Assembly (NCBI GenBank): GCA_947038265.1
Contig: CAMQVP010000001.1
Span: 124,968 to 188,967, forward strand
Source of the DNA: an uncultured Roseburia sp.
GTDB lineage: Bacteria; Bacillota; Clostridia; Lachnospirales; Lachnospiraceae
DNA: 64,000 nucleotides
Direction of reading: 5' to 3'
Shown here: one piece after another, positions 1-64,000 of the stretch
How the letters are laid out: each line of letters begins with the position of its first letter
Position numbering within the stretch: the stretch's first letter is position 1
Notes under the pieces: model-generated
Databases searched by the model: none
Seen by the model: the letters and a program-made list of their open reading frames with translations, nothing else
What the model was told of the DNA's origin: nothing
Program-made: the position numbers and the translations under genes

Positions 1-777
1 TTCCTTTGAATTTAACTCCGGAAATTTACTCGGGCTTTGTACGTCCTCACCCTGTTTCTTTCCACGCAGGGCCGCAATTTCCGCAGTTACCTTTTCACCG
101 GGAAGATGCCCGCCCATTCCGGGTTTCGTCCCCTGCCCGATTTTAATTTCAATCGCATCCGCGCTGCGTAAGTTTTCGTCCGTAACGCTGTATTTATTCG
201 GAATATATTCAAATATGTATTTGTAGGAAGCCGCCTTTTCCTCCGGCAAAATCCCGCCTTCGCCGCTGCACATTGCCGTCTTTGCCATTGCCGCTCCCTT
301 TGCAAGCGCAACTTTAACTTCCTTAGATAATGCGCCAAACGACATATGCGAAATATACACCGGCTGATCCAAAATCATCGGCTTTTTCGCATGTTTCCCA
401 ATCACCGTCATCGTCGTGACAGGCTCATCTTCTTCTAATGGCGGCGGGTTTAACTGCGCGCCCAATAAGAGAATATCGTCCCAGTTTGGCATTGGCATTT
501 TCGTCCCCATTGCGCCGCTTATGCTCTTTCCTGTCACTGCCATTTGATGGATTTCTTCCATGTAACGGCAAGATTCATCGACACGGTATAAATTTTTATC
601 ATAATTCAAGTCCAAAGACGGTTCCGTTTTCATACTGCTTCCCTCAAAAGCCGCATTTGCCTGTCCCGTAGGCTCCTCTCTAAACTTTTCTTTCGGATTA
701 TGGCAAACCGGACAATCGTCTGGCGCCTGTTCTCCTTCATAGACATAACCGCATATTGTACAGATAAATTTTTTCAT
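1..777 (-). CDS. Rubredoxin-domain fused to glutamate synthase (GltB FMN/domain-2)-like protein; 3' end runs off the window
   Basis: Reverse-strand ATG at 775-777 is preceded by GGAGAAAACG. Manual translation gives [32 protein letters not shown], i.e. rubredoxin CxxCG...CPxC. The frame stays open to position 1 and contains [17 protein letters not shown], which resembles the GltS FMN-binding motif. It is not in the ORF track because it has no in-window stop. Confidence 0.65.
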
Positions 778-912
778 CGTTTTCTCCTTTTCCATTAAAA
801 TTGAATTACTCTATTTTAACACGTTTTTTTCCATATTTACAACTGTTGATGATACCAGATAAAAATAAATTTTTGTTTTATGAAAAATTCCTTTCCTGTC
901 TTTTCCAGAACA

Positions 913-1929
913 CTATGCCCGTGGCGCCTCAATTAAAAATCTGGTAAACCTTCCCTTTTCACTTTCCACGGATAGCTCATGCCCCAGTTTTTCCATAATC
1001 TTCTGCGACATATAAAGCCCCATGCCCGTCGATTTATATTTCCCATTATGATGGCCGCTCCCCGTATACCCCTTTTCAAACACCCTGCGGATATCCTGCC
1101 TGTCTATCCCCTCCCCATGGTCTTCCACAAAAAGCAGAAGTTTTGCGTCCTTTTGCTCACTCCAAATTTTTAAAAATGGCGAATCACAGGCATATTTCAC
1201 TGCATTGCTGATACATTGGTCCAGTACATAGACGAACCAGTTTTTATCCGTATAAATCAAACCGTCCTCCACATCAATCTCAATTTGGAAATGCTGTTTA
1301 ATTAAAAAGAACTGGTTGTTATGCACGGACGTTTTCACACAGTCCAAAATACGGGTCGGCCTCATCTGAATGTCAAATAAACTGCTCTGCGCTTTACAGC
1401 CAAAAAGAGCCGACTTCAACTGCTGATTGATCCGTTCTAACTGTTCTTTTAACGATGCGCGCAGCCTGCTGTCCTCAATTTTTTCTGCCATCAGAAGGCT
1501 TGCCGACAAAGGAATTTTCACTTCATGGCACCACTTTGCAATATAATCCTGCAAATCACAATTCATTTCAAATTGCTCATTTAATTGTTTTTTCAGCGCC
1601 TCCACGTCGTGTTCTATAATCTCATAGCCTTCTATATTGGGAAACTCCTGATAAATCACCGTTTGAAGCTTTAAAAGCCCCTTTTGCCTCTGCATTTCCC
1701 TATGATGCTTTGCCGCATCCGCCCCGACGCATAACCCGCCTGCAAACGCCAGCAAAACGTCCAGATATACCAAATACGATATGTTTACCTCAGGCAAAAG
1801 AAATAAAAAATAGAGATTATAGCAAAGGCACAGAACAAAACAGCAAATAAACGTTTTTTTCCTTTTTTTCAGATAGCTATGCAATAAAATAACCCTGCCC
1901 TTTCTTCGTCTGAATGATCTCCTCCCCAC
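913..1929 (-). CDS. Sensor histidine kinase (intramembrane-sensing, BceS-like; 2 N-terminal TM helices, HATPase_c)
   Basis: C-terminal motifs DHGEGIDRQDIRRVFEKGYTG and STGMGLYMSQKI match the G1/G2 boxes. Two N-terminal hydrophobic helices are present. It overlaps the upstream response regulator by ~50 nt, so the exact start is uncertain. Confidence 0.8.
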   Translation of the reverse strand: MGRRSFRRRKGRVILLHSYLKKRKKTFICCFVLCLCYNLYFLFLLPEVNISYLVYLDVLLAFAGGLCVGADAAKHHREMQRQKGLLKLQTVIYQEFPNIEGYEIIEHDVEALKKQLNEQFEMNCDLQDYIAKWCHEVKIPLSASLLMAEKIEDSRLRASLKEQLERINQQLKSALFGCKAQSSLFDIQMRPTRILDCVKTSVHNNQFFLIKQHFQIEIDVEDGLIYTDKNWFVYVLDQCISNAVKYACDSPFLKIWSEQKDAKLLLFVEDHGEGIDRQDIRRVFEKGYTGSGHHNGKYKSTGMGLYMSQKIMEKLGHELSVESEKGRFTRFLIEAPRA

Positions 1930-2557
1930 AGATTTCCTTGAGTTTATTCCTTAACCTGCTGATTAACGTCGTCAGCGTCCCGTCTGATACAAACTCGTCC
2001 ATTCCCCACAGCTCCATCATCAATTCTTCCCGCAAAACCACCGACGGCTTACACTCTAAGAGCTTTCCCATTATTTTTTTCTCAGACTTCGTCAAATCCA
2101 ATTCACTCTCCTGATAAAACAACGAAAACGTATCCTGCTCAAACGAAAGCCCCGCCGCAAGCAAAACACGTTCCCTTACCTTATATTGATATGCGCGCCG
2201 CAGCGCCGCGTCTATCTTTGCTTTTAAAAGCGCAAGCCCAAACGGCTTTTCCACATAGTCGTCCCCGCCCTGCGCGATCGCCATAATTTTATCCATATCA
2301 TCATTTTTACTGCTGATAAATAAAATCGGGACGTCCGAAACTTTCCGAATCTGGGCGCACCAGTAAAACCCGTCAAAAAAAGGCAGATTAATATCTAATA
2401 AAACTAAATGTGGGCTAAGACGCTGAAAGTCTGAAACAATATCTTCAAAGCTATCCGCTTTGACTGCCTCATATCCCCATTTTTCCAAAAACTGCCTCAC
2501 TTCGTCTGCCAATGCCTCGTCATCTTCAACCAAAAAAATCTTCATTTCCCTTTCCAA
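1877..2557 (-). CDS. OmpR/PhoB-family response regulator (REC + winged-helix)
   Basis: The sequence shows MKIFLVEDDEALADEV...LLDINLP as an REC domain with a phospho-acceptor Asp. The C-terminal winged helix ends with GQGYFIA. Confidence 0.9.
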   Translation of the reverse strand: MEREMKIFLVEDDEALADEVRQFLEKWGYEAVKADSFEDIVSDFQRLSPHLVLLDINLPFFDGFYWCAQIRKVSDVPILFISSKNDDMDKIMAIAQGGDDYVEKPFGLALLKAKIDAALRRAYQYKVRERVLLAAGLSFEQDTFSLFYQESELDLTKSEKKIMGKLLECKPSVVLREELMMELWGMDEFVSDGTLTTLISRLRNKLKEICGEEIIQTKKGQGYFIA

Positions 2558-2649
2558 GCGCTTTCACTCCAATCCAAAACACGCGGCACATACAGTCCCA
2601 ATCCCCTTTAACCGCGGCTAAACCTCTGGGATAACGGCCAGACGTATGA

Positions 2650-3429
2650 TTACGTCGTATGATGCACGACTACCGTCTGATACGGAATCAAAATCCCATT
2701 TTTGCGGAACCCTTCCACCAATTCCGCGCGTATATCACTGCACGCCAGAAAACTGTCATCTAAGTTTTCCGTCCAGACCGTCGTTTTTAAAATGATCCCA
2801 TTTTGCGTATACCCTTTGACAAACACCTTATTTTCTTCTGTATTTAAGGTCAGCTTATTTGCAATGCAAATTTCCTGCATACACTTCTTCGCTTTCTCTA
2901 TATCCGCTTCATATGAAATTTCAATTTCCATAAAATTCCCAATATTGCCCGTATAGTTTGTATTCGTAATCACGGCGGAATCCATTACAGAATTTGGCAC
3001 AATACAGCTTTCCCCATTAAACTGCTGGATAATTGTATGGCGGATTGTAATATCCTTGACAATCCCCTCCGCAATTACGCTGCTGCCCTGAACCACCCTG
3101 ATTTTTTCATCTACATTATAAGGCTTTGAAAATGAAAGAGAAATGCCGCTGATTACATTTGAAAGCGCCTGCTGCGCCGCAAACGTCGCAATCGCAACAA
3201 ACAGCGAACTGCTCTGCAGCAGTGTTTTGCTTATATCCTTTGTCACTTCAAACTGCTGCGCCAAACTGTAAAGCACCACTATCACAATCAACACATTTAA
3301 AATGCTTTTAATAAACCGCAGATGCACAGAATTATGTTTCCTTGACATAATGCGGAATACCAGATTCACAACACGGTTTAAAAGCAGTTCCGCAAGAATA
3401 AAAAGCCCAATTTTTATCACACTGTCCAT
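2650..3429 (-). CDS. Small-conductance mechanosensitive channel (MscS family)
   Basis: A TM region is followed by the MscS-like pore/beta domain motif AAQQALSNVISGISLSFSKPYNVDEKIRV. Confidence 0.8.
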   Translation of the reverse strand: MDSVIKIGLFILAELLLNRVVNLVFRIMSRKHNSVHLRFIKSILNVLIVIVVLYSLAQQFEVTKDISKTLLQSSSLFVAIATFAAQQALSNVISGISLSFSKPYNVDEKIRVVQGSSVIAEGIVKDITIRHTIIQQFNGESCIVPNSVMDSAVITNTNYTGNIGNFMEIEISYEADIEKAKKCMQEICIANKLTLNTEENKVFVKGYTQNGIILKTTVWTENLDDSFLACSDIRAELVEGFRKNGILIPYQTVVVHHTT

Positions 3430-3440
3430 ACAAGAGCCTC

Positions 3441-3968
3441 CTACTTCTGATTCACTTCCCGAAGCCCTTTCAGCAGATGGATCTCAATACTCCCCCGCTC
3501 CATATCTACTTTTTTTATGCACTGCTTAATCGCCGGGACAAGCAAATCTGGAGCCCCTTCCTTCGTTATCACATAAATGTCATTTGCCGCCGACGAAATC
3601 ACGTCAGAAAGCTTCCCTAACTCCTCCCCTTCATCTGAAACCGCCGAAAGCCCAATTAAATCCGCAATAAAATATTCATTTTCCCCCAATGGAACCGCCT
3701 GATCCCTTGTCACAAACAGCTCCATTTTACGCAGCGCAAGCGCGTCGTTAATGTCGTCCAGACCTTTGAATTTTAATATCACCATGTTTTTGAAAAAACG
3801 GATCTTCTCGATTTCCATCCTTTCTTTCGACTTTCCCGTATCCAAAATCACCTGATCTAACTCCAAAAACCGTTTCGGATCATCTGTCGTTGGAAAAACC
3901 TTTAACTCCCCGCGGACGCCGTGTGTATTTGCAATCACTCCTACTTTTAATAACTCATCCATTCGCAT
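3441..3968 (-). CDS. rimM: 16S rRNA processing protein RimM
   Basis: The motif KVGVIANTHGVRGELKVFPTTDDPKRF is the RimM N-terminal signature. I trimmed the start to the internal MRMDELLK preceded by AGGAG. The tracked ORF start at 4067 is probably too long. Confidence 0.85.
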   Translation of the reverse strand: MRMDELLKVGVIANTHGVRGELKVFPTTDDPKRFLELDQVILDTGKSKERMEIEKIRFFKNMVILKFKGLDDINDALALRKMELFVTRDQAVPLGENEYFIADLIGLSAVSDEGEELGKLSDVISSAANDIYVITKEGAPDLLVPAIKQCIKKVDMERGSIEIHLLKGLREVNQK

Positions 3969-4151
3969 TTTCTCCTGCCAATCATCTATTTTTGATGATA
4001 GTATCACAAATATGGAAAGATAGCAACTTTGAAACTGCCTGTTTTCACACAGAATAGAAAACTGCATTTTTAAGGAAGCCCTTACAAATCCAGTTTCGCG
4101 AAAGCCGCCCGCCGCTGTCCAAAAAATATTAGAAAATTATATTCCCCAGAA

Positions 4152-5686
<1,535 letters not shown>

Positions 5687-5690
5687 CCTG

Positions 5691-6185
5691 TTACAAATAA
5701 AGATACGGCAGGCCGCACAAAATGCCAAGCAGCGCCCCCACGATAACGTCCTTTGGGAAATGCGCGCCGCCTGCCACCCGAATATAGGCAAGCAAAATGC
5801 CCATAGTCCCGATTGTGGCGCCTGCCGCCCTGTTCCAATAAAAAAATGTCATCGCAATGACAAAAGCCGAAAACACATGGCGGCTCGGAAAAGACTTCCC
5901 AACCGTTTCTTTCTTTAACAGCGGCTGAATGGAAAACACCTCATAAGGCCTTGGCGCTGAATATGCCTTACGAAAGACGGACAACAGCGTAAAGGAAACT
6001 GCTGGAATCAAACAGCAATAAAACAACTGTTCAAAGCGCTGGAAAAAGGCAAACCCAGCCAATAAAACAGGATATGCCAAAAACACCGCCCCAGTGATTG
6101 CTTTGTCTGTATAACGCAGCGCTGCCGCGCCATGTTTGAACTTCCGAAACGGACTGGACCATTTTTCATATTGTTCTTTTGTCAT
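5691..6185 (-). CDS. PAP2-family membrane phosphatase (undecaprenyl-diphosphatase-like)
   Basis: The three PAP2 motifs are present: K-x6-RP (RKAYSAPRP), PSRH and RVAGGAHFPKDV (SR-x5-H-x3-D). The protein is multi-TM. Confidence 0.8.
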   Translation of the reverse strand: MTKEQYEKWSSPFRKFKHGAAALRYTDKAITGAVFLAYPVLLAGFAFFQRFEQLFYCCLIPAVSFTLLSVFRKAYSAPRPYEVFSIQPLLKKETVGKSFPSRHVFSAFVIAMTFFYWNRAAGATIGTMGILLAYIRVAGGAHFPKDVIVGALLGILCGLPYLYL

Positions 6186-6237
6186 AAAACCACTCCTTAC
6201 ATTCCGTTAAAGAATAGCTTATTTCCGGCGTAAACGC

Positions 6238-6275
6238 AAGAAAAAAGTGAAAATGGAAAATCCATTTTCACTTTT
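6238..6275. terminator. Rho-independent terminator hairpin (bidirectional) after lipoprotein gene
   Basis: The perfect inverted repeat agtgaaaatgg / ccattttcact is flanked by A-run and T-run. Confidence 0.6.
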
Positions 6276-6279
6276 TTCG

Positions 6280-6801
6280 TTATCTTGTTTTTGTCTTGTC
6301 TTTCGTCGTATCTTTTGTGGCATTGCTTTCGCCTTTGCTGTTTTCATTTGTTCCGGAAACATTGGAATTATTTTTGTCATTCGTTTTGTTCGTCCCATTG
6401 GTTCCGTTCGTTCCATTTGCGCCGTTGGTTCCATTGTTCGCCGCATTTTTATCTGTGGCGTTGGTTCCATTGTTGGAATCGTCATTCTTATTTACAGTAT
6501 TCCCATTTCCGGTTGCATCGTCCACTGCGTCCTCAATATCGTTTCCAATATCTTCCGCGCCGTCCATAATGGCGTCTCCGGTATTTTCTACCGCATCTTC
6601 CACATCATCTGCCGCATTGTTCTTATCATTGGCGTTATTGTTTCCGGCGGTTCCATTATTTTTGTCTACTGCCTCTGTGCTGCCGTTTGCGCTGTTATTC
6701 GTGTCATTCTTATCGTTGTCGTCCCTTGTCCCACAAGCGGCAAATGACATTGCCATCACGCCCAATGTACAGCAGATCAGCAGTTTTTTAAAATTTTTCA
6801 T
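6280..6801 (-). CDS. Asn/Thr/Gly-rich low-complexity lipoprotein
   Basis: Starting from the internal ATG preceded by GGAGG gives MKNFKKLLICCTLGVMAMSFAAC, a lipobox signal peptide. NGTNGANGTNGTN repeats follow. Plus-strand ORFs at 6247..6976 are antisense artefacts of this low-complexity DNA. Confidence 0.6.
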   Translation of the reverse strand: MKNFKKLLICCTLGVMAMSFAACGTRDDNDKNDTNNSANGSTEAVDKNNGTAGNNNANDKNNAADDVEDAVENTGDAIMDGAEDIGNDIEDAVDDATGNGNTVNKNDDSNNGTNATDKNAANNGTNGANGTNGTNGTNKTNDKNNSNVSGTNENSKGESNATKDTTKDKTKTR

Positions 6802-6890
6802 AAAAAAATTCCTCCTTTCCTGCTCATGTATGAATCGCTGTCGGATTCCTGATATAGTTTGCTCCATTTTTATATTTTTATTCAGATTTC

Positions 6891-7247
6891 TTACGATTTC
6901 ATTTTTGGATCAAATATCAGGCTTGCCAGATACCCAAATACCAAAGCCGCCGAAATGCCGACTGCGCTTGCGGTAAACCCGCCCATAAAAATCCCTAAAA
7001 ACCCTTCGGCGTCCACCGCTTCTTTGATTCCTTTCCAAAGCGTGTTCCCAAACCCAAGCAATGGCACGCTTGCGCCTGCCCCTGCGTAATCAATTAACGG
7101 CTGGTAAATGCCCACTGCGCCCAAAACCGCGCCGCCACAGACTAACAGCACCATAATCCGCCCCGGCAGCATTTTCGTTTTCTCCATTAAAATCTGAGTC
7201 AGCGCGCAAATCAGCCCGCCTACCCAAAACGCATTCAGATACTCCAT
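6891..7247 (-). CDS. spoVAEB: Stage V sporulation protein AEb/AC family (SpoVAC_SpoVAEB)
   Basis: This 118-aa hydrophobic protein reads MEYLNAFWVGGLICALTQ...GFGNTLW, typical of SpoVAC/AEb. The start sits at an ATG after GGAGG. It lies immediately downstream of spoVAD. Confidence 0.75.
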   Translation of the reverse strand: MEYLNAFWVGGLICALTQILMEKTKMLPGRIMVLLVCGGAVLGAVGIYQPLIDYAGAGASVPLLGFGNTLWKGIKEAVDAEGFLGIFMGGFTASAVGISAALVFGYLASLIFDPKMKS

Positions 7248-7248
7248 A

Positions 7249-8280
7249 TTACGCCTCCTCTCCAATATGTTCCAACACAACCGCATGGGCAATTCCCGGA
7301 ACATTCTGCCCTTCATTAAAACTGACAGTCGAAAGCAACGCCCCTGTCGGAACAAATAAAATCCTTTTATAACTGCCATCTTTTAACTTCGGGAGATAAT
7401 GGGCGGAAAGCGTCACTGCTGAACAGCCGCATCCCGAACCGCCCGAACCAGTCCCCTGCGTTTCTTTGTCATAAATTAAAATGCCGCAGTCTTCATGCGT
7501 TCCTGAAATATCAATATTCTTTTTTGAAAGAAGATTGCATAAAATTTCCTGCCCGACATATCCTAAATCTCCGGTCACGATTTTGTCATAATCTTTTGGC
7601 TTCCGCCCGAAATCCTCCAAATGCTGCGCAATCACGTCCGCGGCGGCAGGAGCCATTGCCGCTCCCATATTCATTGAATCTTTTATTCCCATGTCTACGA
7701 TTTTACCAGTGGTAATTCCGGTAATTCTCGCTTCTCCTTTTTTGCTGGACAAGAGAAAGGCTCCGCTTCCCGTAACCGTCCAGGTAGCTGATACGGGTCT
7801 TTGATTGGCATACTCCAAGGGAAATCGAAACTGTTTCTCCGCGCTTGCAAAATGGCTTGACGTAAGCGCCGCCACGCATTTCGCATATCCCGCCCCGACG
7901 CACATTGCCGCAAGCGACAAAGATTCTCCCGCAGTGGAACAGGCGCCATATAGCCCGAACAAAGGAATTTCATAATCCATCAGCCCAAATGAAGTCGCTA
8001 TATTCTGCCCCAGCAAATCCCCTGCAAATAAATAACGGACGTCCTTTGGCTTTAAGCCCGCTTTTCCCACTGCAAGCGCAAGCGCTTCTTTTTGCAGCGT
8101 ACTCTCCGCCATCTCCCATGTGTCCTCGCCAAATTTATCATCTTCACAAATCATGTCAAATGCGCCGCCAAGCGGCCCTTCACCCTCTTTTTTCCCCACG
8201 ACAGACGCGCTCGAAATCACATAGACTTCCTTCGGAAAAGAAAGGCTCTGTTCACCTATATAATAAGTTTCTTTTGCCAT
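7249..8280 (-). CDS. spoVAD: Stage V sporulation protein AD (thiolase-like fold)
   Basis: The protein is 343 aa. The motif MAKETYYIGEQSLSF...YGACSTAGESLSLAAM matches SpoVAD. Confidence 0.85.
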   Translation of the reverse strand: MAKETYYIGEQSLSFPKEVYVISSASVVGKKEGEGPLGGAFDMICEDDKFGEDTWEMAESTLQKEALALAVGKAGLKPKDVRYLFAGDLLGQNIATSFGLMDYEIPLFGLYGACSTAGESLSLAAMCVGAGYAKCVAALTSSHFASAEKQFRFPLEYANQRPVSATWTVTGSGAFLLSSKKGEARITGITTGKIVDMGIKDSMNMGAAMAPAAADVIAQHLEDFGRKPKDYDKIVTGDLGYVGQEILCNLLSKKNIDISGTHEDCGILIYDKETQGTGSGGSGCGCSAVTLSAHYLPKLKDGSYKRILFVPTGALLSTVSFNEGQNVPGIAHAVVLEHIGEEA

Positions 8281-8311
8281 CGCTCTTATGCTCCTGTAAA
8301 TTATTTTTCAA

Positions 8312-8343
8312 TTAGTATTGCTTTTTCTTTTTAATTTATACAC
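8312..8343 (-). promoter_or_regulatory. Candidate forespore-sigma (sigmaG/F-like) promoter for spoVAD
   Basis: On the reverse strand, GTATA is followed by a 16-nt spacer and CAATACTA, ~35 nt upstream of the spoVAD RBS. This resembles the sigmaG/F -35 GYATA and -10 CATnnTA consensus. Confidence 0.25.
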
Positions 8344-8959
8344 AGAAACAGGGCAATGTCTCCTTGAGCTTTTGCATTACGCTAAAATAGCATATTTAAT
8401 TATGTAAAATTATGATTTTATGAAATTGCAATATTAAAATTTCTTTATAAGTGTAACAAAAACATAATTGTGTCCTATTTTAATTTGTAACTCTCTAATA
8501 TAAATCTGGCTATCTGTTTTAAGATTTATGAAAAACTTTTTATTTTTTGTCTTCAATTATCTGCTTTTACAAATTTCCAGAAAAACAATTTATTTTCTTT
8601 TTTTGGCGTATTTAATAACTAAAAGACATACGAGACTGTATATAGAAAAGATTATGAATTATTTATAACAACATTTGTTTAAACTACCAGATTCAATATC
8701 TTATTATAATAGATTTCAATTAACAGACTTCAATATATTCAAACAAATTAAGTTTAACTAAATTTTCAAAAAAGACCAAAACAAAATATCATTTTAGGAA
8801 TATAGAATCCGGTTATATTGACCGCCTTATGCCAGAACGCAGATTTGACCAAACTTTATATTTTACTATGAAGGGAAATAATTAAAAATATAGAAATCTG
8901 TATTCCTAACAATTATAGCCTGCTATCATACTGCGCCTAACCATGATGATATTGCAAAA

Positions 8960-9006
8960 AAGGACAGGAAAGCCCTAAATCCATACAAACTTTTCCTGTC
9001 CTATAA
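8960..9006. terminator. Terminator hairpin downstream of ilvE
   Basis: The hairpin aggacaggaaa...tttcctgtcct is followed by a T-run on the minus strand. Confidence 0.6.
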
Positions 9007-9032
9007 AAATCCTTTACTTTTCCATCATCTCG

Positions 9033-10100
9033 TTATGAATCAATATCCATCGTCCACCCATATTTGTCTTCTACATTTCCCCACTGGATTCCAGTCAGGT
9101 AATCATATAATTTCTGGGTCAATTTTCCAATCTTAAAATCATTTACTTTCACTGCATCGTCTTGATAGACCAATTCCCCAACCGGAGAAATCACTGCGGC
9201 TGTTCCTGTGCCAAACGCTTCTTCTAAGCTGCCGTCATGCCCCGCTTTCATTAAATCATCTATGGCAAGATGCGTCTCATGAATCTTGTAGCCCCAGTCT
9301 TTCAAAATATGGAGAATGGAATCCCTCGTCACTCCCGCCAAAACTGTGCCTTCAATCGGGGCTGTATAGATTTCCCCGTCAATTTTAAACATAATATTCA
9401 TCGTGCCGACTTCTTCCACATACTTACGGTGTACGCCATCTAACCAAAGCGCCTGCGCGCATCCCATCTTTTCCGCTTTCACTTGCCCTAAAATAGACCC
9501 TGCATAGTTTCCTCCGCATTTCGTAAAACCTGTTCCGCCCAAAACTGCGCGGACTAATTCATTTTCCACTAAGATCTTGACTGGGTTTATGCCTTCCGCA
9601 TAATACGCCCCGACCGGACAGCAGATTACCATAAATTTATAGCTTGTAGCCATATGCACGCCTAACGCATTTTCCGTCGCAAACATAAATGGGCGGATAT
9701 ACAAAGACGTCCCCTCCTCTGACGGAACCCATTCCCGCTCTACTTTCACGAGCTCTTTCACAGCCTGAACAAACATATCCACCGGAAATGCCGGCATACA
9801 TAACCGTTCATTGGAACGGATCATACGCTCTGCATTCATCTGGGGACGGAAAAGCTGGATTTTCCCTTCTTTTGTACGGTATGCCTTCATTCCCTCAAAC
9901 GTCTCCTGCGCATAATGCAGGGTCACGCAGGCAGGATCTAAGGAAAGCGGCGCATACGGCGTAATTCTGGCGTCTTTCCAACCGTCTTTCACTGTCCAAT
10001 CCATGACAAACATATAATCTGTCATATATTTTCCAAACCCAAGATTCTTCTGATCTGGTTTTTCCTTTAACTGTTTTGCTTCTTCAAATCTGATTTCCAT
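9033..10100 (-). CDS. ilvE: Branched-chain amino acid aminotransferase (class IV)
   Basis: The protein reads MEIRFEEAKQLKEKPDQKNLGFGKYMTDYMF...AQETFEGMKAYR. I trimmed the start to the ATG at 10100 preceded by GGAGGT. The tracked ORF starts 9 codons earlier at a GTG. Confidence 0.9.
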   Translation of the reverse strand: MEIRFEEAKQLKEKPDQKNLGFGKYMTDYMFVMDWTVKDGWKDARITPYAPLSLDPACVTLHYAQETFEGMKAYRTKEGKIQLFRPQMNAERMIRSNERLCMPAFPVDMFVQAVKELVKVEREWVPSEEGTSLYIRPFMFATENALGVHMATSYKFMVICCPVGAYYAEGINPVKILVENELVRAVLGGTGFTKCGGNYAGSILGQVKAEKMGCAQALWLDGVHRKYVEEVGTMNIMFKIDGEIYTAPIEGTVLAGVTRDSILHILKDWGYKIHETHLAIDDLMKAGHDGSLEEAFGTGTAAVISPVGELVYQDDAVKVNDFKIGKLTQKLYDYLTGIQWGNVEDKYGWTMDIDS

Positions 10101-10278
10101 ACTATTACCTCCGGTTTCATCTGTCACACTTTAACAAAACTGCCTATCTAAAATCCATTATTATACTTTTTCAAACAAGTGTCAAGACACTTTGAAGCCT
10201 CATCGGGAAATCAAGGAACCCAACTGCCCGAAGTTAGAAAAAGAAGCAATAAAAAGACAAAAATTTTCATATTTTATC

Positions 10279-10307
10279 TTGACTTTTTTCACCAGAAACG
10301 ATATTAT
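10279..10307 (+). promoter_or_regulatory. Sigma-A promoter for tRNA-Leu (TTGACT-17-TATTAT)
   Basis: TTGACT at 10279-10284, a 17-nt spacer and TATTAT at 10302-10307 lie ~18 nt upstream of the tRNA 5' end. Confidence 0.55.
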
Positions 10308-10324
10308 ATTTTATGTCAGCGTTT

Positions 10325-10408
10325 GCAGGAATGGCGGAATTGGCAGACGCGCAGGCTTCAGGTGCCTGTGGCAGCAATGTCGTGAGGGTTCAAGTCCCTT
10401 TTCCTGCA
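10325..10408 (+). tRNA. tRNA-Leu (anticodon CAG), type II with long variable arm
   Basis: Acceptor GCAGGAA pairs with TTCCTGC, the D-arm is GCGGAATTGGCAGACGC, the anticodon loop is TTCAGGT (CAG) and the T-arm reads GGTTCAAGTCC. CCA is not encoded. Confidence 0.85.
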
Positions 10409-10417
10409 TGATTTAGA

Positions 10418-10463
10418 CAGCCTTAAAGCATTGATTTCTCATTGTTTTTAAGGCTGTTTTTTT
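10418..10463 (+). terminator. Rho-independent terminator after tRNA-Leu
   Basis: The stem cagccttaaa...tttaaggctg is followed by TTTTTTT. Confidence 0.7.
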
Positions 10464-10536
10464 GTATTGCAATGCTTTCTCAATAACAAGTCTGCCCCCA
10501 TGTGTACCGTCACATGGGGGCAGACTTTCTTAGCGC

Positions 10537-13500
10537 TTATTTTATTTTTGCTTTTTTACTCATTCCTGAGCTTTTCAACTTCTTCAATAATTTATCCCGC
10601 TTTTTCCCCTTTAAAGATTTTGGAACTTTAACCGTCATCTTTGAAGACGTCTGTCGAAAAGCTTTTTTCTCAACCTTCTGTATTTTAGTCCCTTTAAAAA
10701 TGACATTCTCTAACTTCCTACATTTTGAAAACGCATTTTTGTCTATCCTTGTAACATTTTTTCCTATTACTGCTTTTTTAAGCTTTGAAAATTTCGAAAA
10801 AGCTTCCTTTCCAATCTTTACAACTGTATACTTTTTGCCATTCCAGTCAACCGTTGGCGGTATAACCACTTGTTTCGCTTTTTTATCTAACCCTTTTTCA
10901 AGAAGAACGGTTGACTTCTCTTTATCCAAAATTTGATACTTGAATTTATTCTTGGTAAATGTTGTTTCTTCCGGAATGATAGCTTTCTTCTGGAATTTCG
11001 CTGTCAGCGTAGTATTTCCGGTTACAGTAAAGGTGTAAGAAAGCAGTCCCGACACTTTTTTATTTCCCTGATACCAGCCGGCAAATTCATAGCCTGTATT
11101 TACCTTCGCCGTTACCGTTATCTTGCTTCCTATATCTATAGACTTTGCGCCGCCTACCGCCGTGCCGCCTGCGATTGCATTCACAGTCACCTGAGCTTTC
11201 TTCCTTTTGAATTTCGCTGTCAATACAATGTCTTCCTGAACCGTAAACGTATACGCTGCGCTCTTTGAGACTTGTTTTCCGTTACAATACCAGCCCACAA
11301 ATTCATAACCGGAACTTACCTTCGCCGTCACCGTTGCTTTGCTTCCTATTTTTGCGCTCGGATTACCGCCGATTACCATTCCGCCCTTCTCTGCCGTGAC
11401 TGTAATACTAGCGCTTTCCTTCTCTGCCGGATCGTTTTTAACAAATTTAGCAGTTAAACGAATTGATTTCTCAACGAAAAACGTATACGGATTCTCATCA
11501 GAAATCTTTGTCTCCCCTTCATACCAGCCGGCAAATTCATAGCCTTCTTCTGCTGTTGCCGTTACCGTGATTTCACTGCCGACTTCCGCTTCTTCATTCC
11601 CGCCGCTTGCCGTTCCGCCTTCTTCCGCAACCGCCTGCACCGTGACTGTCTCTCCTGTTGCCTGCTTCTTTCTGAATTTTGCCGTCAGCGTGACTGCCTT
11701 TTCTACCGTAAACGTATATACCGCTTCCGTTGACTTTTTCTCGCTTCCTTCATACCAGCCGACAAACTCATAGCCCTTATCCGCTGTTGCCGTTACCGTG
11801 ATTTCACTGCCGACTGCCGCTTCTTTCCCGCCGCTTGCCGTTCCGCCTTCTTCCGCAACCGCCTGCACCGTGACTGTCTCTCCTGTTGCCTGCTTCTTTC
11901 TGAATTTTGCCGTCAGCGTGACTGCCTTTTCTACCGTAAACGTATATACCGCTTCCGTTGACTTTTTCTCGCTTCCTTCATACCAGCCGACAAACTCATA
12001 GCCCTTATCCGCTGTTGCCGTTACCGTGATTTCACTGCCGACTGCCGCTTCTTTCCCGCCGCTTGCCGTTCCGCCTTCTTCCGCAACTGCCTGCACCGTG
12101 ACTGTTTCTCCCGCTGTCTGCTTCCGTTTAAATTTTGCCGTCAGCGTGACTGATTTTTCTACTGTAAACGTATATACCGCTTCCGTTGACTTTTTCTCGC
12201 TTCCTTCATACCAGCCAGTAAATTCATATCCCTCATTCGCTGTTGCCGTCACTGTGATTTCACTGCCGGCTTCCGCTTCTTCATTTCCGCCGCTTGCCAC
12301 GCCGCCCGTCTGCGCTTCTACCTTGACCGCAAACTTCTTCTTTTCAAACCTTGCAGTTAATGTAATTGAGGATTCCACCGTAAACGTATACGGGTTCTCT
12401 GTAGATACCCGCTGTTCTCCCTGATACCACCCTGCAAACTGATAGCCCGCGTTTGCTCTCGCCGTCACTGTGATCTGGCTTCCTATCGCCGCCGACTGTG
12501 ACTCGCCTGCCGTTCCGCCTTCTCCGGCTTCAACCGTAACTTGCGTCGGCCGGTCGAATCTGGCTTCTAAAGTGATTCCGCCTGCTGGAACACGGAATGT
12601 ATATTCTTCTTCAGAAGAAATCAAACTTCCCCCTGCAAACCAGCCGACAAAAAGGTACCCTGTATCGGGAACCGCCTGTACAGTTACCATCTCTCCCGGA
12701 GCCACGTTTGTCTGTCCGCCTGTCACTGTTCCATTTTCACCTGCCGTTACAATGACGTCTGCCTTCCTAGCAGGAATTTTAAAACTGTAAACAGAGTGCG
12801 GCAAAAGCGTATAAGTAAGATGATCGCCGCTTCCCGTTACCGTCGTCTTATCGACTGTAACCTTATCCGGTTCACTCAAAGTATTCATATCCGTCACTTC
12901 TTCCGATGACAGCGACCATATTTCTATCTCTTTTCCTGTGAAATCCGTGTTATCGACTGTAATATCCACAGTTGACGCGCTCTCACTCTTATTATTGACT
13001 GCCATCACATAGGCATTTCCATATTCATCTTTCGTCGAATAAACATTCACGTTGCTGACTGCATTATTCCCACTGCCTGTAAATACCCCATTTCCTGTAA
13101 TTGTCTGGTTCACTTCCACGCTTCCCGTCATATTGTTAAAAATGGAAAACAAACGCGCCGACGGAGTGGACACATACTGATAGCCATTGTCCGTCTGATG
13201 GGACTGGATTACGCACTGCTGCCATGCCCCTAAATTATCGCTTGCGCCTGTCGTATCCACAAGACAATGTTTATTCTGGTAAGCTGCGCCGGAATTTACA
13301 CAATCTATCATATGGTTTGCAATATAAATTGCATGGCCTAAAGAAGTCTGGTAATTACTGGCGGGGCTGACGCTTAAAATTCCAAATTCAGAAACCGCGA
13401 CTTTCTTACTGTCATCTTGTGTAAGCGACAGCATTTTATTTCTATAAGTTGCAATGTTATTAGAAAAACCTTTCGCTCTCACCAAAGAATCTTCATAGCT

Positions 13501-16500
13501 GGTTACGCCATTGCTGTATGGATGGATAATTACGCCGTCATATTTTGCATCATATCCTTTTTCGTGCATTTTATCAATAAATTCATTCTGCCGCCCATCA
13601 AAAATGCCGGAATAAATTTCAATTTCCGAACCAATTTCATCTGCAACCGCTTTCATCGCCTCATAATAGTCTACAAACCCAGACTGATCCGTTTTGTAGT
13701 TACAAGTAATCTGCGTCCCAGACGATGGAATCGCGCCATTGACCCCGTCGCCAAAGGCAATCTTCCCCGTTTCATAATCAAATGTACACACATTTGCCGC
13801 GCCTTGTCCTTCCAAAGAATCTACGATCTCCCACTTTGTCCCTCCAACAAACACTTCCGCTGTGTCTTCCACAACTGGGAGATAATAAACATACCGCTCC
13901 TCATTTGCCTTCCCATCACTCAAGGAAGCAGAAGCTCTCCAATCGCCTTTTTTCGCCACCCTGTTGTTCGTCTGATAGTAACTCGTCTGCCCCGATATCG
14001 TCATACGGTCGCCTTCAATATACAGATCCGTCACTCCCCTGTTATGTTCGCTAAGTCCAGCCATCCAGTAATTTTGCCCGGTATCGCTAAATTCATTTCC
14101 AAGCTCAAAACGGATCACCCCATAGGGTTCTTCATGCCCATTTTCCGCGCGCGCTGCCGCCCAATCAACGCCTCCGTTTGGATTGCTGCCATCATTTGGC
14201 GCATTCAGATACTCCACCAAATCTGCCGCATCCTGTGGGTTGCCGCGTCCAAAACCATAAACAAAAATCGCTTCCGAATCCAAATCATCGTAAATCCACT
14301 TCATCGCCTCATCTACGCCAAATGCCGGATCAACGGGCGTTTCCCCAGCAGCAGAATAAAAATTATTCCCTGCAATCGTCGTTGTTCTCTGTTCTTTCGG
14401 CCCAATCGTATCTTTCCATGTAAACAAATTTGACACTGTGCCGCCCGGATAACGGACTGAACCAAAATCCGCATTTTTTGCAAGTTCATTAAATGCATCA
14501 TATATTTTATCATTGTCTTTATCCCAGCTTCCATAACCGTAATTATGATAACGATGGTTAATCCCAAACATTGCAGATGGGATTTCCCTCAGTTCATCGG
14601 AAGTGTCAACTGCAATGCTCACAGGCGCGCTGGCCTCATACGCGCGGATTGCGGCTAGAAGTTCTTCCTTCTTCTCCGTGAGTGCTGTAAGCGTTGCCGC
14701 TTCATTTGACAATAACGCCTCCGTCTCTCCAATGACACGATCCAATTCTGTCTGAGCCGCCGCTGTCCCTCCGGTCAATGCCCGCGCATCAGCAATCAGA
14801 TCCCGCAATTCCCTTTTCACATTTTCCGTTTCAATCAGATCGCCATGTACATCATAAATTGTTTTCACTTCCGCCGCGCTTAATGTCCTGTTATAATAGC
14901 GAATTTCATCCATTACGCCTTTAATTGCCGGACTGTCTGCATTCTGCCTATGCGCGCCCACGCGGATATTTCCAGTGCCATCAATTAAAGCCGCGCCAAG
15001 CGCTGAATTATTCTCATTTTCCAACACGCCATTGACATATATTTTGGCTGTTCTTCCTTCACCCGCTGCATCGACTGCAATCATTACATGATGCCATTTC
15101 CCACTCTCAATGTTTGCCTCGGCATACTGATTGCTTGCCGCCAGATAGGTGCCATACCGCATTCCGCTTTCCCCATTATTTTTAATCGTCAGAATTGCCC
15201 TGCCTGCGCTCGCGCCATCTTGATGGAATACACTAATATCAGACAGTCCGCTTGCTTCCATATCGTCATATTTAATCCATGCCCCTATAGTAAATGGATT
15301 TGAGCTTGCAATCAGCTTATATTGCTCAGTCAGGTTCAATGTCAGATAAGATGCATTATTCCCGCTGAATGAGGCGCTGCCACCGGAAACTCCCGATCCT
15401 TCCTGAACCGTAACGCCATTGCCTGTCTTTAAAGCTGCAATGCCTGCCACAGACCCTTTGCTTGCCAAACGATCCGTTTCCGTATCTCCCTCAAACGTCC
15501 AATATCCCACTAAGCCATTCGAAACAACAGTATCCGGCTCGTTTCCTGCCTGCTGGTAATTTTCAATCGCCGCTGTCAAATCATTTTTCGCCGTTTGCAG
15601 CGCCGTTTTAAATGCTTCCGTTTCCGCTTGCCCTTCCCCAAGCAGCGCTTCTGCCGCCTCTTTTGCCGCCGTTAAATTCGCCACTGATTCCGAATCGCCC
15701 CCAGAGAGCGCTTCCGCTTGCGTCAAAAGAGTCCGCAAGTCCTCTTTAAGCGTATTTATTTCCAGCTTAATCCCGCCATCTCTGTAAATGGCTTCCACCG
15801 TATCGGCAGCCACAGCCGTGTCATAATAACGGATTTCATCCATAAGCCCGTCTACTGCCGAGCTTTGCGTCGCCCTATGATAGCCAACGCGGATATTTCC
15901 TCCGCGGGTTCCGTTTCCATATATTACATTTCCAGTAATCGTTTCTTCCCCTGCCAAAACTCCATTTACATAAAACCGCGCCTTTTTCTCAGTGTCCGTC
16001 TTATCAAACACAAACATAACATGATGCCATTGATTCCCCGCTATTTCCTGAGAGCTGTATTTAAGCTGTCCGCCCAAAAACGTATTGTACACATTTTTAC
16101 TATTATTCGGCGATATCGATAAAATCGGCTGTCCCGCGCTGTCTCCATCTAAATGAAACACACTTGTCGGCGTTTCATTTGTATATGAAATAGAACGGTA
16201 CTTTATCCAAGCCCCAATCGAAAAACTGCCTGTCGCCTCCGTCAGCCCAACATTCGCATCTTTCAATTTTAATGTTAGACATTTATTCGCTGTTCCTGCA
16301 AAATCCGCAGCGCCTCCCGATATGCCGCCATCCTCCGACAAACTAACCCCAGTATCCGTTTTTTCCGCAACAAGATTTTCCGTGACACTGCTTGCAAGCC
16401 ACGCATCATCTTGACTTCCCCCATCAAACGTCCAATGCCCTACAAGACCATCTGATAAGTCCACTACACTTTCCCGGTTCCCATCGCCTGTATCCTCAGC

Positions 16501-16590
16501 CGCAAGCAAAGACGCCGGAGCCTCCCCGATTGCCAAACCAAAAGACACCGCCAAAGCCAATGCGTTTCGTAATAATTTTCGTACACCCAT
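10537..16590 (-). CDS. Giant secreted multimodular surface glycoside hydrolase: signal peptide, 2x LamG (Laminin_G_3), GH51-like clan GH-A catalytic domain, ~10 Listeria-Bacteroides repeats, BspA-type LRR, Lys-rich C-terminal tail
   Basis: The protein is 2017 aa with an N-terminal signal MGVRKLLRNALALAVSFGLAIGEA.
- LamG hallmark: MDEIRYYDTAVAADTVEAIY and MDEIRYYNRTLSAAEVKTIY.
- Catalytic region: VRYPGGTVSNLFTWKDTIGPKEQR plus RFELGNEFSD, matching the GH51 RYPGGNF...GP and clan-A 'NE' acid/base motifs.
- Repeats: GYEFVGWY...YTFTV...TLTAKF units of ~76 aa.
- C-terminal LRR: KIGKEAFSKFSKLKKAVIGKNVTRIDKNAF. Confidence 0.7.
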   Translation of the reverse strand: MGVRKLLRNALALAVSFGLAIGEAPASLLAAEDTGDGNRESVVDLSDGLVGHWTFDGGSQDDAWLASSVTENLVAEKTDTGVSLSEDGGISGGAADFAGTANKCLTLKLKDANVGLTEATGSFSIGAWIKYRSISYTNETPTSVFHLDGDSAGQPILSISPNNSKNVYNTFLGGQLKYSSQEIAGNQWHHVMFVFDKTDTEKKARFYVNGVLAGEETITGNVIYGNGTRGGNIRVGYHRATQSSAVDGLMDEIRYYDTAVAADTVEAIYRDGGIKLEINTLKEDLRTLLTQAEALSGGDSESVANLTAAKEAAEALLGEGQAETEAFKTALQTAKNDLTAAIENYQQAGNEPDTVVSNGLVGYWTFEGDTETDRLASKGSVAGIAALKTGNGVTVQEGSGVSGGSASFSGNNASYLTLNLTEQYKLIASSNPFTIGAWIKYDDMEASGLSDISVFHQDGASAGRAILTIKNNGESGMRYGTYLAASNQYAEANIESGKWHHVMIAVDAAGEGRTAKIYVNGVLENENNSALGAALIDGTGNIRVGAHRQNADSPAIKGVMDEIRYYNRTLSAAEVKTIYDVHGDLIETENVKRELRDLIADARALTGGTAAAQTELDRVIGETEALLSNEAATLTALTEKKEELLAAIRAYEASAPVSIAVDTSDELREIPSAMFGINHRYHNYGYGSWDKDNDKIYDAFNELAKNADFGSVRYPGGTVSNLFTWKDTIGPKEQRTTTIAGNNFYSAAGETPVDPAFGVDEAMKWIYDDLDSEAIFVYGFGRGNPQDAADLVEYLNAPNDGSNPNGGVDWAAARAENGHEEPYGVIRFELGNEFSDTGQNYWMAGLSEHNRGVTDLYIEGDRMTISGQTSYYQTNNRVAKKGDWRASASLSDGKANEERYVYYLPVVEDTAEVFVGGTKWEIVDSLEGQGAANVCTFDYETGKIAFGDGVNGAIPSSGTQITCNYKTDQSGFVDYYEAMKAVADEIGSEIEIYSGIFDGRQNEFIDKMHEKGYDAKYDGVIIHPYSNGVTSYEDSLVRAKGFSNNIATYRNKMLSLTQDDSKKVAVSEFGILSVSPASNYQTSLGHAIYIANHMIDCVNSGAAYQNKHCLVDTTGASDNLGAWQQCVIQSHQTDNGYQYVSTPSARLFSIFNNMTGSVEVNQTITGNGVFTGSGNNAVSNVNVYSTKDEYGNAYVMAVNNKSESASTVDITVDNTDFTGKEIEIWSLSSEEVTDMNTLSEPDKVTVDKTTVTGSGDHLTYTLLPHSVYSFKIPARKADVIVTAGENGTVTGGQTNVAPGEMVTVQAVPDTGYLFVGWFAGGSLISSEEEYTFRVPAGGITLEARFDRPTQVTVEAGEGGTAGESQSAAIGSQITVTARANAGYQFAGWYQGEQRVSTENPYTFTVESSITLTARFEKKKFAVKVEAQTGGVASGGNEEAEAGSEITVTATANEGYEFTGWYEGSEKKSTEAVYTFTVEKSVTLTAKFKRKQTAGETVTVQAVAEEGGTASGGKEAAVGSEITVTATADKGYEFVGWYEGSEKKSTEAVYTFTVEKAVTLTAKFRKKQATGETVTVQAVAEEGGTASGGKEAAVGSEITVTATADKGYEFVGWYEGSEKKSTEAVYTFTVEKAVTLTAKFRKKQATGETVTVQAVAEEGGTASGGNEEAEVGSEITVTATAEEGYEFAGWYEGETKISDENPYTFFVEKSIRLTAKFVKNDPAEKESASITVTAEKGGMVIGGNPSAKIGSKATVTAKVSSGYEFVGWYCNGKQVSKSAAYTFTVQEDIVLTAKFKRKKAQVTVNAIAGGTAVGGAKSIDIGSKITVTAKVNTGYEFAGWYQGNKKVSGLLSYTFTVTGNTTLTAKFQKKAIIPEETTFTKNKFKYQILDKEKSTVLLEKGLDKKAKQVVIPPTVDWNGKKYTVVKIGKEAFSKFSKLKKAVIGKNVTRIDKNAFSKCRKLENVIFKGTKIQKVEKKAFRQTSSKMTVKVPKSLKGKKRDKLLKKLKSSGMSKKAKIK
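11540..12250. repeat. Three near-identical ~228-bp tandem DNA repeats (each = one 76-aa Listeria-Bacteroides repeat) inside the giant CDS
   Basis: Antisense ORFs at 11567, 11798 and 12026 translate to almost identical peptides. The only differences are one 3-bp indel and a few substitutions. The coding-strand unit is ATGETVTVQAVAEEGGTASGGKEAAVGSEITVTATADKGYEFVGWYEGSEKKSTEAVYTFTVEKAVTLTAKFRKKQ. Confidence 0.85.
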
Positions 16591-16983
16591 ACAAATTCTC
16601 CTTTCTCAAAAAACTATATCCACGTCAATTTTAACATAAATTCAAGAAAAATAATATATATTTTATACATTTTTTCAATTTACTCTTTTATCAACATATT
16701 TTTTCCCAAAATTCTGTTTAAAAAATGGCGCAAGGCATTCCGCCCTGCGCCATTTACAAAAATTACAACTGTTCTTTACAAGTCGCCTTTCCCGTTCCTT
16801 ATTCCATTTTCCTTTAAAACAGAACACCTGTCTGCCCTTCAGTCTAACAATGAACTCTATTCCTACATTCTTACTAATTTACGCCCTTTCGCATTACTCA
16901 TTTTCATATTCTCCTTTTCAAAAACATAAAAATGCTTCTGCCCATATATAAATAATATCATTTCTATGCGCGTCACTATCCCG

Positions 16984-17619
16984 TCAAAATAACAATGTAT
17001 CTAACACTCGCTCCAACTCCGGCAAACGCATAATACGGGGCGCATCACTTTCTATCGTCCCAAACCCATATGCAGCATGGATAAACTTCGCTCCCGCCTT
17101 TACGCTGGCCTCATAATCTCCCTGAATATCGCCAACGTAAACAGCTTCCTTAAGCCCATTCCGCCGAATGACCCGCTCAATATTAACCGCCTTCCCCTCT
17201 CCGGTATTCCCGAAACATTCAAAATCCCTGAAATATCCCCCAAACCGGTAGAACTCTAAGAACGCTTCAATATACCCCTTTTGGCAATTACTGACAATAA
17301 AAAGCGGATACCGCTTTGCAAGCGTTTTCAACGTCGCTTCCAAATCCGGATACAACACTCCGCCATGTTCCCGAAGGTACTCATTTTCTGCCAAGCCACA
17401 CTTATCCGTCAGCTCCACCGCTTCTTTCAAATCCAACATAGGAAACAGCATTTGGGCAATCTCCGTCATAGTATGTCCCATCACCCGTTTAATATCCTCC
17501 CTTGTAATCCTCCGTAAGCCGCCCGCTTCCTTCTGGATCACTTTATCCCAAGACCGTGCCACATTCTCCGAAGAATCCCATAACGTCCCGTCCATATCGA
17601 AAATAATGCCTTTTTCCAT
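16984..17619 (-). CDS. HAD-superfamily hydrolase (phosphatase, subfamily IA-like)
   Basis: Motif I IIFDMDGTLWDS is followed by later HAD motifs. I trimmed the start to the ATG with AAGGAG, 10 nt after the purD stop. Confidence 0.75.
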   Translation of the reverse strand: MEKGIIFDMDGTLWDSSENVARSWDKVIQKEAGGLRRITREDIKRVMGHTMTEIAQMLFPMLDLKEAVELTDKCGLAENEYLREHGGVLYPDLEATLKTLAKRYPLFIVSNCQKGYIEAFLEFYRFGGYFRDFECFGNTGEGKAVNIERVIRRNGLKEAVYVGDIQGDYEASVKAGAKFIHAAYGFGTIESDAPRIMRLPELERVLDTLLF

Positions 17620-17629
17620 ATCCGCTCCT

Positions 17630-18904
17630 TTACGCCTCGTCAATCGCCTTGCCAATATCATGCCGCATATATTTATTCTCAAACGAAACCCATTCACAAG
17701 CCGCATACGCATTCGCCCTTGCTTCCCTGAGATCCGCCCCCTTCGCCGTAACCCCAAGCACACGGCCGCCATTCGTCACAATCCTGCCTTCTTCATTCCT
17801 CTTAGTCCCAGCATGAAAACAATAATACCCTTCCGCCGAATCAAACTTTTCTTCCCCAAAAATCTCAAATCCCTTATCATACGAAAGTGGATACCCATCT
17901 GACGCCAGCACAACGCAAACCGCCGCATTCTCCTCAAACTCAAGCGTAATTTCATCTAACGTCCCATTCACGCAAGCCTGCATCACTTCCAAAATATCAT
18001 TTTTCATACGGGGCAGAACCACTTGCGCCTCCGGATCGCCAAACCTTGCATTATATTCTAACACCTTCGGCCCATCTTCCGTCAGCATCAGCCCAAAAAA
18101 GATAACCCCCTTATACGCTCTGCCTTCCGCCGCCATCGCATCCACCGTCTTTTGATAAATATGCTCCCGACAAAACGCATCCACTTCCTCCGTATAAAAC
18201 GGACTTGGGGAAAACGTCCCCATACCCCCTGTATTTAATCCCAAATCCCCATCTTTCGCCCTTTTATGATCCTGAGCCGAAGACATAATCCGAATCGTCT
18301 TCCCATCTACAAAAGAGAGTACAGAAACTTCACGTCCCGACATAAACTCCTCAACCACCATATGATTCCCAGCCGAGCCAAACTTCTTGTCCTCCATAAT
18401 CTCCTTCACGCCAGCCCTTGCTTCCTTGAGCGTATTGCAAATCAAAACACCCTTCCCAAGCGCCAGCCCGTCTGCTTTCAGCACAATCGGCATTTTTGCC
18501 GTTTCCAAAAAAGCAAGCGCCTCCGCCGGATCATCAAACGTCTCATACCCCGCCGTCGGAATCCCATATTTTTTCATCAAATCCTTCGAAAACGCCTTCG
18601 ATCCTTCCAAAACCGCCGCATTTTTCCTAGGCCCAAAAATCGCCAGCCCCTCATTCTCAAACACATCCACAATCCCGCCAACCAGCGGATCGTCCATGCC
18701 AACAATCGTAAAATCCACGTCATGCTCCTTCGCAAACGCCGCCAGCTTCTCAAACTCCATCGCCCCAATCGGCACACACTCCGCAACCTTCCCAATCCCC
18801 GCATTACCCGGCGCGCAAAAAATCTTCCCCGCATGACGGCTCTTAGCAACACTCACCGCAATCGCATGTTCTCTCCCGCCGCTTCCAACAATCAAAATAT
18901 TCAT
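17630..18904 (-). CDS. purD: Phosphoribosylamine--glycine ligase
   Basis: The N-terminus MNILIVGSGGREHAIA is followed by an ATP-grasp domain. Length is 424 aa. Confidence 0.92.
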   Translation of the reverse strand: MNILIVGSGGREHAIAVSVAKSRHAGKIFCAPGNAGIGKVAECVPIGAMEFEKLAAFAKEHDVDFTIVGMDDPLVGGIVDVFENEGLAIFGPRKNAAVLEGSKAFSKDLMKKYGIPTAGYETFDDPAEALAFLETAKMPIVLKADGLALGKGVLICNTLKEARAGVKEIMEDKKFGSAGNHMVVEEFMSGREVSVLSFVDGKTIRIMSSAQDHKRAKDGDLGLNTGGMGTFSPSPFYTEEVDAFCREHIYQKTVDAMAAEGRAYKGVIFFGLMLTEDGPKVLEYNARFGDPEAQVVLPRMKNDILEVMQACVNGTLDEITLEFEENAAVCVVLASDGYPLSYDKGFEIFGEEKFDSAEGYYCFHAGTKRNEEGRIVTNGGRVLGVTAKGADLREARANAYAACEWVSFENKYMRHDIGKAIDEA

Positions 18905-19118
18905 AATAAAATTCCTCCATTCCTATTTCAAATCTTTTTATTTTCTACTGAACTTGACTTTACTTCAATCTCAAAATTTATCAATCATGACCCACATAAT
19001 ACGGAACCTAATTCTTTTAAATCCCATCTTCCCCTAAAAAATCAAACCCAAGCATAACCACAAAAAACAGTTCAACATAAAACCCAAAAATTCTTTCCAA
19101 AAACTCACACAAATTCAA

Positions 19119-19400
19119 AAACTCCCGTTCCTCTCAAAAACATCCTCTCTCTTATCAAAAACTCTCCCATTACACAAAAAAATCCTCTCTTTAATTTTAA
19201 AAAAACTTAAGACTTCCGTCACTCAAATAAATCTTCTCTCTTATTTAATAAACTCCTGTTACACAAATAACTTCGCATAAATCAAAAATCACCCCATCAC
19301 TCAAATAATCCTCTCTCTTATCAAATAAAATTCTGCTACACAAATAAATCTTCACACAAACCTCTTATCAAATAAACTCCCATCACTCAAAAATCCAAAA
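19119..19400. repeat. Degenerate ~80-bp tandem repeat (3-4 copies), C/A-rich on the plus strand, in the purN-purD intergenic gap
   Basis: Motifs of the form ccatcactcaaataatcctctctcttatcaaataaa followed by ctacacaaataa recur at ~19150, ~19230, ~19310 and ~19365. Copies are only ~70-80% identical. Confidence 0.6.
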
Positions 19401-19425
19401 ACTCCCGTCCCCCAAAATGCAGTTA

Positions 19426-19555
19426 CGCAGTAGATATAATTTGACGCAGGGATTTTTAATGCCGCCGGCTCTTAGACGCCGTCCTTTGGCGTCTTAGCGC
19501 CGCTGCGAGCATTAACAAGCGAAAGCGCTCCCTGCGTCAAATTATATCTACTGCG
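19426..19555. repeat. Perfect 27-bp inverted repeat flanking a 76-nt structured spacer (130-bp element)
   Basis: The left arm cgcagtagatataatttgacgcaggga (19426-19452) is the exact reverse complement of the right arm (19529-19555). The spacer contains a nested gacgcc/ggcgtc hairpin. Confidence 0.8.
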
Positions 19556-19577
19556 AAACGGTCGTTTTTCGTATACC

Positions 19578-20207
19578 TCACTCCCCCTCCCGAACCACTC
19601 TCCCATCTTTCACACAAACATATCCCCGCGCAATCAAATCAATTGCCTCCGGCAGAATCTTCCACTCCGCCTCCTCCATCACTCGGCGCTGTAATGTCTT
19701 TGGCGTATCGCCCTCTTTCACTTCGACCGCCCTTTGCAGAATAATCGGGCCCGTATCCGTTCCTTCGTCAACAAAATGCACCGTAGCCCCTGTAACTTTC
19801 ACTCCGCGTTTCAGCGCTTCCTTATGCACATTCAGTCCATAAAACCCCTTCCCGCAAAACGACGGGATCAAAGACGGGTGGATATTAATGATCCGGTTTC
19901 GGTACTCCGCAATCATCTCAGGCGATATCACCACTAAAAACCCTGCCAACACAACCAAATCCACCCGATACCCGTTCAATTTGTCTAAAAAGGCCCGGTT
20001 AAACGCTTCCCTGCTTTCAAACTCCTTTGGAGAAATGCAAACTGCCGCAATTTTTGCTTTCGCCGCGCGCTCCAAGGCAAAAGCATTTTGATTATTGCTG
20101 ATTACAACCGATATTTCCACATCTGCGAGCGTTTTGGCCGCCACTGCATCGATAATCGCCTGTAGGTTCGTTCCCCCTCCGGATGCCAAAACCGCAATCT
20201 TTAACAT
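19578..20207 (-). CDS. purN: Phosphoribosylglycinamide formyltransferase
   Basis: The motif [21 protein letters not shown] is followed by a formyl-transferase fold. Length is 209 aa. Confidence 0.9.
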
Positions 20208-21226
20208 AATGTAACTCCCTTTTCCCCATTCGTAATCCTGCCAACCAGATACGGCGTTTCTCCTGCCGCTCTCACTGCTCCCATTGCCGCATCCGCATCT
20301 TCTTTTGAAACAGCAAGAATCATGCCAAGCCCCATATTGTATGTATTATACATCATCTGTTCCTCAATGTTTCCTTTTTTGGCAAGCATCGGAAAAATAG
20401 GCGGAACCGGATAACTCTCTTTCTCAATGATAGCGTGTCTGCCTTCCGGAAGCATACGCGGCACATTCTCATAGAACCCGCCGCCCGTAATATGGCTGCA
20501 CGCTTTTACGCGGACGCCAGACTCTTTGATCTGTTTTAGGGCTTTCACATAAATCCTCGTCGGCTTTAAAAGCGTCTCTCCAAGCGTTCCCCCCAATTCC
20601 TCATAATAAGTGTCCAGAGCTTCTTTTTCCATCGGGAACACTTTGCGGACTAAGGAAAATCCATTGGAATGAACGCCGGAACTTGCCAGACCGATTAACA
20701 CATCGCCGTCTTCTAAGTCATTGCCCGTAATAATCTCTTTTTGATCCACAATGCCTACGGCAAAACCTGCCAAATCATATTCTTCTTCCGGCATAAGCCC
20801 AGGATGCTCCGCTGTCTCCCCGCCAATTAACGCCGCTCCCGCCTGTTTACAGCCTTCGGCAACGCCGCTGACAATCTTAGCGATCTTTTCCGGAAAATTT
20901 TTGCCACATGCAATATAGTCCAGAAAAAACAACGGCTCCCCGCCTGCACAAGCAATATCATTGACACACATTGCCACACAGTCTATCCCTATCGTATCAT
21001 GCTTGTCCAAAAGGAATGCGAGTTTTATCTTAGTTCCTACCCCGTCCGTCCCCGATACCAGCGTCGGCTGTTCCATATTCCGGAACGCTTCCATGGAAAA
21101 TGCCCCGGAAAAACCGCCAAGGCCTGACAAGACCTCACTGCGCATTGTTTCCTGTACATGTTTTTTCATCAATTCCACTGATTTGTAGCCTGCCTCAATA
21201 TCTACGCCCGCGTTTTTATAATCCAT
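20201..21226 (-). CDS. purM: Phosphoribosylformylglycinamidine cyclo-ligase (AIR synthetase)
   Basis: The protein is AIRS/AIRS_C-like, reading [13 protein letters not shown]...[15 protein letters not shown] trimmed the start to the ATG at 21226 preceded by AAGGAG. Confidence 0.9.
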
Positions 21227-21239
21227 GATCTGTTCTCCT

Positions 21240-21749
21240 TTATTTCTCTGCATACTTCCTGTAACCGGTTTCCTGTAATTTCTCATCTTTTGCCTGAACC
21301 TGCTCTTTTAAGCCTTTGGCATATTCTTTCAGCCGCTGTAATAACTGCGCATCGCTTACCGCTAAAATTTTCGCCGCCAAAAGAGCCGCATTTACGCCTC
21401 CGTTGATGGCAACCGAAGCCACGGGAATCCCGCTTGGCATCTGCACAATGGAATACAGCGAATCCCGCCCGCCAAGCGACGTCGTATGCATCGGAATCCC
21501 GATGACAGGCATTGGGAAAATCGCCGCGCACATACCCGGCAAATGCGCCGCCATGCCAGCCGCCGCAATAATCACCTTAAAGCCTTTTTCTTCGGCTGTA
21601 TTGGCATATTCAAAAAAAACGGCCGGCTCTCTGTGCGCAGAAATAATCCGCATCTCATACTCTATTCCCAACTGTTCCAAAACTTCCGCCGCTTTTGCCA
21701 TTACAGGCATATCGGAATCACTGCCCATTACCATTCCTACTTTTGCCAT
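21240..21749 (-). CDS. purE: N5-carboxyaminoimidazole ribonucleotide mutase
   Basis: The motif [40 protein letters not shown] is a classic PurE sequence. Confidence 0.92.
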
Positions 21750-21786
21750 AATCTGCTCCTTTTCCTGTTTTTCTTTTTATTGTATC

Positions 21787-23838
21787 TCATTCCAATGGAA
21801 GATTCAATGCTTCCGCGCCCGTCACAGCGAATTTTCCATTCCTGATAATGTCTATGCTTTGGTTATCCGCTGTTTTTACTGTAATTGAGCCAATCTCATC
21901 ATAAGGAACCGTAATATCCGTATGACAGTTAAAATAAGCTTTCGCGCTATCCTCTTTCCGCAAAACTGATCTAGAATTATCCCGCGCAATTATCTCCCTG
22001 CCGTCAGGATTATACACTTTCGTATCTTCTGCATGAGAATAACAAGTGTCGCCTACCGCAAAGTGCGGCCCCATTTTTTCCGCAATCAAAATCGGAAGTT
22101 TATCCGCAATATGATACTGCTTTGCCATACGGTATGCCGCCGTGTTTGTGCCGATGGCAAACTCTCCCATCGGAAGCGTTTCATGCTGCTGTAAAAGATT
22201 TTCATAAATATACTTTTGGTTTTCTTCTTCCGATGCAAAATTTTCGCAGCTATATGCCGCCACCATTCCATCTTTAAACTTCAGTTTTAAATTCCGATAA
22301 GGCAAACCGTTTAAATACGCTTCCGCCACATGCAGCGTTCCCGACGTTCCTTCTAACGCCGGAGTGGTAAACACCTCGCCTACTGGTATATTTACGTCCG
22401 CCACGCAATTTTCAAACGCAGTTTCCTTTTTCAAATCTGAAACCGGCTGGATTTTCACCCACAAATCCGTCTCATTTTCTCCCGCCCCCGTAATATGGAC
22501 GCGGTCCGCTAAATCAAGCGTCTCTATCATGCTTTGCTGTATCCTCAGATACTGCATATAATCCAGCGTATTGATTTTAACCGTTTCACGGAAAATCTGC
22601 TCAAAATCCTGTCCGATTACGGGAACCGGATATGCAATCATCGTAAAACTCCGCTCGTCACCGGGAATATAATCCTCCGTAAGCTGCCCAAGCTGGTTCA
22701 TAAGAGAAACTTTCCACTCATTTTGTTTTAGGCTGTAGGAAAAAGCCTCTGGCTTACTCTGCGGCAAAAACGGCTCCTCGCCAAAAATTTCAATCACTGC
22801 CGGCCCTGCATGGCGCCTTGCCTGCTTTTTATACTTCTCAAACGCGGCTTTCATTGTCTCTACCCTGCGTTTTACATAGACCTTGTCAAGATACAACGCG
22901 CTGTCCGATTTATGGTCAAATTCAAACTGTGGATTCGCAGACGCCGTATAACAGCCGCGTCTGGCGCCGCTGCCCATATGGAAAGAAGACAACGTGTTCC
23001 GGTAAATTGCCGGCCTTAACCCCATTTTTGCAAAGTTACGGATTACGGCGCGCGCCACGCGTTCAAAACCTATGGGATACTCAATGCAAACCGTCTCTTT
23101 CTTCCTCAACTCTTTCCCTAATTTTTCATACCCGATCCGAAAACCTTCCGTCATCGTATCCGCCATCGATGCAAGTTCCGCTTCGCTTAACGTATTTAAA
23201 AACGCCGCCGTCTCTCGCTCGCATTGGCTGATATATGCCCCATAACGATAAAGGAACCGAAGATCCGTCAAATCCGATTCCATTACCAGTTCCGTAAAAA
23301 AATTATTCTCTGGATCTACCAGCCCACGCACTTTATCCTCAGAAAACGCCTCACTGTAATCATGGAAAAACCAGTAGAGAATCTGCTCAATTTCTTTTGG
23401 CTGCGGATCGCCTTCCATTTCAAACACATGATAAATTTCAAGGAACAATTCATAGAAAATCGTCATATAGAAAAGCCTGCCTTCAAACGCATATGCCGTG
23501 ACGGCAAAAAGCTCCGTATACAAAAAACTAAGAAGCCGCCCAAACGTTTCTCCAAACACACGAGCGGCAAACGCCGGATTCAAATAGCTGTCTGCATACT
23601 GTTCTGGCAGCATCTCCCAATAGAGGCGCTTATTTCTCTCCTCCCAATCCTTGAGCGTCCATTTTTCTAAACCGCCGGAACGTTTTTGGCGAAATGTATC
23701 ATCTGCCAGACCAAGAAACTGCGCCGCCCGCCTAAAAAAATCCTGATACGCCAATGACACATCCTGTGTGTTTTGAATGCCTAAAATCCGCTCCGATGCA
23801 AGTTCAAAACGTTCTTCTAATATTTCATCATATTCCAT
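21787..23838 (-). CDS. M29 (aminopeptidase T/AmpS)-like metallopeptidase with long N-terminal extension
   Basis: The C-terminal region reads VNIPVGEVFTTPALEGTSGTLHV ... NCHTD ... HFAVGD, resembling the M29 family. I trimmed the start to MEYDEILEE at 23838, preceded by a purine-rich RBS. This assignment is moderate only. Confidence 0.45.
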   Translation of the reverse strand: MEYDEILEERFELASERILGIQNTQDVSLAYQDFFRRAAQFLGLADDTFRQKRSGGLEKWTLKDWEERNKRLYWEMLPEQYADSYLNPAFAARVFGETFGRLLSFLYTELFAVTAYAFEGRLFYMTIFYELFLEIYHVFEMEGDPQPKEIEQILYWFFHDYSEAFSEDKVRGLVDPENNFFTELVMESDLTDLRFLYRYGAYISQCERETAAFLNTLSEAELASMADTMTEGFRIGYEKLGKELRKKETVCIEYPIGFERVARAVIRNFAKMGLRPAIYRNTLSSFHMGSGARRGCYTASANPQFEFDHKSDSALYLDKVYVKRRVETMKAAFEKYKKQARRHAGPAVIEIFGEEPFLPQSKPEAFSYSLKQNEWKVSLMNQLGQLTEDYIPGDERSFTMIAYPVPVIGQDFEQIFRETVKINTLDYMQYLRIQQSMIETLDLADRVHITGAGENETDLWVKIQPVSDLKKETAFENCVADVNIPVGEVFTTPALEGTSGTLHVAEAYLNGLPYRNLKLKFKDGMVAAYSCENFASEEENQKYIYENLLQQHETLPMGEFAIGTNTAAYRMAKQYHIADKLPILIAEKMGPHFAVGDTCYSHAEDTKVYNPDGREIIARDNSRSVLRKEDSAKAYFNCHTDITVPYDEIGSITVKTADNQSIDIIRNGKFAVTGAEALNLPLE

Positions 23839-23861
23839 TTTCTTCCCTTTCTTCCTGCCAT

Positions 23862-24182
23862 TTATAACAGAAACCCAACGGCATAAAGCGCAATCCAGCC
23901 GCCGGACGCCAATATGGAAAGCGCGATTGATACTATAGGGATTCTGCGGAACGTGTCTTCTTCCCGAATGCTTTTGACTGCCTGTGTAAAAGAGGTAAGC
24001 GCCACCAAAAGCGCCAGTATCCCTATGCTTCCTAAATATACGCTCCCATTCCCCTTTTGCCGGAAGGAAACGCCGATTAAATAGAACAACGCAAAGATGG
24101 ATGCGACAGCCAAAACACATGCCAGCATCCCCCTCTTTGAATGTTTTTTCTTTGTAAATTTATTATGGTTTTCCCGCTTCAT
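23862..24182 (-). CDS. Small membrane protein (3 TM), hypothetical
   Basis: The start is an ATG after GGAGG. A Lys-rich N-terminus is followed by hydrophobic helices. Confidence 0.4.
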   Translation of the reverse strand: MKRENHNKFTKKKHSKRGMLACVLAVASIFALFYLIGVSFRQKGNGSVYLGSIGILALLVALTSFTQAVKSIREEDTFRRIPIVSIALSILASGGWIALYAVGFLL

Positions 24183-24645
24183 CTTTCCTCCGCTTACTGA
24201 AAAGTTTTTTTGAAATGCTATAACATAAATATCCAAACGCCCCGCCCAATGTGTTGAGCAAAATATCATCGACGTCAAAACTCCCAACTTTCCCTACAAG
24301 CTGAATCAGTTCCACGCATAGGCTAAGTTCGAAACTAAACAGCGCAGTCAAAAAAAACTTCCTGCATTTTGGATATAACCGCGGAAGGAACATTCCAAAT
24401 GGAAGAAATGCCGCCACATTGCCAAACAGATTCAGGCATACCGACCAAAATCCCAGTGAATGGCGGTACGTCCAAAAACGTTTGATTTCTTTCAGCGGCA
24501 TCAGGTTATAGTGGTATTCCCGCTCTGTCACTGTCCTTCCCATCGTTTCCGCAAAAAACAAAAAATAACACAATACTGCAAGATACGCGATAAATAAGAG
24601 AATTTCTAATCTCCGAACTGGTTCTGTTTTCCTGCTTTCCTTCAA
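24163..24645 (-). CDS. VanZ-family membrane protein
   Basis: A VanZ-like pattern runs across 4 TM segments: FNLMPLKEI...NVAAFLPFGMFLP...DVDDILLNTLGGAFGY. Confidence 0.7.
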   Translation of the reverse strand: MKESRKTEPVRRLEILLFIAYLAVLCYFLFFAETMGRTVTEREYHYNLMPLKEIKRFWTYRHSLGFWSVCLNLFGNVAAFLPFGMFLPRLYPKCRKFFLTALFSFELSLCVELIQLVGKVGSFDVDDILLNTLGGAFGYLCYSISKKLFSKRRKDEAGKP

Positions 24646-24671
24646 AATTCTCTCCTTCTATTTTCTATGCG

Positions 24672-25352
24672 TCATAACTTCATTCCATACTCTTTATAGT
24701 ATTCATCAATGGCCGCTTTTAATGTATCATCAATGACAATTTTCCCATTACAGGAACGGTTATAAAGATGCTCTGTCACTTCTTCCATCGTCACAATGGC
24801 GTTTGCAGGAAATCCATACGTTTCACGGATCTCGTCTAACGCTCCCATTTTACCGCCAAGCCCGACTTCCATGCGGTTTAGCGAAACCATAAGCCCGACT
24901 ATTTCCACATTTGCGCAGGCTTTTAGAATAGGAAACGTTTCTTCTATAGATTTTCCGGAAGTCGTCACGTCCTCAATAATTACAACTCTGTCGCCGTCCT
25001 TTAATTTACTGCCGAGTAATATTCCCGAATCCCCATGGTCTTTGAGTTCCTTGCGGTTTGAACAATAACGGATTTCCTTTCCATATAGTTTGGAAAACGC
25101 TATGCACGCCGCAACGCTAAGCGGAATCCCTTTATAAGCAGGCCCGAATAATACATCAAAATCCCCGCCGTAGTTCTCATAAATCGCCGCCGCATAATAC
25201 TCTCCCAGACGCATGAGCTGGCTTCCCGTCACATACGCCCCCGCATTCATAAAAAATGGAGATTTCCTGCCGCTTTTTAGTGTAAAATCTCCGAATTTTA
25301 ATACATCGCTCTCTACCATAAATTCAATAAACTCTTTTTTATACTGTTCCAT
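24672..25352 (-). CDS. pyrE: Orotate phosphoribosyltransferase
   Basis: The N-terminus reads MEQYKKEFIEFMVESDVLKFGDFTLKSGRKSPFF. The PRPP-binding loop VVIIEDVTTSGKS is present. Confidence 0.9.
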   Translation of the reverse strand: MEQYKKEFIEFMVESDVLKFGDFTLKSGRKSPFFMNAGAYVTGSQLMRLGEYYAAAIYENYGGDFDVLFGPAYKGIPLSVAACIAFSKLYGKEIRYCSNRKELKDHGDSGILLGSKLKDGDRVVIIEDVTTSGKSIEETFPILKACANVEIVGLMVSLNRMEVGLGGKMGALDEIRETYGFPANAIVTMEEVTEHLYNRSCNGKIVIDDTLKAAIDEYYKEYGMKL

Positions 25353-25522
25353 CGTCCCTGATTCTCCTCATTCTTTGGCAATTTGCAGACGTTATCTCCC
25401 CTGTCTGCAAAATACAGATTGATACAATTTGAAGTATAGCGCCAAATCACCGCGCTTTCAATACATAAATACATCTTCTTTGCTTTTTCCGGCTCCCTAA
25501 AGTAAAACCAATCCAAATGCCC

Positions 25523-25819
25523 TCAGAACCTCATTCTCAAAACAAATATAAAAAACACTCCCATAAAAACTAAAACAAGCGCTAAATCTATGGTAACTTC
25601 ATACGTTCCTCTAATCAAAATATGCGCATATCTTATGTCATGTTTCTGTTTGGAATTTTCCTCTTTGTTTTCCCCGCCTCCTTCTTTAAAGATATATTCC
25701 TTTGCCTTTTTTTGATTTTTTTCCTGAGATAATGCCTGCGCATCGGCGTCTGCGTATAAAGACAAAAAGCGAAAACACAATACCGCCACCAGAACAATTC
25801 TGTATAACGATTTCTTCAT
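25523..25819 (-). CDS. Hypothetical small secreted/membrane protein
   Basis: From the ATG at 25819 the protein reads MKKSLYRIVLVAVLCFRFLSLYADA as a signal/TM segment, with a C-terminal TM. Confidence 0.35.
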   Translation of the reverse strand: MKKSLYRIVLVAVLCFRFLSLYADADAQALSQEKNQKKAKEYIFKEGGGENKEENSKQKHDIRYAHILIRGTYEVTIDLALVLVFMGVFFIFVLRMRF

Positions 25820-25999
25820 AGTTTCTAATCCTCTCATCTTTTGTAATCTGTTTTTTGTATTTAAAGTCCCCTTTATCATAATTCCACCCGTTTCATCTGT
25901 CAATTATTTTTTCGCTTTTAGCGAATTTTATCAAACTATAATTAATGTTTTGGGATTGGGAATACTGTTAAAATAATTGAAAATAGGTGGAGGGACACT

Positions 26000-26329
26000 A
26001 TGATAGAGATACTGGAAAAAACAGAAATCGGGCAAAGAATCCGGCAATTACGGACAACGAACGACTATACTCAGGCAGAATTTGCTGAATTAACAGATAT
26101 ATCCGTAAATTTTTTATCTGAAATTGAAAACGGAAAAAAAGGTTTATCTCAAGATACGCTCGCAAAAATATGCAAACAGCTCAATGTTTCCGCAGACTAT
26201 ATTTTATTCGGTTTCAAACAAAAATCCGCTTCCCTCGTCGATCTTGCAAATACGCTTACCATTGAAGAATTAGAAACAACGATACGCTACTTAAGATCTT
26301 TGATAGAAATGAAAAAAATGGAAATTTAA
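26000..26329 (+). CDS. XRE-family helix-turn-helix transcriptional regulator
   Basis: The HTH_3 segment reads IRQLRTTNDYTQAEFAELTDISVNFLSEIENGKKGLSQDTLAKICKQLNVSADYIL. The RBS is GGAGGG. Confidence 0.85.
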   Translation: MIEILEKTEIGQRIRQLRTTNDYTQAEFAELTDISVNFLSEIENGKKGLSQDTLAKICKQLNVSADYILFGFKQKSASLVDLANTLTIEELETTIRYLRSLIEMKKMEI

Positions 26330-26332
26330 AAA

Positions 26333-26365
26333 TACGGAAGCCGTTTGGCTTCCGTATCTGTTTTC
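26333..26365. terminator. Bidirectional terminator between XRE gene and rplL
   Basis: The hairpin atacggaagcc-gttt-ggcttccgtat is followed by T-rich sequence. Confidence 0.65.
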
Positions 26366-26372
26366 ATTTCGC

Positions 26373-26747
26373 TTATTTTAATGTTACTTTTGCGCCTTCG
26401 CCTTCAAGTTTTGCCTTAATGTCATCAGCAGTTGCTTTGTCAGCAGCTTCTTTGACAACTTTTGGAGCGCCGTCAACTAAGTCTTTGGCTTCTTTTAAGC
26501 CTAATCCGGTTACTTCGCGGACAACTTTGATGACTTTAACTTTGTTCGGGCCAACTTCTGTCAGCTCTACGTCAAACTCTGTCTTTTCTTCTGCTGCCGC
26601 GCCTTCGCCGCCTGCTGCCGCAACAACAACGCCTGCTGCCGCGGATACGCCAAATTCTTCCTCACATGCTTTTACTAAATCATTTAACTCTAATACGCTT
26701 AATTCTTTGATAGCTTCAATAAATTCTTCTGTTGTTAATTTAGCCAT
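26373..26747 (-). CDS. rplL: 50S ribosomal protein L7/L12
   Basis: The protein reads [34 protein letters not shown] with a C-terminal KVTLK. Confidence 0.97.
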
Positions 26748-26819
26748 TTTAATTTACCTCCATAAATTATAATCGTTTCACTAATTACGCTCTGTCTTCG
26801 TCTTTGGAATGACAGATAA

Positions 26820-27365
26820 CTAATTGCTTTCAGCTTCTGCCGCCGGAGCTTCTTCTGCCGCCGGAGCTGCCGCTTCACCGGAACCGCCTTTTTCTGCGAT
26901 CTGGTTAAGCACACGAGCAAAATTCGTAATCGGAGACTGGATGCTTCCAAGGAATTTGGAAAGCAATTCTTCCCTCGATGGAACTGCCGCAATGCTCTTC
27001 ATGCCTTCTGCATCGTAGAATGTCCCTTCTACAACGCCTGCTTTCATCTCTAACGCCGGAGCTGTTTTCGCGAATTTTGCCAGAACTCTTGCCGGAGCTG
27101 TTGCATCCGAATTGGAAATCGCAACTGCGCTTGGCCCTTCTAATGCCGGAGCCAGACTTTCAAAATCGGTTCCTTTAAATGCAAAATTCAGCATCGTGTT
27201 TTTGTATACTTTATAAGTAACGCCAGCTTCTCTAAGCTGTTTACGCAACTGCGTGTCTTCTGCAACCGTAAGGCCACGGTAATCCACTAATACAACGGAC
27301 TGCGCGTCTTTGATGTATTCTGAAATTTCTTGTACGATTGGCTGTTTCAGTTCTACTTTTGCCAC
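26820..27365 (-). CDS. rplJ: 50S ribosomal protein L10
   Basis: The protein reads MAKVELKQPIVQEISEYIKDAQSVVLVDYRGLTVAEDTQLRKQLR. Confidence 0.95.
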   Translation of the reverse strand: MAKVELKQPIVQEISEYIKDAQSVVLVDYRGLTVAEDTQLRKQLREAGVTYKVYKNTMLNFAFKGTDFESLAPALEGPSAVAISNSDATAPARVLAKFAKTAPALEMKAGVVEGTFYDAEGMKSIAAVPSREELLSKFLGSIQSPITNFARVLNQIAEKGGSGEAAAPAAEEAPAAEAESN

Positions 27366-27369
27366 GAAT

Positions 27370-27545
27370 CGTGCACCTCCTTTATAAATTTAATTCATAT
27401 AAAAAACCTCTCCGCCAAAAGACAGAGAGGCATCCTCTTTCCATCTCCTCGGCAGGCCCTTGCGGTTACGCCATGCGGCGCCTGCTGTCTTCGGCAAAAT
27501 TGTTCTAAAATATGCTGTTAAACTATAACATACTATCTATTTGAT
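27370..27545 (-). promoter_or_regulatory. Putative L10 (rplJ) autoregulatory leader region
   Basis: A ~190-nt structured GC-rich leader (ctcctcggcaggcccttgcggttacgccatgcggcgcctgc) sits between rplA and rplJ, where the Firmicutes L10 leader lies. The call rests on position only. Confidence 0.35.
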
Positions 27546-27555
27546 GTCAATCAAA

Positions 27556-28251
27556 TTATTGAGCCATTTTCAAAGCGTTTACTTTGATTCCCGGACCCAT
27601 AGTCGGAGCCAATGTCACGCTCTTAATATACTGACCCTTTAAACTGCTCGGTTTTGCTTTATTGATTGCATCCATAAGGGTTTGGAAGTTGTCCGCTAAT
27701 TGTTCATTTGTAAAGGATGCTTTTCCAATTGGCACATGGATAATATTGCTTTTGTCTAACCGGTATTCAATCTTACCGGCTTTAATTTCGTTGATCGCTT
27801 TCGTAACGTCCATTGTGACAGTTCCCGCTTTCGGGTTCGGCATTAATCCTTTCGGCCCTAACACACGGCCTAAACGCCCAACCACGCCCATCATATCCGG
27901 CGTAGCAACGACTACGTCAAAATCCAGCCAGCCTTCTTTCTGGATTTTCGGGATTAATTCCTCGCCGCCTGTAAAATCTGCGCCCGCAGCCTGAGCTTCG
28001 TCCAGTTTCGCGCCTTTTGCGAAAACCAATACGCGGACAGTTTTACCTGTTCCATGCGGCAATACGACAGCGCCGCGGATCTGCTGTTCTGCATGGCGTC
28101 CGTCACAGCCAGTCTTGATATGGACTTCGATTGTCTCATCAAATTTTGCCACTGCTACTTTTTTTGCCAAATCAACGGCTTCATCTCTCTCATAAAGCGC
28201 TGTCGAATCCACTAATTTCGCAGTTTCAATATATTTCTTTCCTCTTTTCAT
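27556..28251 (-). CDS. rplA: 50S ribosomal protein L1
   Basis: The protein reads [31 protein letters not shown]...[12 protein letters not shown]. Confidence 0.95.
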
Positions 28252-28310
28252 TCTATTTAACCTCCTGTGGTATTATCGGGGATTTACTCCCTTCCACTAT
28301 TCCGAATTGA

Positions 28311-28736
28311 CTATTCTTCTACTTTTACGCCCATAGATCTTGCCGTTCCCGCAATCATGCTCATAGCCGCTTCCAAAGAAGCTGCGTTTAAGTCCGGCAT
28401 TTTAAGCTCTGCGATCTCCTGAAGTTTTGCTTTGGAAATAGTTGCAACTTTTGTCTTATTCGGTTCTGCGGAACCGGATTTTATGCTGCATGCTTTCTTA
28501 ATTAATACAGGAGCAGGCGGAGTCTTTGTGATAAAACTGAAACTTCTGTCTGCGTAAACTGTGATAACGACCGGAATAATTAAATCTCCCTGATCCGCTG
28601 TCCTAGCATTGAACTGCTTCGTAAACTCTACGATATTTACGCCATGCTGTCCCAATGCAGGTCCGACTGGAGGAGCTGGCGTCGCCTTTCCAGCAGGAAT
28701 TTGTAATTTGATATATCCTTGCACTTTCTTTGCCAT
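28311..28736 (-). CDS. rplK: 50S ribosomal protein L11
   Basis: The protein reads [38 protein letters not shown]. Confidence 0.97.
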
Positions 28737-28750
28737 TTGGAATAACCTCC

Positions 28751-29269
28751 TTAATTCATTTTCTTCACTTCTGCGAAACTAATTTCCACCGGCGTTTCGC
28801 GGCCGAATAATTCGACATTAATCGTCACGATCTGCTTGCCTTGGTTCATAGACTGGATCACGCCGACCGTGTCTTTCCAGACGCCTCCGGTTATGACAAC
28901 CGTATCGCCTTCTGCAAAATCGACGACAATGTCTTCTTGTTTGATTCCCAGCGGCAGCATTTCTTCATCTGTCAATGGCACAGGCTTCGACCCCGGCCCG
29001 ACAAATCCGGTCACGCCGCGGGTGTTTCTGACAACATACCATGTATCGTCATTCATCTCCATATTGATGAGCACATATCCCGGAAACATCTTCTTAGAAA
29101 CCTGTTTCTTTGCGCCGTTCTTCATCTCGAAAACATCTTGCATCGGAACCCGCACTTCAAGAATCTGATCCTCTAAATGCCTGTTTTCTATTGTCTTATC
29201 AATATTCGCCTTCACCTTATTCTCATATCCCGAATAGGTGTGGACCACATACCAGTGTGCTTCTGACAT
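28751..29269 (-). CDS. nusG: Transcription termination/antitermination factor NusG
   Basis: The NGN domain reads [14 protein letters not shown]. The C-terminal KOW region reads [13 protein letters not shown]. Confidence 0.93.
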
Positions 29270-29281
29270 AAAACGCCTCCA

Positions 29282-29491
29282 TTATAAATTCACTAGGAAA
29301 TCAATGCCGTACTGGATAAACGTATCCAGTATTGTAATCACCAGACCGACTGCAACGGAAACAGCGATGACCGCCGCGGTCTGTTTCGCAAGCTGCTCTT
29401 TTGCCGGCCAGACAATTTTTCCGAACTCGGCTTTTAACCCTTCGAACCAGCCCGTTTTCGGAGCTTTTTGCGCATTTGCATCATTTGCCAT
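29282..29491 (-). CDS. secE: Preprotein translocase subunit SecE
   Basis: The protein is 69 aa with the pattern KIVWP...single TM, and sits in the conserved position before nusG. Confidence 0.9.
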   Translation of the reverse strand: MANDANAQKAPKTGWFEGLKAEFGKIVWPAKEQLAKQTAAVIAVSVAVGLVITILDTFIQYGIDFLVNL

Positions 29492-29516
29492 AATTCCACT
29501 CCTTTGCCCTACCGGA

Positions 29517-29666
29517 TTATTTGGTTTCCTTGTGTACCGTATGCTTTCTGCAGAATCTGCAATACTTGTTCAGTTCCATTCTGTCCGGATGAGCTTTCTT
29601 GTCCTTTTTTGTGTTGTAATTACGCTGTTTGCATTCTGTACATGCCAATGTAATTCTTGTGCGCAC
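29517..29666 (-). CDS. rpmG: 50S ribosomal protein L33
   Basis: A GTG start preceded by GGAGGTGGAAG gives the 49-aa [49 protein letters not shown]. The tracked ORF is over-extended. Confidence 0.85.
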
Positions 29667-29928
29667 AACTTCCACCTCCATAAATTCATTGTGTGTTTTC
29701 CATGCCTTTTTAGGCATAAAAAAAAGACCTACTTCCAAGCTGTTCTATCATAGCACAACCGACTGTATCCGTCAATTATTTTTTATAAAATCTGTAGAAA
29801 AAGGTTGCAAAAAAGCTAAAAATTTCATATGATATTTAAAGATATGCAATGCTGCATCTTAAAGGCATAACAAGTATACATAAAATTACTGGCGCATATT
29901 GAAGAACTGTAGAAAAAGAGGTATCCCT

Positions 29929-31287
29929 ATGAAACTTAGAAAAAATAACACATCGCTCCTTCGGGCAGTCTCAGAGTTAAAAGAGGCGGATTACTCGAAA
30001 AACCCTGAGCTGAATGCTATTTATCAAAGGCTTGCCAACGCAAGAAAGCAGTTTGCGGAAATATTCGAAAATAATGTCAGGGCAGTTATGCAGATCAGTT
30101 CCCTTGACCTGACTATGCAGCACGAAACGGAAAAAATCCTTGACATTGCCCATCGTGTATCAAAAGCGGCGGCAGCGATTTATGGAGATTCCAAAAACCA
30201 TTCCGATCAGAACAGCCAGCATGAAGCGCTTGCCAATACAATTATTGACATCGCCTCAGATTCGGAAGACGTCTACCAGAAAATCACGGAATGCCAAGAA
30301 GAACTAACGGATATCCGCTCACTTTCTGAAGAAACGATTCACACTTCACGCGAGATGCAAAAAGATATGGACAATCTCTTTAATATTATTAACCGTATGA
30401 ACGAAGTCATTACCGGAATTGATTCCATCTCTTTACAGACAAACCTTTTAGCGCTAAACGCTTCCATAGAAGCGGCAAGGGCTGGCGAAGCCGGACGGGG
30501 ATTTGCCGTTGTGGCAAATGAAATCCGGGATCTTGCCGTAGAAACGCAAAAACTGACCGGTGATATGAGCGAATTTGTCACCGAGATTAAAACCGCTTCC
30601 CAGCAGAGCATCAAAAGCGCGACGGAAACGATCGATTCGCTTGGCTCAATGACAGGCAAAATCAGCAATGTCTGGGAGCTTAACAACATAAACCAGTCAA
30701 GCGTTTCCAAAGTGACGGAATCCATCAGTTCCATCACGGCGTTAAGCGAAGAAATCAGCAGTTCCATGTCTGAAATGGAAAACCAGTTACGGGACAGCAC
30801 AGATTTTATGGAAAACGTCAGCCAAGAATTAAAAACCGCCACGGAACCGGTTGTCGATATTGAACAGACGCTGGACGCCACTGTCAAGCAGATGGGGGCT
30901 TTGTCTTCCGATGCATTCTTCCATTTAAAGAACGAAGAATTTGCCAAACATATCCGCAACGCCATTACGGCGCATCAGACATGGCTGCGCAATCTGGAAA
31001 ATATGGTAAAAAACAGAAGCATTATTCCTTTACAGTTAGATTCCACGAAATGCGGATTCGGGCATTTTTACCACGCTCTAACGCCAGACATACCAGCAGT
31101 CCGCCCCACTTGGGATGCGTTAAATGATAAGCATGAACGCTTCCACAGATTTGGCGGGGAGGCCATTATGGCATTAAAACAAAACGATTATGCGAAGGCA
31201 GAACATGTTTTAAATGAAGCTGAAATATATTCTAGGGAGCTAATATCCGATTTAAAAAGAATGCTTGACATTATAACTGCTTCCTAA
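29929..31287 (+). CDS. Soluble methyl-accepting chemotaxis protein with C-terminal CZB (chemoreceptor zinc-binding) domain
   Basis: The MCP signalling core reads [35 protein letters not shown], and no TM helices are evident. The C-terminus has H-x2-W-x3-L ... C-G-F-G-H-F-Y-H (HQTWLRNL ... [10 protein letters not shown]), the CZB signature. The start sits at an ATG after AAAGAGG. Confidence 0.8.
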
Positions 31288-31299
31288 TTTTAAATTTAC

Positions 31300-31345
31300 T
31301 TTGCAAAAAAGGAACCCGCTTGTTTTTAGGGGTTCCTTTTAAAAT
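31300..31345. terminator. Bidirectional terminator between convergent MCP and flagellin genes
   Basis: The stem aaaaggaaccc...gggttcctttt carries flanking U-runs on both strands. Confidence 0.65.
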
Positions 31346-31359
31346 TGCTATTTTTCAGT

Positions 31360-32130
31360 TTAACTTCTGTAAAGCTGCATGACCCTGCCATTTTCATTCT
31401 CTAAATGTTTCCGGCGCATCATAACCTGAAATGTCTCTAACAACTGATTCTTTTTTAAATCAGAGACCGCTTTCGGATAATCGAGATCTTCTAACCTGCT
31501 CTGGGATGCGGTCAGGTGATACGATGCATTTGCATTGTACGCCATAACAGAATCCAAACGGTTCGACGAAGCTCCCATACTGCTTCTCTGGGAACTGACT
31601 TTGTCTATCGCATCGTCAATCACGGATAAATCAAAGTCGCCGGAAGTCACATCGAAATCCGCAATGCCTAGCGCTTCTAAAGCGGAATTAGGCATATGGA
31701 TCTCCAATCCTCCTCCATTCGGACCTGCCGCTACATGGGAACTGCTCATGCTACCGTCAAGAATATTCATCTTATTAAACTGTGTCTGGGATGCGGTATC
31801 CGAAATCGACTGCTTTAGCTGGTCAATTTCCGCCTGAATCGCTCCGCGGTCGGAAGCCGTATACATAAAATTCGAAGCCTGTACGCCAAGTTCCCGGATA
31901 CGCTGTAAATTGTCCGTAATGGAACTAAGCGCCCCGTCTGCCACATTTAACATATCTTTTGAAGTTCCGGCGTTACGGTATCCTGAATCGTAACCGTTTT
32001 TCTGGCTCAACAGCTTTTGCGCGATTGCAAGAGCCGCCGCATCGTCCGCCGCTTTGTTAATCCGCTTTCCACTTGAAAGAGACTGATAATTGCGGCGCAA
32101 GTTTTGATTTGATATAGAAGAAATAGCCAT
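31360..32130 (-). CDS. Flagellin-domain protein (short, 256 aa)
   Basis: A flagellin N-domain-like segment reads LSSGKRINKAADDAAALAIAQKL, followed by a C-terminal helical region. I trimmed the start to the ATG after GGAGG at 32130. Confidence 0.6.
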   Translation of the reverse strand: MAISSISNQNLRRNYQSLSSGKRINKAADDAAALAIAQKLLSQKNGYDSGYRNAGTSKDMLNVADGALSSITDNLQRIRELGVQASNFMYTASDRGAIQAEIDQLKQSISDTASQTQFNKMNILDGSMSSSHVAAGPNGGGLEIHMPNSALEALGIADFDVTSGDFDLSVIDDAIDKVSSQRSSMGASSNRLDSVMAYNANASYHLTASQSRLEDLDYPKAVSDLKKNQLLETFQVMMRRKHLENENGRVMQLYRS

Positions 32131-32248
32131 AAATAACCTCCTCTCTGTGTTTGCGCAATTTGTTATATTTACCATAACACAAAATTTTCCATTGCACAAG
32201 ACGGAATGCAAAAACATTCTTCCCTAACTCTGCCGCCCCGTTATTCAT

Positions 32249-32841
32249 TCAAAACATGGTATTCCCGAAACAATTTTTCACAGTACTCCTTATCCTCCTG
32301 AATTTTTTAATCTCCTCCAAATGCCCGTTCTCCATAAGTTTTTGAATCAAAGAAAGCGTATTTTTTATCCCGATTGCTTCCCCTTCGATCTTCCCTTCCC
32401 GTTTTCCTTCGATCCTGCCTTTTTCCAAATTTTCCCGATCCCTCATTAATAACGTCATATTTCATGCCTCTATCTCCGATTTTTTTTCGCTTTTTCAACT
32501 GCTTCCTCTAACTGTTTGGTAAAAGCATCTTCTGAATGTATTCCAGCCACATAATCCAAAAACACTTTTAATTCAAGACGAACGTCATCGAGTTCATTGT
32601 CTGCATATAAAAATATCTTCGTGACGCCATCTTCTAATGCAAGGCTTTTTTCTTTCATACAACTATTTTCAAAAATATAGATATGCCTTCCTTTTTGAAA
32701 TGCATCAAATGGGCAGGTAAAAATGATATAATAAGGTTTTAAATACTTATAATGTAACCCTTTGTCTAACATCTGCAAATCAATCATACTTTGATAATAT
32801 CTTGCGCGTTTTGGAAGCTCTTTTGTATTGACTGCCTGCAT
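32249..32841 (-). pseudogene. Decayed Rpn/PD-(D/E)XK (PDDEXK_2/YhgA-like) nuclease-transposase gene: N-terminal nuclease core missing, C-terminal part frameshifted
   Basis: ORF 32470..32841 reads ARYYQSMIDLQMLDKGLHYKYLKPYYIIFTCPFD, matching the mid-region YY-S...L..G..Y..L.P.y.I.i motif of PDDEXK_2 proteins. The out-of-frame downstream ORF 32249..32458 carries GRIEGKREGKIEGEAIGIKNTLSLIQKLMENG, the typical EGK-repeat C-terminus. Confidence 0.5.
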
Positions 32842-33026
32842 TTCAATATCATATACAGCTTCTTTGCATCATTTACAAAACCGATTTTGTCATATAATAT
32901 ACTAAACTCACTGTTAATATTCAATCATTTATCCCAAATCCCCTGCATTCCCGATCTCATACATCGTCAAAAAATCCGCCGGACAGACAATAAAATCTAT
33001 CCCGCGGATTTTTATATATACTATAC

Positions 33027-35120
33027 TTAGCCTTTTCCTAAATAGAGCAGATAAATCAACGTAAATACAAGCCCTACATAAAACAGAAGCAATCCAAACG
33101 ACAAACTCCTTTGGATAATCGTATTTGTTTCCATAATTTTTTCCCTCTGCATTGCAAGTCTATGCTCAAAAGATACTTCATGCTCCGGCGCAGGCCGCCT
33201 TAAAATCCGGCGTTTCTTATTCCTCAGCCAGTCCAGCGCCTCGCCAAGCAAATGCGTAAACTCCGAGCCCTCCGGCAGTTCGTGTGGAATCTTACGGTCA
33301 CGATATATGGTTTTCCGCAATAATACCACAATCCCGTCCACAAGACTGTCAAAAATCCTGCAAAACACTCTTGCCAAAAATGGAAGCGCTGTAAGCAAAA
33401 GCGGCCGGTAAATCAATCCTTCCATATCAAGCCAGTCTGGCCAGCAGTTGCGGTATTCACGAATCCCTTGTTTCTCCGCCATAAGGAATTTACGGATACA
33501 CCAGTATAACGCCGCCCCAATTCCAATCGAAATCAGCCCGCCTTTTAAGTTTTCGAAACTAAAATAAGAAACTGCATGGATTTCCCCATTAAAATTCATA
33601 AATCCCTGTCCCAAATCTGCAATTTTGTCCGTCACAAGATGAGGCAAAAATCCAAGAACCGGAAGGATTGCCGAACTTCCCACAATCGCAAACGCGCTGA
33701 TTGGATTCATATACTTTCTCATGCCGTCAAACCGCTTCTGTTCCTTTACGCTGCTGTTTTTCTCTACAAAGAGGGCAACATATAATTTCGTCATATAAGC
33801 AAGCGTCATTCCGCCGCTAAATAAAAACACCCACTCTGCCGCTTTCAAAAAACCAGACAATTCCACAGCCAGTTCTGCGCCTTCCACAATGCTTTCATGC
33901 AGAAGCGTTTTGCTGATATACCCGTTAAACAGCGGAATGCCCGAAATCCCAAGCGCGCCTGCAAGGAAACAGGCGTTTAACAACGGCTTTTTCCTGCCAA
34001 ATCCCCGAATGTCATTCAAATCCAGTTTATGCAGATTCATAACGACAACTCCGGCAATCATAAAAAGCGCCAGTTTAATCAACGAATGGTTCACCATATG
34101 CAAAAGAGTCCCACGCGCGGCAAGCCCGTTTTCTTCGCCTAAAATCCCCTGCATCCCAATGCCTGTCAGGATAAAACCAATCTGTGACATGGAAGAACAT
34201 GCAAGCGTCCGTTTCAAATCCACAGAAAACACTGCCAAAAGCGCGCCGCCAAACATTGTGCAAAGACCTAAAAAGAGCAACAGCAGCCCCCACCTCTGGT
34301 CATGCAAAAAAATATTACTGCTGACAGCCAAAATGCCAAAAACGCCCGCTTTTGTTAAAATGCCGGACAACAGCGCAGAAGCCGGAGCCGGAGCGACCGG
34401 ATGGGCTTTTGGAAGCCAGATATGCAGTGGAAACGCCCCCGCTTTTGCCCCAAATCCAACCAATGCGCAAACGCCCGCAATATATAAAACGCCCTTATCT
34501 TCGCAGGCGGCAGCCGCAGAGAGCAATTCAGACATTTCAAGCGTCCCAAGCGTATGATAAAGCAAAAACAATCCCATCAAAAGAACCAATCCGCCAATTA
34601 CGGCAACTGCCAGATACGTCTCGGCCGCTTTTAACGCGCCCTTCGTTTCTTCCTGCGCCACCCAGACATAGGAAGTAAAGGACATAATTTCAAAAAAGAT
34701 AAATGTCGTAAATAAATCCGCAGATAAGAACACCCCAAGCGTCGCATTCAGCGTAACCAACTGAAAAAAATAATATCTTCCCAAATGCTTCTCATGCCCC
34801 AGATATTCCCGTGAAAATAAAAGCGTCATCATCCACATAAAGGCTGCTACAATCCCATATACGCCGCGAAACCCGTCAAGGCAAAAATGCAGTCCGAGCC
34901 CGCAAATGCCCGGCGCATACAATTCACTTCCCATGCCCTGCTGCGCCAAAATGCACATTAAGATAAATATAAACGCTCCCGCGCCGATTGCCAGCGCATC
35001 CCTAAGATTTCTAAAAGCCGCGTTCTGTTCCGCCGCCTTTTGCGCCTTCCAGTCCGCCAGAAAAACCGCCGCTGCCGCTGCCGACGGAACGGTAAGCAGA
35101 GCCATATACAATCCTTCCAT
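33027..35120 (-). CDS. MrpA/NuoL-type antiporter-like subunit with C-terminal lateral amphipathic helix and terminal TM anchor
   Basis: A Proton_antipo_M core reads GFGAKAGAFPLHIWLPKAHPVAPAPASALLSGILTKAG. A ~200-aa C-terminal extension ends in a TM segment (SLSFGLLLFYVGLVFTLIYLL). I trimmed the start to the ATG after AGGAGG at 35120. Confidence 0.7.
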   Translation of the reverse strand: MEGLYMALLTVPSAAAAAVFLADWKAQKAAEQNAAFRNLRDALAIGAGAFIFILMCILAQQGMGSELYAPGICGLGLHFCLDGFRGVYGIVAAFMWMMTLLFSREYLGHEKHLGRYYFFQLVTLNATLGVFLSADLFTTFIFFEIMSFTSYVWVAQEETKGALKAAETYLAVAVIGGLVLLMGLFLLYHTLGTLEMSELLSAAAACEDKGVLYIAGVCALVGFGAKAGAFPLHIWLPKAHPVAPAPASALLSGILTKAGVFGILAVSSNIFLHDQRWGLLLLFLGLCTMFGGALLAVFSVDLKRTLACSSMSQIGFILTGIGMQGILGEENGLAARGTLLHMVNHSLIKLALFMIAGVVVMNLHKLDLNDIRGFGRKKPLLNACFLAGALGISGIPLFNGYISKTLLHESIVEGAELAVELSGFLKAAEWVFLFSGGMTLAYMTKLYVALFVEKNSSVKEQKRFDGMRKYMNPISAFAIVGSSAILPVLGFLPHLVTDKIADLGQGFMNFNGEIHAVSYFSFENLKGGLISIGIGAALYWCIRKFLMAEKQGIREYRNCWPDWLDMEGLIYRPLLLTALPFLARVFCRIFDSLVDGIVVLLRKTIYRDRKIPHELPEGSEFTHLLGEALDWLRNKKRRILRRPAPEHEVSFEHRLAMQREKIMETNTIIQRSLSFGLLLFYVGLVFTLIYLLYLGKG

Positions 35121-35131
35121 ATGAAATCCTC

Positions 35132-36607
35132 CTAAAAACTCCCCTCTGCAACCGCTGTTACAATTTCCATAAACGGAGCAGAATGCAGCCCAAACACTGC
35201 CATGCCCGCCACAAAAATAAACAATGGCGCAAGCATCAGCCAATTCGGGTCTTTGACGTCTTTTATCGTATTATAATCAAAATCCGCGCTTGGAAAATAT
35301 GCCCGCGCAACAATCGTCAGCATATACATTGCCGTAAGAAGGGCAGAGACTAATAAAGCGCCCACGCCAACATAAGCAATGACTTCTTCACTTTCCAATG
35401 CGGCAGAAGCCAGATTCCACTTACTGATAAACCCACATAAACCGGGCACGCCCATCAGCGCAAGAGAAGAAACCGTAAACACCGCAAACACCTTTGGCAT
35501 TTTTCTTCCAAACCCATCTAACTGATGGATATAATGGCGCTCTGTCTGATGCATAATGGCGCCCGCGCAAAAAAAGGATGCGATTTTCATAAACGCATGG
35601 AACACCATATGGCTTAAAGCCGCCGCCAGCCCAAGCGGAGTCATAATTGTCACGCCAAATAAAATATAAGACAGATTACTGATTGTCGAATATGCAAGGC
35701 GGCGTTTCAAATGCGTCTCTTTTAGCGCCATACTGCATCCATAGACAACCGTAAACATCACTACCGCCATCAGAAGATATTGCGCCCACGTCCCTTTCAA
35801 AAAACCAACGCCAAAACAGTAAAATGTCAGACGCATAATTGCAAACGCGCCGGATTTTACGACTGCCACTGCATGAAGAAGCGCCGTTACCGGCGTAGGC
35901 GCAACGCCTGCCTGAGGCAGCCATGAATTAAGCGGGCAGATTGCCGCTTTTACGCCAAAGCCAAAAAAACTGAATACATAAATCAAAAGAAAAATATTCT
36001 CATGGCCCACAATCGCTTCGGGATTTAACACCCCACCTAATGCAAAATCTGAAGTCTGCCCAAATACCAGAATAAAAATCATGCCGATAAAAGCAAACGC
36101 CGCGCCGCCAATCGAATAATACAAATACTTCCGGCTTGCCAAAACCGCCTCCCGCGTCAGCGTGTGCATAACTAAAGGAACTGTCACAAGCGTAAGCATT
36201 TCATAAAAGCAATACATTGTCAGAAAATTATCCGCTAAAGCAATCCCAAGCGTTACCCCGTAAGTAATCGTATAAAACATGAAAAACACTTTCTCATGTT
36301 TCTCTTTTGTCATATATTCAAACGAATACAACACGGCAAGCGGCCATAAAAAAGAAATCAATCCTGCAAAAATACAGCCAAGCCCGTCTAACTGAAAAGC
36401 GATTTTTAAATTTCCGGCAAAATTTAAAAGCGTAAAAGACCCGTCCGGACGGTTTAATAAAAGCATCCAGACCAGCGCCGAAGTAAGCGTTACGACAAAC
36501 TCCAGATAAATCAGCATATAAATCCGCTTTTTCCAAGGGATAACCGCCGTCAGGGCGCCGCCAATGCAGGGAATCAGTATTACGATAAATAAATAAATTG
36601 CGCTCAT
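35132..36607 (-). CDS. MrpD/NuoN/NuoM-like antiporter subunit (copy 3)
   Basis: The protein is 491 aa with 14 TM segments and reads PLNSWLPQAGVAPTPVTALLHAVAVVKSGAFAIMRL. Confidence 0.75.
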   Translation of the reverse strand: MSAIYLFIVILIPCIGGALTAVIPWKKRIYMLIYLEFVVTLTSALVWMLLLNRPDGSFTLLNFAGNLKIAFQLDGLGCIFAGLISFLWPLAVLYSFEYMTKEKHEKVFFMFYTITYGVTLGIALADNFLTMYCFYEMLTLVTVPLVMHTLTREAVLASRKYLYYSIGGAAFAFIGMIFILVFGQTSDFALGGVLNPEAIVGHENIFLLIYVFSFFGFGVKAAICPLNSWLPQAGVAPTPVTALLHAVAVVKSGAFAIMRLTFYCFGVGFLKGTWAQYLLMAVVMFTVVYGCSMALKETHLKRRLAYSTISNLSYILFGVTIMTPLGLAAALSHMVFHAFMKIASFFCAGAIMHQTERHYIHQLDGFGRKMPKVFAVFTVSSLALMGVPGLCGFISKWNLASAALESEEVIAYVGVGALLVSALLTAMYMLTIVARAYFPSADFDYNTIKDVKDPNWLMLAPLFIFVAGMAVFGLHSAPFMEIVTAVAEGSF

Positions 36608-36619
36608 AGATTCCCCTCC

Positions 36620-38092
36620 TTACATCACTTGGGCGGCAAACGCCGCAAATTCTTCTGTCAGCCCATTTGGCAAAACGCCAATGAGAATTGTCAAAACCGC
36701 CAACGCAAGCAGGGGAACAAGCATAAGATAAGACGGTTCTTTGCCTGCAAACCGTTTCCAGTCATACCCTTCCCCCGGAAAAAACCCTTGCATCGTAACC
36801 GGAAGAAGATAACCCGCCGTAAGCAGCGCGCTGACTAAAAGCGTAACAGGCCCAAGCCACGAAAAAACAGCCATTCCGGAATCAAGCGCCCCCGTCGCCA
36901 AATACCATTTGCTAATAAACCCGCTTAAAGGCGGAATCCCAATCAGCCCCAGTGAAACAATCGTATAACACCAGATTGTCACAGGCATTCCCTTTCCAAT
37001 GCCCCTTAAATCTTCCACCCGCGTCGCGCCTGTCCGGTAAATCACCGCCGATGCGCCCAAAAACAGAGCCGTTTTTATAAACGCGTGAGCCGCCACATGC
37101 AAAAGAGATCCGGTCAGCGCCTGCGGCTGCATAACCGATAACCCAAACAAAATATAGGAAAGCTGGCTGACTGTTGAATACGCAAGCCGCTTTTTTAACA
37201 CAGGCTCTCTGAATGCAAGCATGGAACCCATAAACACCGTGATAAGCGTTAATGCCATCCACACCGTCTGCACAATGCTCCCGCGTAAAAACTCAACGCC
37301 GATAAGCTGGTAAACCACACGGATAACCGCCAATACGCCGCCCTTTACAATAATGCCGGACAACACGGCGGATGCAGGCCCCGGAGCGACCGGATGCGCG
37401 GCAGGAAGCCACGCGTGCAATGGAAACATGCCTGCTTTTACGCCAAATCCTATCAGCATACACATCGTGACTGTCAAAAACAACGCGCTATGCTGCTGCA
37501 AAACGCCTGCTTCAATTACGCCGCCTGCCGTAAATTCAAGCGTCGTCCCATAACGGGAAATAAAATAAACGCCAAACAACGCCATATATGCGCCCGCAAA
37601 TGAAAAGAAAAGGTATTTCAAAGCCGCCATCACCGCTTCCCTTGACTGGTTATGCAGGACAAGCGGCATGGAAGTCAGCGTCATAAACTCATAAAACAGA
37701 TACATGGTAATCAAATTTCCTGAAAAATCCAGACCAATCAATACGCCAAATACAATCAGGTAAAATGCGTAATACCGTTTTTCATTTTTTTCATGCTTCA
37801 TATATTCAAAGGAAAAAAAGCCCGCTAAAATCCAGACAATGACAACGACAAACGTAAAAAACTTTCCCAGCATATCCAGCTTAAAATAAACCGGAAGCGT
37901 CTTAGTCAGGTAAAATAAAGTCACGCCGCCCTCCACTGCAAAAATCCCATAGATTGCTAAAATACCGCTGACAAGCAGAATGCTTCCCACAAAAACAAGC
38001 AATGTTTTCCTCTGTTTAAATTCCTTTTTAAACAATAATGCAATCCCTGCCAGAATTGGGCAAAATACCGGCCAAAGCAACAGTTGCTCCAT
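36620..38092 (-). CDS. MrpD/NuoM-like antiporter subunit (copy 2)
   Basis: The protein is 490 aa and reads GVKAGMFPLHAWLPAAHPVAPGPASAVLSGIIVKGG. Confidence 0.75.
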   Translation of the reverse strand: MEQLLLWPVFCPILAGIALLFKKEFKQRKTLLVFVGSILLVSGILAIYGIFAVEGGVTLFYLTKTLPVYFKLDMLGKFFTFVVVIVWILAGFFSFEYMKHEKNEKRYYAFYLIVFGVLIGLDFSGNLITMYLFYEFMTLTSMPLVLHNQSREAVMAALKYLFFSFAGAYMALFGVYFISRYGTTLEFTAGGVIEAGVLQQHSALFLTVTMCMLIGFGVKAGMFPLHAWLPAAHPVAPGPASAVLSGIIVKGGVLAVIRVVYQLIGVEFLRGSIVQTVWMALTLITVFMGSMLAFREPVLKKRLAYSTVSQLSYILFGLSVMQPQALTGSLLHVAAHAFIKTALFLGASAVIYRTGATRVEDLRGIGKGMPVTIWCYTIVSLGLIGIPPLSGFISKWYLATGALDSGMAVFSWLGPVTLLVSALLTAGYLLPVTMQGFFPGEGYDWKRFAGKEPSYLMLVPLLALAVLTILIGVLPNGLTEEFAAFAAQVM

Positions 38093-38104
38093 GTCTCTCT
38101 CCTC

Positions 38105-39595
38105 CTATGCAAAAACGGATAATCCCTGCGCAATCCAGTCCGTAATCGGCTGTGAACACATGCCAAGCACAACATTCAATATAATAAACAACAACAGCGT
38201 AACGGCATACGCCGGATTTTCCTTCCATGACGCCGATGCGTATTTGCCATGCGCCGGAGTATAAATCCGAATCACTGTTTTCATAAAATAAATGGTATTT
38301 AAAATCGTGCTGATGGCAAGGGCAATTAACGTCGGAAGCACTTTATGTTCATTTAAAATCGCCGCTTGTGAAAACAAAAGCTTACTGACAAATCCAGAAA
38401 AAACCGGAATGCCTACCATAGAAAGCGAACCGACGGTAAACGCAAGACCTGCGCATATATTGCGGTAAGCCGAGCCGGTCAGCTCCAAAAACTCCTTATG
38501 GCCCCCCGACACATCAGTAAGGCCCGAACCGGAAACAAACAAAAGTGATTTTGTCGCCGCATGGGACAGCATATGGAACACAGACGCCACCATGCCGACC
38601 GCCGTGCCAAGCCCAAACCCCATATAGATATAGCCAATCTGCGCCACAGATGAAAATGAAATCATTCTGCGAATGTCATTTTCCCGTATTGCGCTCAAAG
38701 AGCCCATAATCATGCCGGCAAGGCCAAACACAAAAAGAACATTAATAATTTTACTGTCCCTAAATGTATCAAATCCTATTACGCGGTAAATAATCTTAAT
38801 CAGTAAAAAAATATACCCTTTTGAAACAAGGCTTGACAAAATCGCCGCGGAAGAAACCGTGGAATACCCATAAGCGTTCGGGAGCCACGCATGGAACGGA
38901 AACAGCGCGCTTTTAATTGCAAGCCCGACGACAATCAGCGCAATCGTAACTAAAAGCGGCGTATGGTACGTCCCGTTTGCCACAATCGCATCAATGCCCG
39001 CCTTGATATTGCTCATTAAAAGATGCCCTGTCAAATCGTAAAGCAGGCAGATTCCAATTAAAAAAAGCCCGGAACCCAATAGGCTCATAATCATATAACG
39101 CGTTGCCGCTTCAATCGTATGCCCCCGCTCCGTAATCATAATTAATCCGCAGGCGGAAATTGTATTTATCTCTACAAAAACATACGCAGTAAACAAGTCG
39201 TTCGTATACACAAGCGCCAAAAGAGAACTCAAAAGCAAATCCACCATAATGTAATAGAGGTTTTCCTTGGCGGGATTGATTTCAAGCAGTAATTTCTTTC
39301 TTCCCCCATTTAAAGAAAGCATCATAATTACACAGAAAAATAACGCCATTCCGGCTTCTAAAGAACCAAAACGGATTTCATTCCCAAACGGCGCCGGAAA
39401 ATGCCCCATCACATAGACATAGCTTTCTTTTGTCGTGATCGTCAAATACAATACGGCAAATGACAAGACGCTGACTGCCGCTATTACAAAGGAATTAAGC
39501 CATCTTGCTCCCCTGCCTTTCAACGCTGAACTGATAATCGCCGCAAACATGCACAGCAGGATTGAAAGGCATGGGAAATTTTTTATTATCTCCAT
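38105..39595 (-). CDS. MrpD/NuoL-like antiporter subunit (copy 1)
   Basis: The protein is 496 aa and reads SALFPFHAWLPNAYGYSTVSSAAILSSLVSKGYIF. Confidence 0.75.
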   Translation of the reverse strand: MEIIKNFPCLSILLCMFAAIISSALKGRGARWLNSFVIAAVSVLSFAVLYLTITTKESYVYVMGHFPAPFGNEIRFGSLEAGMALFFCVIMMLSLNGGRKKLLLEINPAKENLYYIMVDLLLSSLLALVYTNDLFTAYVFVEINTISACGLIMITERGHTIEAATRYMIMSLLGSGLFLIGICLLYDLTGHLLMSNIKAGIDAIVANGTYHTPLLVTIALIVVGLAIKSALFPFHAWLPNAYGYSTVSSAAILSSLVSKGYIFLLIKIIYRVIGFDTFRDSKIINVLFVFGLAGMIMGSLSAIRENDIRRMISFSSVAQIGYIYMGFGLGTAVGMVASVFHMLSHAATKSLLFVSGSGLTDVSGGHKEFLELTGSAYRNICAGLAFTVGSLSMVGIPVFSGFVSKLLFSQAAILNEHKVLPTLIALAISTILNTIYFMKTVIRIYTPAHGKYASASWKENPAYAVTLLLFIILNVVLGMCSQPITDWIAQGLSVFA

Positions 39596-39969
39596 TATCG
39601 TTCTTCCCTCTTTACTCTTATCGAAATTTCATCTAAATCCAACGTATGATATCTGCGGTAAAGCCGGATTGTCAGAGAAAGCATAAGCGCCGTCACCGAC
39701 ACCGACACGACAATCCCCGTCAGCACAAGGCCGCTTGGCACCGGATTGATATACGTTTCCGGGCTTACATCGCCGTTTACCACTATCGGCGCAATATGCC
39801 CGGCGATATAGCCTTTTTCCGCAAGAAACAGATAAACGGCAGTGTCCATAATATTCAATCCGATAATCTTTTTTATCATATTTTTCTGTAAAAGCAGGTT
39901 TGTAAATCCAATTCCAAACAATAGAATCGCCACCGCTTCCGCATAGTTTGCAAGCAGATGTCCGCCCAT
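39595..39969 (-). CDS. MrpC/MnhC (NuoK-like) subunit
   Basis: The ~124-aa protein has 3 TM segments and reads AILLFGIGFTNLLLQKNMIKKIIGLNIMDTAVYLFL. Its stop and start overlap the flanking genes by 1 nt each. Confidence 0.7.
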   Translation of the reverse strand: MGGHLLANYAEAVAILLFGIGFTNLLLQKNMIKKIIGLNIMDTAVYLFLAEKGYIAGHIAPIVVNGDVSPETYINPVPSGLVLTGIVVSVSVTALMLSLTIRLYRRYHTLDLDEISIRVKREER

Positions 39970-40931
39970 TATAATCCTCCCCTCCGAAACAACGCGTAAA
40001 ACGCATACATAGTGCATGCCACTTCCGATCCGACAAAAATATTAATTGGAAGCGTAATGCCGCCGCTTAAAATCTTTCCGGCTTTTCCCAGCGGGATAAT
40101 ACTCTCTAATCCGTTCGCGCCGGTCAGGAAATAATACGTCACGATACAGCCATAACAGATTAACGCCGTCACCTTAATACATTTATAAACCTTTTCATTA
40201 AAAAACTTCTCCGTCTTATCAAAACCGAACGCCGCAACATATAAAATCATGCCCGCCCCAATCATCGCCCCTCCGGAAAAACCGCCGCCCGGCGATAAGT
40301 GCCCGTTTAAAATAATATAGATCCCAAACAAAAACACCAACGGAACGATAAGCGTCGCAACTTTCTTTAAGATTAAATTATTCTTCGGCTCAAAGCCACG
40401 ATCGTTCGACTCCTTATTTTCCCGAATTTTATCCTCATCTACCATCAGCATAATCATGACGCAGCAAGTCGCAATAAACAGCACATTCGTCTCACCAAAC
40501 GTATCAAACGCGCGGTACGAAAGAATCATGCCCGTAACGATATTGACGGCTCCCGTATCTTTTAAGCCATCTGATATATAAGTCTCCGATACAATATTAT
40601 TCGTCGGTTTATCTTCCGCCCCAACGCTTGGCAGATAGGAAACCATATACACCAGCACAAATACCAAAGCAATGCAAAAGACTACGCTCATACACTTATA
40701 TAGGACATTAAAAAATTTCAATTCTTTATTGTGCCTTCTGTCATACACTTCCGACAAAGCCTGCCTTCTGTCTCTTAAACGTTCTTCAATCGTCGTTTCC
40801 GCTTCGGCATACTCCTTCTGGGGATGCATTTCCATATTTCCCATAAATGCATCTTTTTCTCCGCCCAGCCATCTGAAAAAATGAAACGCAAACGTTTTTT
40901 CGTATTCACTCTGTTTCCTGATATGGCTCAT
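39969..40931 (-). CDS. MnhB/MrpB-related subunit (MbhE/F-like)
   Basis: The MnhB signature ILNGHLSPGGGFSGGAMIGAG is present. The start sits at an ATG after AGGAGGA. Confidence 0.7.
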   Translation of the reverse strand: MSHIRKQSEYEKTFAFHFFRWLGGEKDAFMGNMEMHPQKEYAEAETTIEERLRDRRQALSEVYDRRHNKELKFFNVLYKCMSVVFCIALVFVLVYMVSYLPSVGAEDKPTNNIVSETYISDGLKDTGAVNIVTGMILSYRAFDTFGETNVLFIATCCVMIMLMVDEDKIRENKESNDRGFEPKNNLILKKVATLIVPLVFLFGIYIILNGHLSPGGGFSGGAMIGAGMILYVAAFGFDKTEKFFNEKVYKCIKVTALICYGCIVTYYFLTGANGLESIIPLGKAGKILSGGITLPINIFVGSEVACTMYAFYALFRRGGL

Positions 40932-41190
40932 CGTCCTCCTCCTTTTCCGCTTCTTGGCGCAGCGCATGGATTTTTTTCAGCGTGACAAAAAACAAAATAC
41001 TCGTCACTCCGGCGCCAACCGCCGCTTCCGTAATCGCAAGATCCGGAGATTCCAGCAATATCCAGATAATCGACATAATCAGGCTGTATGACATAAAAAT
41101 CAAAATTGAATTTAAAAGGTTTTTTGAAAAACTGACCGAAACAGCGCAGACAATCAAAAAGCCGAGCAAAATCATATTAAATATCTGCAT
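40906..41190 (-). CDS. DUF4040 (MrpA C-terminal / MrpB N-terminal, MbhD-like) small membrane subunit
   Basis: The 94-aa protein has 3 TM segments, reads ILLESPDLAITEAAVGAGV and ends in an acidic tail. Confidence 0.6.
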   Translation of the reverse strand: MQIFNMILLGFLIVCAVSVSFSKNLLNSILIFMSYSLIMSIIWILLESPDLAITEAAVGAGVTSILFFVTLKKIHALRQEAEKEEDDEPYQETE

Positions 41191-41590
41191 CTTCCCCGTC
41201 CCCTTTCCGGACCGCTTCTTTTTCGGCTTCCTCCATGCTCACCATACGGCAGTTTTCCAGCAAAGTCTGATCCGTCGTATATTCCAGACGGGCAATCATA
41301 TGGGAAGACACGGGAGATGCGCACCATAAAAACACAATCACAAGCGCAAGCTTCGCCGTCGTCGCATCCCAGCCGTTTGCAACCATAAGACCGATTAAAC
41401 AAAGCCCAATGCCAAGCGTGTCTCCCGTCGCCGCGATCTGCATCCGGTTTAGCACAAATTTAAAACGGTAAACCCCGAAAATTTCCAAAAAGAAAATCGA
41501 CATGCCGAACACCAGCAACACTATTACAATCCCAAACCGAATCCATTCAATCGCCGCCATGCGCATCGCCCTCCCCATCGTCTCTTTCAA
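41177..41590 (-). CDS. MrpG/MnhG subunit
   Basis: The motif RMQIAATGDTLGIGLCLIGLMV corresponds to the RxHAxxKxxTxG-like MnhG signature. The exact start is uncertain, with several in-frame ATGs. Confidence 0.7.
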   Translation of the reverse strand: MKETMGRAMRMAAIEWIRFGIVIVLLVFGMSIFFLEIFGVYRFKFVLNRMQIAATGDTLGIGLCLIGLMVANGWDATTAKLALVIVFLWCASPVSSHMIARLEYTTDQTLLENCRMVSMEEAEKEAVRKGDGEDADI

Positions 41591-41879
41591 AATATACGCC
41601 CATATAGACTTTCGTCAAAATTATGACCGCCAAAAAACTAATCATTGCATAAATCAGGCAGATGTCCGCCAAATACCCTTCCTTGAGCATAACGGCAAGA
41701 ATTGCAATCGCCACCATAACCATCGTGCCCATCATATTGATTGCCACAATCCTGTCCGCCATTCTAGGCCCTGCCACCGCCCGTATCAGGCAGGCAAAAA
41801 ACAATACGGCAAGGATTACAAGCAAAACGACAAACAAGCCGTGATACGCCTGATTTAACGCCGCAATACCGCTATACAT
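41547..41879 (-). CDS. MrpF/MnhF subunit
   Basis: The motif LIRAVAGPRMADRIVAINMMGTMVM matches the MrpF pattern. Confidence 0.7.
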   Translation of the reverse strand: MYSGIAALNQAYHGLFVVLLVILAVLFFACLIRAVAGPRMADRIVAINMMGTMVMVAIAILAVMLKEGYLADICLIYAMISFLAVIILTKVYMGVYFERDDGEGDAHGGD

Positions 41880-42372
41880 GCCGCTTCCCCCTTTTCTTTA
41901 ACATTTCATCGTCAATCGCTTCCATTCTGCGGAGCATATGGACAAACACACTGTCGTCCATGCCTGCCGCCAAACTAACGTCCAACGCATGAACCGTCAG
42001 TTCATCTTCCTCCATCGCCACGGTAATTGTCCCCGGCGTCAGCGTAATGGAATTTGCCAATACCACATTGGCAAGATCCGTCTTTAATCCTGTTTGGAAT
42101 TGCACAATAACAGGATCAATTTCATTTCGGTAGCTTAACGTTAATCGAATCGCGCTTACATTCGCCTTAATGATTTCCCAGAATAAAACCAGAATATACA
42201 GCAAAATAAGCGGAAGCTTCCGTAAAAGAAGAATGTCCTTTTCAATAGAATAATCCATAAACTTACAAAAGAATGCGTACATTGCCCCTGCAATCACGAT
42301 TCCAAAACATACAATCTCCCCTGTCAACTGTCCATTGAGGAGAATCCATAATAATAGAAATACAAGATACAT
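41872..42372 (-). CDS. MrpE/MnhE subunit
   Basis: The motif LLWILLNGQLTGEIVCFGIVIA matches the MNHE N-terminus. The start sits at an ATG after GGGGGTG. Confidence 0.7.
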   Translation of the reverse strand: MYLVFLLLWILLNGQLTGEIVCFGIVIAGAMYAFFCKFMDYSIEKDILLLRKLPLILLYILVLFWEIIKANVSAIRLTLSYRNEIDPVIVQFQTGLKTDLANVVLANSITLTPGTITVAMEEDELTVHALDVSLAAGMDDSVFVHMLRRMEAIDDEMLKKRGKRHV

Positions 42373-42589
42373 ATTCTCACACCCCCAAATTAATTTACAC
42401 CCATTGCATAGAAGAATCAAGTAAATTATAATTTTTTTTGCGTTTTATAAGCAGTATGGAAAAACTTTCCATAAATAGATATAGCAATTACCATACAGCA
42501 TTTAACAGCTAATCACAAAATTTGCAACAAGATTGGAGATTGTATCCGGCATTGTCCCCTTCCTCTCTTTCACAGATTATTTGTTTTGC

Positions 42590-42618
42590 TTGACAGTCTT
42601 TATAAAAATAGTTATAAT
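42590..42618 (+). promoter_or_regulatory. Sigma-A promoter for tRNA-Leu(TAG) (TTGACA-17-TATAAT)
   Basis: This is a perfect consensus pair ending 12 nt before the tRNA 5' end. Confidence 0.6.
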
Positions 42619-42630
42619 AACAGAGGTTTT

Positions 42631-42710
42631 GCGGGTATGGCGGAATTGGCAGACGCGCCAGATTTAGGTTCTGGTGGGAGACCGTGCAGGTTCAAGTCCT
42701 GTTACCCGCA
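42631..42710 (+). tRNA. tRNA-Leu (anticodon TAG)
   Basis: Acceptor GCGGGTA pairs with TACCCGC, the D-arm is GCGGAATTGGCAGACGC, the anticodon loop is TTTAGGT (TAG) and the T-arm reads GGTTCAAGTCC. The 3' 49 nt are duplicated at 59488-59536. Confidence 0.85.
42662..42710 (+). repeat. attL-side direct repeat (tRNA-Leu 3' end), identical to 59488-59536
   Basis: Forty-nine of 49 nt are identical. Flanking sequence diverges immediately outside both copies. Confidence 0.9.
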
Positions 42711-42765
42711 TGATTTCAGGGTTTTTGAAACATTTGAGATGTTTCAGAGACCCTGTTTTTTTGCA

Positions 42766-42789
42766 TTTGACAGCAATTTGACAGCAACC
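42766..42789 (+). repeat. Pair of TTGACAGCAA direct repeats ~58 bp inside attL (candidate integrase arm-type sites)
   Basis: The sequence tttgacagcaatttgacagcaacc matches the pair at 59353-59376 in the same orientation. Confidence 0.6.
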
Positions 42790-43034
42790 AGAAAAATAAG
42801 GATATAATTCAAAAATTTCGAGACCATTTTCGGATATGCCTTAACAGGGTTTTTTCTGCTGAAAGCATAACACATCTTCATTTGTCTTTCAATTAGTTTC
42901 ACTTTTCCTCTTTTTTATGAAACAGTGTTAAAAATTTTTATGTAGATTTTTACAAAAAAATATAATAAAATATCAAAAAAGAGGTTATATAGTATATTTT
43001 TTATACTGCATAACTTAATATAGGAGAAATGATA

Positions 43035-45236
43035 ATGAAAATAATTTCTGTTAAAAATTTTCCAAAAGAAAACCTTGAAAAAAGTTATCCAAACACTTCT
43101 TCTTTACCCAAAAGACTTTCCCCGGAAGAAGCATCTGAAAAAGGCATTCCAATTTATATTAGCGCAGACTGGTATACTGTCATAAAGGGAAAACCCATCT
43201 GTTTTGTATTTCTCTCTTTCCGTCAGCATCAAGTTTATGGAGAAGATGAAAATCAGCTGCAGGACTGCCTTTATTCTATAAACTTATGGGCGGATTCACA
43301 ATTATTTGATATTGAACTTCCAAAGCAGGAAATCTATAATTCAAAATGGCTAAAGCAGCTCCATACGAAAAACCTCATTTTGATTTCTAAATCACAATAT
43401 GAACTTCTGCTTCAAGCCATACAGCCGGATACAAATAGCTCCTTTTATTTTGAGAAAATCGGCATTCATCAACTTTATGGAAAATACTATTATGCAGCTT
43501 CCAATTGTGCCATTACATCAGAGGGCATTGACAAATCCATAAAAGCGATGCAGGAAGGATTCAATTTAGAAATCGATTCCGAACTTTCGTTGAAAGACGA
43601 AGCCCCAAAAAAAAGCATTGAGAATTTTATGGACTACACTGCCCAGAATTACCGCGTCTTTTATCCTATCCACTGCATTTCTATTCTCGCTGTCCTAAGA
43701 TACTTTTTAAAAAAACTGGGCCGATCGGCAGGAGCCGTGCTATGGATTGACGGAAAGGTTGCCAGTGGGAAAACACAATTAGCCGTAACTATGGGTGACT
43801 TTTTCAACCGAAGCAGTAATTGGGAAGACCAGATTAAACATCTGCAAACCACCAAATCAAAACCAAAACTAATTGCAGCAGAACTTTCCAAATACAGGAA
43901 TGCTGTATTTATCCTTGACGATATTAAAAAAGAAGAAACATCTGGCAGCCGGGACAATACCAAAAACATTACAGATCTGCTCATCCGCTCTATATACACC
44001 GGAAAAACAGGGGGTTTTGGCACAGATGAGCAGCCGATTGACGCTGCTGCCGTTATTACAGGGGAGTATTTTAAAGAAATAGAATCCACATCATCAAGAC
44101 TGCTCTATTTGAATATAGACGATTTTTTACAGAAAGAAACAAACAGCAATCAATTCAAAAATATTCAAAAAGACAAATCTTACCTTGCTAAGTTTATGTC
44201 CTATTTTATACAATGGCTATTTCAATGGATAGAAGACATCAATAATGCTAAATTCTTAGAAACCACACTTACTAATTTACAAAATGATGCAGCAGAATGT
44301 TTTCATGGAGAATTAAGTACGCGAATGGCTGAGACGCTGGCAAATTTCCAATTAGTATCAGAAATCCTCAATGAGTATTTTAAAGAAAACCAGATTCCAA
44401 AAATAAACTGCACAGAATTTCATAAGAAATCCAGAGATTCTCTAAAAAATCTCGCTTACGCCACATTATACAAAAGTCTGAATTACTATCCCCTCATAGA
44501 GGAGTGCTTTTATAAAACACTGTCAGACCTTAAAATCAAAGACTGCCGATACGGGGAACATTATTTAAATATCGCATTGTCATCAGGAAATGACCATCTA
44601 CTACATATAGCCAAAGCTAAAGATACAGATTACCTTCATGAACCTGGAGCAAGCGCTATCAATTACGACGCCAAAGGTGAAAAGAAACTCTGGCTGTTGG
44701 GACTTCAGGAAGGCTACGACGGCATCATGTTAAACATAAAAGAATGCAATGTATTATTAGTAAAATCCAAAGTTCTATGCAGTCTAATTCGCGAGAAAAT
44801 AAAATCAGATATACAAAAGTGGCATATTAAATTATATCATTCTGATATGGAAGATGAAAGAATCCTAAACACCCTATTGGAACATCATTGCATTTATGGA
44901 TACAAACGGAGAGACAACAATTCATTTGATAAGATCATCAATTATCCTGAATTCTCCAGCAACCAAAATTTACTGAAGGAATATCATGAAAAACCATTTA
45001 TTGAGCAAGAACAGATGCATCATATGGTAAAAATAAACATAGCAAATGAACGTATATATAATAGAATTACAGATATAAAAAAGCCAGCTATGGATTCGTT
45101 TGCAACTTTATTTTCTGCTATGAACACATATGATTCAAGCGAAGGCAGACATTTTATAGAACCAAACGATGGTCCATACATGAAAAACCTCAAAGACATA
45201 TTTGCTAAAATTAATAGATTTTCAGACCTCCGGTAA
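43035..45236 (+). CDS. Large (733 aa) P-loop NTPase of unknown function (Walker A GKVASGKT, Walker B VFILDD); candidate island replication/primase-helicase-like or defence ATPase
   Basis: The Walker A motif LWIDGKVASGKTQLA lies at ~aa 240 and the Walker B motif NAVFILDDIKKEE at ~aa 295. The gene is AT-rich and is the first gene inside attL, directly upstream of xis-int. I could recognise no other domain. Confidence 0.5.
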   Translation: MKIISVKNFPKENLEKSYPNTSSLPKRLSPEEASEKGIPIYISADWYTVIKGKPICFVFLSFRQHQVYGEDENQLQDCLYSINLWADSQLFDIELPKQEIYNSKWLKQLHTKNLILISKSQYELLLQAIQPDTNSSFYFEKIGIHQLYGKYYYAASNCAITSEGIDKSIKAMQEGFNLEIDSELSLKDEAPKKSIENFMDYTAQNYRVFYPIHCISILAVLRYFLKKLGRSAGAVLWIDGKVASGKTQLAVTMGDFFNRSSNWEDQIKHLQTTKSKPKLIAAELSKYRNAVFILDDIKKEETSGSRDNTKNITDLLIRSIYTGKTGGFGTDEQPIDAAAVITGEYFKEIESTSSRLLYLNIDDFLQKETNSNQFKNIQKDKSYLAKFMSYFIQWLFQWIEDINNAKFLETTLTNLQNDAAECFHGELSTRMAETLANFQLVSEILNEYFKENQIPKINCTEFHKKSRDSLKNLAYATLYKSLNYYPLIEECFYKTLSDLKIKDCRYGEHYLNIALSSGNDHLLHIAKAKDTDYLHEPGASAINYDAKGEKKLWLLGLQEGYDGIMLNIKECNVLLVKSKVLCSLIREKIKSDIQKWHIKLYHSDMEDERILNTLLEHHCIYGYKRRDNNSFDKIINYPEFSSNQNLLKEYHEKPFIEQEQMHHMVKINIANERIYNRITDIKKPAMDSFATLFSAMNTYDSSEGRHFIEPNDGPYMKNLKDIFAKINRFSDLR

Positions 45237-45315
45237 CATCAAAGTAGCAGTAAAATCACCAGTTATATTTATATATCATATCTGGGACTAAATAAAACAG
45301 AAAGGATGATTTACC

Positions 45316-45486
45316 ATGAACAATTATGAAAAAGCTGCTTTGAGCGTAGAAGAAACTGCCAAATACTTAAACATTGGAAGGAGCTTATGCTACCGGATGA
45401 TCAGGGAAAACAAAATTCCTCATTTGAAATTTGCAAGCCGGATTGTCGTTCCAAAAGTTAAATTGGACGAAATGTTAAGTAAATAA
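45316..45486 (+). CDS. xis: Excisionase-family helix-turn-helix DNA-binding protein (Xis-like, HTH_17)
   Basis: The 56-aa protein reads MNNYEKAALSVEETAKYLNIGRSLCYRMIRENKIPHLKFASRIVVPKVKLDEML, with RBS AAAGGATGA. It is not in the ORF track because of its small size. Confidence 0.8.
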   Translation: MNNYEKAALSVEETAKYLNIGRSLCYRMIRENKIPHLKFASRIVVPKVKLDEMLSK

Positions 45487-45554
45487 AAACGAAAGCACAA
45501 AGAGCAATCAGTAACGGTTGCTCTATTTTTATGCATTTTACGGAGGCACAGATT

Positions 45555-46760
45555 ATGAAAAAAAGAAGTAATGGAGAAGGCACAATCTGCAAAAGGAATG
45601 ATGGAAGATGGATGGCTCAAATCCTCATTGATACCGGATATGGAGAATTTAAAAGGAAAACCGTATATGGAAAAACACAGCGTGAAGTGAAAGAAAAATT
45701 AGAGCAGTTAAAATCAGACCAAAAACAAGGCCGGGTAATTGAAACTTCGGATATGCCTTTAGAACAGTGGATGAATATCTGGATTACAAATTATAAACCG
45801 GATTTGAAGATTACAACAAGAGAAGATTATGAATCCTATATTAATACGCATATCCGAGGATCAGATTTAGGAAAGATTCCTTTGAACAAATTAAAAACAA
45901 CGGATCTGCAATCATTTTATAACAATAAGCTTGCCGGAACCTGCAAAGGTCAAAAGAAGAAATTATCACCAACCACAGTCCGGTATATTCATGTAATTAT
46001 CAAAAGTGCGTTAAATCAGGCAATTCAAAACCGGATGATAAACAACAATGCTGCAAATGCAGTCGTTCTCCCAAAAAAGAACAAGACGGAAATCATTCCT
46101 CTCACGCAGGAAGAAGTAATCCGCTTCCTTGAAACCGCAAGAGGGGATCGGCTATATGCACTATATTTGCTGGAAATGATGACCGGATTACGAAAAGGAG
46201 AAATTTTAGGCTTACAATGGAATGACATTGATTTTAAATGCAAAAGAATTACTGTTTCGCATAATCTCTGCCGGATTAAAAGCCGAAATAAAAATGCAGG
46301 AAAAAAATATGAATTAATCCTGATGAATCCTAAAACAGCAACCTCCAAAAGATGTATTCCCATCAATGATTTTATGGCTGACGAACTGCAAAAACATAAA
46401 TTGCACCAGATGAAAGAAAAAGAATTATACGGTGACTATTACAATGACCTTGGAATGGTTTTTTGCAAGCCAGACGGAAACTACATTTATTCCAGGGATT
46501 TTCTAAGACAATATCAAAATCTCCTTTCTAAAGCCGGTCTGGAAAAAAAACGGTTCCACGACTTGCGCCATACAGTAGCCAGCCTGCTTATCAATGCAAA
46601 TGAAAATCCTAAAATGATACAACAATTACTCGGCCACTCAAATATAAGCACTACACTGGATATTTATGCGCATGTAATGGACAAGTCCATGAATAAAAGC
46701 GTGGATAAAATCTATCAGCAGCTAGGTTTAAATTCCATACCCCAAAAAAAGAATCCCTAA
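45555..46760 (+). CDS. int: Tyrosine site-specific integrase (phage integrase family)
   Basis: The N-terminal SAM-like domain reads MKKRSNGEGTICKRNDGRWMAQI. The catalytic motifs read FHDLRHTVASLL (HxxR) and LLGHSNISTTLDIYAHV (the nucleophile Tyr). The start sits at an ATG after CGGAGG. Confidence 0.92.
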   Translation: MKKRSNGEGTICKRNDGRWMAQILIDTGYGEFKRKTVYGKTQREVKEKLEQLKSDQKQGRVIETSDMPLEQWMNIWITNYKPDLKITTREDYESYINTHIRGSDLGKIPLNKLKTTDLQSFYNNKLAGTCKGQKKKLSPTTVRYIHVIIKSALNQAIQNRMINNNAANAVVLPKKNKTEIIPLTQEEVIRFLETARGDRLYALYLLEMMTGLRKGEILGLQWNDIDFKCKRITVSHNLCRIKSRNKNAGKKYELILMNPKTATSKRCIPINDFMADELQKHKLHQMKEKELYGDYYNDLGMVFCKPDGNYIYSRDFLRQYQNLLSKAGLEKKRFHDLRHTVASLLINANENPKMIQQLLGHSNISTTLDIYAHVMDKSMNKSVDKIYQQLGLNSIPQKKNP

Positions 46761-46881
46761 TACAGTAAGCCTGCCACTGGCCAGCCTTTCTGCATACTGA
46801 GACAGTATAAGAAGCCTATGAACTACTTAGCTTTCATAGGCTTCCTATTTGATTTCTCATTTTTAAAAACAAGGCTGTCTA

Positions 46882-47775
46882 TCAAAAATATCCTTCTGCC
46901 TCCTCTGCAGAAAGGCCGTATTCTTCCATAATCGTTTCTTTGATTTCCGCATCTCCATGCCCAAATTTTCGAAGCATGTCTATTGCTCCCTGAATTCCCT
47001 GCTGCAATCCTTGCTGCAGTCCTTGCTGAATTCCCTGTTGCAATCCTTCGCTTATCTTTTCTTCATCCCTTAATAATAACTGTGGTTCCATGATCTCCAT
47101 TAACGCCTGGCACATACTAGCATCTCCCTTCCATTCTTCCACTGCCTGCCTGTTTGCCCCTATGCTGACCTCTAGAACGGAATCTGCCAGCTCCAGGTCG
47201 TTTTTTCCTGTCAGACTCCGGATTTTTTCCAGCAGTTCCGTTATGTCCTCTTTCTCCAGTTTTTCCGATAACGCTCCAAGCCATGTATGCTCCGCCTTAT
47301 CCAGCTCGCCCGTGACAACAACCTGCACAGGAAACATATTTTTCCCTTTTATATAATATATCCCCCGGTACGGGTTGGATACCATATATCCATGCTCCGC
47401 AAAATATCGGAAAAGCCCTTCCGGCCTTGTTTCCCGGAGCAGCGACACCGTAATGTCATCCTCTTTTCTTTCATCAGCCGCTTTCCCATAAGCTTTATAA
47501 AGGCCTGCATATGCCAGGGCTTTGTAAAAGGCGTCTATATCCAAATGGTCTTTGGGCGATTTGTATTCCATAATGTTATGCCCCAAAAAGAAGGCCCCTA
47601 TTTCATTTCCAATCCGCACGGATGGTTCTTTTTTTATCACCAGCAGGTCAATTTCCAAAGGCTTGGTGTTTAAATTATATTCTTTCTCAAAGACCAGCGC
47701 ATCCCGGTTCTCTGCAAGCTCCAAACCCATTGCTGCCACAAAGCCCGGATGCCACTGCACTTTCCTGTCTTTCAT
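46882..47775 (-). CDS. Rpn-family recombination-promoting nuclease / putative transposase (PD-(D/E)XK, TIGR01784-like)
   Basis: The N-terminal core reads LEIDLLVIKKEP...FLGHNIMEYKSPKD. The C-terminal tail reads EGLQQGIQQGLQQGLQQGIQGAIDMLRKFG with characteristic QQG repeats. Confidence 0.6.
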   Translation of the reverse strand: MKDRKVQWHPGFVAAMGLELAENRDALVFEKEYNLNTKPLEIDLLVIKKEPSVRIGNEIGAFFLGHNIMEYKSPKDHLDIDAFYKALAYAGLYKAYGKAADERKEDDITVSLLRETRPEGLFRYFAEHGYMVSNPYRGIYYIKGKNMFPVQVVVTGELDKAEHTWLGALSEKLEKEDITELLEKIRSLTGKNDLELADSVLEVSIGANRQAVEEWKGDASMCQALMEIMEPQLLLRDEEKISEGLQQGIQQGLQQGLQQGIQGAIDMLRKFGHGDAEIKETIMEEYGLSAEEAEGYF

Positions 47776-48043
47776 AGTAATCTCCTTTGTGTGGTTAAAT
47801 TATAACATACCTTTCATAATTTCCGCAACCGCCCAAATCTCTACATTAAATTACCTTAGCAGGTATATAAATTTTCCATGTATCGGAAACGGCTGCAGGA
47901 TTTAGATTCCACAGCCGCTTCTGCTTCTTTTTCTTATTCCTCATTCCCATCCTTAGACAAAAGCGCGAGAACCGCCGTCAATATCCCCGCTACAACCGCC
48001 TTGATGATATGCTCCATAATTCCAACCGCCTTTCTGCGCTGCT

Positions 48044-48922
48044 TCATGCAATCCGTATCTCCCCGCTCTTTCTGTCATAGAGGTACACACTGTCCGACAG
48101 CCGCTCCTCCGGCATCACCTGCGTCCGGTTTACCTCCTTTACGATCTCCGCCAGTTCCTCCGGCTTCCCTGCGGAGACAGGGAGCAGCAGGATTTCATGT
48201 ATCGAGCTTGGCAGGATGTACAGGTCGCTTCCCAGTTCCTGCGCCAGCCCGGAAAACTCCCCCGCAAACAGCATGGCCGCAGCGCCGCCCAATTTAAAAC
48301 GGTTTGTGGCGACATACATCTGAATGGGGCTGCAGCCGCTGTCTGCAGGCGCTCCCAACATCTCACGGATGACTTTGTCCATGGTCTGGATTTTCGTCCC
48401 TCCGTTCTTTTTATGGTTCTCATACGCAGCTTCTCGCAGCTCTCTTTGGCAGATTCCCCAGTAATCCATATGGCTGTCTGTAATCAGGACTGCTGCAAAT
48501 CCGTCCCTGCCCGTTTCTGCAGTGAAATAATAGGCCTCTGCCAGATCCAGGAATCGTCTATGCGGCACGTCCTCCAGCATTTCCCTGTTCTTTTGGTAAT
48601 GCACCAGCCGTACGGAAACCTTTTTCCTTACACGTTTCCAGTCCATGAATTCCCCTTTGTCTAACGGCGTCTTCCCTGCATACTGCAGGTACAGACCCCA
48701 GATCTCCTCCACGGTTTCCCCAAATCCTTTCCCTCCGCACAGCTTTTCATGCCATGCGTCCAGGTAGATGACAGGGGAAGCCTCATCTCCCGGCCTTGAC
48801 AGAATCATCCCCGTCCGTTTTACGGAATTATTTTTTATGGTTTCCCGTATTTCCACGCTTCCGGTTCCCAGCCGGAACTGCATTTCCTCTTTTATTTTCT
48901 GCTTAAATTTTTCAAAATCCAT
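48044..48922 (-). CDS. Hypothetical protein (DUF5688-like, common on Firmicutes conjugative elements)
   Basis: The ~290-aa protein starts at an ATG after AAGGAGGAA. I recognised no catalytic motif. The family assignment is from memory only. Confidence 0.35.
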   Translation of the reverse strand: MDFEKFKQKIKEEMQFRLGTGSVEIRETIKNNSVKRTGMILSRPGDEASPVIYLDAWHEKLCGGKGFGETVEEIWGLYLQYAGKTPLDKGEFMDWKRVRKKVSVRLVHYQKNREMLEDVPHRRFLDLAEAYYFTAETGRDGFAAVLITDSHMDYWGICQRELREAAYENHKKNGGTKIQTMDKVIREMLGAPADSGCSPIQMYVATNRFKLGGAAAMLFAGEFSGLAQELGSDLYILPSSIHEILLLPVSAGKPEELAEIVKEVNRTQVMPEERLSDSVYLYDRKSGEIRIA

Positions 48923-49062
48923 CTCCACGCTTCCTCCTTAAAATAATCTGGGCGCATGGCATTTTCCCCATGCGCCCGCGTTATGTCCCGGCATTTATAA
49001 AATTATTCTTTGGGGTACGCATTAAATGCCGCATACCCATTTTGCAATGCGTATCCCGTCCT

Positions 49063-49272
49063 TTACGCCCTCCATGTAAAGGGCCGCTTCTTTCCAGCGG
49101 GCCTGTGGTCAAGGAGCATCCCTGCCTGCGTCCGCTCTTTTCCGCTTAAGCCGCCTCCCAGTATTTTTTCCAGCTCCGCAAACGTTTCCCCCTGCTCCGG
49201 GAGGCCCTGCTGTTTCGACAGCATGTCCAGCCGCTTTTCAACCGCCCATGCGGTAAAATCCTCTTCTTCCAT
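49063..49272 (-). CDS. Small hypothetical protein (69 aa)
   Basis: The protein reads MEEEDFTAWAVEKRLDMLSKQQGLPEQGETFAELEKILGG. The start sits after AGGAGG. Confidence 0.35.
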   Translation of the reverse strand: MEEEDFTAWAVEKRLDMLSKQQGLPEQGETFAELEKILGGGLSGKERTQAGMLLDHRPAGKKRPFTWRA

Positions 49273-49313
49273 GTCCTGCCTCCTGAAAATCCCATGGGGA
49301 TTTTGTCCATCCA

Positions 49314-50036
49314 CTATGCCGCTTCCTTCGGCTTTGTCCTCTTGAGGCTTCCCAGCGCCTTTTTGTAGATCTCCGGCGTCATCTGGCCTGTTCCTTTGAG
49401 CTGGTATCTGTCTAAGACCGCTTCCATGGCGATCCCCGTCCGCTCCAGCTCCTTTTCCAGTATCCGCATCTGGCCCGCCGTCAGCCCTTCCGGCGTTTTA
49501 TCAGGAGCTGCTTTATTTTCCGTCTCCCGGTCCAGCCCGTACACTTTCACTCCCCTCTGGTTTACGACTGCAAGAGCTGCAATTTCCCTCCGCCCGTTGT
49601 ACCCGATTGACTGCACGCGGAAACGGTCTTTTGCCACATAGCGGTCCCCATTTTTCTGGATGTCCGCTTTTTCAGCCGGAACCCAGATGAACGGGGCCGT
49701 ATAGAGCTCGCGCCCTATGCCCCAGTTGAAACACGCCCTCTTGAAGGAATCCGAAGCCTGCCCTTTCTCCTTTTCCGAATGACTCATAACGCCCACGTCC
49801 TGTTTTGCGATCCACTGCTTTTTCTCACTGTCCCAGACCTCCACCGTGCAGTACAGGTTCCCGTCGATGCTCTGGTGGCTCCTTTTCCAGCCGAAGGGCG
49901 AAAATGTCTCGTCCAATATCTTCTGGTCCACGCGCGCGTCCTTGAAAAGCAGGAGGCTTAAGCCGTTCCCGTTTATCGTGGACACCCTGCATTCAATCTC
50001 ATCCGCCCGCAGCAGCCGTATCATGTCATCTCCCAT
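49314..50036 (-). CDS. Rad52/22-family single-strand annealing protein (phage SSAP)
   Basis: The motif FSPFGWKRSHQSIDGNLYCTVEVWDSEKKQWIAKQDVGVMSHSEKEKGQASDSFKRACFNWGIGRELY is the Rad52 N-terminal annealing domain signature. Confidence 0.75.
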   Translation of the reverse strand: MGDDMIRLLRADEIECRVSTINGNGLSLLLFKDARVDQKILDETFSPFGWKRSHQSIDGNLYCTVEVWDSEKKQWIAKQDVGVMSHSEKEKGQASDSFKRACFNWGIGRELYTAPFIWVPAEKADIQKNGDRYVAKDRFRVQSIGYNGRREIAALAVVNQRGVKVYGLDRETENKAAPDKTPEGLTAGQMRILEKELERTGIAMEAVLDRYQLKGTGQMTPEIYKKALGSLKRTKPKEAA

Positions 50037-50181
50037 ATGGTTTTTCCTTTCCGTTTTTATATGCTTTTTCATTGCCTGTTCTTTTCTGCTTCTTTTCCGC
50101 TTCTTTCTGCCGCTTTATCCTTCCGCTCCATTCTTTTTGTCATCAGGATGACGGTTCCGGCCGCTTTCCACTGGCTCTGCC

Positions 50182-51111
50182 TTATGCGACAGACAGCCTC
50201 CGGTAGCTGCCCTTCCCACAGTATTCCTCGTAAATCTCCCGGTGTTCCTCTTTCAGCCACTTCTTGTCAAAGGTTGTGGTCGTGACTGTTTTCCAGTCAA
50301 TGCGCCGTTCCCCGACTGTGCCGCTCTCATTTTCTTTCAGGTAAGTTTTGATTTTGTTTGTAACGGCCTCCTTCTGCTCTTTCAGCTCGTCGATCCGGCT
50401 GCTCAGCTCGTCGTACCGTTCGCAGAGCTGCAGGGCCTCTTCCGGCAGTTCTACGCATTTTCCATTGGAAGCGCCATATCTTTCATTCAGGAAATCTGTG
50501 GTTGCGCCGGAGCCGTCCGCTTCCGGCTCTTCTCCTGCCAGCACGCAGTTTTCCCAGAATTCCCGTTCCATGCGGATAATGCTTCTGATCATCTCCTCAT
50601 CCCGGCATACTTCGTGATAGAGGAACGTGTTTCCTCCGACCAGCGCCGCAATGTATGTCTTTTCCGCTCCCGTGACTGCCATGTAGTGCTGGATCTGGTA
50701 CTGGTATTCCAGCGGGACGCCCTCTTCCCAGATCTCCCGCTTGTAGGCGCTGGCTGTCTTTGCCTCAAAGATGCAGAGCTTTCCGTCTTCGTAAATGACG
50801 CCGTCTAAATCCGCAAGCATGAACGGGTATTCCCCGCTCTGCAAAATCGCCATCTTCCTGCGCACCTTCAATCCTGTGCGCCGCATGAACTCTTTCCGGA
50901 CGACGGGTTCCAGCACGTTCCCGAAATAGATATATTCGGATTCCCCCTCTTCCGGTTCTTTCTGTCCGGTCTTGTCCAGCCATAGATCAAATATGGAGCG
51001 GAACGGGTTCACCCCTGCGATCACGGAGGCGTCCGAGCCGCCGATGCCCATGCGCCGCCATTTCAGCCATTCCTTCCGTTCCATGCCGTTTGTCTTCGCT
51101 AAAATTCTCAT
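50182..51111 (-). CDS. YqaJ-like viral recombinase-associated exonuclease (lambda-Exo/PD-(D/E)XK)
   Basis: The YqaJ N-terminus reads WLKWRRMGIGGSDASVIAGVNPFRSIFDLWLDKTG. The start sits at an ATG after GGGAGG. Confidence 0.75.
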   Translation of the reverse strand: MRILAKTNGMERKEWLKWRRMGIGGSDASVIAGVNPFRSIFDLWLDKTGQKEPEEGESEYIYFGNVLEPVVRKEFMRRTGLKVRRKMAILQSGEYPFMLADLDGVIYEDGKLCIFEAKTASAYKREIWEEGVPLEYQYQIQHYMAVTGAEKTYIAALVGGNTFLYHEVCRDEEMIRSIIRMEREFWENCVLAGEEPEADGSGATTDFLNERYGASNGKCVELPEEALQLCERYDELSSRIDELKEQKEAVTNKIKTYLKENESGTVGERRIDWKTVTTTTFDKKWLKEEHREIYEEYCGKGSYRRLSVA

Positions 51112-51191
51112 TTTTTCTTTTCCTCCCTGTAATTTTTTTGTTTTTTTGTTAATTTTGGAAGCATTTCTTCCGGAACATTTCACAGGCCCCG

Positions 51192-52067
51192 CTATGCAAT
51201 GCTTTTCACAAGGCCGTATGCCTTATCAAGCGCGGCATTCCCGTCCATGACTTTTGCAAACAGGCTCTCCCTGCGGTTTGCGCTCCCGCGCAGCGGCTTC
51301 CCGTGGGTGCTGAAATCCGACACTGCGTTTAGGAAGCGGTACGCGTTCTTCGGCACGTCCCTTAAGTCCGGGGCGTCGAAGTAGCGTGCCTTCATGTCTT
51401 CCCTGAGTTTCCGGATGTTGCCCTTCTGCACCCGCCCCATGCCTTCATCCAGGGGAAGAAGCGCGTTCATGCAGTCCTCTGCCTTATGGTCTGCCAGCTT
51501 AATGCGGCTCAAGGCTTCAAACTCCCTGCCGAGCGCATCCATGTAGCGCTCCGCCATAAAGAGCGTATGCTCCGCCTCCCCGATCTTATCCTGCACGCCT
51601 GCCGTGTGCATGGCGGACCAGCTTCTTGCAGCTGTGCCAAGCGCAAGGTTCAAAGTATTGCTGCACACGACACGCACGGGCGTCATCGCCACGCGGATTG
51701 CGCCGCTCCCGTCATGGGTGTTGGAGAAGACCATGTAGGGGCTGACGCGGTCGCCAAGCATAATGTACTCTCTCGGCATCCGCGCCAGAACCCAGACTTT
51801 CCTTCCCCCATTTAAAGAGCCTGCCGTCTCGTAGCGCACGCCTTCGCCCAAAAGCCTGTCCGTAAATGCAAAAGCTTCCTCATTCTGCACCACCCGGTAG
51901 CGATCTGAGACGATCCCCAGGACTTTTTCATCGGAATCCCTCACGTTTGCCTTAAAGCCCGACACAGGCTCCCCGTCTTCCGTTAAGATTTCCTTCTGCA
52001 CGACCTTCCAGCCCAGACCGGACGCCGCCAGCGCCTCCGCGGAGCTTAACGCGTCCGCCACCTTCAC
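51192..52067 (-). CDS. DUF932 domain protein (phage/plasmid-associated)
   Basis: The motif VVQNEEAFAFTDRLL...VFSNTHDGSGAIRVAMTPVRVVCSNTL matches DUF932. A GTG start is likely. Confidence 0.6.
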   Translation of the reverse strand: MKVADALSSAEALAASGLGWKVVQKEILTEDGEPVSGFKANVRDSDEKVLGIVSDRYRVVQNEEAFAFTDRLLGEGVRYETAGSLNGGRKVWVLARMPREYIMLGDRVSPYMVFSNTHDGSGAIRVAMTPVRVVCSNTLNLALGTAARSWSAMHTAGVQDKIGEAEHTLFMAERYMDALGREFEALSRIKLADHKAEDCMNALLPLDEGMGRVQKGNIRKLREDMKARYFDAPDLRDVPKNAYRFLNAVSDFSTHGKPLRGSANRRESLFAKVMDGNAALDKAYGLVKSIA

Positions 52068-52322
52068 CCCCAGCCCATGCCAGGGTTTTTCCCTTGTTTA
52101 AAACATTGTTTCCACATCTGCTGCCATTTCTGCATTCCTCCTTGTATATTAATATATAAAAACAGGGCTGCAGATTCCGCACGCACACGGTTTTCCACAG
52201 CCCTGTTTCTGCCTGTTTTAAATATTCTTCTGCTTATGCTGTTTTTTATTTCCTGCCGGGAACGCGCCAGTACATGAAAGCAGAAAAATGGGGCGTCTGC
52301 TTCCGCCCCATTTCCCTCCCGG

Positions 52323-55300
52323 TTATTTTTTCACTTTCACCGCTTTCTTTATGGTTCTATATGCGCCTTTGATTTTTGCGCCGCCTGCCTGCACGTAGGC
52401 GCACGCCCGGACATAGTATCTCTTCCCGCCTTTCAGGTTTGTTAATTTCTTTGAAACCGTCTTGTTTTTCTTAACCGTGGCGGTTTTTACGTTTTTCCGG
52501 AACTTTTTGTCCGTGCTGCACTCTATAATATATCCGGTGGCGGCCTTGTCCTTCTTCCACTTCACCGTGAGCGTCTTTGCTTTTGTGGATTTCGCGGAAG
52601 TTCCGGACAGCTTCTTTGGCGCCACCGTAAGCGTTATTGTCTTTGACGCGGCCTGGTACCTGCCGTTTGCCGCAGCGGTGATTACAATCTCCGTCACGCC
52701 GCAGCCTTTCAGCGTCACGGCGCCGTTTCCGTCCACGGAGGCGACTGCCGGGTTTTTCACGGCGTAGGACAGCGCGCCGCCTCCGCTTGATTTTGCGCCG
52801 ATGGAAAACGGCCTGTCGCCGTAAGTTTTGGCAAGGTCGGCGGCCGTGACGGTCTGTGTTTTTTTATTCTCCGGCTTCTCCTGGCTGCTGCCTCCTGCGT
52901 CTGGCTTCTGCGCGCCTCCCGGCTTCTGATCCCCTCCGGGCTTTGGGCTTACCGTGACGGCAATCGTTTTCTCTGCCGGGCCGTAATTCTCCGTCTCGGA
53001 AGCCTTTATGGTGATCCGGGCCGTCCCAGCCCCCATAAGGACCACAGTCCCTTTCGCGGACACAACCGCGACGGCTTCATTGTCGCTCTCATAGGACAGC
53101 GCGCCGTCCCCGTCCGTGCTGGCCCCGATGGGAAATGGCCCGTCTCCGAATGTTTTTTCAAAATCGCCCGCCATGATCGTCTGCGGCTCCTTCTCGTCCG
53201 CCGATGCCTTATGCCGGATGCCGTTCTCCACCGCATACGCCGCCGCCGAGCCCCTGGCGCAGACCATGCAGAGCCCCTCGCTGCAGCCCGCAAAGGCTCC
53301 CTCACCGATGGTCTGCACGCTTTCCGGGACTATGGCCTGCTCCAGGGCTGTGCAGCCTGCAAAGGCTCCAGCCCCGATCTCCTTCACGTTCGCGCCGACC
53401 CTCACCCTCTGCAGCGCCTCTATGCCGTAACAGGCTCTTTCTGCAATGGAGGACACCTCATATGTGCTTCCATTGATTGTTACGAGGTTTGGTATTGTTA
53501 CCACTGTGCGGTCATCATTAAGGCTCGTAAAGCACGCCTCTTTTGGCTCCGTGCTGGTGATTGTATACGTGCATCCCCCTATGTCATAGCTGGTCCCTGC
53601 CAGATCTGCGGGAGGCGGGTTTTCCCCGGCCCCTGACGCCGGGTTTACCGTGATGGTGATCACTTTCTGCGCCGCCTCGTATTCACTTGTTTCAGCCGCG
53701 GCAATGGTGACCTGTGCCGTTCCGGCTCCAATGACTGCCGCAACTCCTTTTGAGGAGACAATGACCACAGACTCATCGCTGGACTGATAAGACAGCACCC
53801 CGTCGCCGTCCGTGCTGGCTCCAATCGGGAATGCCGCGTCACCGACTGTCTTCGTATGGTTGCTTGCTGTAATCGTCTGTGGCTTTTTTGATATGACGGA
53901 ATAATCCATTCCATGTTTTTTTGCATATCTCTCTGCATAAGAACCCTTTGCACAATAAATGCATAAATCATCCCCGCATCCGTAAAAAGCATTGTAGCCT
54001 ATTTCCTCGACGCTGCCCGGCATGACAACTTCCTCCACTCCCAGACAGCCCTCGAAAGATGCATCGCCAATAATCTGTACGCCATCTGCCACTGTTATCC
54101 TGCCTTCCTTTCCCGCAGGGCATCGGATAAGGCTTTTAGGAGCTGCGTCTTCTCCTTTTCTGTATAGAATCCCATCCAAAGAAATATATACCCCGTTGTT
54201 TTTATCCACCATTATTTCCGTCACTCTTTTGCAGCTGGAAAAAGCATCTTCCGCTATGCCGGTAATGTCCTGTGGTATAGTTACGCTACCCTGCTTCCCG
54301 GCTGGACAGAACTGTAGTATGCGGCCCAGATACAGCATCCCTTCCCGTACGCTGAATAGCCTGTTCGCTTCATTCACTGTTATTTCCGCTAAATTCGTAC
54401 AGTCGCTAAATACGTCTGCAATTGAGGATTCTTCATCTCCTATTGACGCAATGCTTTTTGGCATTGCAATTCCTGTAATTCCACCGCAGCCGATAAATGC
54501 TGAAGCTTCTATATATTGAGCCTTTTCTTGAACGTCAATGGCTCCCTGCTTTCCTGCTGGACAGCAGACGAGGCGGGTTCCCGAATTTCCAAATTTGGAT
54601 CCTATATAATACAACGCGCCGTCCGAAGAACAATAATTTACATTCTCTTTGTCCACAACTATCTCGGCTAACCTGCTGCAGCCTTTAAAAGCGGTGTATT
54701 CAAGATTTCCATACTCATCATATGCTATATCTGTAACATCTTTTGAAATATTAATCCTTTCTAAATTACTGCAGCCATAAAACGCTCCGCGCTCTATTTG
54801 CGCCACATTATCCGGCACTGTGACGATTCCCTGCTTTCCAGCCGGACAGAATATCAAAGAAACGATTGATTCTTCATATTCATTTAGTACATTTTTATAT
54901 AATATGCCGTCTAAAGAACTGCAATATCTACTATTCGCATCCACAACGATCTCCGTCAGATTGCTGCATCCAAAAAATGACGCGGCGCTTACGATCATGA
55001 CGCTTTCTGGTATGGTTATGCTTGTCAATTCCCTGCAGTTATAAAATGATACAGAGTCTCCTTTGTCTCCAATCATTCTTACCCCTTCTGGTATTACCAA
55101 GCTCCCCTTCTTTCCTGCTGGACAGCAAAGCAGTTTTGTCCTGTCGCTATTATACAACACCCCTTCTAAGGAACTAAATTCTGTGTTGCCTGAATCAACC
55201 GAAATTTTTGATAAGTAAGGGCAGTTGCTTAATGCATTATATCCCAAAACTTTAACAGAATAAATTGGGCCTAGCTCGCGTTCATATCGCCATGTGTATG

Positions 55301-56018
55301 TAGCAATTGCCGTGACGCTTTCTGGTATAGTAATGTCACCTTGTTTTCCAGCCGGACAGCAGAGTAGAGTCGCCATGCTTTTATCGTACAGGACGCCATC
55401 TTTCGAACTATACTGCGCATTGCCTTCCCCCACTATAATCTCTGTCAATTTTTTGCAGTCATTGAGCGGCATATATGAGCCATATTCTTCATCAAGATAA
55501 CCAATTTTAGCAACGCTTTCAGGTATGGTAATGCTTCCTCTTTTCCCTTTTGGGCAATGAAGCAGGCTCGTCTTGCTTTCATTATACAGGATTCCATCCT
55601 GTGAGCTATACCACGCATTGCCTTCCTCTACAATAATCTCTGTCAGATTTTCACAGTCGTCAAATGCCATATGTGGGTAAACTCCGTAATCTCTGTCTTC
55701 TTCCTCAATCTCCTTAACGCCTTCCGGTATTGTAACGCTTTCTAACTGACTACAGCCGCTAAATGCATTCATTCCTATCTTCACAACCATCTTTCCGTCT
55801 ATTTCAAACGGAATAGCAAGAACATTGGCACTGCCTTTATATTTGATAATTTCAACTTTTCCAGCCTCCAGTTCCTTATACTCAAATCCGTCTTCTATGC
55901 TTTCCGCATTACCTGCCTCCCGCGCCTCCGCCGCTTTCGCCTCATGCATCCCGGCGGGATAGCTTACTGTGCCCGCTGTAACGCAAAGCGCCAGCAGGGC
56001 TGCCATGATTCTCTTCAT
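52323..56018 (-). CDS. Secreted cell-surface protein: signal peptide, multiple BspA-type leucine-rich repeats, 3x Big_2 Ig-like domains, C-terminal fibronectin type III domain
   Basis: The signal peptide reads MKRIMAALLALCVTAGTVSYPAG. The repeats read GNAxYSSxDGVLYxK..T.LLCCPAGKQG.ITIPESV. The Big_2 domains read TVGDAAFPIGASTDGDGVLSYQSSDESVVIVSSKG..VIGAGTAQVTI, three times. The FN3 domain reads TLTVKWKKDKAATGYIIECSTDKKF...KRYYVRACAY. The start sits after AGGAGG. Confidence 0.7.
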   Translation of the reverse strand: MKRIMAALLALCVTAGTVSYPAGMHEAKAAEAREAGNAESIEDGFEYKELEAGKVEIIKYKGSANVLAIPFEIDGKMVVKIGMNAFSGCSQLESVTIPEGVKEIEEEDRDYGVYPHMAFDDCENLTEIIVEEGNAWYSSQDGILYNESKTSLLHCPKGKRGSITIPESVAKIGYLDEEYGSYMPLNDCKKLTEIIVGEGNAQYSSKDGVLYDKSMATLLCCPAGKQGDITIPESVTAIATYTWRYERELGPIYSVKVLGYNALSNCPYLSKISVDSGNTEFSSLEGVLYNSDRTKLLCCPAGKKGSLVIPEGVRMIGDKGDSVSFYNCRELTSITIPESVMIVSAASFFGCSNLTEIVVDANSRYCSSLDGILYKNVLNEYEESIVSLIFCPAGKQGIVTVPDNVAQIERGAFYGCSNLERINISKDVTDIAYDEYGNLEYTAFKGCSRLAEIVVDKENVNYCSSDGALYYIGSKFGNSGTRLVCCPAGKQGAIDVQEKAQYIEASAFIGCGGITGIAMPKSIASIGDEESSIADVFSDCTNLAEITVNEANRLFSVREGMLYLGRILQFCPAGKQGSVTIPQDITGIAEDAFSSCKRVTEIMVDKNNGVYISLDGILYRKGEDAAPKSLIRCPAGKEGRITVADGVQIIGDASFEGCLGVEEVVMPGSVEEIGYNAFYGCGDDLCIYCAKGSYAERYAKKHGMDYSVISKKPQTITASNHTKTVGDAAFPIGASTDGDGVLSYQSSDESVVIVSSKGVAAVIGAGTAQVTIAAAETSEYEAAQKVITITVNPASGAGENPPPADLAGTSYDIGGCTYTITSTEPKEACFTSLNDDRTVVTIPNLVTINGSTYEVSSIAERACYGIEALQRVRVGANVKEIGAGAFAGCTALEQAIVPESVQTIGEGAFAGCSEGLCMVCARGSAAAYAVENGIRHKASADEKEPQTIMAGDFEKTFGDGPFPIGASTDGDGALSYESDNEAVAVVSAKGTVVLMGAGTARITIKASETENYGPAEKTIAVTVSPKPGGDQKPGGAQKPDAGGSSQEKPENKKTQTVTAADLAKTYGDRPFSIGAKSSGGGALSYAVKNPAVASVDGNGAVTLKGCGVTEIVITAAANGRYQAASKTITLTVAPKKLSGTSAKSTKAKTLTVKWKKDKAATGYIIECSTDKKFRKNVKTATVKKNKTVSKKLTNLKGGKRYYVRACAYVQAGGAKIKGAYRTIKKAVKVKK

Positions 56019-56296
56019 ATCGTTCCTCCTTTGATTTTTGTCTTTTTGTCTTTCCATAATTCAAACCCTTATGCGCATCCCTTGCCTCTTTTCATTTGTA
56101 AATGCCTTGCATCTCCCCTTTCCCGCTCTTCCTAAAAGCCGACTTTCTTTTTTCTGAAAATGGCTTTTCACTCCATCATGCCTTACATTTTATATCCTCT
56201 AAGCAAATTTTACAATGCTTATAGCAATTATATTTTCTCCCAAAGCAAAACGCAGCATTATATCATGAATAAAACAAACTCTGGAGGTGAATGATT

Positions 56297-56587
56297 ATGG
56301 TAAACGGTCTCGGCAAGCGTCTGGAACAGGCAAGGGTAAACCTGCACCTTTCGCAGAAGGAAGCCGCGGCGGCGATCGGAGCGTCCGCCTCCGTCATTTC
56401 CAATTATGAGAGCGGGGAGCGCACGCCAAGCGTGGAGAACCTCATGGCCTTAGCCTCCCTGTACCGCTGCTCCACCGACTATCTGCTCGGCCTTCAAAAG
56501 CCGTCCGACGCTTATGTTGACGCTTCCATGCTGGACGGCAGGCAGCGCCAGCTCCTGCAGGACTTCCTTCGGGGACTGGGCGGTTAG
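56297..56587 (+). CDS. XRE-family HTH regulator
   Basis: The HTH reads LEQARVNLHLSQKEAAAAIGASASVISNYESGERTPSVENLMALASLY. The RBS GGAGGTGA lies 8 nt before the ATG at 56297. Confidence 0.8.
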   Translation: MVNGLGKRLEQARVNLHLSQKEAAAAIGASASVISNYESGERTPSVENLMALASLYRCSTDYLLGLQKPSDAYVDASMLDGRQRQLLQDFLRGLGG

Positions 56588-56609
56588 GCCGTCATCTCTT
56601 TTCCGTCCG

Positions 56610-56963
56610 TCATTCCTCTTCCTGCCGCATATATGCGGACAGTTCTTTTTTCATGTCTTTTAAGTTTCCATGTATCATTTTCAGGATTCTGGCATGGATT
56701 CCGTCTGACTTCTGTATCTCCATATCATTTTCCAGTAAAATAAGGAGGCTTAATGCATCTGACAGCATTTCGTTTATCTGTTCCAGCTTTATGTCCTGTC
56801 CCTGTTCTTCTTTTTTCTCAAATCCCACGTAACATTCCCCCTGTTCCTTCTTTTCTCTTTCCGTCCCGATTCTTCCCTTTTTCTTTATTCCTGAAACCCG
56901 GCGCTGCCTGCCTGGTCTGTCATATCCTCTGGGTGTCTGCCAGGCTGTTCCTCCATCTCCCAA
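56610..56963 (-). CDS. Hypothetical ORF; possibly out-of-frame C-terminal remnant of the relaxase
   Basis: The ORF lies downstream of the truncated relaxase N-domain in a different frame. Only its C-terminal ~55 aa (MLSDALSLLILLENDMEIQK...) look protein-like. Confidence 0.25.
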   Translation of the reverse strand: MGDGGTAWQTPRGYDRPGRQRRVSGIKKKGRIGTEREKKEQGECYVGFEKKEEQGQDIKLEQINEMLSDALSLLILLENDMEIQKSDGIHARILKMIHGNLKDMKKELSAYMRQEEE

Positions 56964-57153
56964 AATATACCTTGTACCGCAGCCCCTCCAGCTTTCTGTA
57001 TATCTGATGCATCACAGTTACAGGAAAATAATATATAACTCAAAACGCCGCAGAAACAGCCGCACGGTTCTATGTCCCACAGGGAGCATAGAAACCTGCT
57101 CCCAGACACAGCCTGTTCTTTCATAACAAGCCGTCAGGGAATATGCGGCCATG

Positions 57154-57684
57154 TCATTTCTCTATCTCCTCTTTTAAGATCTGCCTGAACCTGTCCTGCC
57201 GTTCCCGTGTCTGCCTCATATTCTCGCGCCGTTTGTTTCCTGTGGTAAAATTTACGCTGTTAATGACAAAATGAATATGTATGCAGTCATTGCCACTGTC
57301 TTTCGTATGTGCGCCATATACAACCTGGCAGTGGTCCCTCTCATAAAAATCATATGCCATTTTCCGTGCAATCTTATCCACGTCTATTCTTTTTTCCTTA
57401 ATATGCCTTTCTTCCACAGATGAACAGGAATAAATCTCATGGTCCACATACCGCCCAAATTTACCTTTCCTCCTGTGCATCTTCTGTACGTCTTCAAACT
57501 GCCTTGTCATTCCTTCCGTCCCCGTAAATTCTGCAACGCCTATGCCGCCCCATGTAATCAGGTCATTGTCCGGCTTTCCATTTGTGCGCGTTACATACCG
57601 GATCAAATATACCATATCCTGAAAATTAGAATATTTTCCTTTTCTGGCTTTGTTAAGTAATAATCCGTATTCTGAACTTTTCAT
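57154..57684 (-). CDS. Relaxase/mobilization nuclease N-terminal domain (MobA/VirD2-like), apparently truncated
   Basis: The HUH motif III HTKDSGNDCIHIHFVINSVN fits HxDxxxxxHxHxxxN. The ORF stops 22 aa later, so only 176 aa remain, and it overlaps the mobC stop by 4 nt. Confidence 0.6.
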   Translation of the reverse strand: MKSSEYGLLLNKARKGKYSNFQDMVYLIRYVTRTNGKPDNDLITWGGIGVAEFTGTEGMTRQFEDVQKMHRRKGKFGRYVDHEIYSCSSVEERHIKEKRIDVDKIARKMAYDFYERDHCQVVYGAHTKDSGNDCIHIHFVINSVNFTTGNKRRENMRQTRERQDRFRQILKEEIEK

Positions 57685-57971
57685 TTTCTAAAATCCTCCC
57701 CAAATTTTTTCAGCGCCGTCTGAAATATTTTCCTCACCTCCTGCTCCGTCTGCCTGCCGTCAGACATTACCAGGCCATGATAAATCTCATTTAACAAATT
57801 ACAGATGTCAATTTTATCTGAAATAAAACGATAACTACTGATTTTTTCTTCCATGCTTTTTCTCAATATATAGACACTCATGCTTTCATTATTTTGTTTT
57901 GATAAGTATTTTAATTTTTCTTTTTGTTCTTTTGTTACTCGTAGTTTTATAGATTCATTTTTTGTTTTCAT
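57681..57971 (-). CDS. mobC: MobC-like ribbon-helix-helix mobilization accessory protein
   Basis: The RHH segment reads IKLRVTKEQKEKLKYLSKQNNESMSVYI. The gene is translationally coupled to the relaxase ORF. Confidence 0.6.
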   Translation of the reverse strand: MKTKNESIKLRVTKEQKEKLKYLSKQNNESMSVYILRKSMEEKISSYRFISDKIDICNLLNEIYHGLVMSDGRQTEQEVRKIFQTALKKFGEDFRK

Positions 57972-58258
57972 TCTTTTCTCCTTTTATAAATTTAAATATA
58001 TATAGCAGGTACGCAATTTTTCTTTTCATTTTTCATAAAATTCTGCTGTTTTACAAATGCATATCGTTGTTAAATTCTAATTTTTTTGTGGGTACATTTT
58101 TTTGATTCCTTATCAAATTGTCAGAAGCCATTTATCGTTTTGTTAGACATAACATAAAAATAATGAGGATCATAAATGCGCATGACCTCTATTGCTCAGT
58201 TGTGAGTAGAAAAATAATTATTTATAATTGAAGCATTCCGCTTTGGAAAGGAGAGAAA

Positions 58259-58414
58259 ATGGACGACTATTACATGACCGTAAAAGAATTCTGTGAGAGG
58301 CTGCAGGTCAGCCCGTCAACTGTTTACCGGATGATAAAGAACCATATGATCCCTGCTGTGAAATTTGGACGGTATTGGAAAATACCAAGAAGCGTATTTG
58401 ATTCCATACATTAG
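58259..58414 (+). CDS. Excisionase-family HTH DNA-binding protein (second xis-like gene)
   Basis: The 51-aa protein reads MDDYYMTVKEFCERLQVSPSTVYRMIKNHMIPAVKFGRYWKIPRSVFDSIH, with RBS GGAAAGGAGAG. It is not in the ORF track. Confidence 0.8.
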   Translation: MDDYYMTVKEFCERLQVSPSTVYRMIKNHMIPAVKFGRYWKIPRSVFDSIH

Positions 58415-58505
58415 TTTTTCAGAAAACAATCGGGAAGAACCATTGTTTGATTCTCCCCGACAGTACAAGTTCTTTATTTACAACATCAAAATTTATTTTT
58501 CAAAA

Positions 58506-58733
58506 TCAAAGCCTTATGGCATTGCCTGAAAAAGGATGCGCCCGTTCAAAATCAGAAGCCTCCCTGCTGATTTCTTCCGGCGTTTTCCTGTCAAAATACC
58601 CTCTTTGCCATTTTGTATAATCAAATTTTTCTCTGATAACAAAGGAAATGAACTGCTCTGCCTCCACAATTCCCATTTGATCTGTCAGGCATTTCATGCC
58701 CCTGTTCATAATTTCAACCATATTTGCAGACAT
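58506..58733 (-). CDS. Small hypothetical protein (75 aa), translationally coupled partner of the PIN-like gene
   Basis: Its start abuts the PIN ORF stop (58733/58734). I recognised no motif. Confidence 0.35.
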   Translation of the reverse strand: MSANMVEIMNRGMKCLTDQMGIVEAEQFISFVIREKFDYTKWQRGYFDRKTPEEISREASDFERAHPFSGNAIRL

Positions 58734-59177
58734 TTAATCCGCCTCCGTTTCTGTTACAAATTCGATTGGCGTAACCATTTTTATTTCATTCGTTTGATAC
58801 TTTAACAGCCGCTTATCCGTGGATATAAAATAGCTGCATTCCGCATAAATCGCCGAGGCAACATGACAGGCATCTTTAAATTTGATGCCAGTCTCCATAA
58901 TTTTCTGCGCTTTTTCCTCAATTTCTTTTTGGCATCTATCCCCTACATATACATGTGTATGTTTGTTCATAAACTCAAAAATTGTATTTTTTCGCATTTC
59001 AAATGGATTCTGGCTGCATTCGTACCTAAGCATATACGATGCGGCCATTTCCAGTTTTCTTTCTTTTATCAGGTTTTGAATATGAAGCTTACACTGCGTT
59101 TCCATTGCTACTTTCAACTGTGACTGATCATCATACGGCCTGTTGAAACAACACATATCAAGATAAACCCTCAACAC
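58734..59177 (-). CDS. PIN-domain (VapC-like) putative ribonuclease toxin
   Basis: The N-terminus reads VYLDMCCF. The C-terminal motif KDACHVASAIYAECSYFISTDKRLL fits the VapC pattern DAxIAAxA...LvTxDxxF. A GTG start is likely. Confidence 0.5.
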   Translation of the reverse strand: MLRVYLDMCCFNRPYDDQSQLKVAMETQCKLHIQNLIKERKLEMAASYMLRYECSQNPFEMRKNTIFEFMNKHTHVYVGDRCQKEIEEKAQKIMETGIKFKDACHVASAIYAECSYFISTDKRLLKYQTNEIKMVTPIEFVTETEAD

Positions 59178-59352
59178 CGCACCCCCTCTTGTTTTTTAAT
59201 TATAGCATAGATCTATCATTATGCAACTTGGTAAATCCTTGATTATTTCAAAAATTTTTCATTCCTGCCAAATATATTTCTAACACCTATTTGCATATAG
59301 GAATAATATATTTTTGAAAAAGATTATCTGCAACGCATAATTCTATATTTTT

Positions 59353-59376
59353 TTGACAGCAATTTTGACAGCAACG
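59353..59376 (+). repeat. Pair of TTGACAGCAA direct repeats ~115 bp inside attR (candidate arm-type sites)
   Basis: The sequence ttgacagcaattttgacagcaacg matches 42766-42789 with a single 1-nt indel. Confidence 0.6.
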
Positions 59377-59487
59377 CCAACAGCACAATAGAACACAGAA
59401 CAACACTATATGCACGAAATGTCTGAAAAGCCGAAATCCACAGCATGATATGATACCAAAAAACACCACATAAAAGCGATTCTTATT

Positions 59488-59536
59488 ATTTAGGTTCTGG
59501 TGGGAGACCGTGCAGGTTCAAGTCCTGTTACCCGCA
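59488..59536 (+). repeat. attR-side direct repeat: displaced copy of tRNA-Leu(TAG) 3' 49 nt
   Basis: The sequence atttaggttctggtgggagaccgtgcaggttcaagtcctgttacccgca is identical to the tRNA 3' end. No 5' half of a tRNA lies upstream. Confidence 0.9.
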
Positions 59537-59543
59537 TATACAG

Positions 59544-59588
59544 ACTAAAAACTATAGAACATTGCGGCATATGTTCTATAGTTTTTAT
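59544..59588. terminator. Terminator hairpin just outside attR
   Basis: The hairpin ctatagaacat-tgcggc-atgttctatag is followed by TTTTT. Confidence 0.6.
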
Positions 59589-59739
59589 TGGTTTAACTTA
59601 AATTTCAGGTTTTTGCCGCTTCTGATGATTTTATGTTTCCGAAACGCTTTGCTTTCAGATTAATTTCTTACATATTTTCTTTCTTCCTTAATAACATAAT
59701 ATTCCAACTCCAACGCTTGCCGCCGCCTCCAAATTTTAA

Positions 59740-59768
59740 TTGAAAAAATCCGCCAAACATCGTATAAT
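59740..59768 (+). promoter_or_regulatory. Sigma-A promoter (TTGAAA-17-TATAAT) for the downstream MCP gene
   Basis: TTGAAA at 59740-59745, a 17-nt spacer and TATAAT at 59763-59768 are present. Confidence 0.5.
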
Positions 59769-59805
59769 AAAAAGAAAAATGAGACGTTTATGGAGGTTTA
59801 ACCAC

Positions 59806-61317
59806 ATGCAGACAAGACTTGAAGATATCACGGATGATTTATCTGATGATCTTATTGCAGAACAGGCAAAAAACAAAGTAGTTGTAATCGGCATGGACGC
59901 GATGAATCTAATACTTGCCATTTCATATTTTATTGAAGTGTTAAAAAACCAGCGCTCTCTGCCGGAATACCTAATTGTATTTCTCTTAACCATACTCCCT
60001 ACCGTCATTATGACCGCTGTTTTCCTAAAAGACAAAACAGCAGCCTCTATACGCTATATCGCCATGATATCTTACATTATCTTCTATGCTTACGTCATGC
60101 TGACAACAGATAAAATGATCGTATTTTGCTATATCATCGTACTTATGACCCTGCTTATGGTTTATGGCAGGCTCCGTCTTGCCCTTATCTGTAGCGCCAG
60201 CGGTCTTCTTATCAACATTATAAGCGTAACAAAGCTGGCTCTCACACGCCATTTAAGCCTTGCTTTTATTACAGAAATTGAAGTTGCGATTGCTTGTATT
60301 GTACTAATGTCCTTTTACAGCATCATGACGTCCAGACTAAACGAACGGATCAACGCCAGCCGTATCCACAGACTGGATCAGGAAAAAAAGCAGACTTCCG
60401 AATTCCTTGAAACTGCGTTAAGCATAGCCGGTTCCATGGAACACAGCATTAAAGTCCTTACAGATGAAACCTATAAACTGGACGTTTCAATTAGTGACAC
60501 AAAATCTTCCATGGAAGACTTAGCCGAAGGCGCGGAGCATACAGCGGAAGCGATTATGACCCAGCAGGAAAAGACTTCTGAAATACAACAAGATATCCTA
60601 ACGCTTGAAGGAGTTGCCGGACAAATCACCGGACAGGTAAAAACTTCCGAACAGATTGTATCCGACAGCAAACTAACAATGGAACAGCTCTTAGAACAGG
60701 TCGCAAATTCCGAAAAAACCAGCCAGTATGTGGCAGAGCAAATGCAGGAATTGAAAGCCCATACCAGCCAAATGCAGGATATCCTGACCTTGATTAACAA
60801 CGTAGCCTCACAGACCGGAATGTTAGCGCTTAACGCCAGTATAGAGGCTGCAAGGGCAGGAGAAGCCGGAAAAGGATTTGCCGTCGTGGCCGATCAAATT
60901 TCCTCATTGTCCGCTCAAACGAAAAACGCAACTGGAAATATCCACCAGCTCATTGAAGGCATAGGCCAAGCGCTGGAACAAACAGCCGCTTCCATAAACA
61001 GCCTGTTAGACAGCAACCGCGCGCAGACAGAATACGTCAATGACACTGCAAAAGAATTTTCAGAAATACATATCGCAGTAAACCAAATTTTACAAGAATC
61101 AGACCATCTGGACAAAATCGTGCAAACCGTATCAAAGGCCAATGGACAAATCACAGAAAGCATTCAAAACGTATCCGCGAGCACAGAACAAATTACCGCA
61201 AAAGCCGCGGAAACGCTTGAAGGAGCAAACGCAGACAAAGACAGCGTAGAAAAAACGCTTTCCATCGTCGAACAATTAAAAGAATATGCCGCTAGGTTAA
61301 GCAGCCGGCATCCCTAA
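59806..61317 (+). CDS. Membrane-bound methyl-accepting chemotaxis protein (multi-TM N-terminus + MCP signalling domain)
   Basis: About six N-terminal TM helices are followed by the signalling core [37 protein letters not shown]. The start sits at an ATG after TGGAGG. Confidence 0.85.
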   Translation: MQTRLEDITDDLSDDLIAEQAKNKVVVIGMDAMNLILAISYFIEVLKNQRSLPEYLIVFLLTILPTVIMTAVFLKDKTAASIRYIAMISYIIFYAYVMLTTDKMIVFCYIIVLMTLLMVYGRLRLALICSASGLLINIISVTKLALTRHLSLAFITEIEVAIACIVLMSFYSIMTSRLNERINASRIHRLDQEKKQTSEFLETALSIAGSMEHSIKVLTDETYKLDVSISDTKSSMEDLAEGAEHTAEAIMTQQEKTSEIQQDILTLEGVAGQITGQVKTSEQIVSDSKLTMEQLLEQVANSEKTSQYVAEQMQELKAHTSQMQDILTLINNVASQTGMLALNASIEAARAGEAGKGFAVVADQISSLSAQTKNATGNIHQLIEGIGQALEQTAASINSLLDSNRAQTEYVNDTAKEFSEIHIAVNQILQESDHLDKIVQTVSKANGQITESIQNVSASTEQITAKAAETLEGANADKDSVEKTLSIVEQLKEYAARLSSRHP

Positions 61318-61363
61318 TATCCGGTACGGATTTTGATAAAGAACAATTAGGAGGATGTATGAA

Positions 61364-64000
61364 ATGAATCAACCAAAACACATGAAACACCATGTCAAAA
61401 AATGGATGCTGTCTGCGCTGATTTGCATCTGTTTGATTATGACGCTGATTCCTGTTGAATATTATGGATTTTCTATTTCAGGAACAGGAAGCGAAGGTTT
61501 TGCCGCGCGTATAGAAGCGCTGTCTTTTGAACCACTTCCAATGGATATTAGTTTACAGACTGTAGAGCTGGGCGCTCCATTAGAAGATTTAAACCTGCCA
61601 AATACGCTGACGGCGTTCTGCCGTCAGGTAACCGGAAACGATTCAGAAACACCGCCGGAAACAGAATCGGAGCCGGAAGAATCCACACAAACGACAGAAA
61701 CACAACAGCCGGAACCAACAGAATCCACACAAATGCCAGAGACGGAAACACAACAGCCGGAAACGACGGATTCCACACAAATGCCGGAAACGGAAACCCA
61801 AACGCCGGAAACGACGGATTCCACACAAATGCCGGAAACGGAAACCCAAACGCCGCCAAAACCGGAAACGGAACAGACCCCGCCGCCACAGCCGGAACTG
61901 CCTCCTTGGCCAGAAAACACGGACTCCTCTTCTCAAAATGGCGGCGAAACGCCTGAAGATCCCACGGTTCCTCAAGAAATTCCACAACAGCCAAAACAGG
62001 ACAGCGAACCCGCCGTCCCGTCTGAAACATCGACGGTAAAACCAGCGGATACGCCGGTTTCCGTCGAAAATGACAACGCAAAAACAACATCCGTAACAAT
62101 AGAGGAACATTATTCCGCAAACGAAACCTCCATGGAATTTAAAGAAGTTTCCTTGAAAGGATCGGATCTTTTGGGGCAGACTTCTATCATTGAAGGTATC
62201 CTCTGGAAAAGTTCTCCCGAATACGATGCCACAACGGAAGGAACGTATTTTTTTACGCCTATCCTTCCGGCAGGCTATACACTGGCAGAAGGCGCAGCCC
62301 TTCCTGAAATCACGGTTGTCGTAGGCAATCCCGAACTCTATACATTACATTCTTTAGATGAAGAAGAAATGCCGAAAAGCAAACCTGCTTGTGGGACAAT
62401 AAGCGAAAATACCATTTGGGAAGCAGGCTCTTTGCCGGACGGGGAACTTATCATCAATGCCGGAACCACGCTTACTTTAACTGGAGCCGTATCAGTTGAG
62501 GGCTCTGTTTCCATCTCTGGAGGAGGAACGATTGCAAGAGGAAACGCGCAGGCCTGCCTTTTAGTAAAAGCAGGGAAAAGCCTGACTATAAATGACACGG
62601 TAATTTCCGGCTCTTCCATACCTTCTGGCGAATCTATGATTTCCGCAATGATGGGAACGGTCACTTTAGGAAACGGATGCCGGATTTTAGACTGTGTCAA
62701 AGAAGTGCCGGACAGCGGCGCTGGAACGGCAGAAAGCGGCGGCGCAACGTCTGGCAGCGGCACAGGCGGAGCCGCAATCCATCTCAACCGGAGTTCTGCC
62801 ACACTGGAGCAAGCGGAAATTTCAAATTGTTCTTCTTCCTTCCGCGGCGGCGCCGTTTATGCAATGGGAAGCGCCATCACCATAAATGGCGGAACTTACC
62901 AGAATAACAGGACGACCGCGGCCCAACCCCGCGGAGGAGGATTTCTCTATAACGATGCTTCAAATGTCACGATAAATAGCGGCAGTTTTATAAACAATTC
63001 TTCCACAGGGCAAGGCGGCTGCATCTATCACAGCGGCGCCGGAGGCACAGAAACAAAACTGGCAGGCGGCTATTTTCAGGGAAATGTCTCGTCTATGGAA
63101 GGCTGTCAGGGAAGCGGGGCAATCTGGAATTCTTCTGTTGCGACAGGTCAGACAAAACTCTCCCTCTCTGGAGCCGTGCAATTTTGCGGAGATGGCAGGG
63201 AAAAATCCGGAACAGACGGCATCTATCTGGATCAGCAGGACGAAACACAGCGGAAAATATACATAACGGGCGCGCTAAACACTGCCACTACTATCTATGT
63301 AAAAGCAAGTGAAGGCTATGTCATTGCAGAAGGGGAAGGGTATACGCTGACAGACAGGGATATGAAAAAAATTAAATTTGTGGACATAGCAAATTCTGAC
63401 CGCATCTGGTATGCGGTGTTAAATGCCGAAACAAACCAAATTTATATCTCTGAGACCGATCCGGAATATGGTTTAACGGTCTCATACATCAGCAACGGGG
63501 CGCAAGGCTCGGTCATTGACGAAACCCTTTATCATGCCGACGAAAGCATAACGATAAAATCCGCTGATGCGCTCAGTCTTGACGGTCAGTTTTTCATTGG
63601 CTGGAATACAGCCTCAGACGGTTCTGGCATATTTTACCAGCCGGGCAGTGTTGTTTCAAACCTGACAGATGATTTAACGCTTTACGCTATTTTTACGGCT
63701 TCCCTTTCCGCCAAATTCTATTCGGGAAGCGCAGACACATTTGAAACGATAGACGGCAAAGACAACGGCGGCATGATTCATCTGCCGGAATTAAAGCCGA
63801 TGGAAGGATACACGCCGATAGGCTGGGCGCTGGAAGATTCGGCAGATTATATAGGCGGATTTAAGCCCGGCGACTCCTATACCTTACTAAGAGACGCTTC
63901 CTTCTATGGAGTATACCAAAAACCCATTGCCCTCTCTTACGATGCAAACGGAGGAGAGGAAACGCCGCGTGGACGGACAAACCAGCTTTTTGCCAATGTA
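61364..64000 (+). CDS. Large secreted surface protein (partial, continues past window): signal/TM anchor, Pro/Thr/Glu-rich repeat linker, parallel beta-helix (PbH1-like) repeats, Listeria-Bacteroides repeats
   Basis: The N-terminus reads MNQPKHMKHHVKKWMLSALICICLIMTLIPV. ESTQMPETETQQPETT repeats follow. Gly/Asn-rich beta-helix segments read GGAVYAMGSAITINGG and GGCIYHSGAGG. The Listeria-Bacteroides repeats read DGQFFIGWNTASDGSGIFYQPGSVVSNLTDDLTLYAIF and GYTPIGWALEDS...ASFYGVY. It is not in the ORF track because there is no stop in the window. Confidence 0.75.
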   Translation, partial: MNQPKHMKHHVKKWMLSALICICLIMTLIPVEYYGFSISGTGSEGFAARIEALSFEPLPMDISLQTVELGAPLEDLNLPNTLTAFCRQVTGNDSETPPETESEPEESTQTTETQQPEPTESTQMPETETQQPETTDSTQMPETETQTPETTDSTQMPETETQTPPKPETEQTPPPQPELPPWPENTDSSSQNGGETPEDPTVPQEIPQQPKQDSEPAVPSETSTVKPADTPVSVENDNAKTTSVTIEEHYSANETSMEFKEVSLKGSDLLGQTSIIEGILWKSSPEYDATTEGTYFFTPILPAGYTLAEGAALPEITVVVGNPELYTLHSLDEEEMPKSKPACGTISENTIWEAGSLPDGELIINAGTTLTLTGAVSVEGSVSISGGGTIARGNAQACLLVKAGKSLTINDTVISGSSIPSGESMISAMMGTVTLGNGCRILDCVKEVPDSGAGTAESGGATSGSGTGGAAIHLNRSSATLEQAEISNCSSSFRGGAVYAMGSAITINGGTYQNNRTTAAQPRGGGFLYNDASNVTINSGSFINNSSTGQGGCIYHSGAGGTETKLAGGYFQGNVSSMEGCQGSGAIWNSSVATGQTKLSLSGAVQFCGDGREKSGTDGIYLDQQDETQRKIYITGALNTATTIYVKASEGYVIAEGEGYTLTDRDMKKIKFVDIANSDRIWYAVLNAETNQIYISETDPEYGLTVSYISNGAQGSVIDETLYHADESITIKSADALSLDGQFFIGWNTASDGSGIFYQPGSVVSNLTDDLTLYAIFTASLSAKFYSGSADTFETIDGKDNGGMIHLPELKPMEGYTPIGWALEDSADYIGGFKPGDSYTLLRDASFYGVYQKPIALSYDANGGEETPRGRTNQLFANV
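61677..61860 (+). repeat. 48-bp (16-aa) tandem repeat x ~3.5 encoding ESTQMPETETQ(Q/T)PETT linker
   Basis: The unit gaatccacacaaatgccggaaacggaaac(a/c)caa(c/a)(a/g)ccggaaacgacg recurs with period 48. Confidence 0.8.

What the first reader, a model, noticed from the sequence alone, without database searches (positions are those of the whole stretch)
43035..45236. Unrecognisable 733-aa Walker A/B NTPase as first gene of the island, directly upstream of xis-int
The protein has a clear P-loop (GKVASGKT) and Walker B (VFILDD) in the middle of a long protein that is otherwise unassignable. It sits in the AT-rich int-proximal module. That position is where satellite and island replication initiators (P4/D5-like primase-helicases, VirE-like) occur, and where single-gene NTPase defence systems are carried. 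I could not place it in a family from sequence alone, so it is a candidate novel island function.
Basis: partly seen in the sequence, partly recalled or inferred. Interest (0 to 1): 0.6.

Follow-up and report, generated by a model that had tools for sequence, protein, structure and literature searches.

The report
Divergent Cch/Rep-like island replication helicase
The "unassignable" 733-aa ATPase is a very divergent relative of the MCM-like replication initiator-helicases carried by staphylococcal SCCmec and SaPI islands, here serving a small mobilisable island in a Lachnospiraceae gut bacterium; it is a useful annotation, not a new kind of function.

Summary
An intact ORF (43035/43029-45236, +) with Walker A GKVASGKT and Walker B VFILDD is the first gene of a 16.8-kb island. 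The island is bounded by a perfect 50-nt repeat of the tRNA-Leu(TAG) 3' half, and the ORF lies directly upstream of xis-int in an AT-rich module. No Pfam, NCBIfam, PHROG or PADLOC model recognises it.

An iterated sequence profile reaches SaPIbov1 Rep (E 5e-9) and Cch (E 5e-6). Distant relatives match Pfam DUF927, and two are Prim-Pol fusions.

The gene is under purifying selection (dN/dS about 0.15-0.18). In seven Lachnospiraceae genomes it keeps the same place: tRNA-Leu, helicase, xis, int. That includes a minimal 6.6-kb island, so it is core machinery and not cargo or defence.

It is most likely the self-loading replicative helicase of the excised island. No primase and no SaPI-type iteron origin were found.

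Verdict: a new, highly divergent member of a known kind; modest interest.

The parts
42630..42711 (+). tRNA-Leu(TAG); its 3' half (42662-42711) is attL, the left copy of the 50-nt att repeat
   Evidence: ARAGORN; perfect 50-nt direct repeat with 59488-59537. The same tRNA is the insertion site in seven related Lachnospiraceae loci.
42717..42755 (+). Island-borne intrinsic terminator (18-bp stem plus T-run) that restores termination of the tRNA gene
   Evidence: Terminator scan; sequence read. A comparable hairpin is present in L008.
42768..42787 (+). Two tandem TGACAGCAA repeats just inside attL; probable integrase arm-type sites (alternative reading: Rep iterons)
   Evidence: There are only 4 exact copies in the 64 kb, all at the island ends (0.41 expected). 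The same motif lies at both ends of the L008, L012 and L013 islands. Its conservation tracks Int (71% identity) and not the helicase (41%).
43035..45236 (+). Gene for the Cch/SaPIbov1-Rep-like (DUF927-superfamily, MCM-like AAA+) initiator-helicase; an alternative in-frame ATG is at 43029
43029..43589 (+). N-terminal beta-rich domain (residues 1-187); no catalytic signature, presumed collar or oligomerisation domain
   Evidence: Secondary structure of the model. The conserved residues are aromatic or glycine only: F59, W107, G145. Profile A3 aligns from this domain onward with SaPIbov1 Rep residues 65-566.
43590..44123 (+). AAA+ ATPase core (residues 188-365). Walker A at 43752-43775, Walker B at 43902-43922, sensor-1 strand VITGEY at 44052-44069, and STSSR with the putative arginine finger R357 at 44085-44099
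   Evidence: Motif positions. K248, D297, D298, R320 and R357 are invariant in 68 distant relatives. This is the most conserved domain, with 58% mean pairwise identity.
44124..44528 (+). Alpha-helical lid (residues 366-500) with the near-invariant R432 (candidate sensor 2)
   Evidence: Six predicted helices, H370-H498. R432 is invariant in A1 and near-invariant in A3.
44529..45233 (+). C-terminal alpha/beta domain (residues 501-680, presumed winged-helix DNA-binding and specificity domain) plus a family-specific two-helix tail (residues 681-735)
   Evidence: Model. The Foldseek alignments to Cch and Rep span about 665-678 columns. These are the least conserved parts, at 37% and 25% identity. 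The Pfam HTH_56 trace (E 0.19) is not corroborated in relatives.
45316..45486 (+). xis (HTH_17 / excisionase family, 56 aa)
   Evidence: Pfam HTH_17 1.9e-10 and TIGR01764 3.2e-10. It is conserved between the helicase and int in L008 and L012.
45501..45524 (+). Conserved terminator-like hairpin between xis and int
   Evidence: Terminator scan. The same GAGCAA...TTGCTC plus T-run is present in L008 and L012.
45531..46760 (+). Tyrosine integrase
   Evidence: Pfam Phage_integrase 6.7e-28 and phrog_1 4.9e-78. It is 71% identical to the L008 integrase.
57154..57971 (-). Mobilisation module: NikA-like protein (57681-57971) and a 176-aa MobA/VirD2-type relaxase (57154-57684). In related loci this module sits divergently next to the helicase gene.
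   Evidence: Pfam Relaxase 4.7e-11 and NikA-like 1.5e-5. Synteny in L001 and L004.
58259..58414 (+). Second small HTH_17 gene. Its counterpart directly precedes the helicase gene in L001 and L004, and in the circularised island it lies upstream of the helicase.
   Evidence: Pfam HTH_17 3.1e-14; gene order in L001 and L004.
59354..59374 (+). Two tandem TGACAGCAA repeats (plus a degenerate third, CAACAGCA) about 114 nt inside attR
59488..59537 (+). attR, the right copy of the 50-nt att repeat

Best explanation
The gene encodes the island's own replication initiator-helicase. It is a highly divergent member of the DUF927 / Cch / SaPIbov1-Rep lineage of MCM-like AAA+ 'self-loading' helicases.

Shown here:
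- It has the four-part architecture of this lineage: a beta-rich N-terminal domain, an AAA+ core with intact Walker A and B and a conserved S-x-x-S-R motif, a helical lid, and a C-terminal alpha/beta domain.
- It is under purifying selection.
- It is a constant core gene, placed immediately upstream of xis-int at the tRNA-Leu-proximal end of a family of small Lachnospiraceae integrative elements.

Inferred by analogy with Cch and SaPI Reps (PMC9371898, PMC7581432):
- After Xis/Int-mediated excision, the protein assembles as a hexamer (probably two) on an origin within the circular island through its variable C-terminal domain.
- It melts the origin and translocates 3'->5' on the leading strand, using ATP bound at K248/D297-D298 with R357 supplied in trans.
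- Host primase and polymerase complete synthesis.
- Replication keeps the excised element from being lost. It also raises the copy number available for relaxase (NikA/MobA)-dependent mobilisation by a helper conjugative element.

For: Sequence. The family profile finds 1,688 representative clusters. Of 68 distant members, 13 match Pfam DUF927, and two are Prim-Pol + DUF927 fusions. The widened profile hits SaPIbov1 Rep over nearly its full length (E 4.7e-9) and Cch (E 4.8e-6).

Catalytic residues. K248, D297, D298, R320 and R357 are invariant.

Selection. dN/dS is 0.14-0.18.

Context. In all 7 genome loci the gene lies 200-350 nt after tRNA-Leu(TAG) and before xis-int, including a minimal 6.6-kb island. 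'Helicase operon immediately preceding the recombinase' is the layout described for SCC and related Bacillota elements (PMC10061031, PMC7581432). The AAA+ core is the most conserved part and the C-terminal parts the most variable, as expected if the C-terminus sets origin specificity (PMC9371898).
Against: - The protein itself and its 25 closest relatives do not match Pfam DUF927 or the Cch HTH model. Identity to Cch and Rep is only about 13%.
- No SaPI-type origin was found downstream of the gene. The helicase-xis spacer is 79 nt and holds no iteron array flanking an AT-rich centre.
- No primase, SSB or polymerase gene was detected in the island, whereas SaPI Reps are always preceded by or fused to a primase (PMC10061031).
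- Hexamer formation, ATPase and helicase activity, and island replication are all untested.
- Foldseek global TM-scores are modest (TMt about 0.5, rmsd about 12 A), which indicates different relative domain orientations and extra segments.
Confidence: 0.8

Rival explanations
1. The helicase is a nickase-coupled motor and not a theta-type initiator. The island relaxase (NikA plus the 176-aa MobA/VirD2 nuclease), or an HUH Rep-like protein in other islands, nicks oriT/ori. The ring helicase is loaded at the nick and drives rolling-circle replication and/or strand transfer. It would replace the host PcrA/HelP function used by ICEBs1-type elements (that last comparison is from my own knowledge).
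For: - No primase and no iteron origin were found.
- The helicase gene lies divergently next to the NikA/relaxase operon in L001 and L004, and in the circularised form of this island.
- Islands lacking NikA/MobA carry instead a conserved protein of about 366-420 aa. It has faint matches to the G2P rolling-circle initiator (E 0.007) and to a phage 'replication protein' PHROG (E 1.3e-6). The two kinds of nicking gene therefore have a complementary distribution.
Against: - All characterised relatives (SaPI Reps, Cch, Cch2) are origin-binding self-loading helicases (PMC9371898, PMC7581432). SCC elements and SaPIs encode no relaxase.
- The HUH assignment of the 366-aa family is weak.
- The sample is small (about 6 independent island types).
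- Co-occurrence in a mobilisable element does not demonstrate functional coupling.
Confidence: 0.12
2. It is a single-gene AAA+ anti-phage or anti-MGE defence NTPase (BrxL-, KAP- or STAND-like) carried as island cargo.
Against: - There is no PADLOC hit at E<=1.
- The STAND hits cover only the P-loop region.
- The gene is retained in every related island, including the 6.6-kb minimal one, while the cargo varies.
- Relatives are fused to Prim-Pol primases.
Confidence: 0.04
3. It is a decaying or non-functional remnant ORF in a degenerate island.
For: The island is a compositional mosaic (GC 0.37, 0.54 and 0.41 for successive modules). The relaxase is unusually short (176 aa).
Against: - The 733-aa ORF is intact.
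- dN/dS is 0.14-0.18.
- The catalytic residues are invariant.
- The identical-protein cluster has 91 member sequences.
- The att repeats are perfect.
- The 176-aa relaxase length is itself conserved in L001 and L004.
Confidence: 0.02

Closest known systems
Cch, the MCM-like helicase of SCCmec pattern-1 elements (PDB 5dgk; Pfam DUF927 plus HTH_56)
   Different: - Identity is about 13%, and there is no Pfam DUF927 or HTH_56 match.
- The protein is about 130 residues longer, with an extra C-terminal helical tail and inserts.
- The partner recombinase is a tyrosine integrase plus Xis, not the large serine CcrAB.
- There is no LP1413-like ssDNA-binding gene directly upstream.
- The host is a Lachnospiraceae gut anaerobe, and the element is mobilisable (relaxase/NikA).
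SaPIbov1 Rep (PDB 8tch), initiator-helicase of staphylococcal pathogenicity islands
   Different: SaPI Reps are preceded by or fused to a primase. They have an iteron/AT-rich origin immediately 3' of rep (PMC9371898, PMC10061031). Neither feature was found here. SaPIs are phage satellites with packaging genes, whereas this island carries a relaxase module and no packaging genes.
Archaeal/eukaryotic MCM
   Different: There is no detectable sequence similarity, no zinc-binding OB-fold NTD signature, and no dependence on separate loaders is expected.
SF3 / D5_N-Primase_Cterm helicases (P4 alpha, vaccinia D5, SCCmec Cch2, SaPI5 PriRep5)
   Same: They play the same biological role, MGE initiator-helicase, often next to integrases. 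They are distant AAA+ relatives.

Membership tests
DUF927 / Cch / SaPIbov1-Rep initiator-helicases | Match to the Pfam DUF927 (PF06048) model | tested here: not met
   There is no hit for the window protein, or for any of its 25 close relatives, even at E<=1. However, 13 of 68 distant relatives retrieved by the family profile do match (best E 2.6e-8; 22.7 bits against a cut-off of 22.6 in P0118). The link is therefore transitive only.
DUF927 / Cch / SaPIbov1-Rep initiator-helicases | Significant sequence-profile similarity to the solved family members | tested here: met
   Profile A3 (the window protein plus 67 relatives, each retrieved with the close-family profile A1; the weakest listed E-value is 8.7e-24) hits 8tch_A at E 4.7e-9 (near full length) and 5dgk_A at E 4.8e-6. 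The close-family profile A1 alone gave only generic P-loop hits.
DUF927 / Cch / SaPIbov1-Rep initiator-helicases | Overall fold: NTD, MCM-like AAA+ core, helical lid and C-terminal DNA-binding domain | tested here: met
DUF927 / Cch / SaPIbov1-Rep initiator-helicases | Intact ATPase motifs (Walker A lysine, Walker B acidic pair, sensor and arginine finger) | tested here: met
   K248, D297, D298 and R357 are invariant, and G242, E346 and S353 are near-invariant, across 68 distant relatives. Assigning R357 as the trans arginine finger is an inference from its alignment with the SaPIbov1 'SAR' motif.
DUF927 / Cch / SaPIbov1-Rep initiator-helicases | C-terminal winged-helix domain that binds origin DNA | tested here: inconclusive
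   An alpha/beta C-terminal domain is predicted and is included in the Foldseek alignments. The Pfam HTH_56 hit is sub-threshold (E 0.19) and occurs in only 1 of 26 family members. DNA binding is untested.
DUF927 / Cch / SaPIbov1-Rep initiator-helicases | Iteron-type origin immediately downstream of the gene (SaPI Reps; Cch2) | tested here: not met
   The 79-nt helicase-xis spacer and the neighbouring DNA hold no iteron array, either here or in L008, L012, L005 or L006. The only repeats are the TGACAGCAA units beside the att sites. These co-vary with Int and are all in one orientation.
DUF927 / Cch / SaPIbov1-Rep initiator-helicases | Adjacent or fused primase (SaPIs), or SSB or PolA-SSB partner (SCC) | tested here: not met
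   No primase, SSB or polymerase domain was detected in any island ORF scanned. Two distant relatives are Prim-Pol fusions.
DUF927 / Cch / SaPIbov1-Rep initiator-helicases | Encoded in an integrative element immediately upstream of its recombinase | tested here: met
   The order helicase, xis, int holds here and in L005, L006, L008 and L010-L013. The att repeats are defined.
DUF927 / Cch / SaPIbov1-Rep initiator-helicases | Hexameric ring, ATP-dependent 3'->5' helicase activity, and origin melting | not testable with these tools
   These need biochemistry or cryo-EM.
SF3 primase-helicases (P4 alpha / D5_N / Primase_Cterm / VirE / DUF3987) | Match to the Primase_Cterm, D5_N, VirE or DUF3987 models, or best fold match to D5, E1 or PriRep5 | tested here: not met
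Defence NTPases (BrxL, KAP, STAND and others in PADLOC) | Match to a defence-system model and a variable, cargo-like distribution | tested here: not met

The most novel reading that the evidence does not exclude
These Lachnospiraceae islands carry an MCM-like ring helicase but no primase and no iteron origin. They always also carry a nicking enzyme, either NikA plus a 176-aa MobA-type mini-relaxase or an HUH Rep-like protein of about 366 aa.

The most novel reading not excluded is that the helicase is loaded at the relaxase-made nick. It would then drive primer-independent rolling-circle replication and transfer of the excised element. That would be an element-encoded hexameric substitute for the host PcrA/HelP system, and a new pairing of an MCM-like helicase with a conjugative relaxase.
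Probability: 0.12. Interest if true: 0.6.

Novelty: new member of a known kind. Interest (0 to 1): 0.3.

Why it matters
- It turns a 'hypothetical protein' with no database annotation into a testable replication helicase. The protein's 90%-identity cluster has 91 member sequences. The broader family comprises about 1,700 clusters (at 50% identity) in metagenomes.
- It extends the Cch/SaPI-Rep (DUF927) lineage well beyond what the current Pfam models detect, into strictly anaerobic gut Lachnospiraceae.
- It shows that small tRNA-Leu-targeting mobilisable islands of gut Clostridia are probably replicative after excision. That affects their stability, copy number and transfer. These islands carry BspA-type surface proteins and recombination genes.
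- Practically, the alignment made here could seed a new HMM so that such genes stop being reported as novel or unknown NTPases.
- It does not reveal a new mechanism.

Tried and rejected
1. Direct family scans of the protein against Pfam, NCBIfam, PHROGs and PADLOC gave nothing. The only trace was a sub-threshold Pfam HTH_56 'Cch HTH' hit (E 0.19). I first took this as a lead. I then discounted it because none of the other 25 family members shows it.

2. phmmer and the close-family profile against PDB sequences gave only generic P-loop hits such as MsbA and adenylyl-sulfate kinase. These were rejected as uninformative.

3. tblastn against the phage collection found no match. Against plasmids it found only a 24%-identical stretch in two Clostridium butyricum megaplasmids, annotated hypothetical.

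4. I searched for a SaPI-like iteron origin upstream and downstream of the gene, at the right island end, and downstream of the gene in five related loci. None was found.

5. I considered the TGACAGCAA repeats as Rep iterons. I judged them more likely to be Int arm-type sites for three reasons. They are perfectly conserved between islands whose Int is 71% identical but whose helicase is only 41% identical. They flank the att core on both sides. They all point the same way. This is an inference, not a proof.

6. I looked for a third att copy that would indicate tandem elements. There is none.

7. The afdb50 fold library was unavailable. The original Cch paper (PMC5052118) is not held.

8. The weak nSTAND3, NPHP3_N and RNA_helicase hits in relatives were rejected as P-loop-only matches.
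Full report
**Observation**

The ORF is present as described. It runs 43029-45236 on the + strand (735 aa). The second ATG, at 43035, is the more likely start: a GGAG at 43023-43026 lies 8 nt upstream of it, and every homolog begins MKI.... Residue numbers below follow the 735-aa translation used in the tools.

- Walker A GKVASGKT is at residues 242-249, and Walker B AVFILDD at residues 292-298.
- A tRNA-Leu(TAG) lies at 42630-42711.
- The last 50 nt of that tRNA are repeated perfectly at 59488-59537. No third copy exists. The two copies define a 16.8-kb island, and this ORF is its first gene.
- An excisionase-family HTH_17 gene (45316-45486) and a tyrosine integrase (45531-46760) follow directly.
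- The module is AT-rich. GC is 0.355 for the gene and 0.37 for 42712-47800, against 0.54 for 47800-54000 and 0.44-0.46 for the chromosomal flanks.

The protein is invisible to Pfam, NCBIfam, PHROGs, PADLOC and PDB sequence searches.

**Homologs**

A word-indexed search of 5.8 billion proteins found only 27 clusters. All lack Pfam domains, and only one has an NCBI record (a Lachnospiraceae MAG, 'hypothetical protein').

The family alignment A1 shows invariant K248, D297/D298, R320, G345-E346, S353-T354 and R357. The AAA+ core is the best conserved part.

A full HMMER scan with A1 against 1.84 billion cluster representatives found 1,688 proteins at E<=1e-3 and 758 at E<=1e-10. The close family is therefore one branch of a large, mostly unannotated superfamily.

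**Structure**

AlphaFold2 on A1 gave a confident model (pLDDT 85.9, pTM 0.81). It has five parts:

| Part | Residues |
|---|---|
| Beta-rich N-terminal domain | 1-187 |
| AAA+ alpha/beta core | 188-365 |
| Six-helix lid | 366-500 |
| Alpha/beta C-terminal domain | 501-680 |
| Two-helix tail | 681-735 |

Structural comparisons gave the following.

| Search | Best matches | Weaker matches |
|---|---|---|
| Foldseek against the PDB | SCCmec type IV Cch helicase 5dgk (E 6e-13); SaPIbov1 Rep 8tch (E 3e-10) | Poxvirus D5/E5, MCM, BrxL, large T antigen and SaPI5 PriRep (E about 1e-4 to 1e-3) |
| Foldseek against viral models, BFVD | Phage 'DUF927 domain-containing', Toprim-DUF927, 'replication protein B' and 'active helicase' proteins (E down to 8e-18) | - |

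The protein therefore belongs with the MCM-like Cch/Rep(SaPIbov1) lineage.

**Sequence-level bridge**

- Of 68 distant relatives (A3), 13 match Pfam DUF927, the Cch family.
- Two are N-terminal Prim-Pol fusions, with DUF927 at the gathering threshold.
- A profile of A3 hits SaPIbov1 Rep at E 4.7e-9 over almost its whole length, and Cch at E 4.8e-6. In those alignments the window family's TGE strand and S-x-x-S-R motif line up with Rep's STGES and SAR.

I take R357 as the arginine finger. This is an inference; it resembles the MCM SRFD motif, a comparison that rests on my own knowledge.

The close family alone does not reach DUF927. A sub-threshold HTH_56 'Cch HTH' hit in the window protein is not reproduced in relatives, so I set it aside.

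**Is the gene functional, and is it core?**

Nei-Gojobori dN/dS is 0.14-0.18 for the informative pairs. The gene is therefore not decaying.

All seven hits in a collection holding one genome per species are Lachnospiraceae: isolate COE1 and MGBC gut MAGs. In every one the gene lies 200-350 nt downstream of tRNA-Leu(TAG).

The islands are bounded by the same 49-52-nt tRNA repeat. They measure 6.64 kb in COE1 and L013, and 9.27 kb in L012. The helicase, xis, int order is kept throughout.

The 6.6-kb island holds little besides the helicase, xis, int, a 366-aa protein and a few small ORFs. Cargo differs between islands: BspA-type LRR protein, DUF5688, Rad52-like, YqaJ and DUF932 here, and different sets elsewhere. 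A gene that is constant while the cargo varies is element machinery, not a defence payload. PADLOC is also negative.

**Mechanism**

The papers on this family describe the following (PMC9371898, PMC7581432, PMC10061031, PMC5862659):

- SaPI Reps and SCC Cch/Cch2 are self-loading hexameric 3'->5' helicases.
- Their C-terminal winged-helix domain recognises the origin.
- SaPI origins are iteron arrays flanking an AT-rich centre just 3' of rep.
- The helicase operon sits immediately before the recombinase genes.
- DUF927 domains are repeatedly fused to AEP primases on MGEs.

By analogy, I propose that the excised circular island is replicated from an internal origin opened by this protein, with host priming and synthesis.

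Two results are consistent with this. The C-terminal parts are the least conserved (37% and 25% identity, against 58% for the AAA+ core). The gene layout matches the family's.

Two results are not consistent with a strict SaPI-type system. I found no iteron array downstream of the gene or elsewhere near it, here or in five related loci. No primase, SSB or polymerase gene is present in the island.

**The TGACAGCAA repeats**

This 9-mer occurs four times in the 64 kb (0.41 expected). The copies form tandem pairs 57 nt inside attL and about 114 nt inside attR. The same arrangement is found in L008, L012 and L013.

Int is 71% identical between this island and L008, with a nearly identical N-terminus. 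The helicase is only 41% identical. All repeat copies share one orientation around the att core. I therefore read them as integrase arm-type sites. They remain the only candidate iterons and should be tested.

**A possible partner**

In L001 and L004 the helicase gene follows a small HTH_17 gene and lies divergent to a NikA-like plus 176-aa MobA/VirD2 relaxase operon. This island has the same genes at 57154-57971 and 58259-58414. They become adjacent to the helicase gene when the island circularises.

Islands without that pair carry a conserved 366-420-aa protein instead. It has faint matches to the G2P rolling-circle initiator and to a phage replication-protein PHROG (E 1.3e-6).

So every island seems to pair the helicase with some nicking enzyme. 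This may only reflect that these are mobilisable elements. It also leaves open a nick-loaded, rolling-circle role for the helicase. I give that reading about 12%.

**Comparison and novelty**

The element works like SCC and SaPI replication modules. On fold, profile similarity, motifs and gene layout, the protein is a member of the Cch/SaPIbov1-Rep superfamily.

It fails the Pfam DUF927 model and lacks the SaPI-type origin and primase. It is about 130 residues longer than Cch and pairs with a tyrosine integrase plus Xis, not with serine recombinases.

I rate it a new, very divergent member of a known kind. A specialist would find it a sensible extension of the family into gut Clostridia, not a surprise. 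Interest is 0.3.

I found no paper describing this family or these tRNA-Leu islands in the held literature. That search was limited.

Noticed in passing
window 42768-42787 and 59354-59385; L008 9846-9865 and 16245-16276; L012 9785-9817 and 18815-18847: TGACAGCAA repeats lie in tandem just inside both island ends. There are 4 exact copies in the 64 kb and none elsewhere. They are conserved in sequence and position across islands of different species. They are probably integrase arm-type sites, with helicase iterons as the alternative.
   Followed up: partly
window 57154-57684 (-) and 57681-57971 (-); L001 5577-6382; L004 5517-6336: A MobA/VirD2-type relaxase of only 176 aa (nuclease domain alone) is paired with a NikA-like protein. 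The 176-aa length is conserved in three divergent loci, so it looks like a genuine mini-relaxase and not a truncation.
   Followed up: partly
L008 13803-14903; L012 13731-14828; L006 6645-7751; L005 2906-4168 (-): A conserved unannotated protein family of about 366-420 aa is present only in related islands that lack the NikA/mini-relaxase pair. It has faint matches to the G2P rolling-circle initiator and to a phage 'replication protein' PHROG. It may be an alternative HUH nickase or relaxase.
   Followed up: partly
window 42717-42755: A strong intrinsic terminator (18-bp stem plus T-run) lies immediately after attL on the island side. The island therefore supplies a new terminator for the tRNA-Leu gene it integrates into. 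L008 has an equivalent hairpin.
   Followed up: partly
window 45501-45524; L008 about 12404-12436; L012 about 12309-12340: A conserved terminator-like hairpin (GAGCAA...TTGCTC plus T-run) lies between xis and int. This suggests that read-through from the helicase-xis transcript into int is attenuated.
   Followed up: no
window 47800-54000 compared with 42712-47800: There is a sharp compositional mosaic inside one island. The helicase-xis-int module has GC 0.37. The DUF5688 / Rad52-like / YqaJ / DUF932 module has GC 0.54. The two modules probably have different origins.
   Followed up: no
window 52323-56057 (-): The island cargo includes a 1,244-aa BspA-type leucine-rich-repeat surface protein with Ig-like and fn3 domains. 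It has internal DNA repeats of about 200-315 nt and is only 74% identical in the otherwise 99%-identical island of L007. It looks like a fast-evolving adhesin-like gene.
   Followed up: no
window 46882-47775 (-): A 297-aa protein with a C-terminal QQG(I/L)QQG repeat and no family match sits just after int. It is conserved in related islands: 57% identity in L011 and L012, and 76% over a partial match of 175 aa in L006.
   Followed up: no
window 58506-59177 (-): A small two-gene unit, a 75-aa ORF plus a 147-aa protein with a weak PIN-domain match, lies between the HTH_17 gene and attR. It may be a toxin-antitoxin insertion. It is absent from the corresponding place in L001 and L004.
   Followed up: no
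window 43661-44089 (-): A 142-aa antisense ORF lies inside the helicase gene and appears 'conserved' in tblastn against related loci. This is almost certainly a by-product of conservation of the sense frame over the AAA+ core, not a gene.
   Followed up: no
window 36620-42420 (-): The chromosomal flank left of the tRNA carries an operon whose long products look like Mrp/Mnh-type multisubunit cation/proton antiporter subunits. I judged this from the ORF translations only and did not scan them. The right flank starts with a methyl-accepting chemotaxis protein (59740-61317).
   Followed up: no

Follow-up and report, generated by a model that had tools for sequence, protein, structure and literature searches.

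A conserved DUF932–YqaJ–SSAP–DUF5688 module in small integrative islands of gut Lachnospiraceae

Why should a phage-type recombination pair, an exonuclease with a single-strand annealing protein (SSAP), sit on an element that carries mobilization genes and no capsid genes? The question is raised by six co-oriented minus-strand genes (46882–52067 in the ORF list) from an uncultured Roseburia sp., within a 64,000-nucleotide stretch of DNA that was analysed whole and is here called the window. The initial annotation rightly described the ORFs as co-oriented, and all six lie on the minus strand at its coordinates; it took them for cargo of a leading-region or anti-defence-like kind. Judging from gene content and order, the block exists as described and forms the conserved core of small chromosomal islands, a large family of which is spread among gut Lachnospiraceae; two uncharacterised DUF proteins (DUF932 and DUF5688) are thereby linked to the recombination pair.

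The island and its genes

A 16.8-kb island with tRNA-Leu(UAG) as its insertion site contains the block and is bounded on both sides by a perfect 50-nt repeat of the tRNA 3′ end; the neighbouring chromosome carries Mrp and pur genes at the left and an MCP gene at the right. The same tRNA gene flanks the same integrase module in two related loci (L005 and L014; related loci carry L numbers), in L005 within a different chromosomal context. The features of the island are as follows.

42630–42711: tRNA-Leu(UAG) (ARAGORN)
42662–42711, plus: attL, 50-nt direct repeat D5, the tRNA-Leu(UAG) 3′ end (repeat search)
43029–45236, plus: 735-aa P-loop protein (GKVASGKT), putative replication/initiator NTPase (function by position)
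45316–45486, plus: excisionase-like HTH_17 protein (PF12728, 1.9e-10)
45531–46760, plus: tyrosine integrase (Phage_integrase 6.7e-28; Phage_int_SAM_3 1.1e-12)
46807–46848, no strand: terminator-like hairpin I7 where the integrase and Rpn-like genes converge (16-nt arms, 94% complementary)
46882–47775, minus: 297-aa PD-(D/E)XK-type protein, putative remote Rpn relative (conserved residues; sub-threshold TIGR01784)
48044–48928, minus: DUF5688 protein, last gene of the four-gene module (PF18941, 1.7e-84)
48950–48977, minus: terminator-like hairpin separating DUF5688 from the small ORF (10-bp stem with 8 GC pairs, then a T-rich tail)
49063–49314, minus: small ORF, 69 aa from ATG 49272 or 83 aa from GTG 49314 (ORF lists and gene calls)
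49314–50072, minus: Rad52/Sak/Erf-type SSAP, 252 aa (Pfam borderline, PHROGs clear)
50182–51183, minus: YqaJ/lambda-Exo/RecE-type 5′–3′ dsDNA exonuclease (PF09588 2e-38; TIGR03033 4.6e-34; phrog_434, RecE-like, 3.7e-104 over the full length)
51192–52127, minus (ORF 51192–52067): DUF932 protein (UPF0380/YubP-type), first module gene (PF06067 1.4e-55; TIGR03299 3.2e-56)
52161–52317, minus: two strong hairpins, 52282–52317 and 52161–52207, between the LRR gene and DUF932 (terminator scan)
52323–56057, minus: 1244-aa BspA-type LRR/Ig-like surface protein (LRR_5 5.3e-58, with Big-like and fn3)
56291–56587, plus: HTH_3 (Cro/CI-type) regulator, divergent from the block strand (PF01381, 2.4e-16)
57154–57971, minus: NikA-like accessory gene (57681–57971; match 1.5e-5, below cut-off) and 176-aa MobA/VirD2-type relaxase (57154–57684; PF03432 4.7e-11)
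58005–58015, minus: candidate oriT/nic motif TGCGTACCTGC upstream of nikA
58259–58414, plus: second HTH_17 (Xis/MerR-like) gene (PF12728, 3.1e-14)
58506–59177, minus: PIN-like gene (58734–59177; PIN E 2.8e-4, below cut-off) and 75-aa partner (58506–58733) at the island end
59488–59537, plus: attR, second repeat copy (100% identity to 42662–42711)

Profile searches of the att-bounded island found no T4SS or capsid genes, which bears out the initial reading of an element with mobilization genes and without capsid genes. The relaxase has a length typical of its cluster (11 loci). In Pfam, NCBIfam, PHROG and PADLOC the P-loop protein has no match; its putative role is assigned from position alone. 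A 530-aa protein of L096, which likewise precedes Xis-Int, shares 22% identity with it (E 7e-8), and DUF5906/D5_N primase-helicases occupy this slot in L100 and L011. The LRR surface protein is variable cargo: it is 66% identical to its counterpart in L014, an element otherwise 96–100% identical, and Big_2/LRR proteins fill its slot in L094 and L098. The hairpin pair downstream of it has an ssDNA fold z of −4.07, and some 20 nt separate the end of the second hairpin from the RBS of DUF932. The PIN-like gene and its partner are a probable toxin–antitoxin pair, and a homologous pair adjoins DUF5688 in L035.

In lambda Red and RecET systems, the YqaJ-type enzyme resects dsDNA ends 5′ to 3′; the 3′ tail left behind is covered by the SSAP, which pairs it with a complementary strand independently of RecA. 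The window pair belongs to the same families as lambda Red Exo/Beta, Rac RecE/RecT and the Sak-type SSAPs of lactococcal and Ruminococcus phages, and is likewise adjacent and on one strand. Gene calls put the likely start of the exonuclease at ATG 51111 (309 aa). The annealing protein falls just under the Pfam Rad52_Rad22 cut-off (E 6.7e-4, 20.1 bits against 20.3) and matches phrog_1097 (Erf-like SSAP, 2.3e-15) and phrog_14970 (1.2e-84); it is Rad52/Sak-like, and proteins of Ruminococcus phages that carry a Rad52/22 SSAP annotation are 45–46% identical to it. Among the domains first proposed for the block, HMM searches thus recovered DUF5688, YqaJ and DUF932, left Rad52_Rad22 marginally short and did not recover Rpn/PDDEXK_2. 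The proposal of a RecET/Red-like pair on a relaxase-bearing, non-phage integrative element is supported.

The DUF932 gene has a canonical ATG at 52127 and an in-frame TAA at codon 10 (52100–52098), with the ORF restarting at GTG 52067. Codon 10 is TAC in relatives, L014, L015, L006 and L017 and the near-identical element in a MAG among them; because of this stop, the window copy is probably inactive. Literature mentions of DUF932 gave no function, and a literature search found no mention of “DUF5688”. The terminator-like hairpin sets DUF5688 apart from the upstream block genes, so that a single operon is not assured. The small ORF matches no family in Pfam, NCBIfam, PHROG or PADLOC and is kept in close relatives alone (tblastn matches in L002–L007, L014 and L015).

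Conservation of the module across Lachnospiraceae

The order DUF932, YqaJ, SSAP, DUF5688 is identical in 55/80 independent Lachnospiraceae genome loci, far beyond a chance origin, while DUF5688 lies upstream in 4/80 and contig ends cut the arrangement in 16/80. Because the order is kept so widely, these four genes are a core module rather than the cargo they were first labelled. Several copies occur per genome, and RecT takes the SSAP slot in L098–L100. Family elements also carry recombinases, T4CP-like genes, relaxases, RadC, ParAB and toxin–antitoxin genes, with PIN-type, ParE-type toxin–antitoxin and nSTAND/AAA genes near the module. No VirB4, terminase or capsid gene appears among recurrent flank clusters or in Pfam-annotated contexts of relatives. 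A relaxase or T4CP marker lies within ±10 kb in 18/80 loci (62/80 without, by limited tblastn probes), so that the family as a whole cannot be called “mobilizable” on this evidence.

DUF5688 also occurs away from the recombinase pair, being solitary in the core chromosome in L008–L010 and present without a recombinase in L011, in pNP21 and in many IMG/VR contigs. In pNP21, a plasmid with relaxase and T4CP, it adjoins an ArdC-like ssDNA-binding gene.

The island resembles Firmicutes IMEs: it has an integrase with Xis, tRNA-associated att repeats and its own small relaxase plus accessory protein, and it lacks a T4SS. Those elements are defined by their mobility modules, whereas the present family has a conserved four-gene core, which none of the IME descriptions found in the literature includes.

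The Rpn-like gene and its variable slot

The slot after DUF5688 holds three different PD-(D/E)XK families across relatives. These are the 297-aa Rpn-like protein in eight loci (L002 and L005 counted), PDDEXK_2 in 8/80 loci plus L098 and L099, and an AAA+PDDEXK_9 protein in L267. The initial assignment of the window gene to Rpn/PDDEXK_2 finds no Pfam support in the protein, in 5 close relatives or in 35 more distant ones, and the only profile signal is a C-terminal TIGR01784 match below threshold (E 0.003; 17 bits, with the cut-off at 52). Similar sub-cut-off C-terminal matches occur in 12/36 family members (best 5.7e-6). Alignment positions H9, D43, E70, K72, Q151 and N208 do not vary across these 36 sequences, and M221 hardly does; the H9/D43/E70/K72 pattern, with its D..ExK core, fits a PD-(D/E)XK core.

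Rpn proteins are toxin–antitoxin anti-phage systems with an intragenic antitoxin (bioRxiv 10.1101/2023.05.02.539157). The window gene contains a candidate internal RpnS-like ORF (ATG 47115–47113, 77 aa), and AAGGGAG or AAAGGAG stands 8 nt ahead of the M221 ATG in five elements. Because of this conserved internal SD and ATG, the gene looks more like a defence or toxin–antitoxin gene than an anti-defence one.

Possible roles of the module

We think it somewhat probable that the block is the core module of widespread, roughly 15–20 kb integrative and often mobilizable Lachnospiraceae islands, and that it constitutes an element-borne RecET/Red-like single-strand-annealing system. Its genes run in the order DUF932, YqaJ exonuclease, SSAP and DUF5688, and in most cases a PD-(D/E)XK-type gene comes next. 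The element would apply exonuclease and SSAP to its own DNA. One use may be the repair of restriction or CRISPR breaks after transfer or after excision and replication. Another may be recombination with related resident islands, which would account for mosaic GC content and shuffled modules. DUF932 and DUF5688 may be accessory partners of the pair, and the Rpn-like gene a separate toxin–antitoxin or defence-type nuclease in its variable slot.

Such a function would resemble that of ssb-bet-exo in the hde operon of IncC/SXT elements, where the bet/exo pair of IncC plasmids and of the SXT/R391-family ICE R391 serves CRISPR-Cas evasion on entry by break repair (2020, PMC7498323). Both systems place a YqaJ-family exonuclease beside an SSAP on a transferable non-phage carrier, next to genes of the same orientation that have no recognised anti-defence homologues, and the RecT type of the hde Bet recurs in some relatives of the window module. 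The window differs in having no ssb, no AAA_5/CbbQ_C ATPase and a Rad52/Sak-like rather than RecT SSAP, in its partners DUF932 and DUF5688, and in residing on a small island without T4SS in a Gram-positive anaerobe. Several observations count against an element-borne annealing system: the module itself has no ssb gene, the hairpin before DUF5688 may split its transcription, DUF5688 also occurs apart from the pair, most loci show no mobilization marker by the limited probes, the DUF932 gene of the window is interrupted, and IMG/VR labels hundreds of contigs with DUF932 and YqaJ viral.

A leading-region island for anti-defence or establishment is an unlikely alternative. It would enter the recipient ahead of the rest and be expressed at once, perhaps off the transferred strand, and its DUF932, DUF5688 and small-ORF products would block restriction or further host defences. 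If the relaxase genes were the last to enter, as happens in F and RP4, the transferred strand would template the block, which is co-oriented with the relaxase operon. The initial annotation was right to link such genes with leading regions: DUF932 (UPF0380 YubP/YafZ, PF06067), RpnB and RpnE are among the largest such families in plasmids and are encoded on the T-strand (Samuel et al. 2024, PMC11541004). The IncC hde operon also joins anti-restriction genes to ssb-bet-exo (PMC7498323), RadC and an ArdC-like gene adjoin the module in relatives, and in L091, L093 and L267 the module lies across the nikA-upstream region from the relaxase. The position of the block does not match, however. In proteobacterial plasmids such as F, genes of this kind lie in the first 1–4 ORFs from oriT with ssb, psiB, ardA and klcA (median positions of YubP/DUF932, RpnB and RpnE, 1, 4 and 3; PMC11541004, supplementary file 3), whereas the window module, with its sub-threshold Rpn-like protein, is at least 5 kb and at least six ORFs from the candidate oriT (5.4–10.6 kb in one direction, 6–11 kb in the other). 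This oriT is a candidate: the motif TGCGTAC(C/T)TG is kept upstream of nikA in the window and L014, L091 and L093 amid divergent intergenic DNA. Furthermore, L091, L093 and L267 have block and relaxase module in the opposite relative orientation to the window type, so the transferred strand cannot always template the block. Known anti-defence genes are also lacking: the window has no ardA, klcA, psiB or ssb, and PADLOC returned only sub-significant partial matches (Rpn-like to “putative invertase”, 7.2e-6; YqaJ to Cas4, 0.0014). The DUF5688 family is only mildly acidic (median pI 5.05), unlike DNA-mimic anti-restriction proteins. Finally, at general transfer rates a 17-kb element is transferred in seconds, so “leading” has little meaning for it.

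We likewise consider it improbable that the block is a phage-derived replication–recombination cassette of a degraded prophage or PICI-like satellite, serving helper-induced recombination-dependent replication or concatemers rather than conjugation. SSAP, YqaJ and DUF932 all match PHROGs strongly, SSAP homologues occur in Lachnospiraceae phages, DUF932 is found in 571 phage records, and in IMG/VR relatives of DUF932 occur on more than 566 contigs and those of DUF5688 on 100. The int/xis genes, the Cro/CI-type HTH and the P-loop or DUF5906 primase-helicase-like gene beside int are satellite-like, and mobilization genes went undetected in most loci. Against this, terminase, portal, capsid and small-terminase genes were not found in the att-bounded island or in any Pfam-annotated relative. 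The island has a relaxase with a NikA-like gene, and 18/80 loci carry T4CP or relaxase markers. The window module does not lie in a phage, and the SSAP of phages phiRgPS_6 and Ceridwen has Gam-like, NinB and NinG or hypothetical genes for neighbours, not YqaJ, DUF932 or DUF5688. DUF5688 has no PHROG match and is absent from isolated phages, its phage-record matches being 11 unannotated metagenome records. A 48-kb IMG/VR contig with the full module has HTH as its only other module-family marker, and its flanking ORFs, judged by eye, are not structural-looking.

Defence cargo, with YqaJ, the Rpn-like protein and perhaps DUF5688 as nucleases guarding host or island against phages or competing elements, is very improbable: the toxin–antitoxin features of the Rpn-like gene, a slot that varies as defence hotspots do and the neighbouring toxin–antitoxin and nSTAND/AAA genes favour it, but PADLOC finds no known defence system in the window, a YqaJ–SSAP pair in which RecT can stand in for the SSAP marks a recombinase and no known defence system, and the four core genes are conserved, not variable.

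A conserved four-gene core

The initial annotation described six co-oriented genes as cargo of a leading-region or anti-defence-like kind. All six are present as minus-strand ORFs spanning 46882-52067, and comparison with relatives indicates that four of them are a conserved core and not cargo. Besides a 69-aa ORF (the public gene call; 83 aa if started at GTG), this block comprises:

46882-47775, minus strand: Rpn-like protein of 297 aa
48044-48928, minus strand: DUF5688 protein
49314-50072, minus strand: single-strand annealing protein (SSAP) of 252 aa
50182-51183, minus strand: YqaJ exonuclease
51192-52067, minus strand: DUF932 protein

An SSAP profile recovered 308 relatives in GTDB species genomes, among which we analysed 80 loci, nearly all from Lachnospiraceae and often with several module copies per genome. 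The recurrent set, on which tblastn of the window proteins and independent ORF clustering agreed, consists of SSAP (76 loci), YqaJ (70), DUF5688 (68) and DUF932 (63); all else is variable. The four genes are co-oriented in the canonical order DUF932>YqaJ>SSAP>DUF5688 (the module) in 55/80 loci, and the remainder include four with DUF5688 upstream of DUF932, 16 cut by contig ends and about five that truly lack a member. Pfam-annotated contexts run from HTH genes and a Big_2/LRR or other membrane/surface protein through the four module genes to a P-loop or DUF5906 primase-helicase-like gene, Xis, a tyrosine integrase (or large serine recombinase) and then the chromosome. Gene clusters in the flanks of the 80 loci include tyrosine integrases (21), RadC (13), serine recombinases (13), T4CP-like proteins (13) and relaxases of the window type (5), together with ParAB, STAND/AAA NTPases and Zeta/ParE toxins. 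When the block was compared with plasmids and phages by megablast, there were no matches.

Every domain family in the module is known, as are exonuclease and SSAP pairs on conjugative elements. What appears to be new is that a fixed four-gene module ties the recombinase to DUF932 and DUF5688, and that it defines a family of small islands, very common in gut commensals and not described before, which carry variable surface adhesins (LRR/Big). Lachnospiraceae are hard to manipulate genetically, and the recombinase, if it works, is a possible recombineering tool for them.

Organization of the island

The block lies within a 16.8-kb island bounded by a perfect direct repeat, with Mrp antiporter and purine genes to its left and a chemotaxis receptor gene to its right. 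From left to right, plus-strand genes for a 735-aa P-loop protein (not detectably DUF5906), an HTH_17 excisionase and a tyrosine integrase precede the block, which is followed by a BspA-type surface protein, a divergent HTH_3 regulator and a 117-aa ORF; the right part holds a NikA-like gene alongside that of a MobA/VirD2-type relaxase, then another HTH_17 gene and a PIN-like pair. The landmarks used below are:

42662-42711 and 59488-59537: copies of the 50-nt direct repeat, the 3' end of tRNA-Leu(UAG)
52323-56057: LRR/Ig/fn3 surface protein of 1244 aa
57154-57684, co-oriented with the block: relaxase of 176 aa
58005-58015: candidate oriT motif upstream of the NikA-like gene

With att repeats, a site-specific recombinase and a relaxase of its own, and without mating-pore genes, the island has the makeup of an integrative mobilizable element (IME). 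The relaxase (domain match 4.7e-11; the NikA-like match falls below cut-off) consists of little more than the MobA/VirD2 nuclease domain. Its homologues in 11 loci are typically of this length, and the median of the relaxase cluster is also 176 aa, so the small relaxase is typical of a minimal family and not truncated. No protein encoded on the island matched a T4SS family, and the island's ORFs of at least 50 aa matched no capsid, portal, terminase or other packaging gene in Pfam, PHROGs or NCBIfam. The initial annotation was therefore right that phage structural genes are absent, and its worry that an adjacent prophage might make this an ordinary phage recombination module does not apply.

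A near-identical sister element (L014) occurs in the mouse-gut MAG 'uncultured Lachnospiraceae MGBC140045', and in a further relative (L005) the same integrase module adjoins tRNA-Leu(UAG) in a different chromosomal setting, which argues for a mobile, site-specific element. GC content is about 44% in the flanking chromosome; within the island it is about 35% around the integrase (42.7-46.8 kb) and the relaxase end (57.6-59.5 kb) but about 54% across the block (47-54 kb), a mosaic that suggests modules of different origin. Because of this mosaic and the mid-island integrase we considered two tandem elements; we rejected that arrangement because no internal att copy was found and because L005 has the same arrangement of DUF5688, Rpn-like, integrase, excisionase and P-loop genes.

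Variability within the island is greatest in the surface protein, which has 66% identity to its L014 counterpart, while adjacent L014 genes are 96-100% identical to those of the window. Elsewhere in the family the same slot holds Big_2, LRR_5 or YARHG/zinc-ribbon membrane proteins, and gut Lachnospiraceae may exchange adhesins by way of these islands. Just outside the island (61548-62120, minus strand), overlapping ORFs encode repeated peptide motifs such as PAFVWNPSFPA(F/V) with no Pfam match; the repetition points to a DNA tandem repeat.

The exonuclease-annealase pair and competing readings

At the gene level, the adjacent same-strand YqaJ and SSAP genes have the makeup of a RecET or lambda-Red-type two-component recombinase, as the initial annotation proposed. 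Its DUF5688, YqaJ and DUF932 assignments also hold under HMM search. DUF5688 matches PF18941 over positions 1-290 of 290 (1.7e-84, 284 bits versus a cut-off of 34.5), and DUF932 matches both PF06067 (1.4e-55, 189 bits versus 23) and the NCBIfam model TIGR03299 (190.8 bits versus 110.7). YqaJ covers positions 1-150 of 150 of PF09588 (2e-38) and places with the lambda-exonuclease family TIGR03033 in NCBIfam (4.6e-34, over the 68-bit cut-off) and with the RecE-like exonucleases of PHROGs (phrog_434, 3.7e-104). YqaJ relatives fall into two classes of identity to the window protein, of about 38% and about 58-72%.

Between the YqaJ stop and the start of the SSAP gene lie 109 nt. Its Rad52 assignment narrowly misses in Pfam (Rad52_Rad22, 20.1 bits versus a cut-off of 20.3, residues 89-133 only) but draws support from PHROGs and phage homologues. 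The protein matches phrog_14970 (1.2e-84) and the Erf-like SSAP phrog_1097 (2.3e-15), and in tblastn it is 45-46% identical to Ruminococcus gnavus phage proteins that carry the annotation 'Rad52/22 family single-strand annealing protein' and has 14 lactococcal phage matches. Of these, the phage homologues and phrog_1097 support membership in the Rad52-type superfamily. PDB sequences gave no match to the SSAP, even with a 24-sequence profile. At three loci (L098-L100), a RecT-family protein (PF03837) replaces the Rad52-like SSAP between YqaJ and DUF5688, and the positions of DUF932, YqaJ and DUF5688 are unchanged. Such a non-orthologous replacement argues strongly for an annealase as the product of this slot, and it shows that the flanking DUF genes go with the recombinase and not with one particular SSAP.

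On balance, we lean toward an element-borne RecET/Red-like annealing system, with DUF932 and DUF5688 as accessory proteins, that serves repair and recombination of island DNA. Resection by YqaJ and annealing by SSAPs are established for these families. Here YqaJ would resect and the SSAP would anneal, as in RecET/Red-like single-strand annealing, and DUF932 and DUF5688 would be conserved accessory partners. The system would repair island DNA once the element has been transferred, excised or replicated, and would also recombine related islands, which fits the multi-copy genomes, mosaic GC, SSAP swap and inverted modules. Establishment or defence evasion through recombinational repair is a reasonable candidate function by analogy. 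The ssb-bet-exo genes of IncC plasmids and ICE R391 repair CRISPR-Cas breaks in the recipient and share one operon with two anti-restriction genes (Roy et al. 2020, PMC7498323). The hde operon (IncC/SXT) unites ssb, a RecT-type bet, a YqaJ exo and the AAA_5/CbbQ_C ATPase gene vcrx089. The window shares only YqaJ with it and has neither SSB nor AAA_5, so its module is an analogue and not a member.

A strict leading-region anti-defence island, in which the block would be the first to enter the recipient, is unlikely. The initial annotation's appeal to leading-region families is borne out in plasmids, where UPF0380 YubP/YafZ (PF06067, family 3) has a median position of 1 from oriT and RpnB/RpnE families occupy positions 4 and 3, all on the T-strand; the same tables contain no RecT, Rad52 or YqaJ families (Samuel et al. 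2024, PMC11541004). Position within this island speaks against it. The sole oriT candidate is a motif, TGCGTAC(C/T)TG(C/T)T, upstream of the NikA-like gene in the window and in two other elements (L091 at ~2141, L093 at ~5564); it is conserved in these three divergent elements amid otherwise unalignable AT-rich DNA and may be a nic/oriT or relaxosome-binding site. RNAalifold predicted no pairs in the nikA-upstream region, and the analysis did not establish an Frpo-like ssDNA promoter. Whichever way the 16.8-kb circle is followed, the block lies at least 5 kb and at least six ORFs from the motif. Relaxase operon and block point the same way in the window, L014, L038 and L082 but diverge in L091, L093 and L267; since orientation flips between relatives, a fixed relation to the transferred strand is not a family property. 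With a limited set of tblastn probes, a relaxase or T4CP marker was found within ±10 kb in only 18/80 loci. We conclude that a leading-region placement is not established for this block; for an element of 17 kb the term has limited meaning.

It is also improbable that the module is a replication-recombination cassette of a phage or satellite, a reading that its phage homologues invite. Two isolated Lachnospiraceae phages carry the SSAP homologue beside Gam-like, NinB, NinG or hypothetical genes, and YqaJ, DUF932 and DUF5688 are not its neighbours there. DUF5688 has no PHROG match and, among 50,697 phage records, occurs only in 11 unannotated gut-metagenome records. DUF932 occurs in 571, mostly actinophages, at about 30% identity and among hypothetical genes; its neighbourhoods in two actinophages were uninformative. 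In IMG/VR, single-protein scans found no DUF5688 and one SSAP locus; alignment-based scans found many relatives (100 for DUF5688, more than 566 for DUF932), with DUF932 paired with YqaJ in 68/160 loci examined. One 48-kb IMG/VR contig carries the full module, and HTH is the only other module-family marker on it. At IMG/VR loci L164, L167, L169 and L172, on contigs of 85-115 kb classified as viral, three DUF5688 paralogues lie in tandem, and on other IMG/VR contigs RadC often stands before or after DUF5688 without the recombinase. Some relatives of the module may be satellites or phage-borne.

The slot after DUF5688 and the two DUF families

The gene downstream of DUF5688, annotated at first as an Rpn nuclease, keeps a nuclease-like catalytic pattern but falls outside the Rpn family. 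Pfam matched neither the 297-aa protein nor five close relatives and 35 more distant representatives (apart from one member, PDDEXK_4), and PDDEXK_2 was not matched in any of 41 distinct family sequences. The NCBIfam model TIGR01784 aligns only to the C-terminal part and falls short of its cut-off (17.3 versus 52.1 bits); a sub-threshold signal recurs in 12/36 family members (best 5.7e-6). We rejected Rpn membership because hhalign of the family against two genuine PDDEXK_2 neighbours gave probabilities below 5%; a profile search of PDB sequences found nothing meaningful. The family numbers 2855 representatives at 50% clustering. Across 36 sequences of 32-61% identity, H9, D43, E70, K72, Q151 and N208 are invariant, and D43, E70 and K72 reproduce the D..ExK pattern of PD-(D/E)XK enzymes in the N-terminal domain.

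This gene may also share the 'gene within a gene' layout of Rpn proteins. An in-frame ATG (M221, 47115-47113, minus strand) is nearly invariant across the wider family, and an AAGGGAG/AAAGGAG box lies 8 nt before it in five elements with 65-91% protein identity (AAGGGAG in the window, where box and start span 47113-47130; also L015, L016, L017 and L057). This internal start suggests a separately translated 77-aa C-terminal product, like RpnS antitoxins; RpnS is the small C-terminal part of an Rpn protein, made on its own when translation begins inside the gene (bioRxiv 10.1101/2023.05.02.539157). Since such a design would match that of Rpn toxin-antitoxin/anti-phage proteins, the gene is more likely defence than anti-defence.

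The Rpn-like protein occupies the slot in the window, L002, L005, L014-L017 and L057, and in L093 its gene lies beside the integrase. Other loci carry a true PDDEXK_2 protein there (8/80 loci plus L098 and L099) or an AAA-ATPase_like+PDDEXK_9 protein (L267). With at least three unrelated PD-(D/E)XK-type proteins sharing it, the position (7467-8291 in L022, 15499-16347 in L098, 14393-16161 in L267) could be a variable nuclease or defence slot. For all that this one gene looks defensive, the notion that the block as a whole is defence cargo is highly improbable given its four-gene conserved core.

DUF932 (F-plasmid YubP, E. coli YfjQ/YafZ) is among the most abundant unexplained families of plasmids, ICEs and phages. 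In plasmid leading regions it ranks among the three largest gene families, and it is common in actinophages too. The literature that we searched gives no function for DUF932 and does not mention DUF5688. Their fixed order around a RecET-like pair in dozens of genomes yields a concrete, testable hypothesis: that they handle DNA ends or ssDNA while mobile DNA is being established, repaired or recombined. A tentative extension, itself rather doubtful, is that both are dedicated partners of the exonuclease and annealase (binding or protecting DNA ends or ssDNA, or loading the recombinase) in a four-component repair/defence-evasion system; if true, Gram-positive bacteria would have their own counterpart of the hde operon, and DUF932/YubP would gain a first function. 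Profile searches of PDB sequences with either protein found nothing meaningful, and an AF2 model of DUF932 was discarded (pLDDT 60) owing to a shallow alignment of 61-95% identity.

The window copy of DUF932 is probably inactive. Its canonical ATG at 52127 follows a good RBS, and codon 10 is TAA (52100-52098, minus strand) where L014 and other relatives have TAC (Tyr). Unless read through or bypassed by translation restart, this stop removes a nearly invariant N-terminus, which suggests a pseudogene if it is not an assembly or sequencing error or a population variant. Between the LRR gene and DUF932 lie two terminator-like hairpins (52161-52207 and 52282-52317), ordinary in form despite folding significantly as ssDNA (z = -4.07). 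The one nearer DUF932 (52161-52207), which has an 11-bp stem and a TTTTT tail, stops about 20 nt short of the RBS of that gene and so might act as an attenuator instead of a plain terminator.

The most conserved motif of DUF5688 is D235..P-S-S-x-H-E. A DNA-mimic role was dropped because the family is only mildly acidic (median pI 5.05). On the Butyrivibrio plasmid pNP21, an ArdC-like ssDNA-binding gene directly follows DUF5688, and a Mob_Pre relaxase and a T4CP are divergent from DUF5688. A lone DUF5688 gene also occurs in what seems to be conserved core chromosome at three loci (L008-L010, 10001-10927 and equivalents), with a GntR/aminotransferase gene on one side and a pseudouridine synthase/DNA ligase gene on the other, so the family is not restricted to mobile elements.
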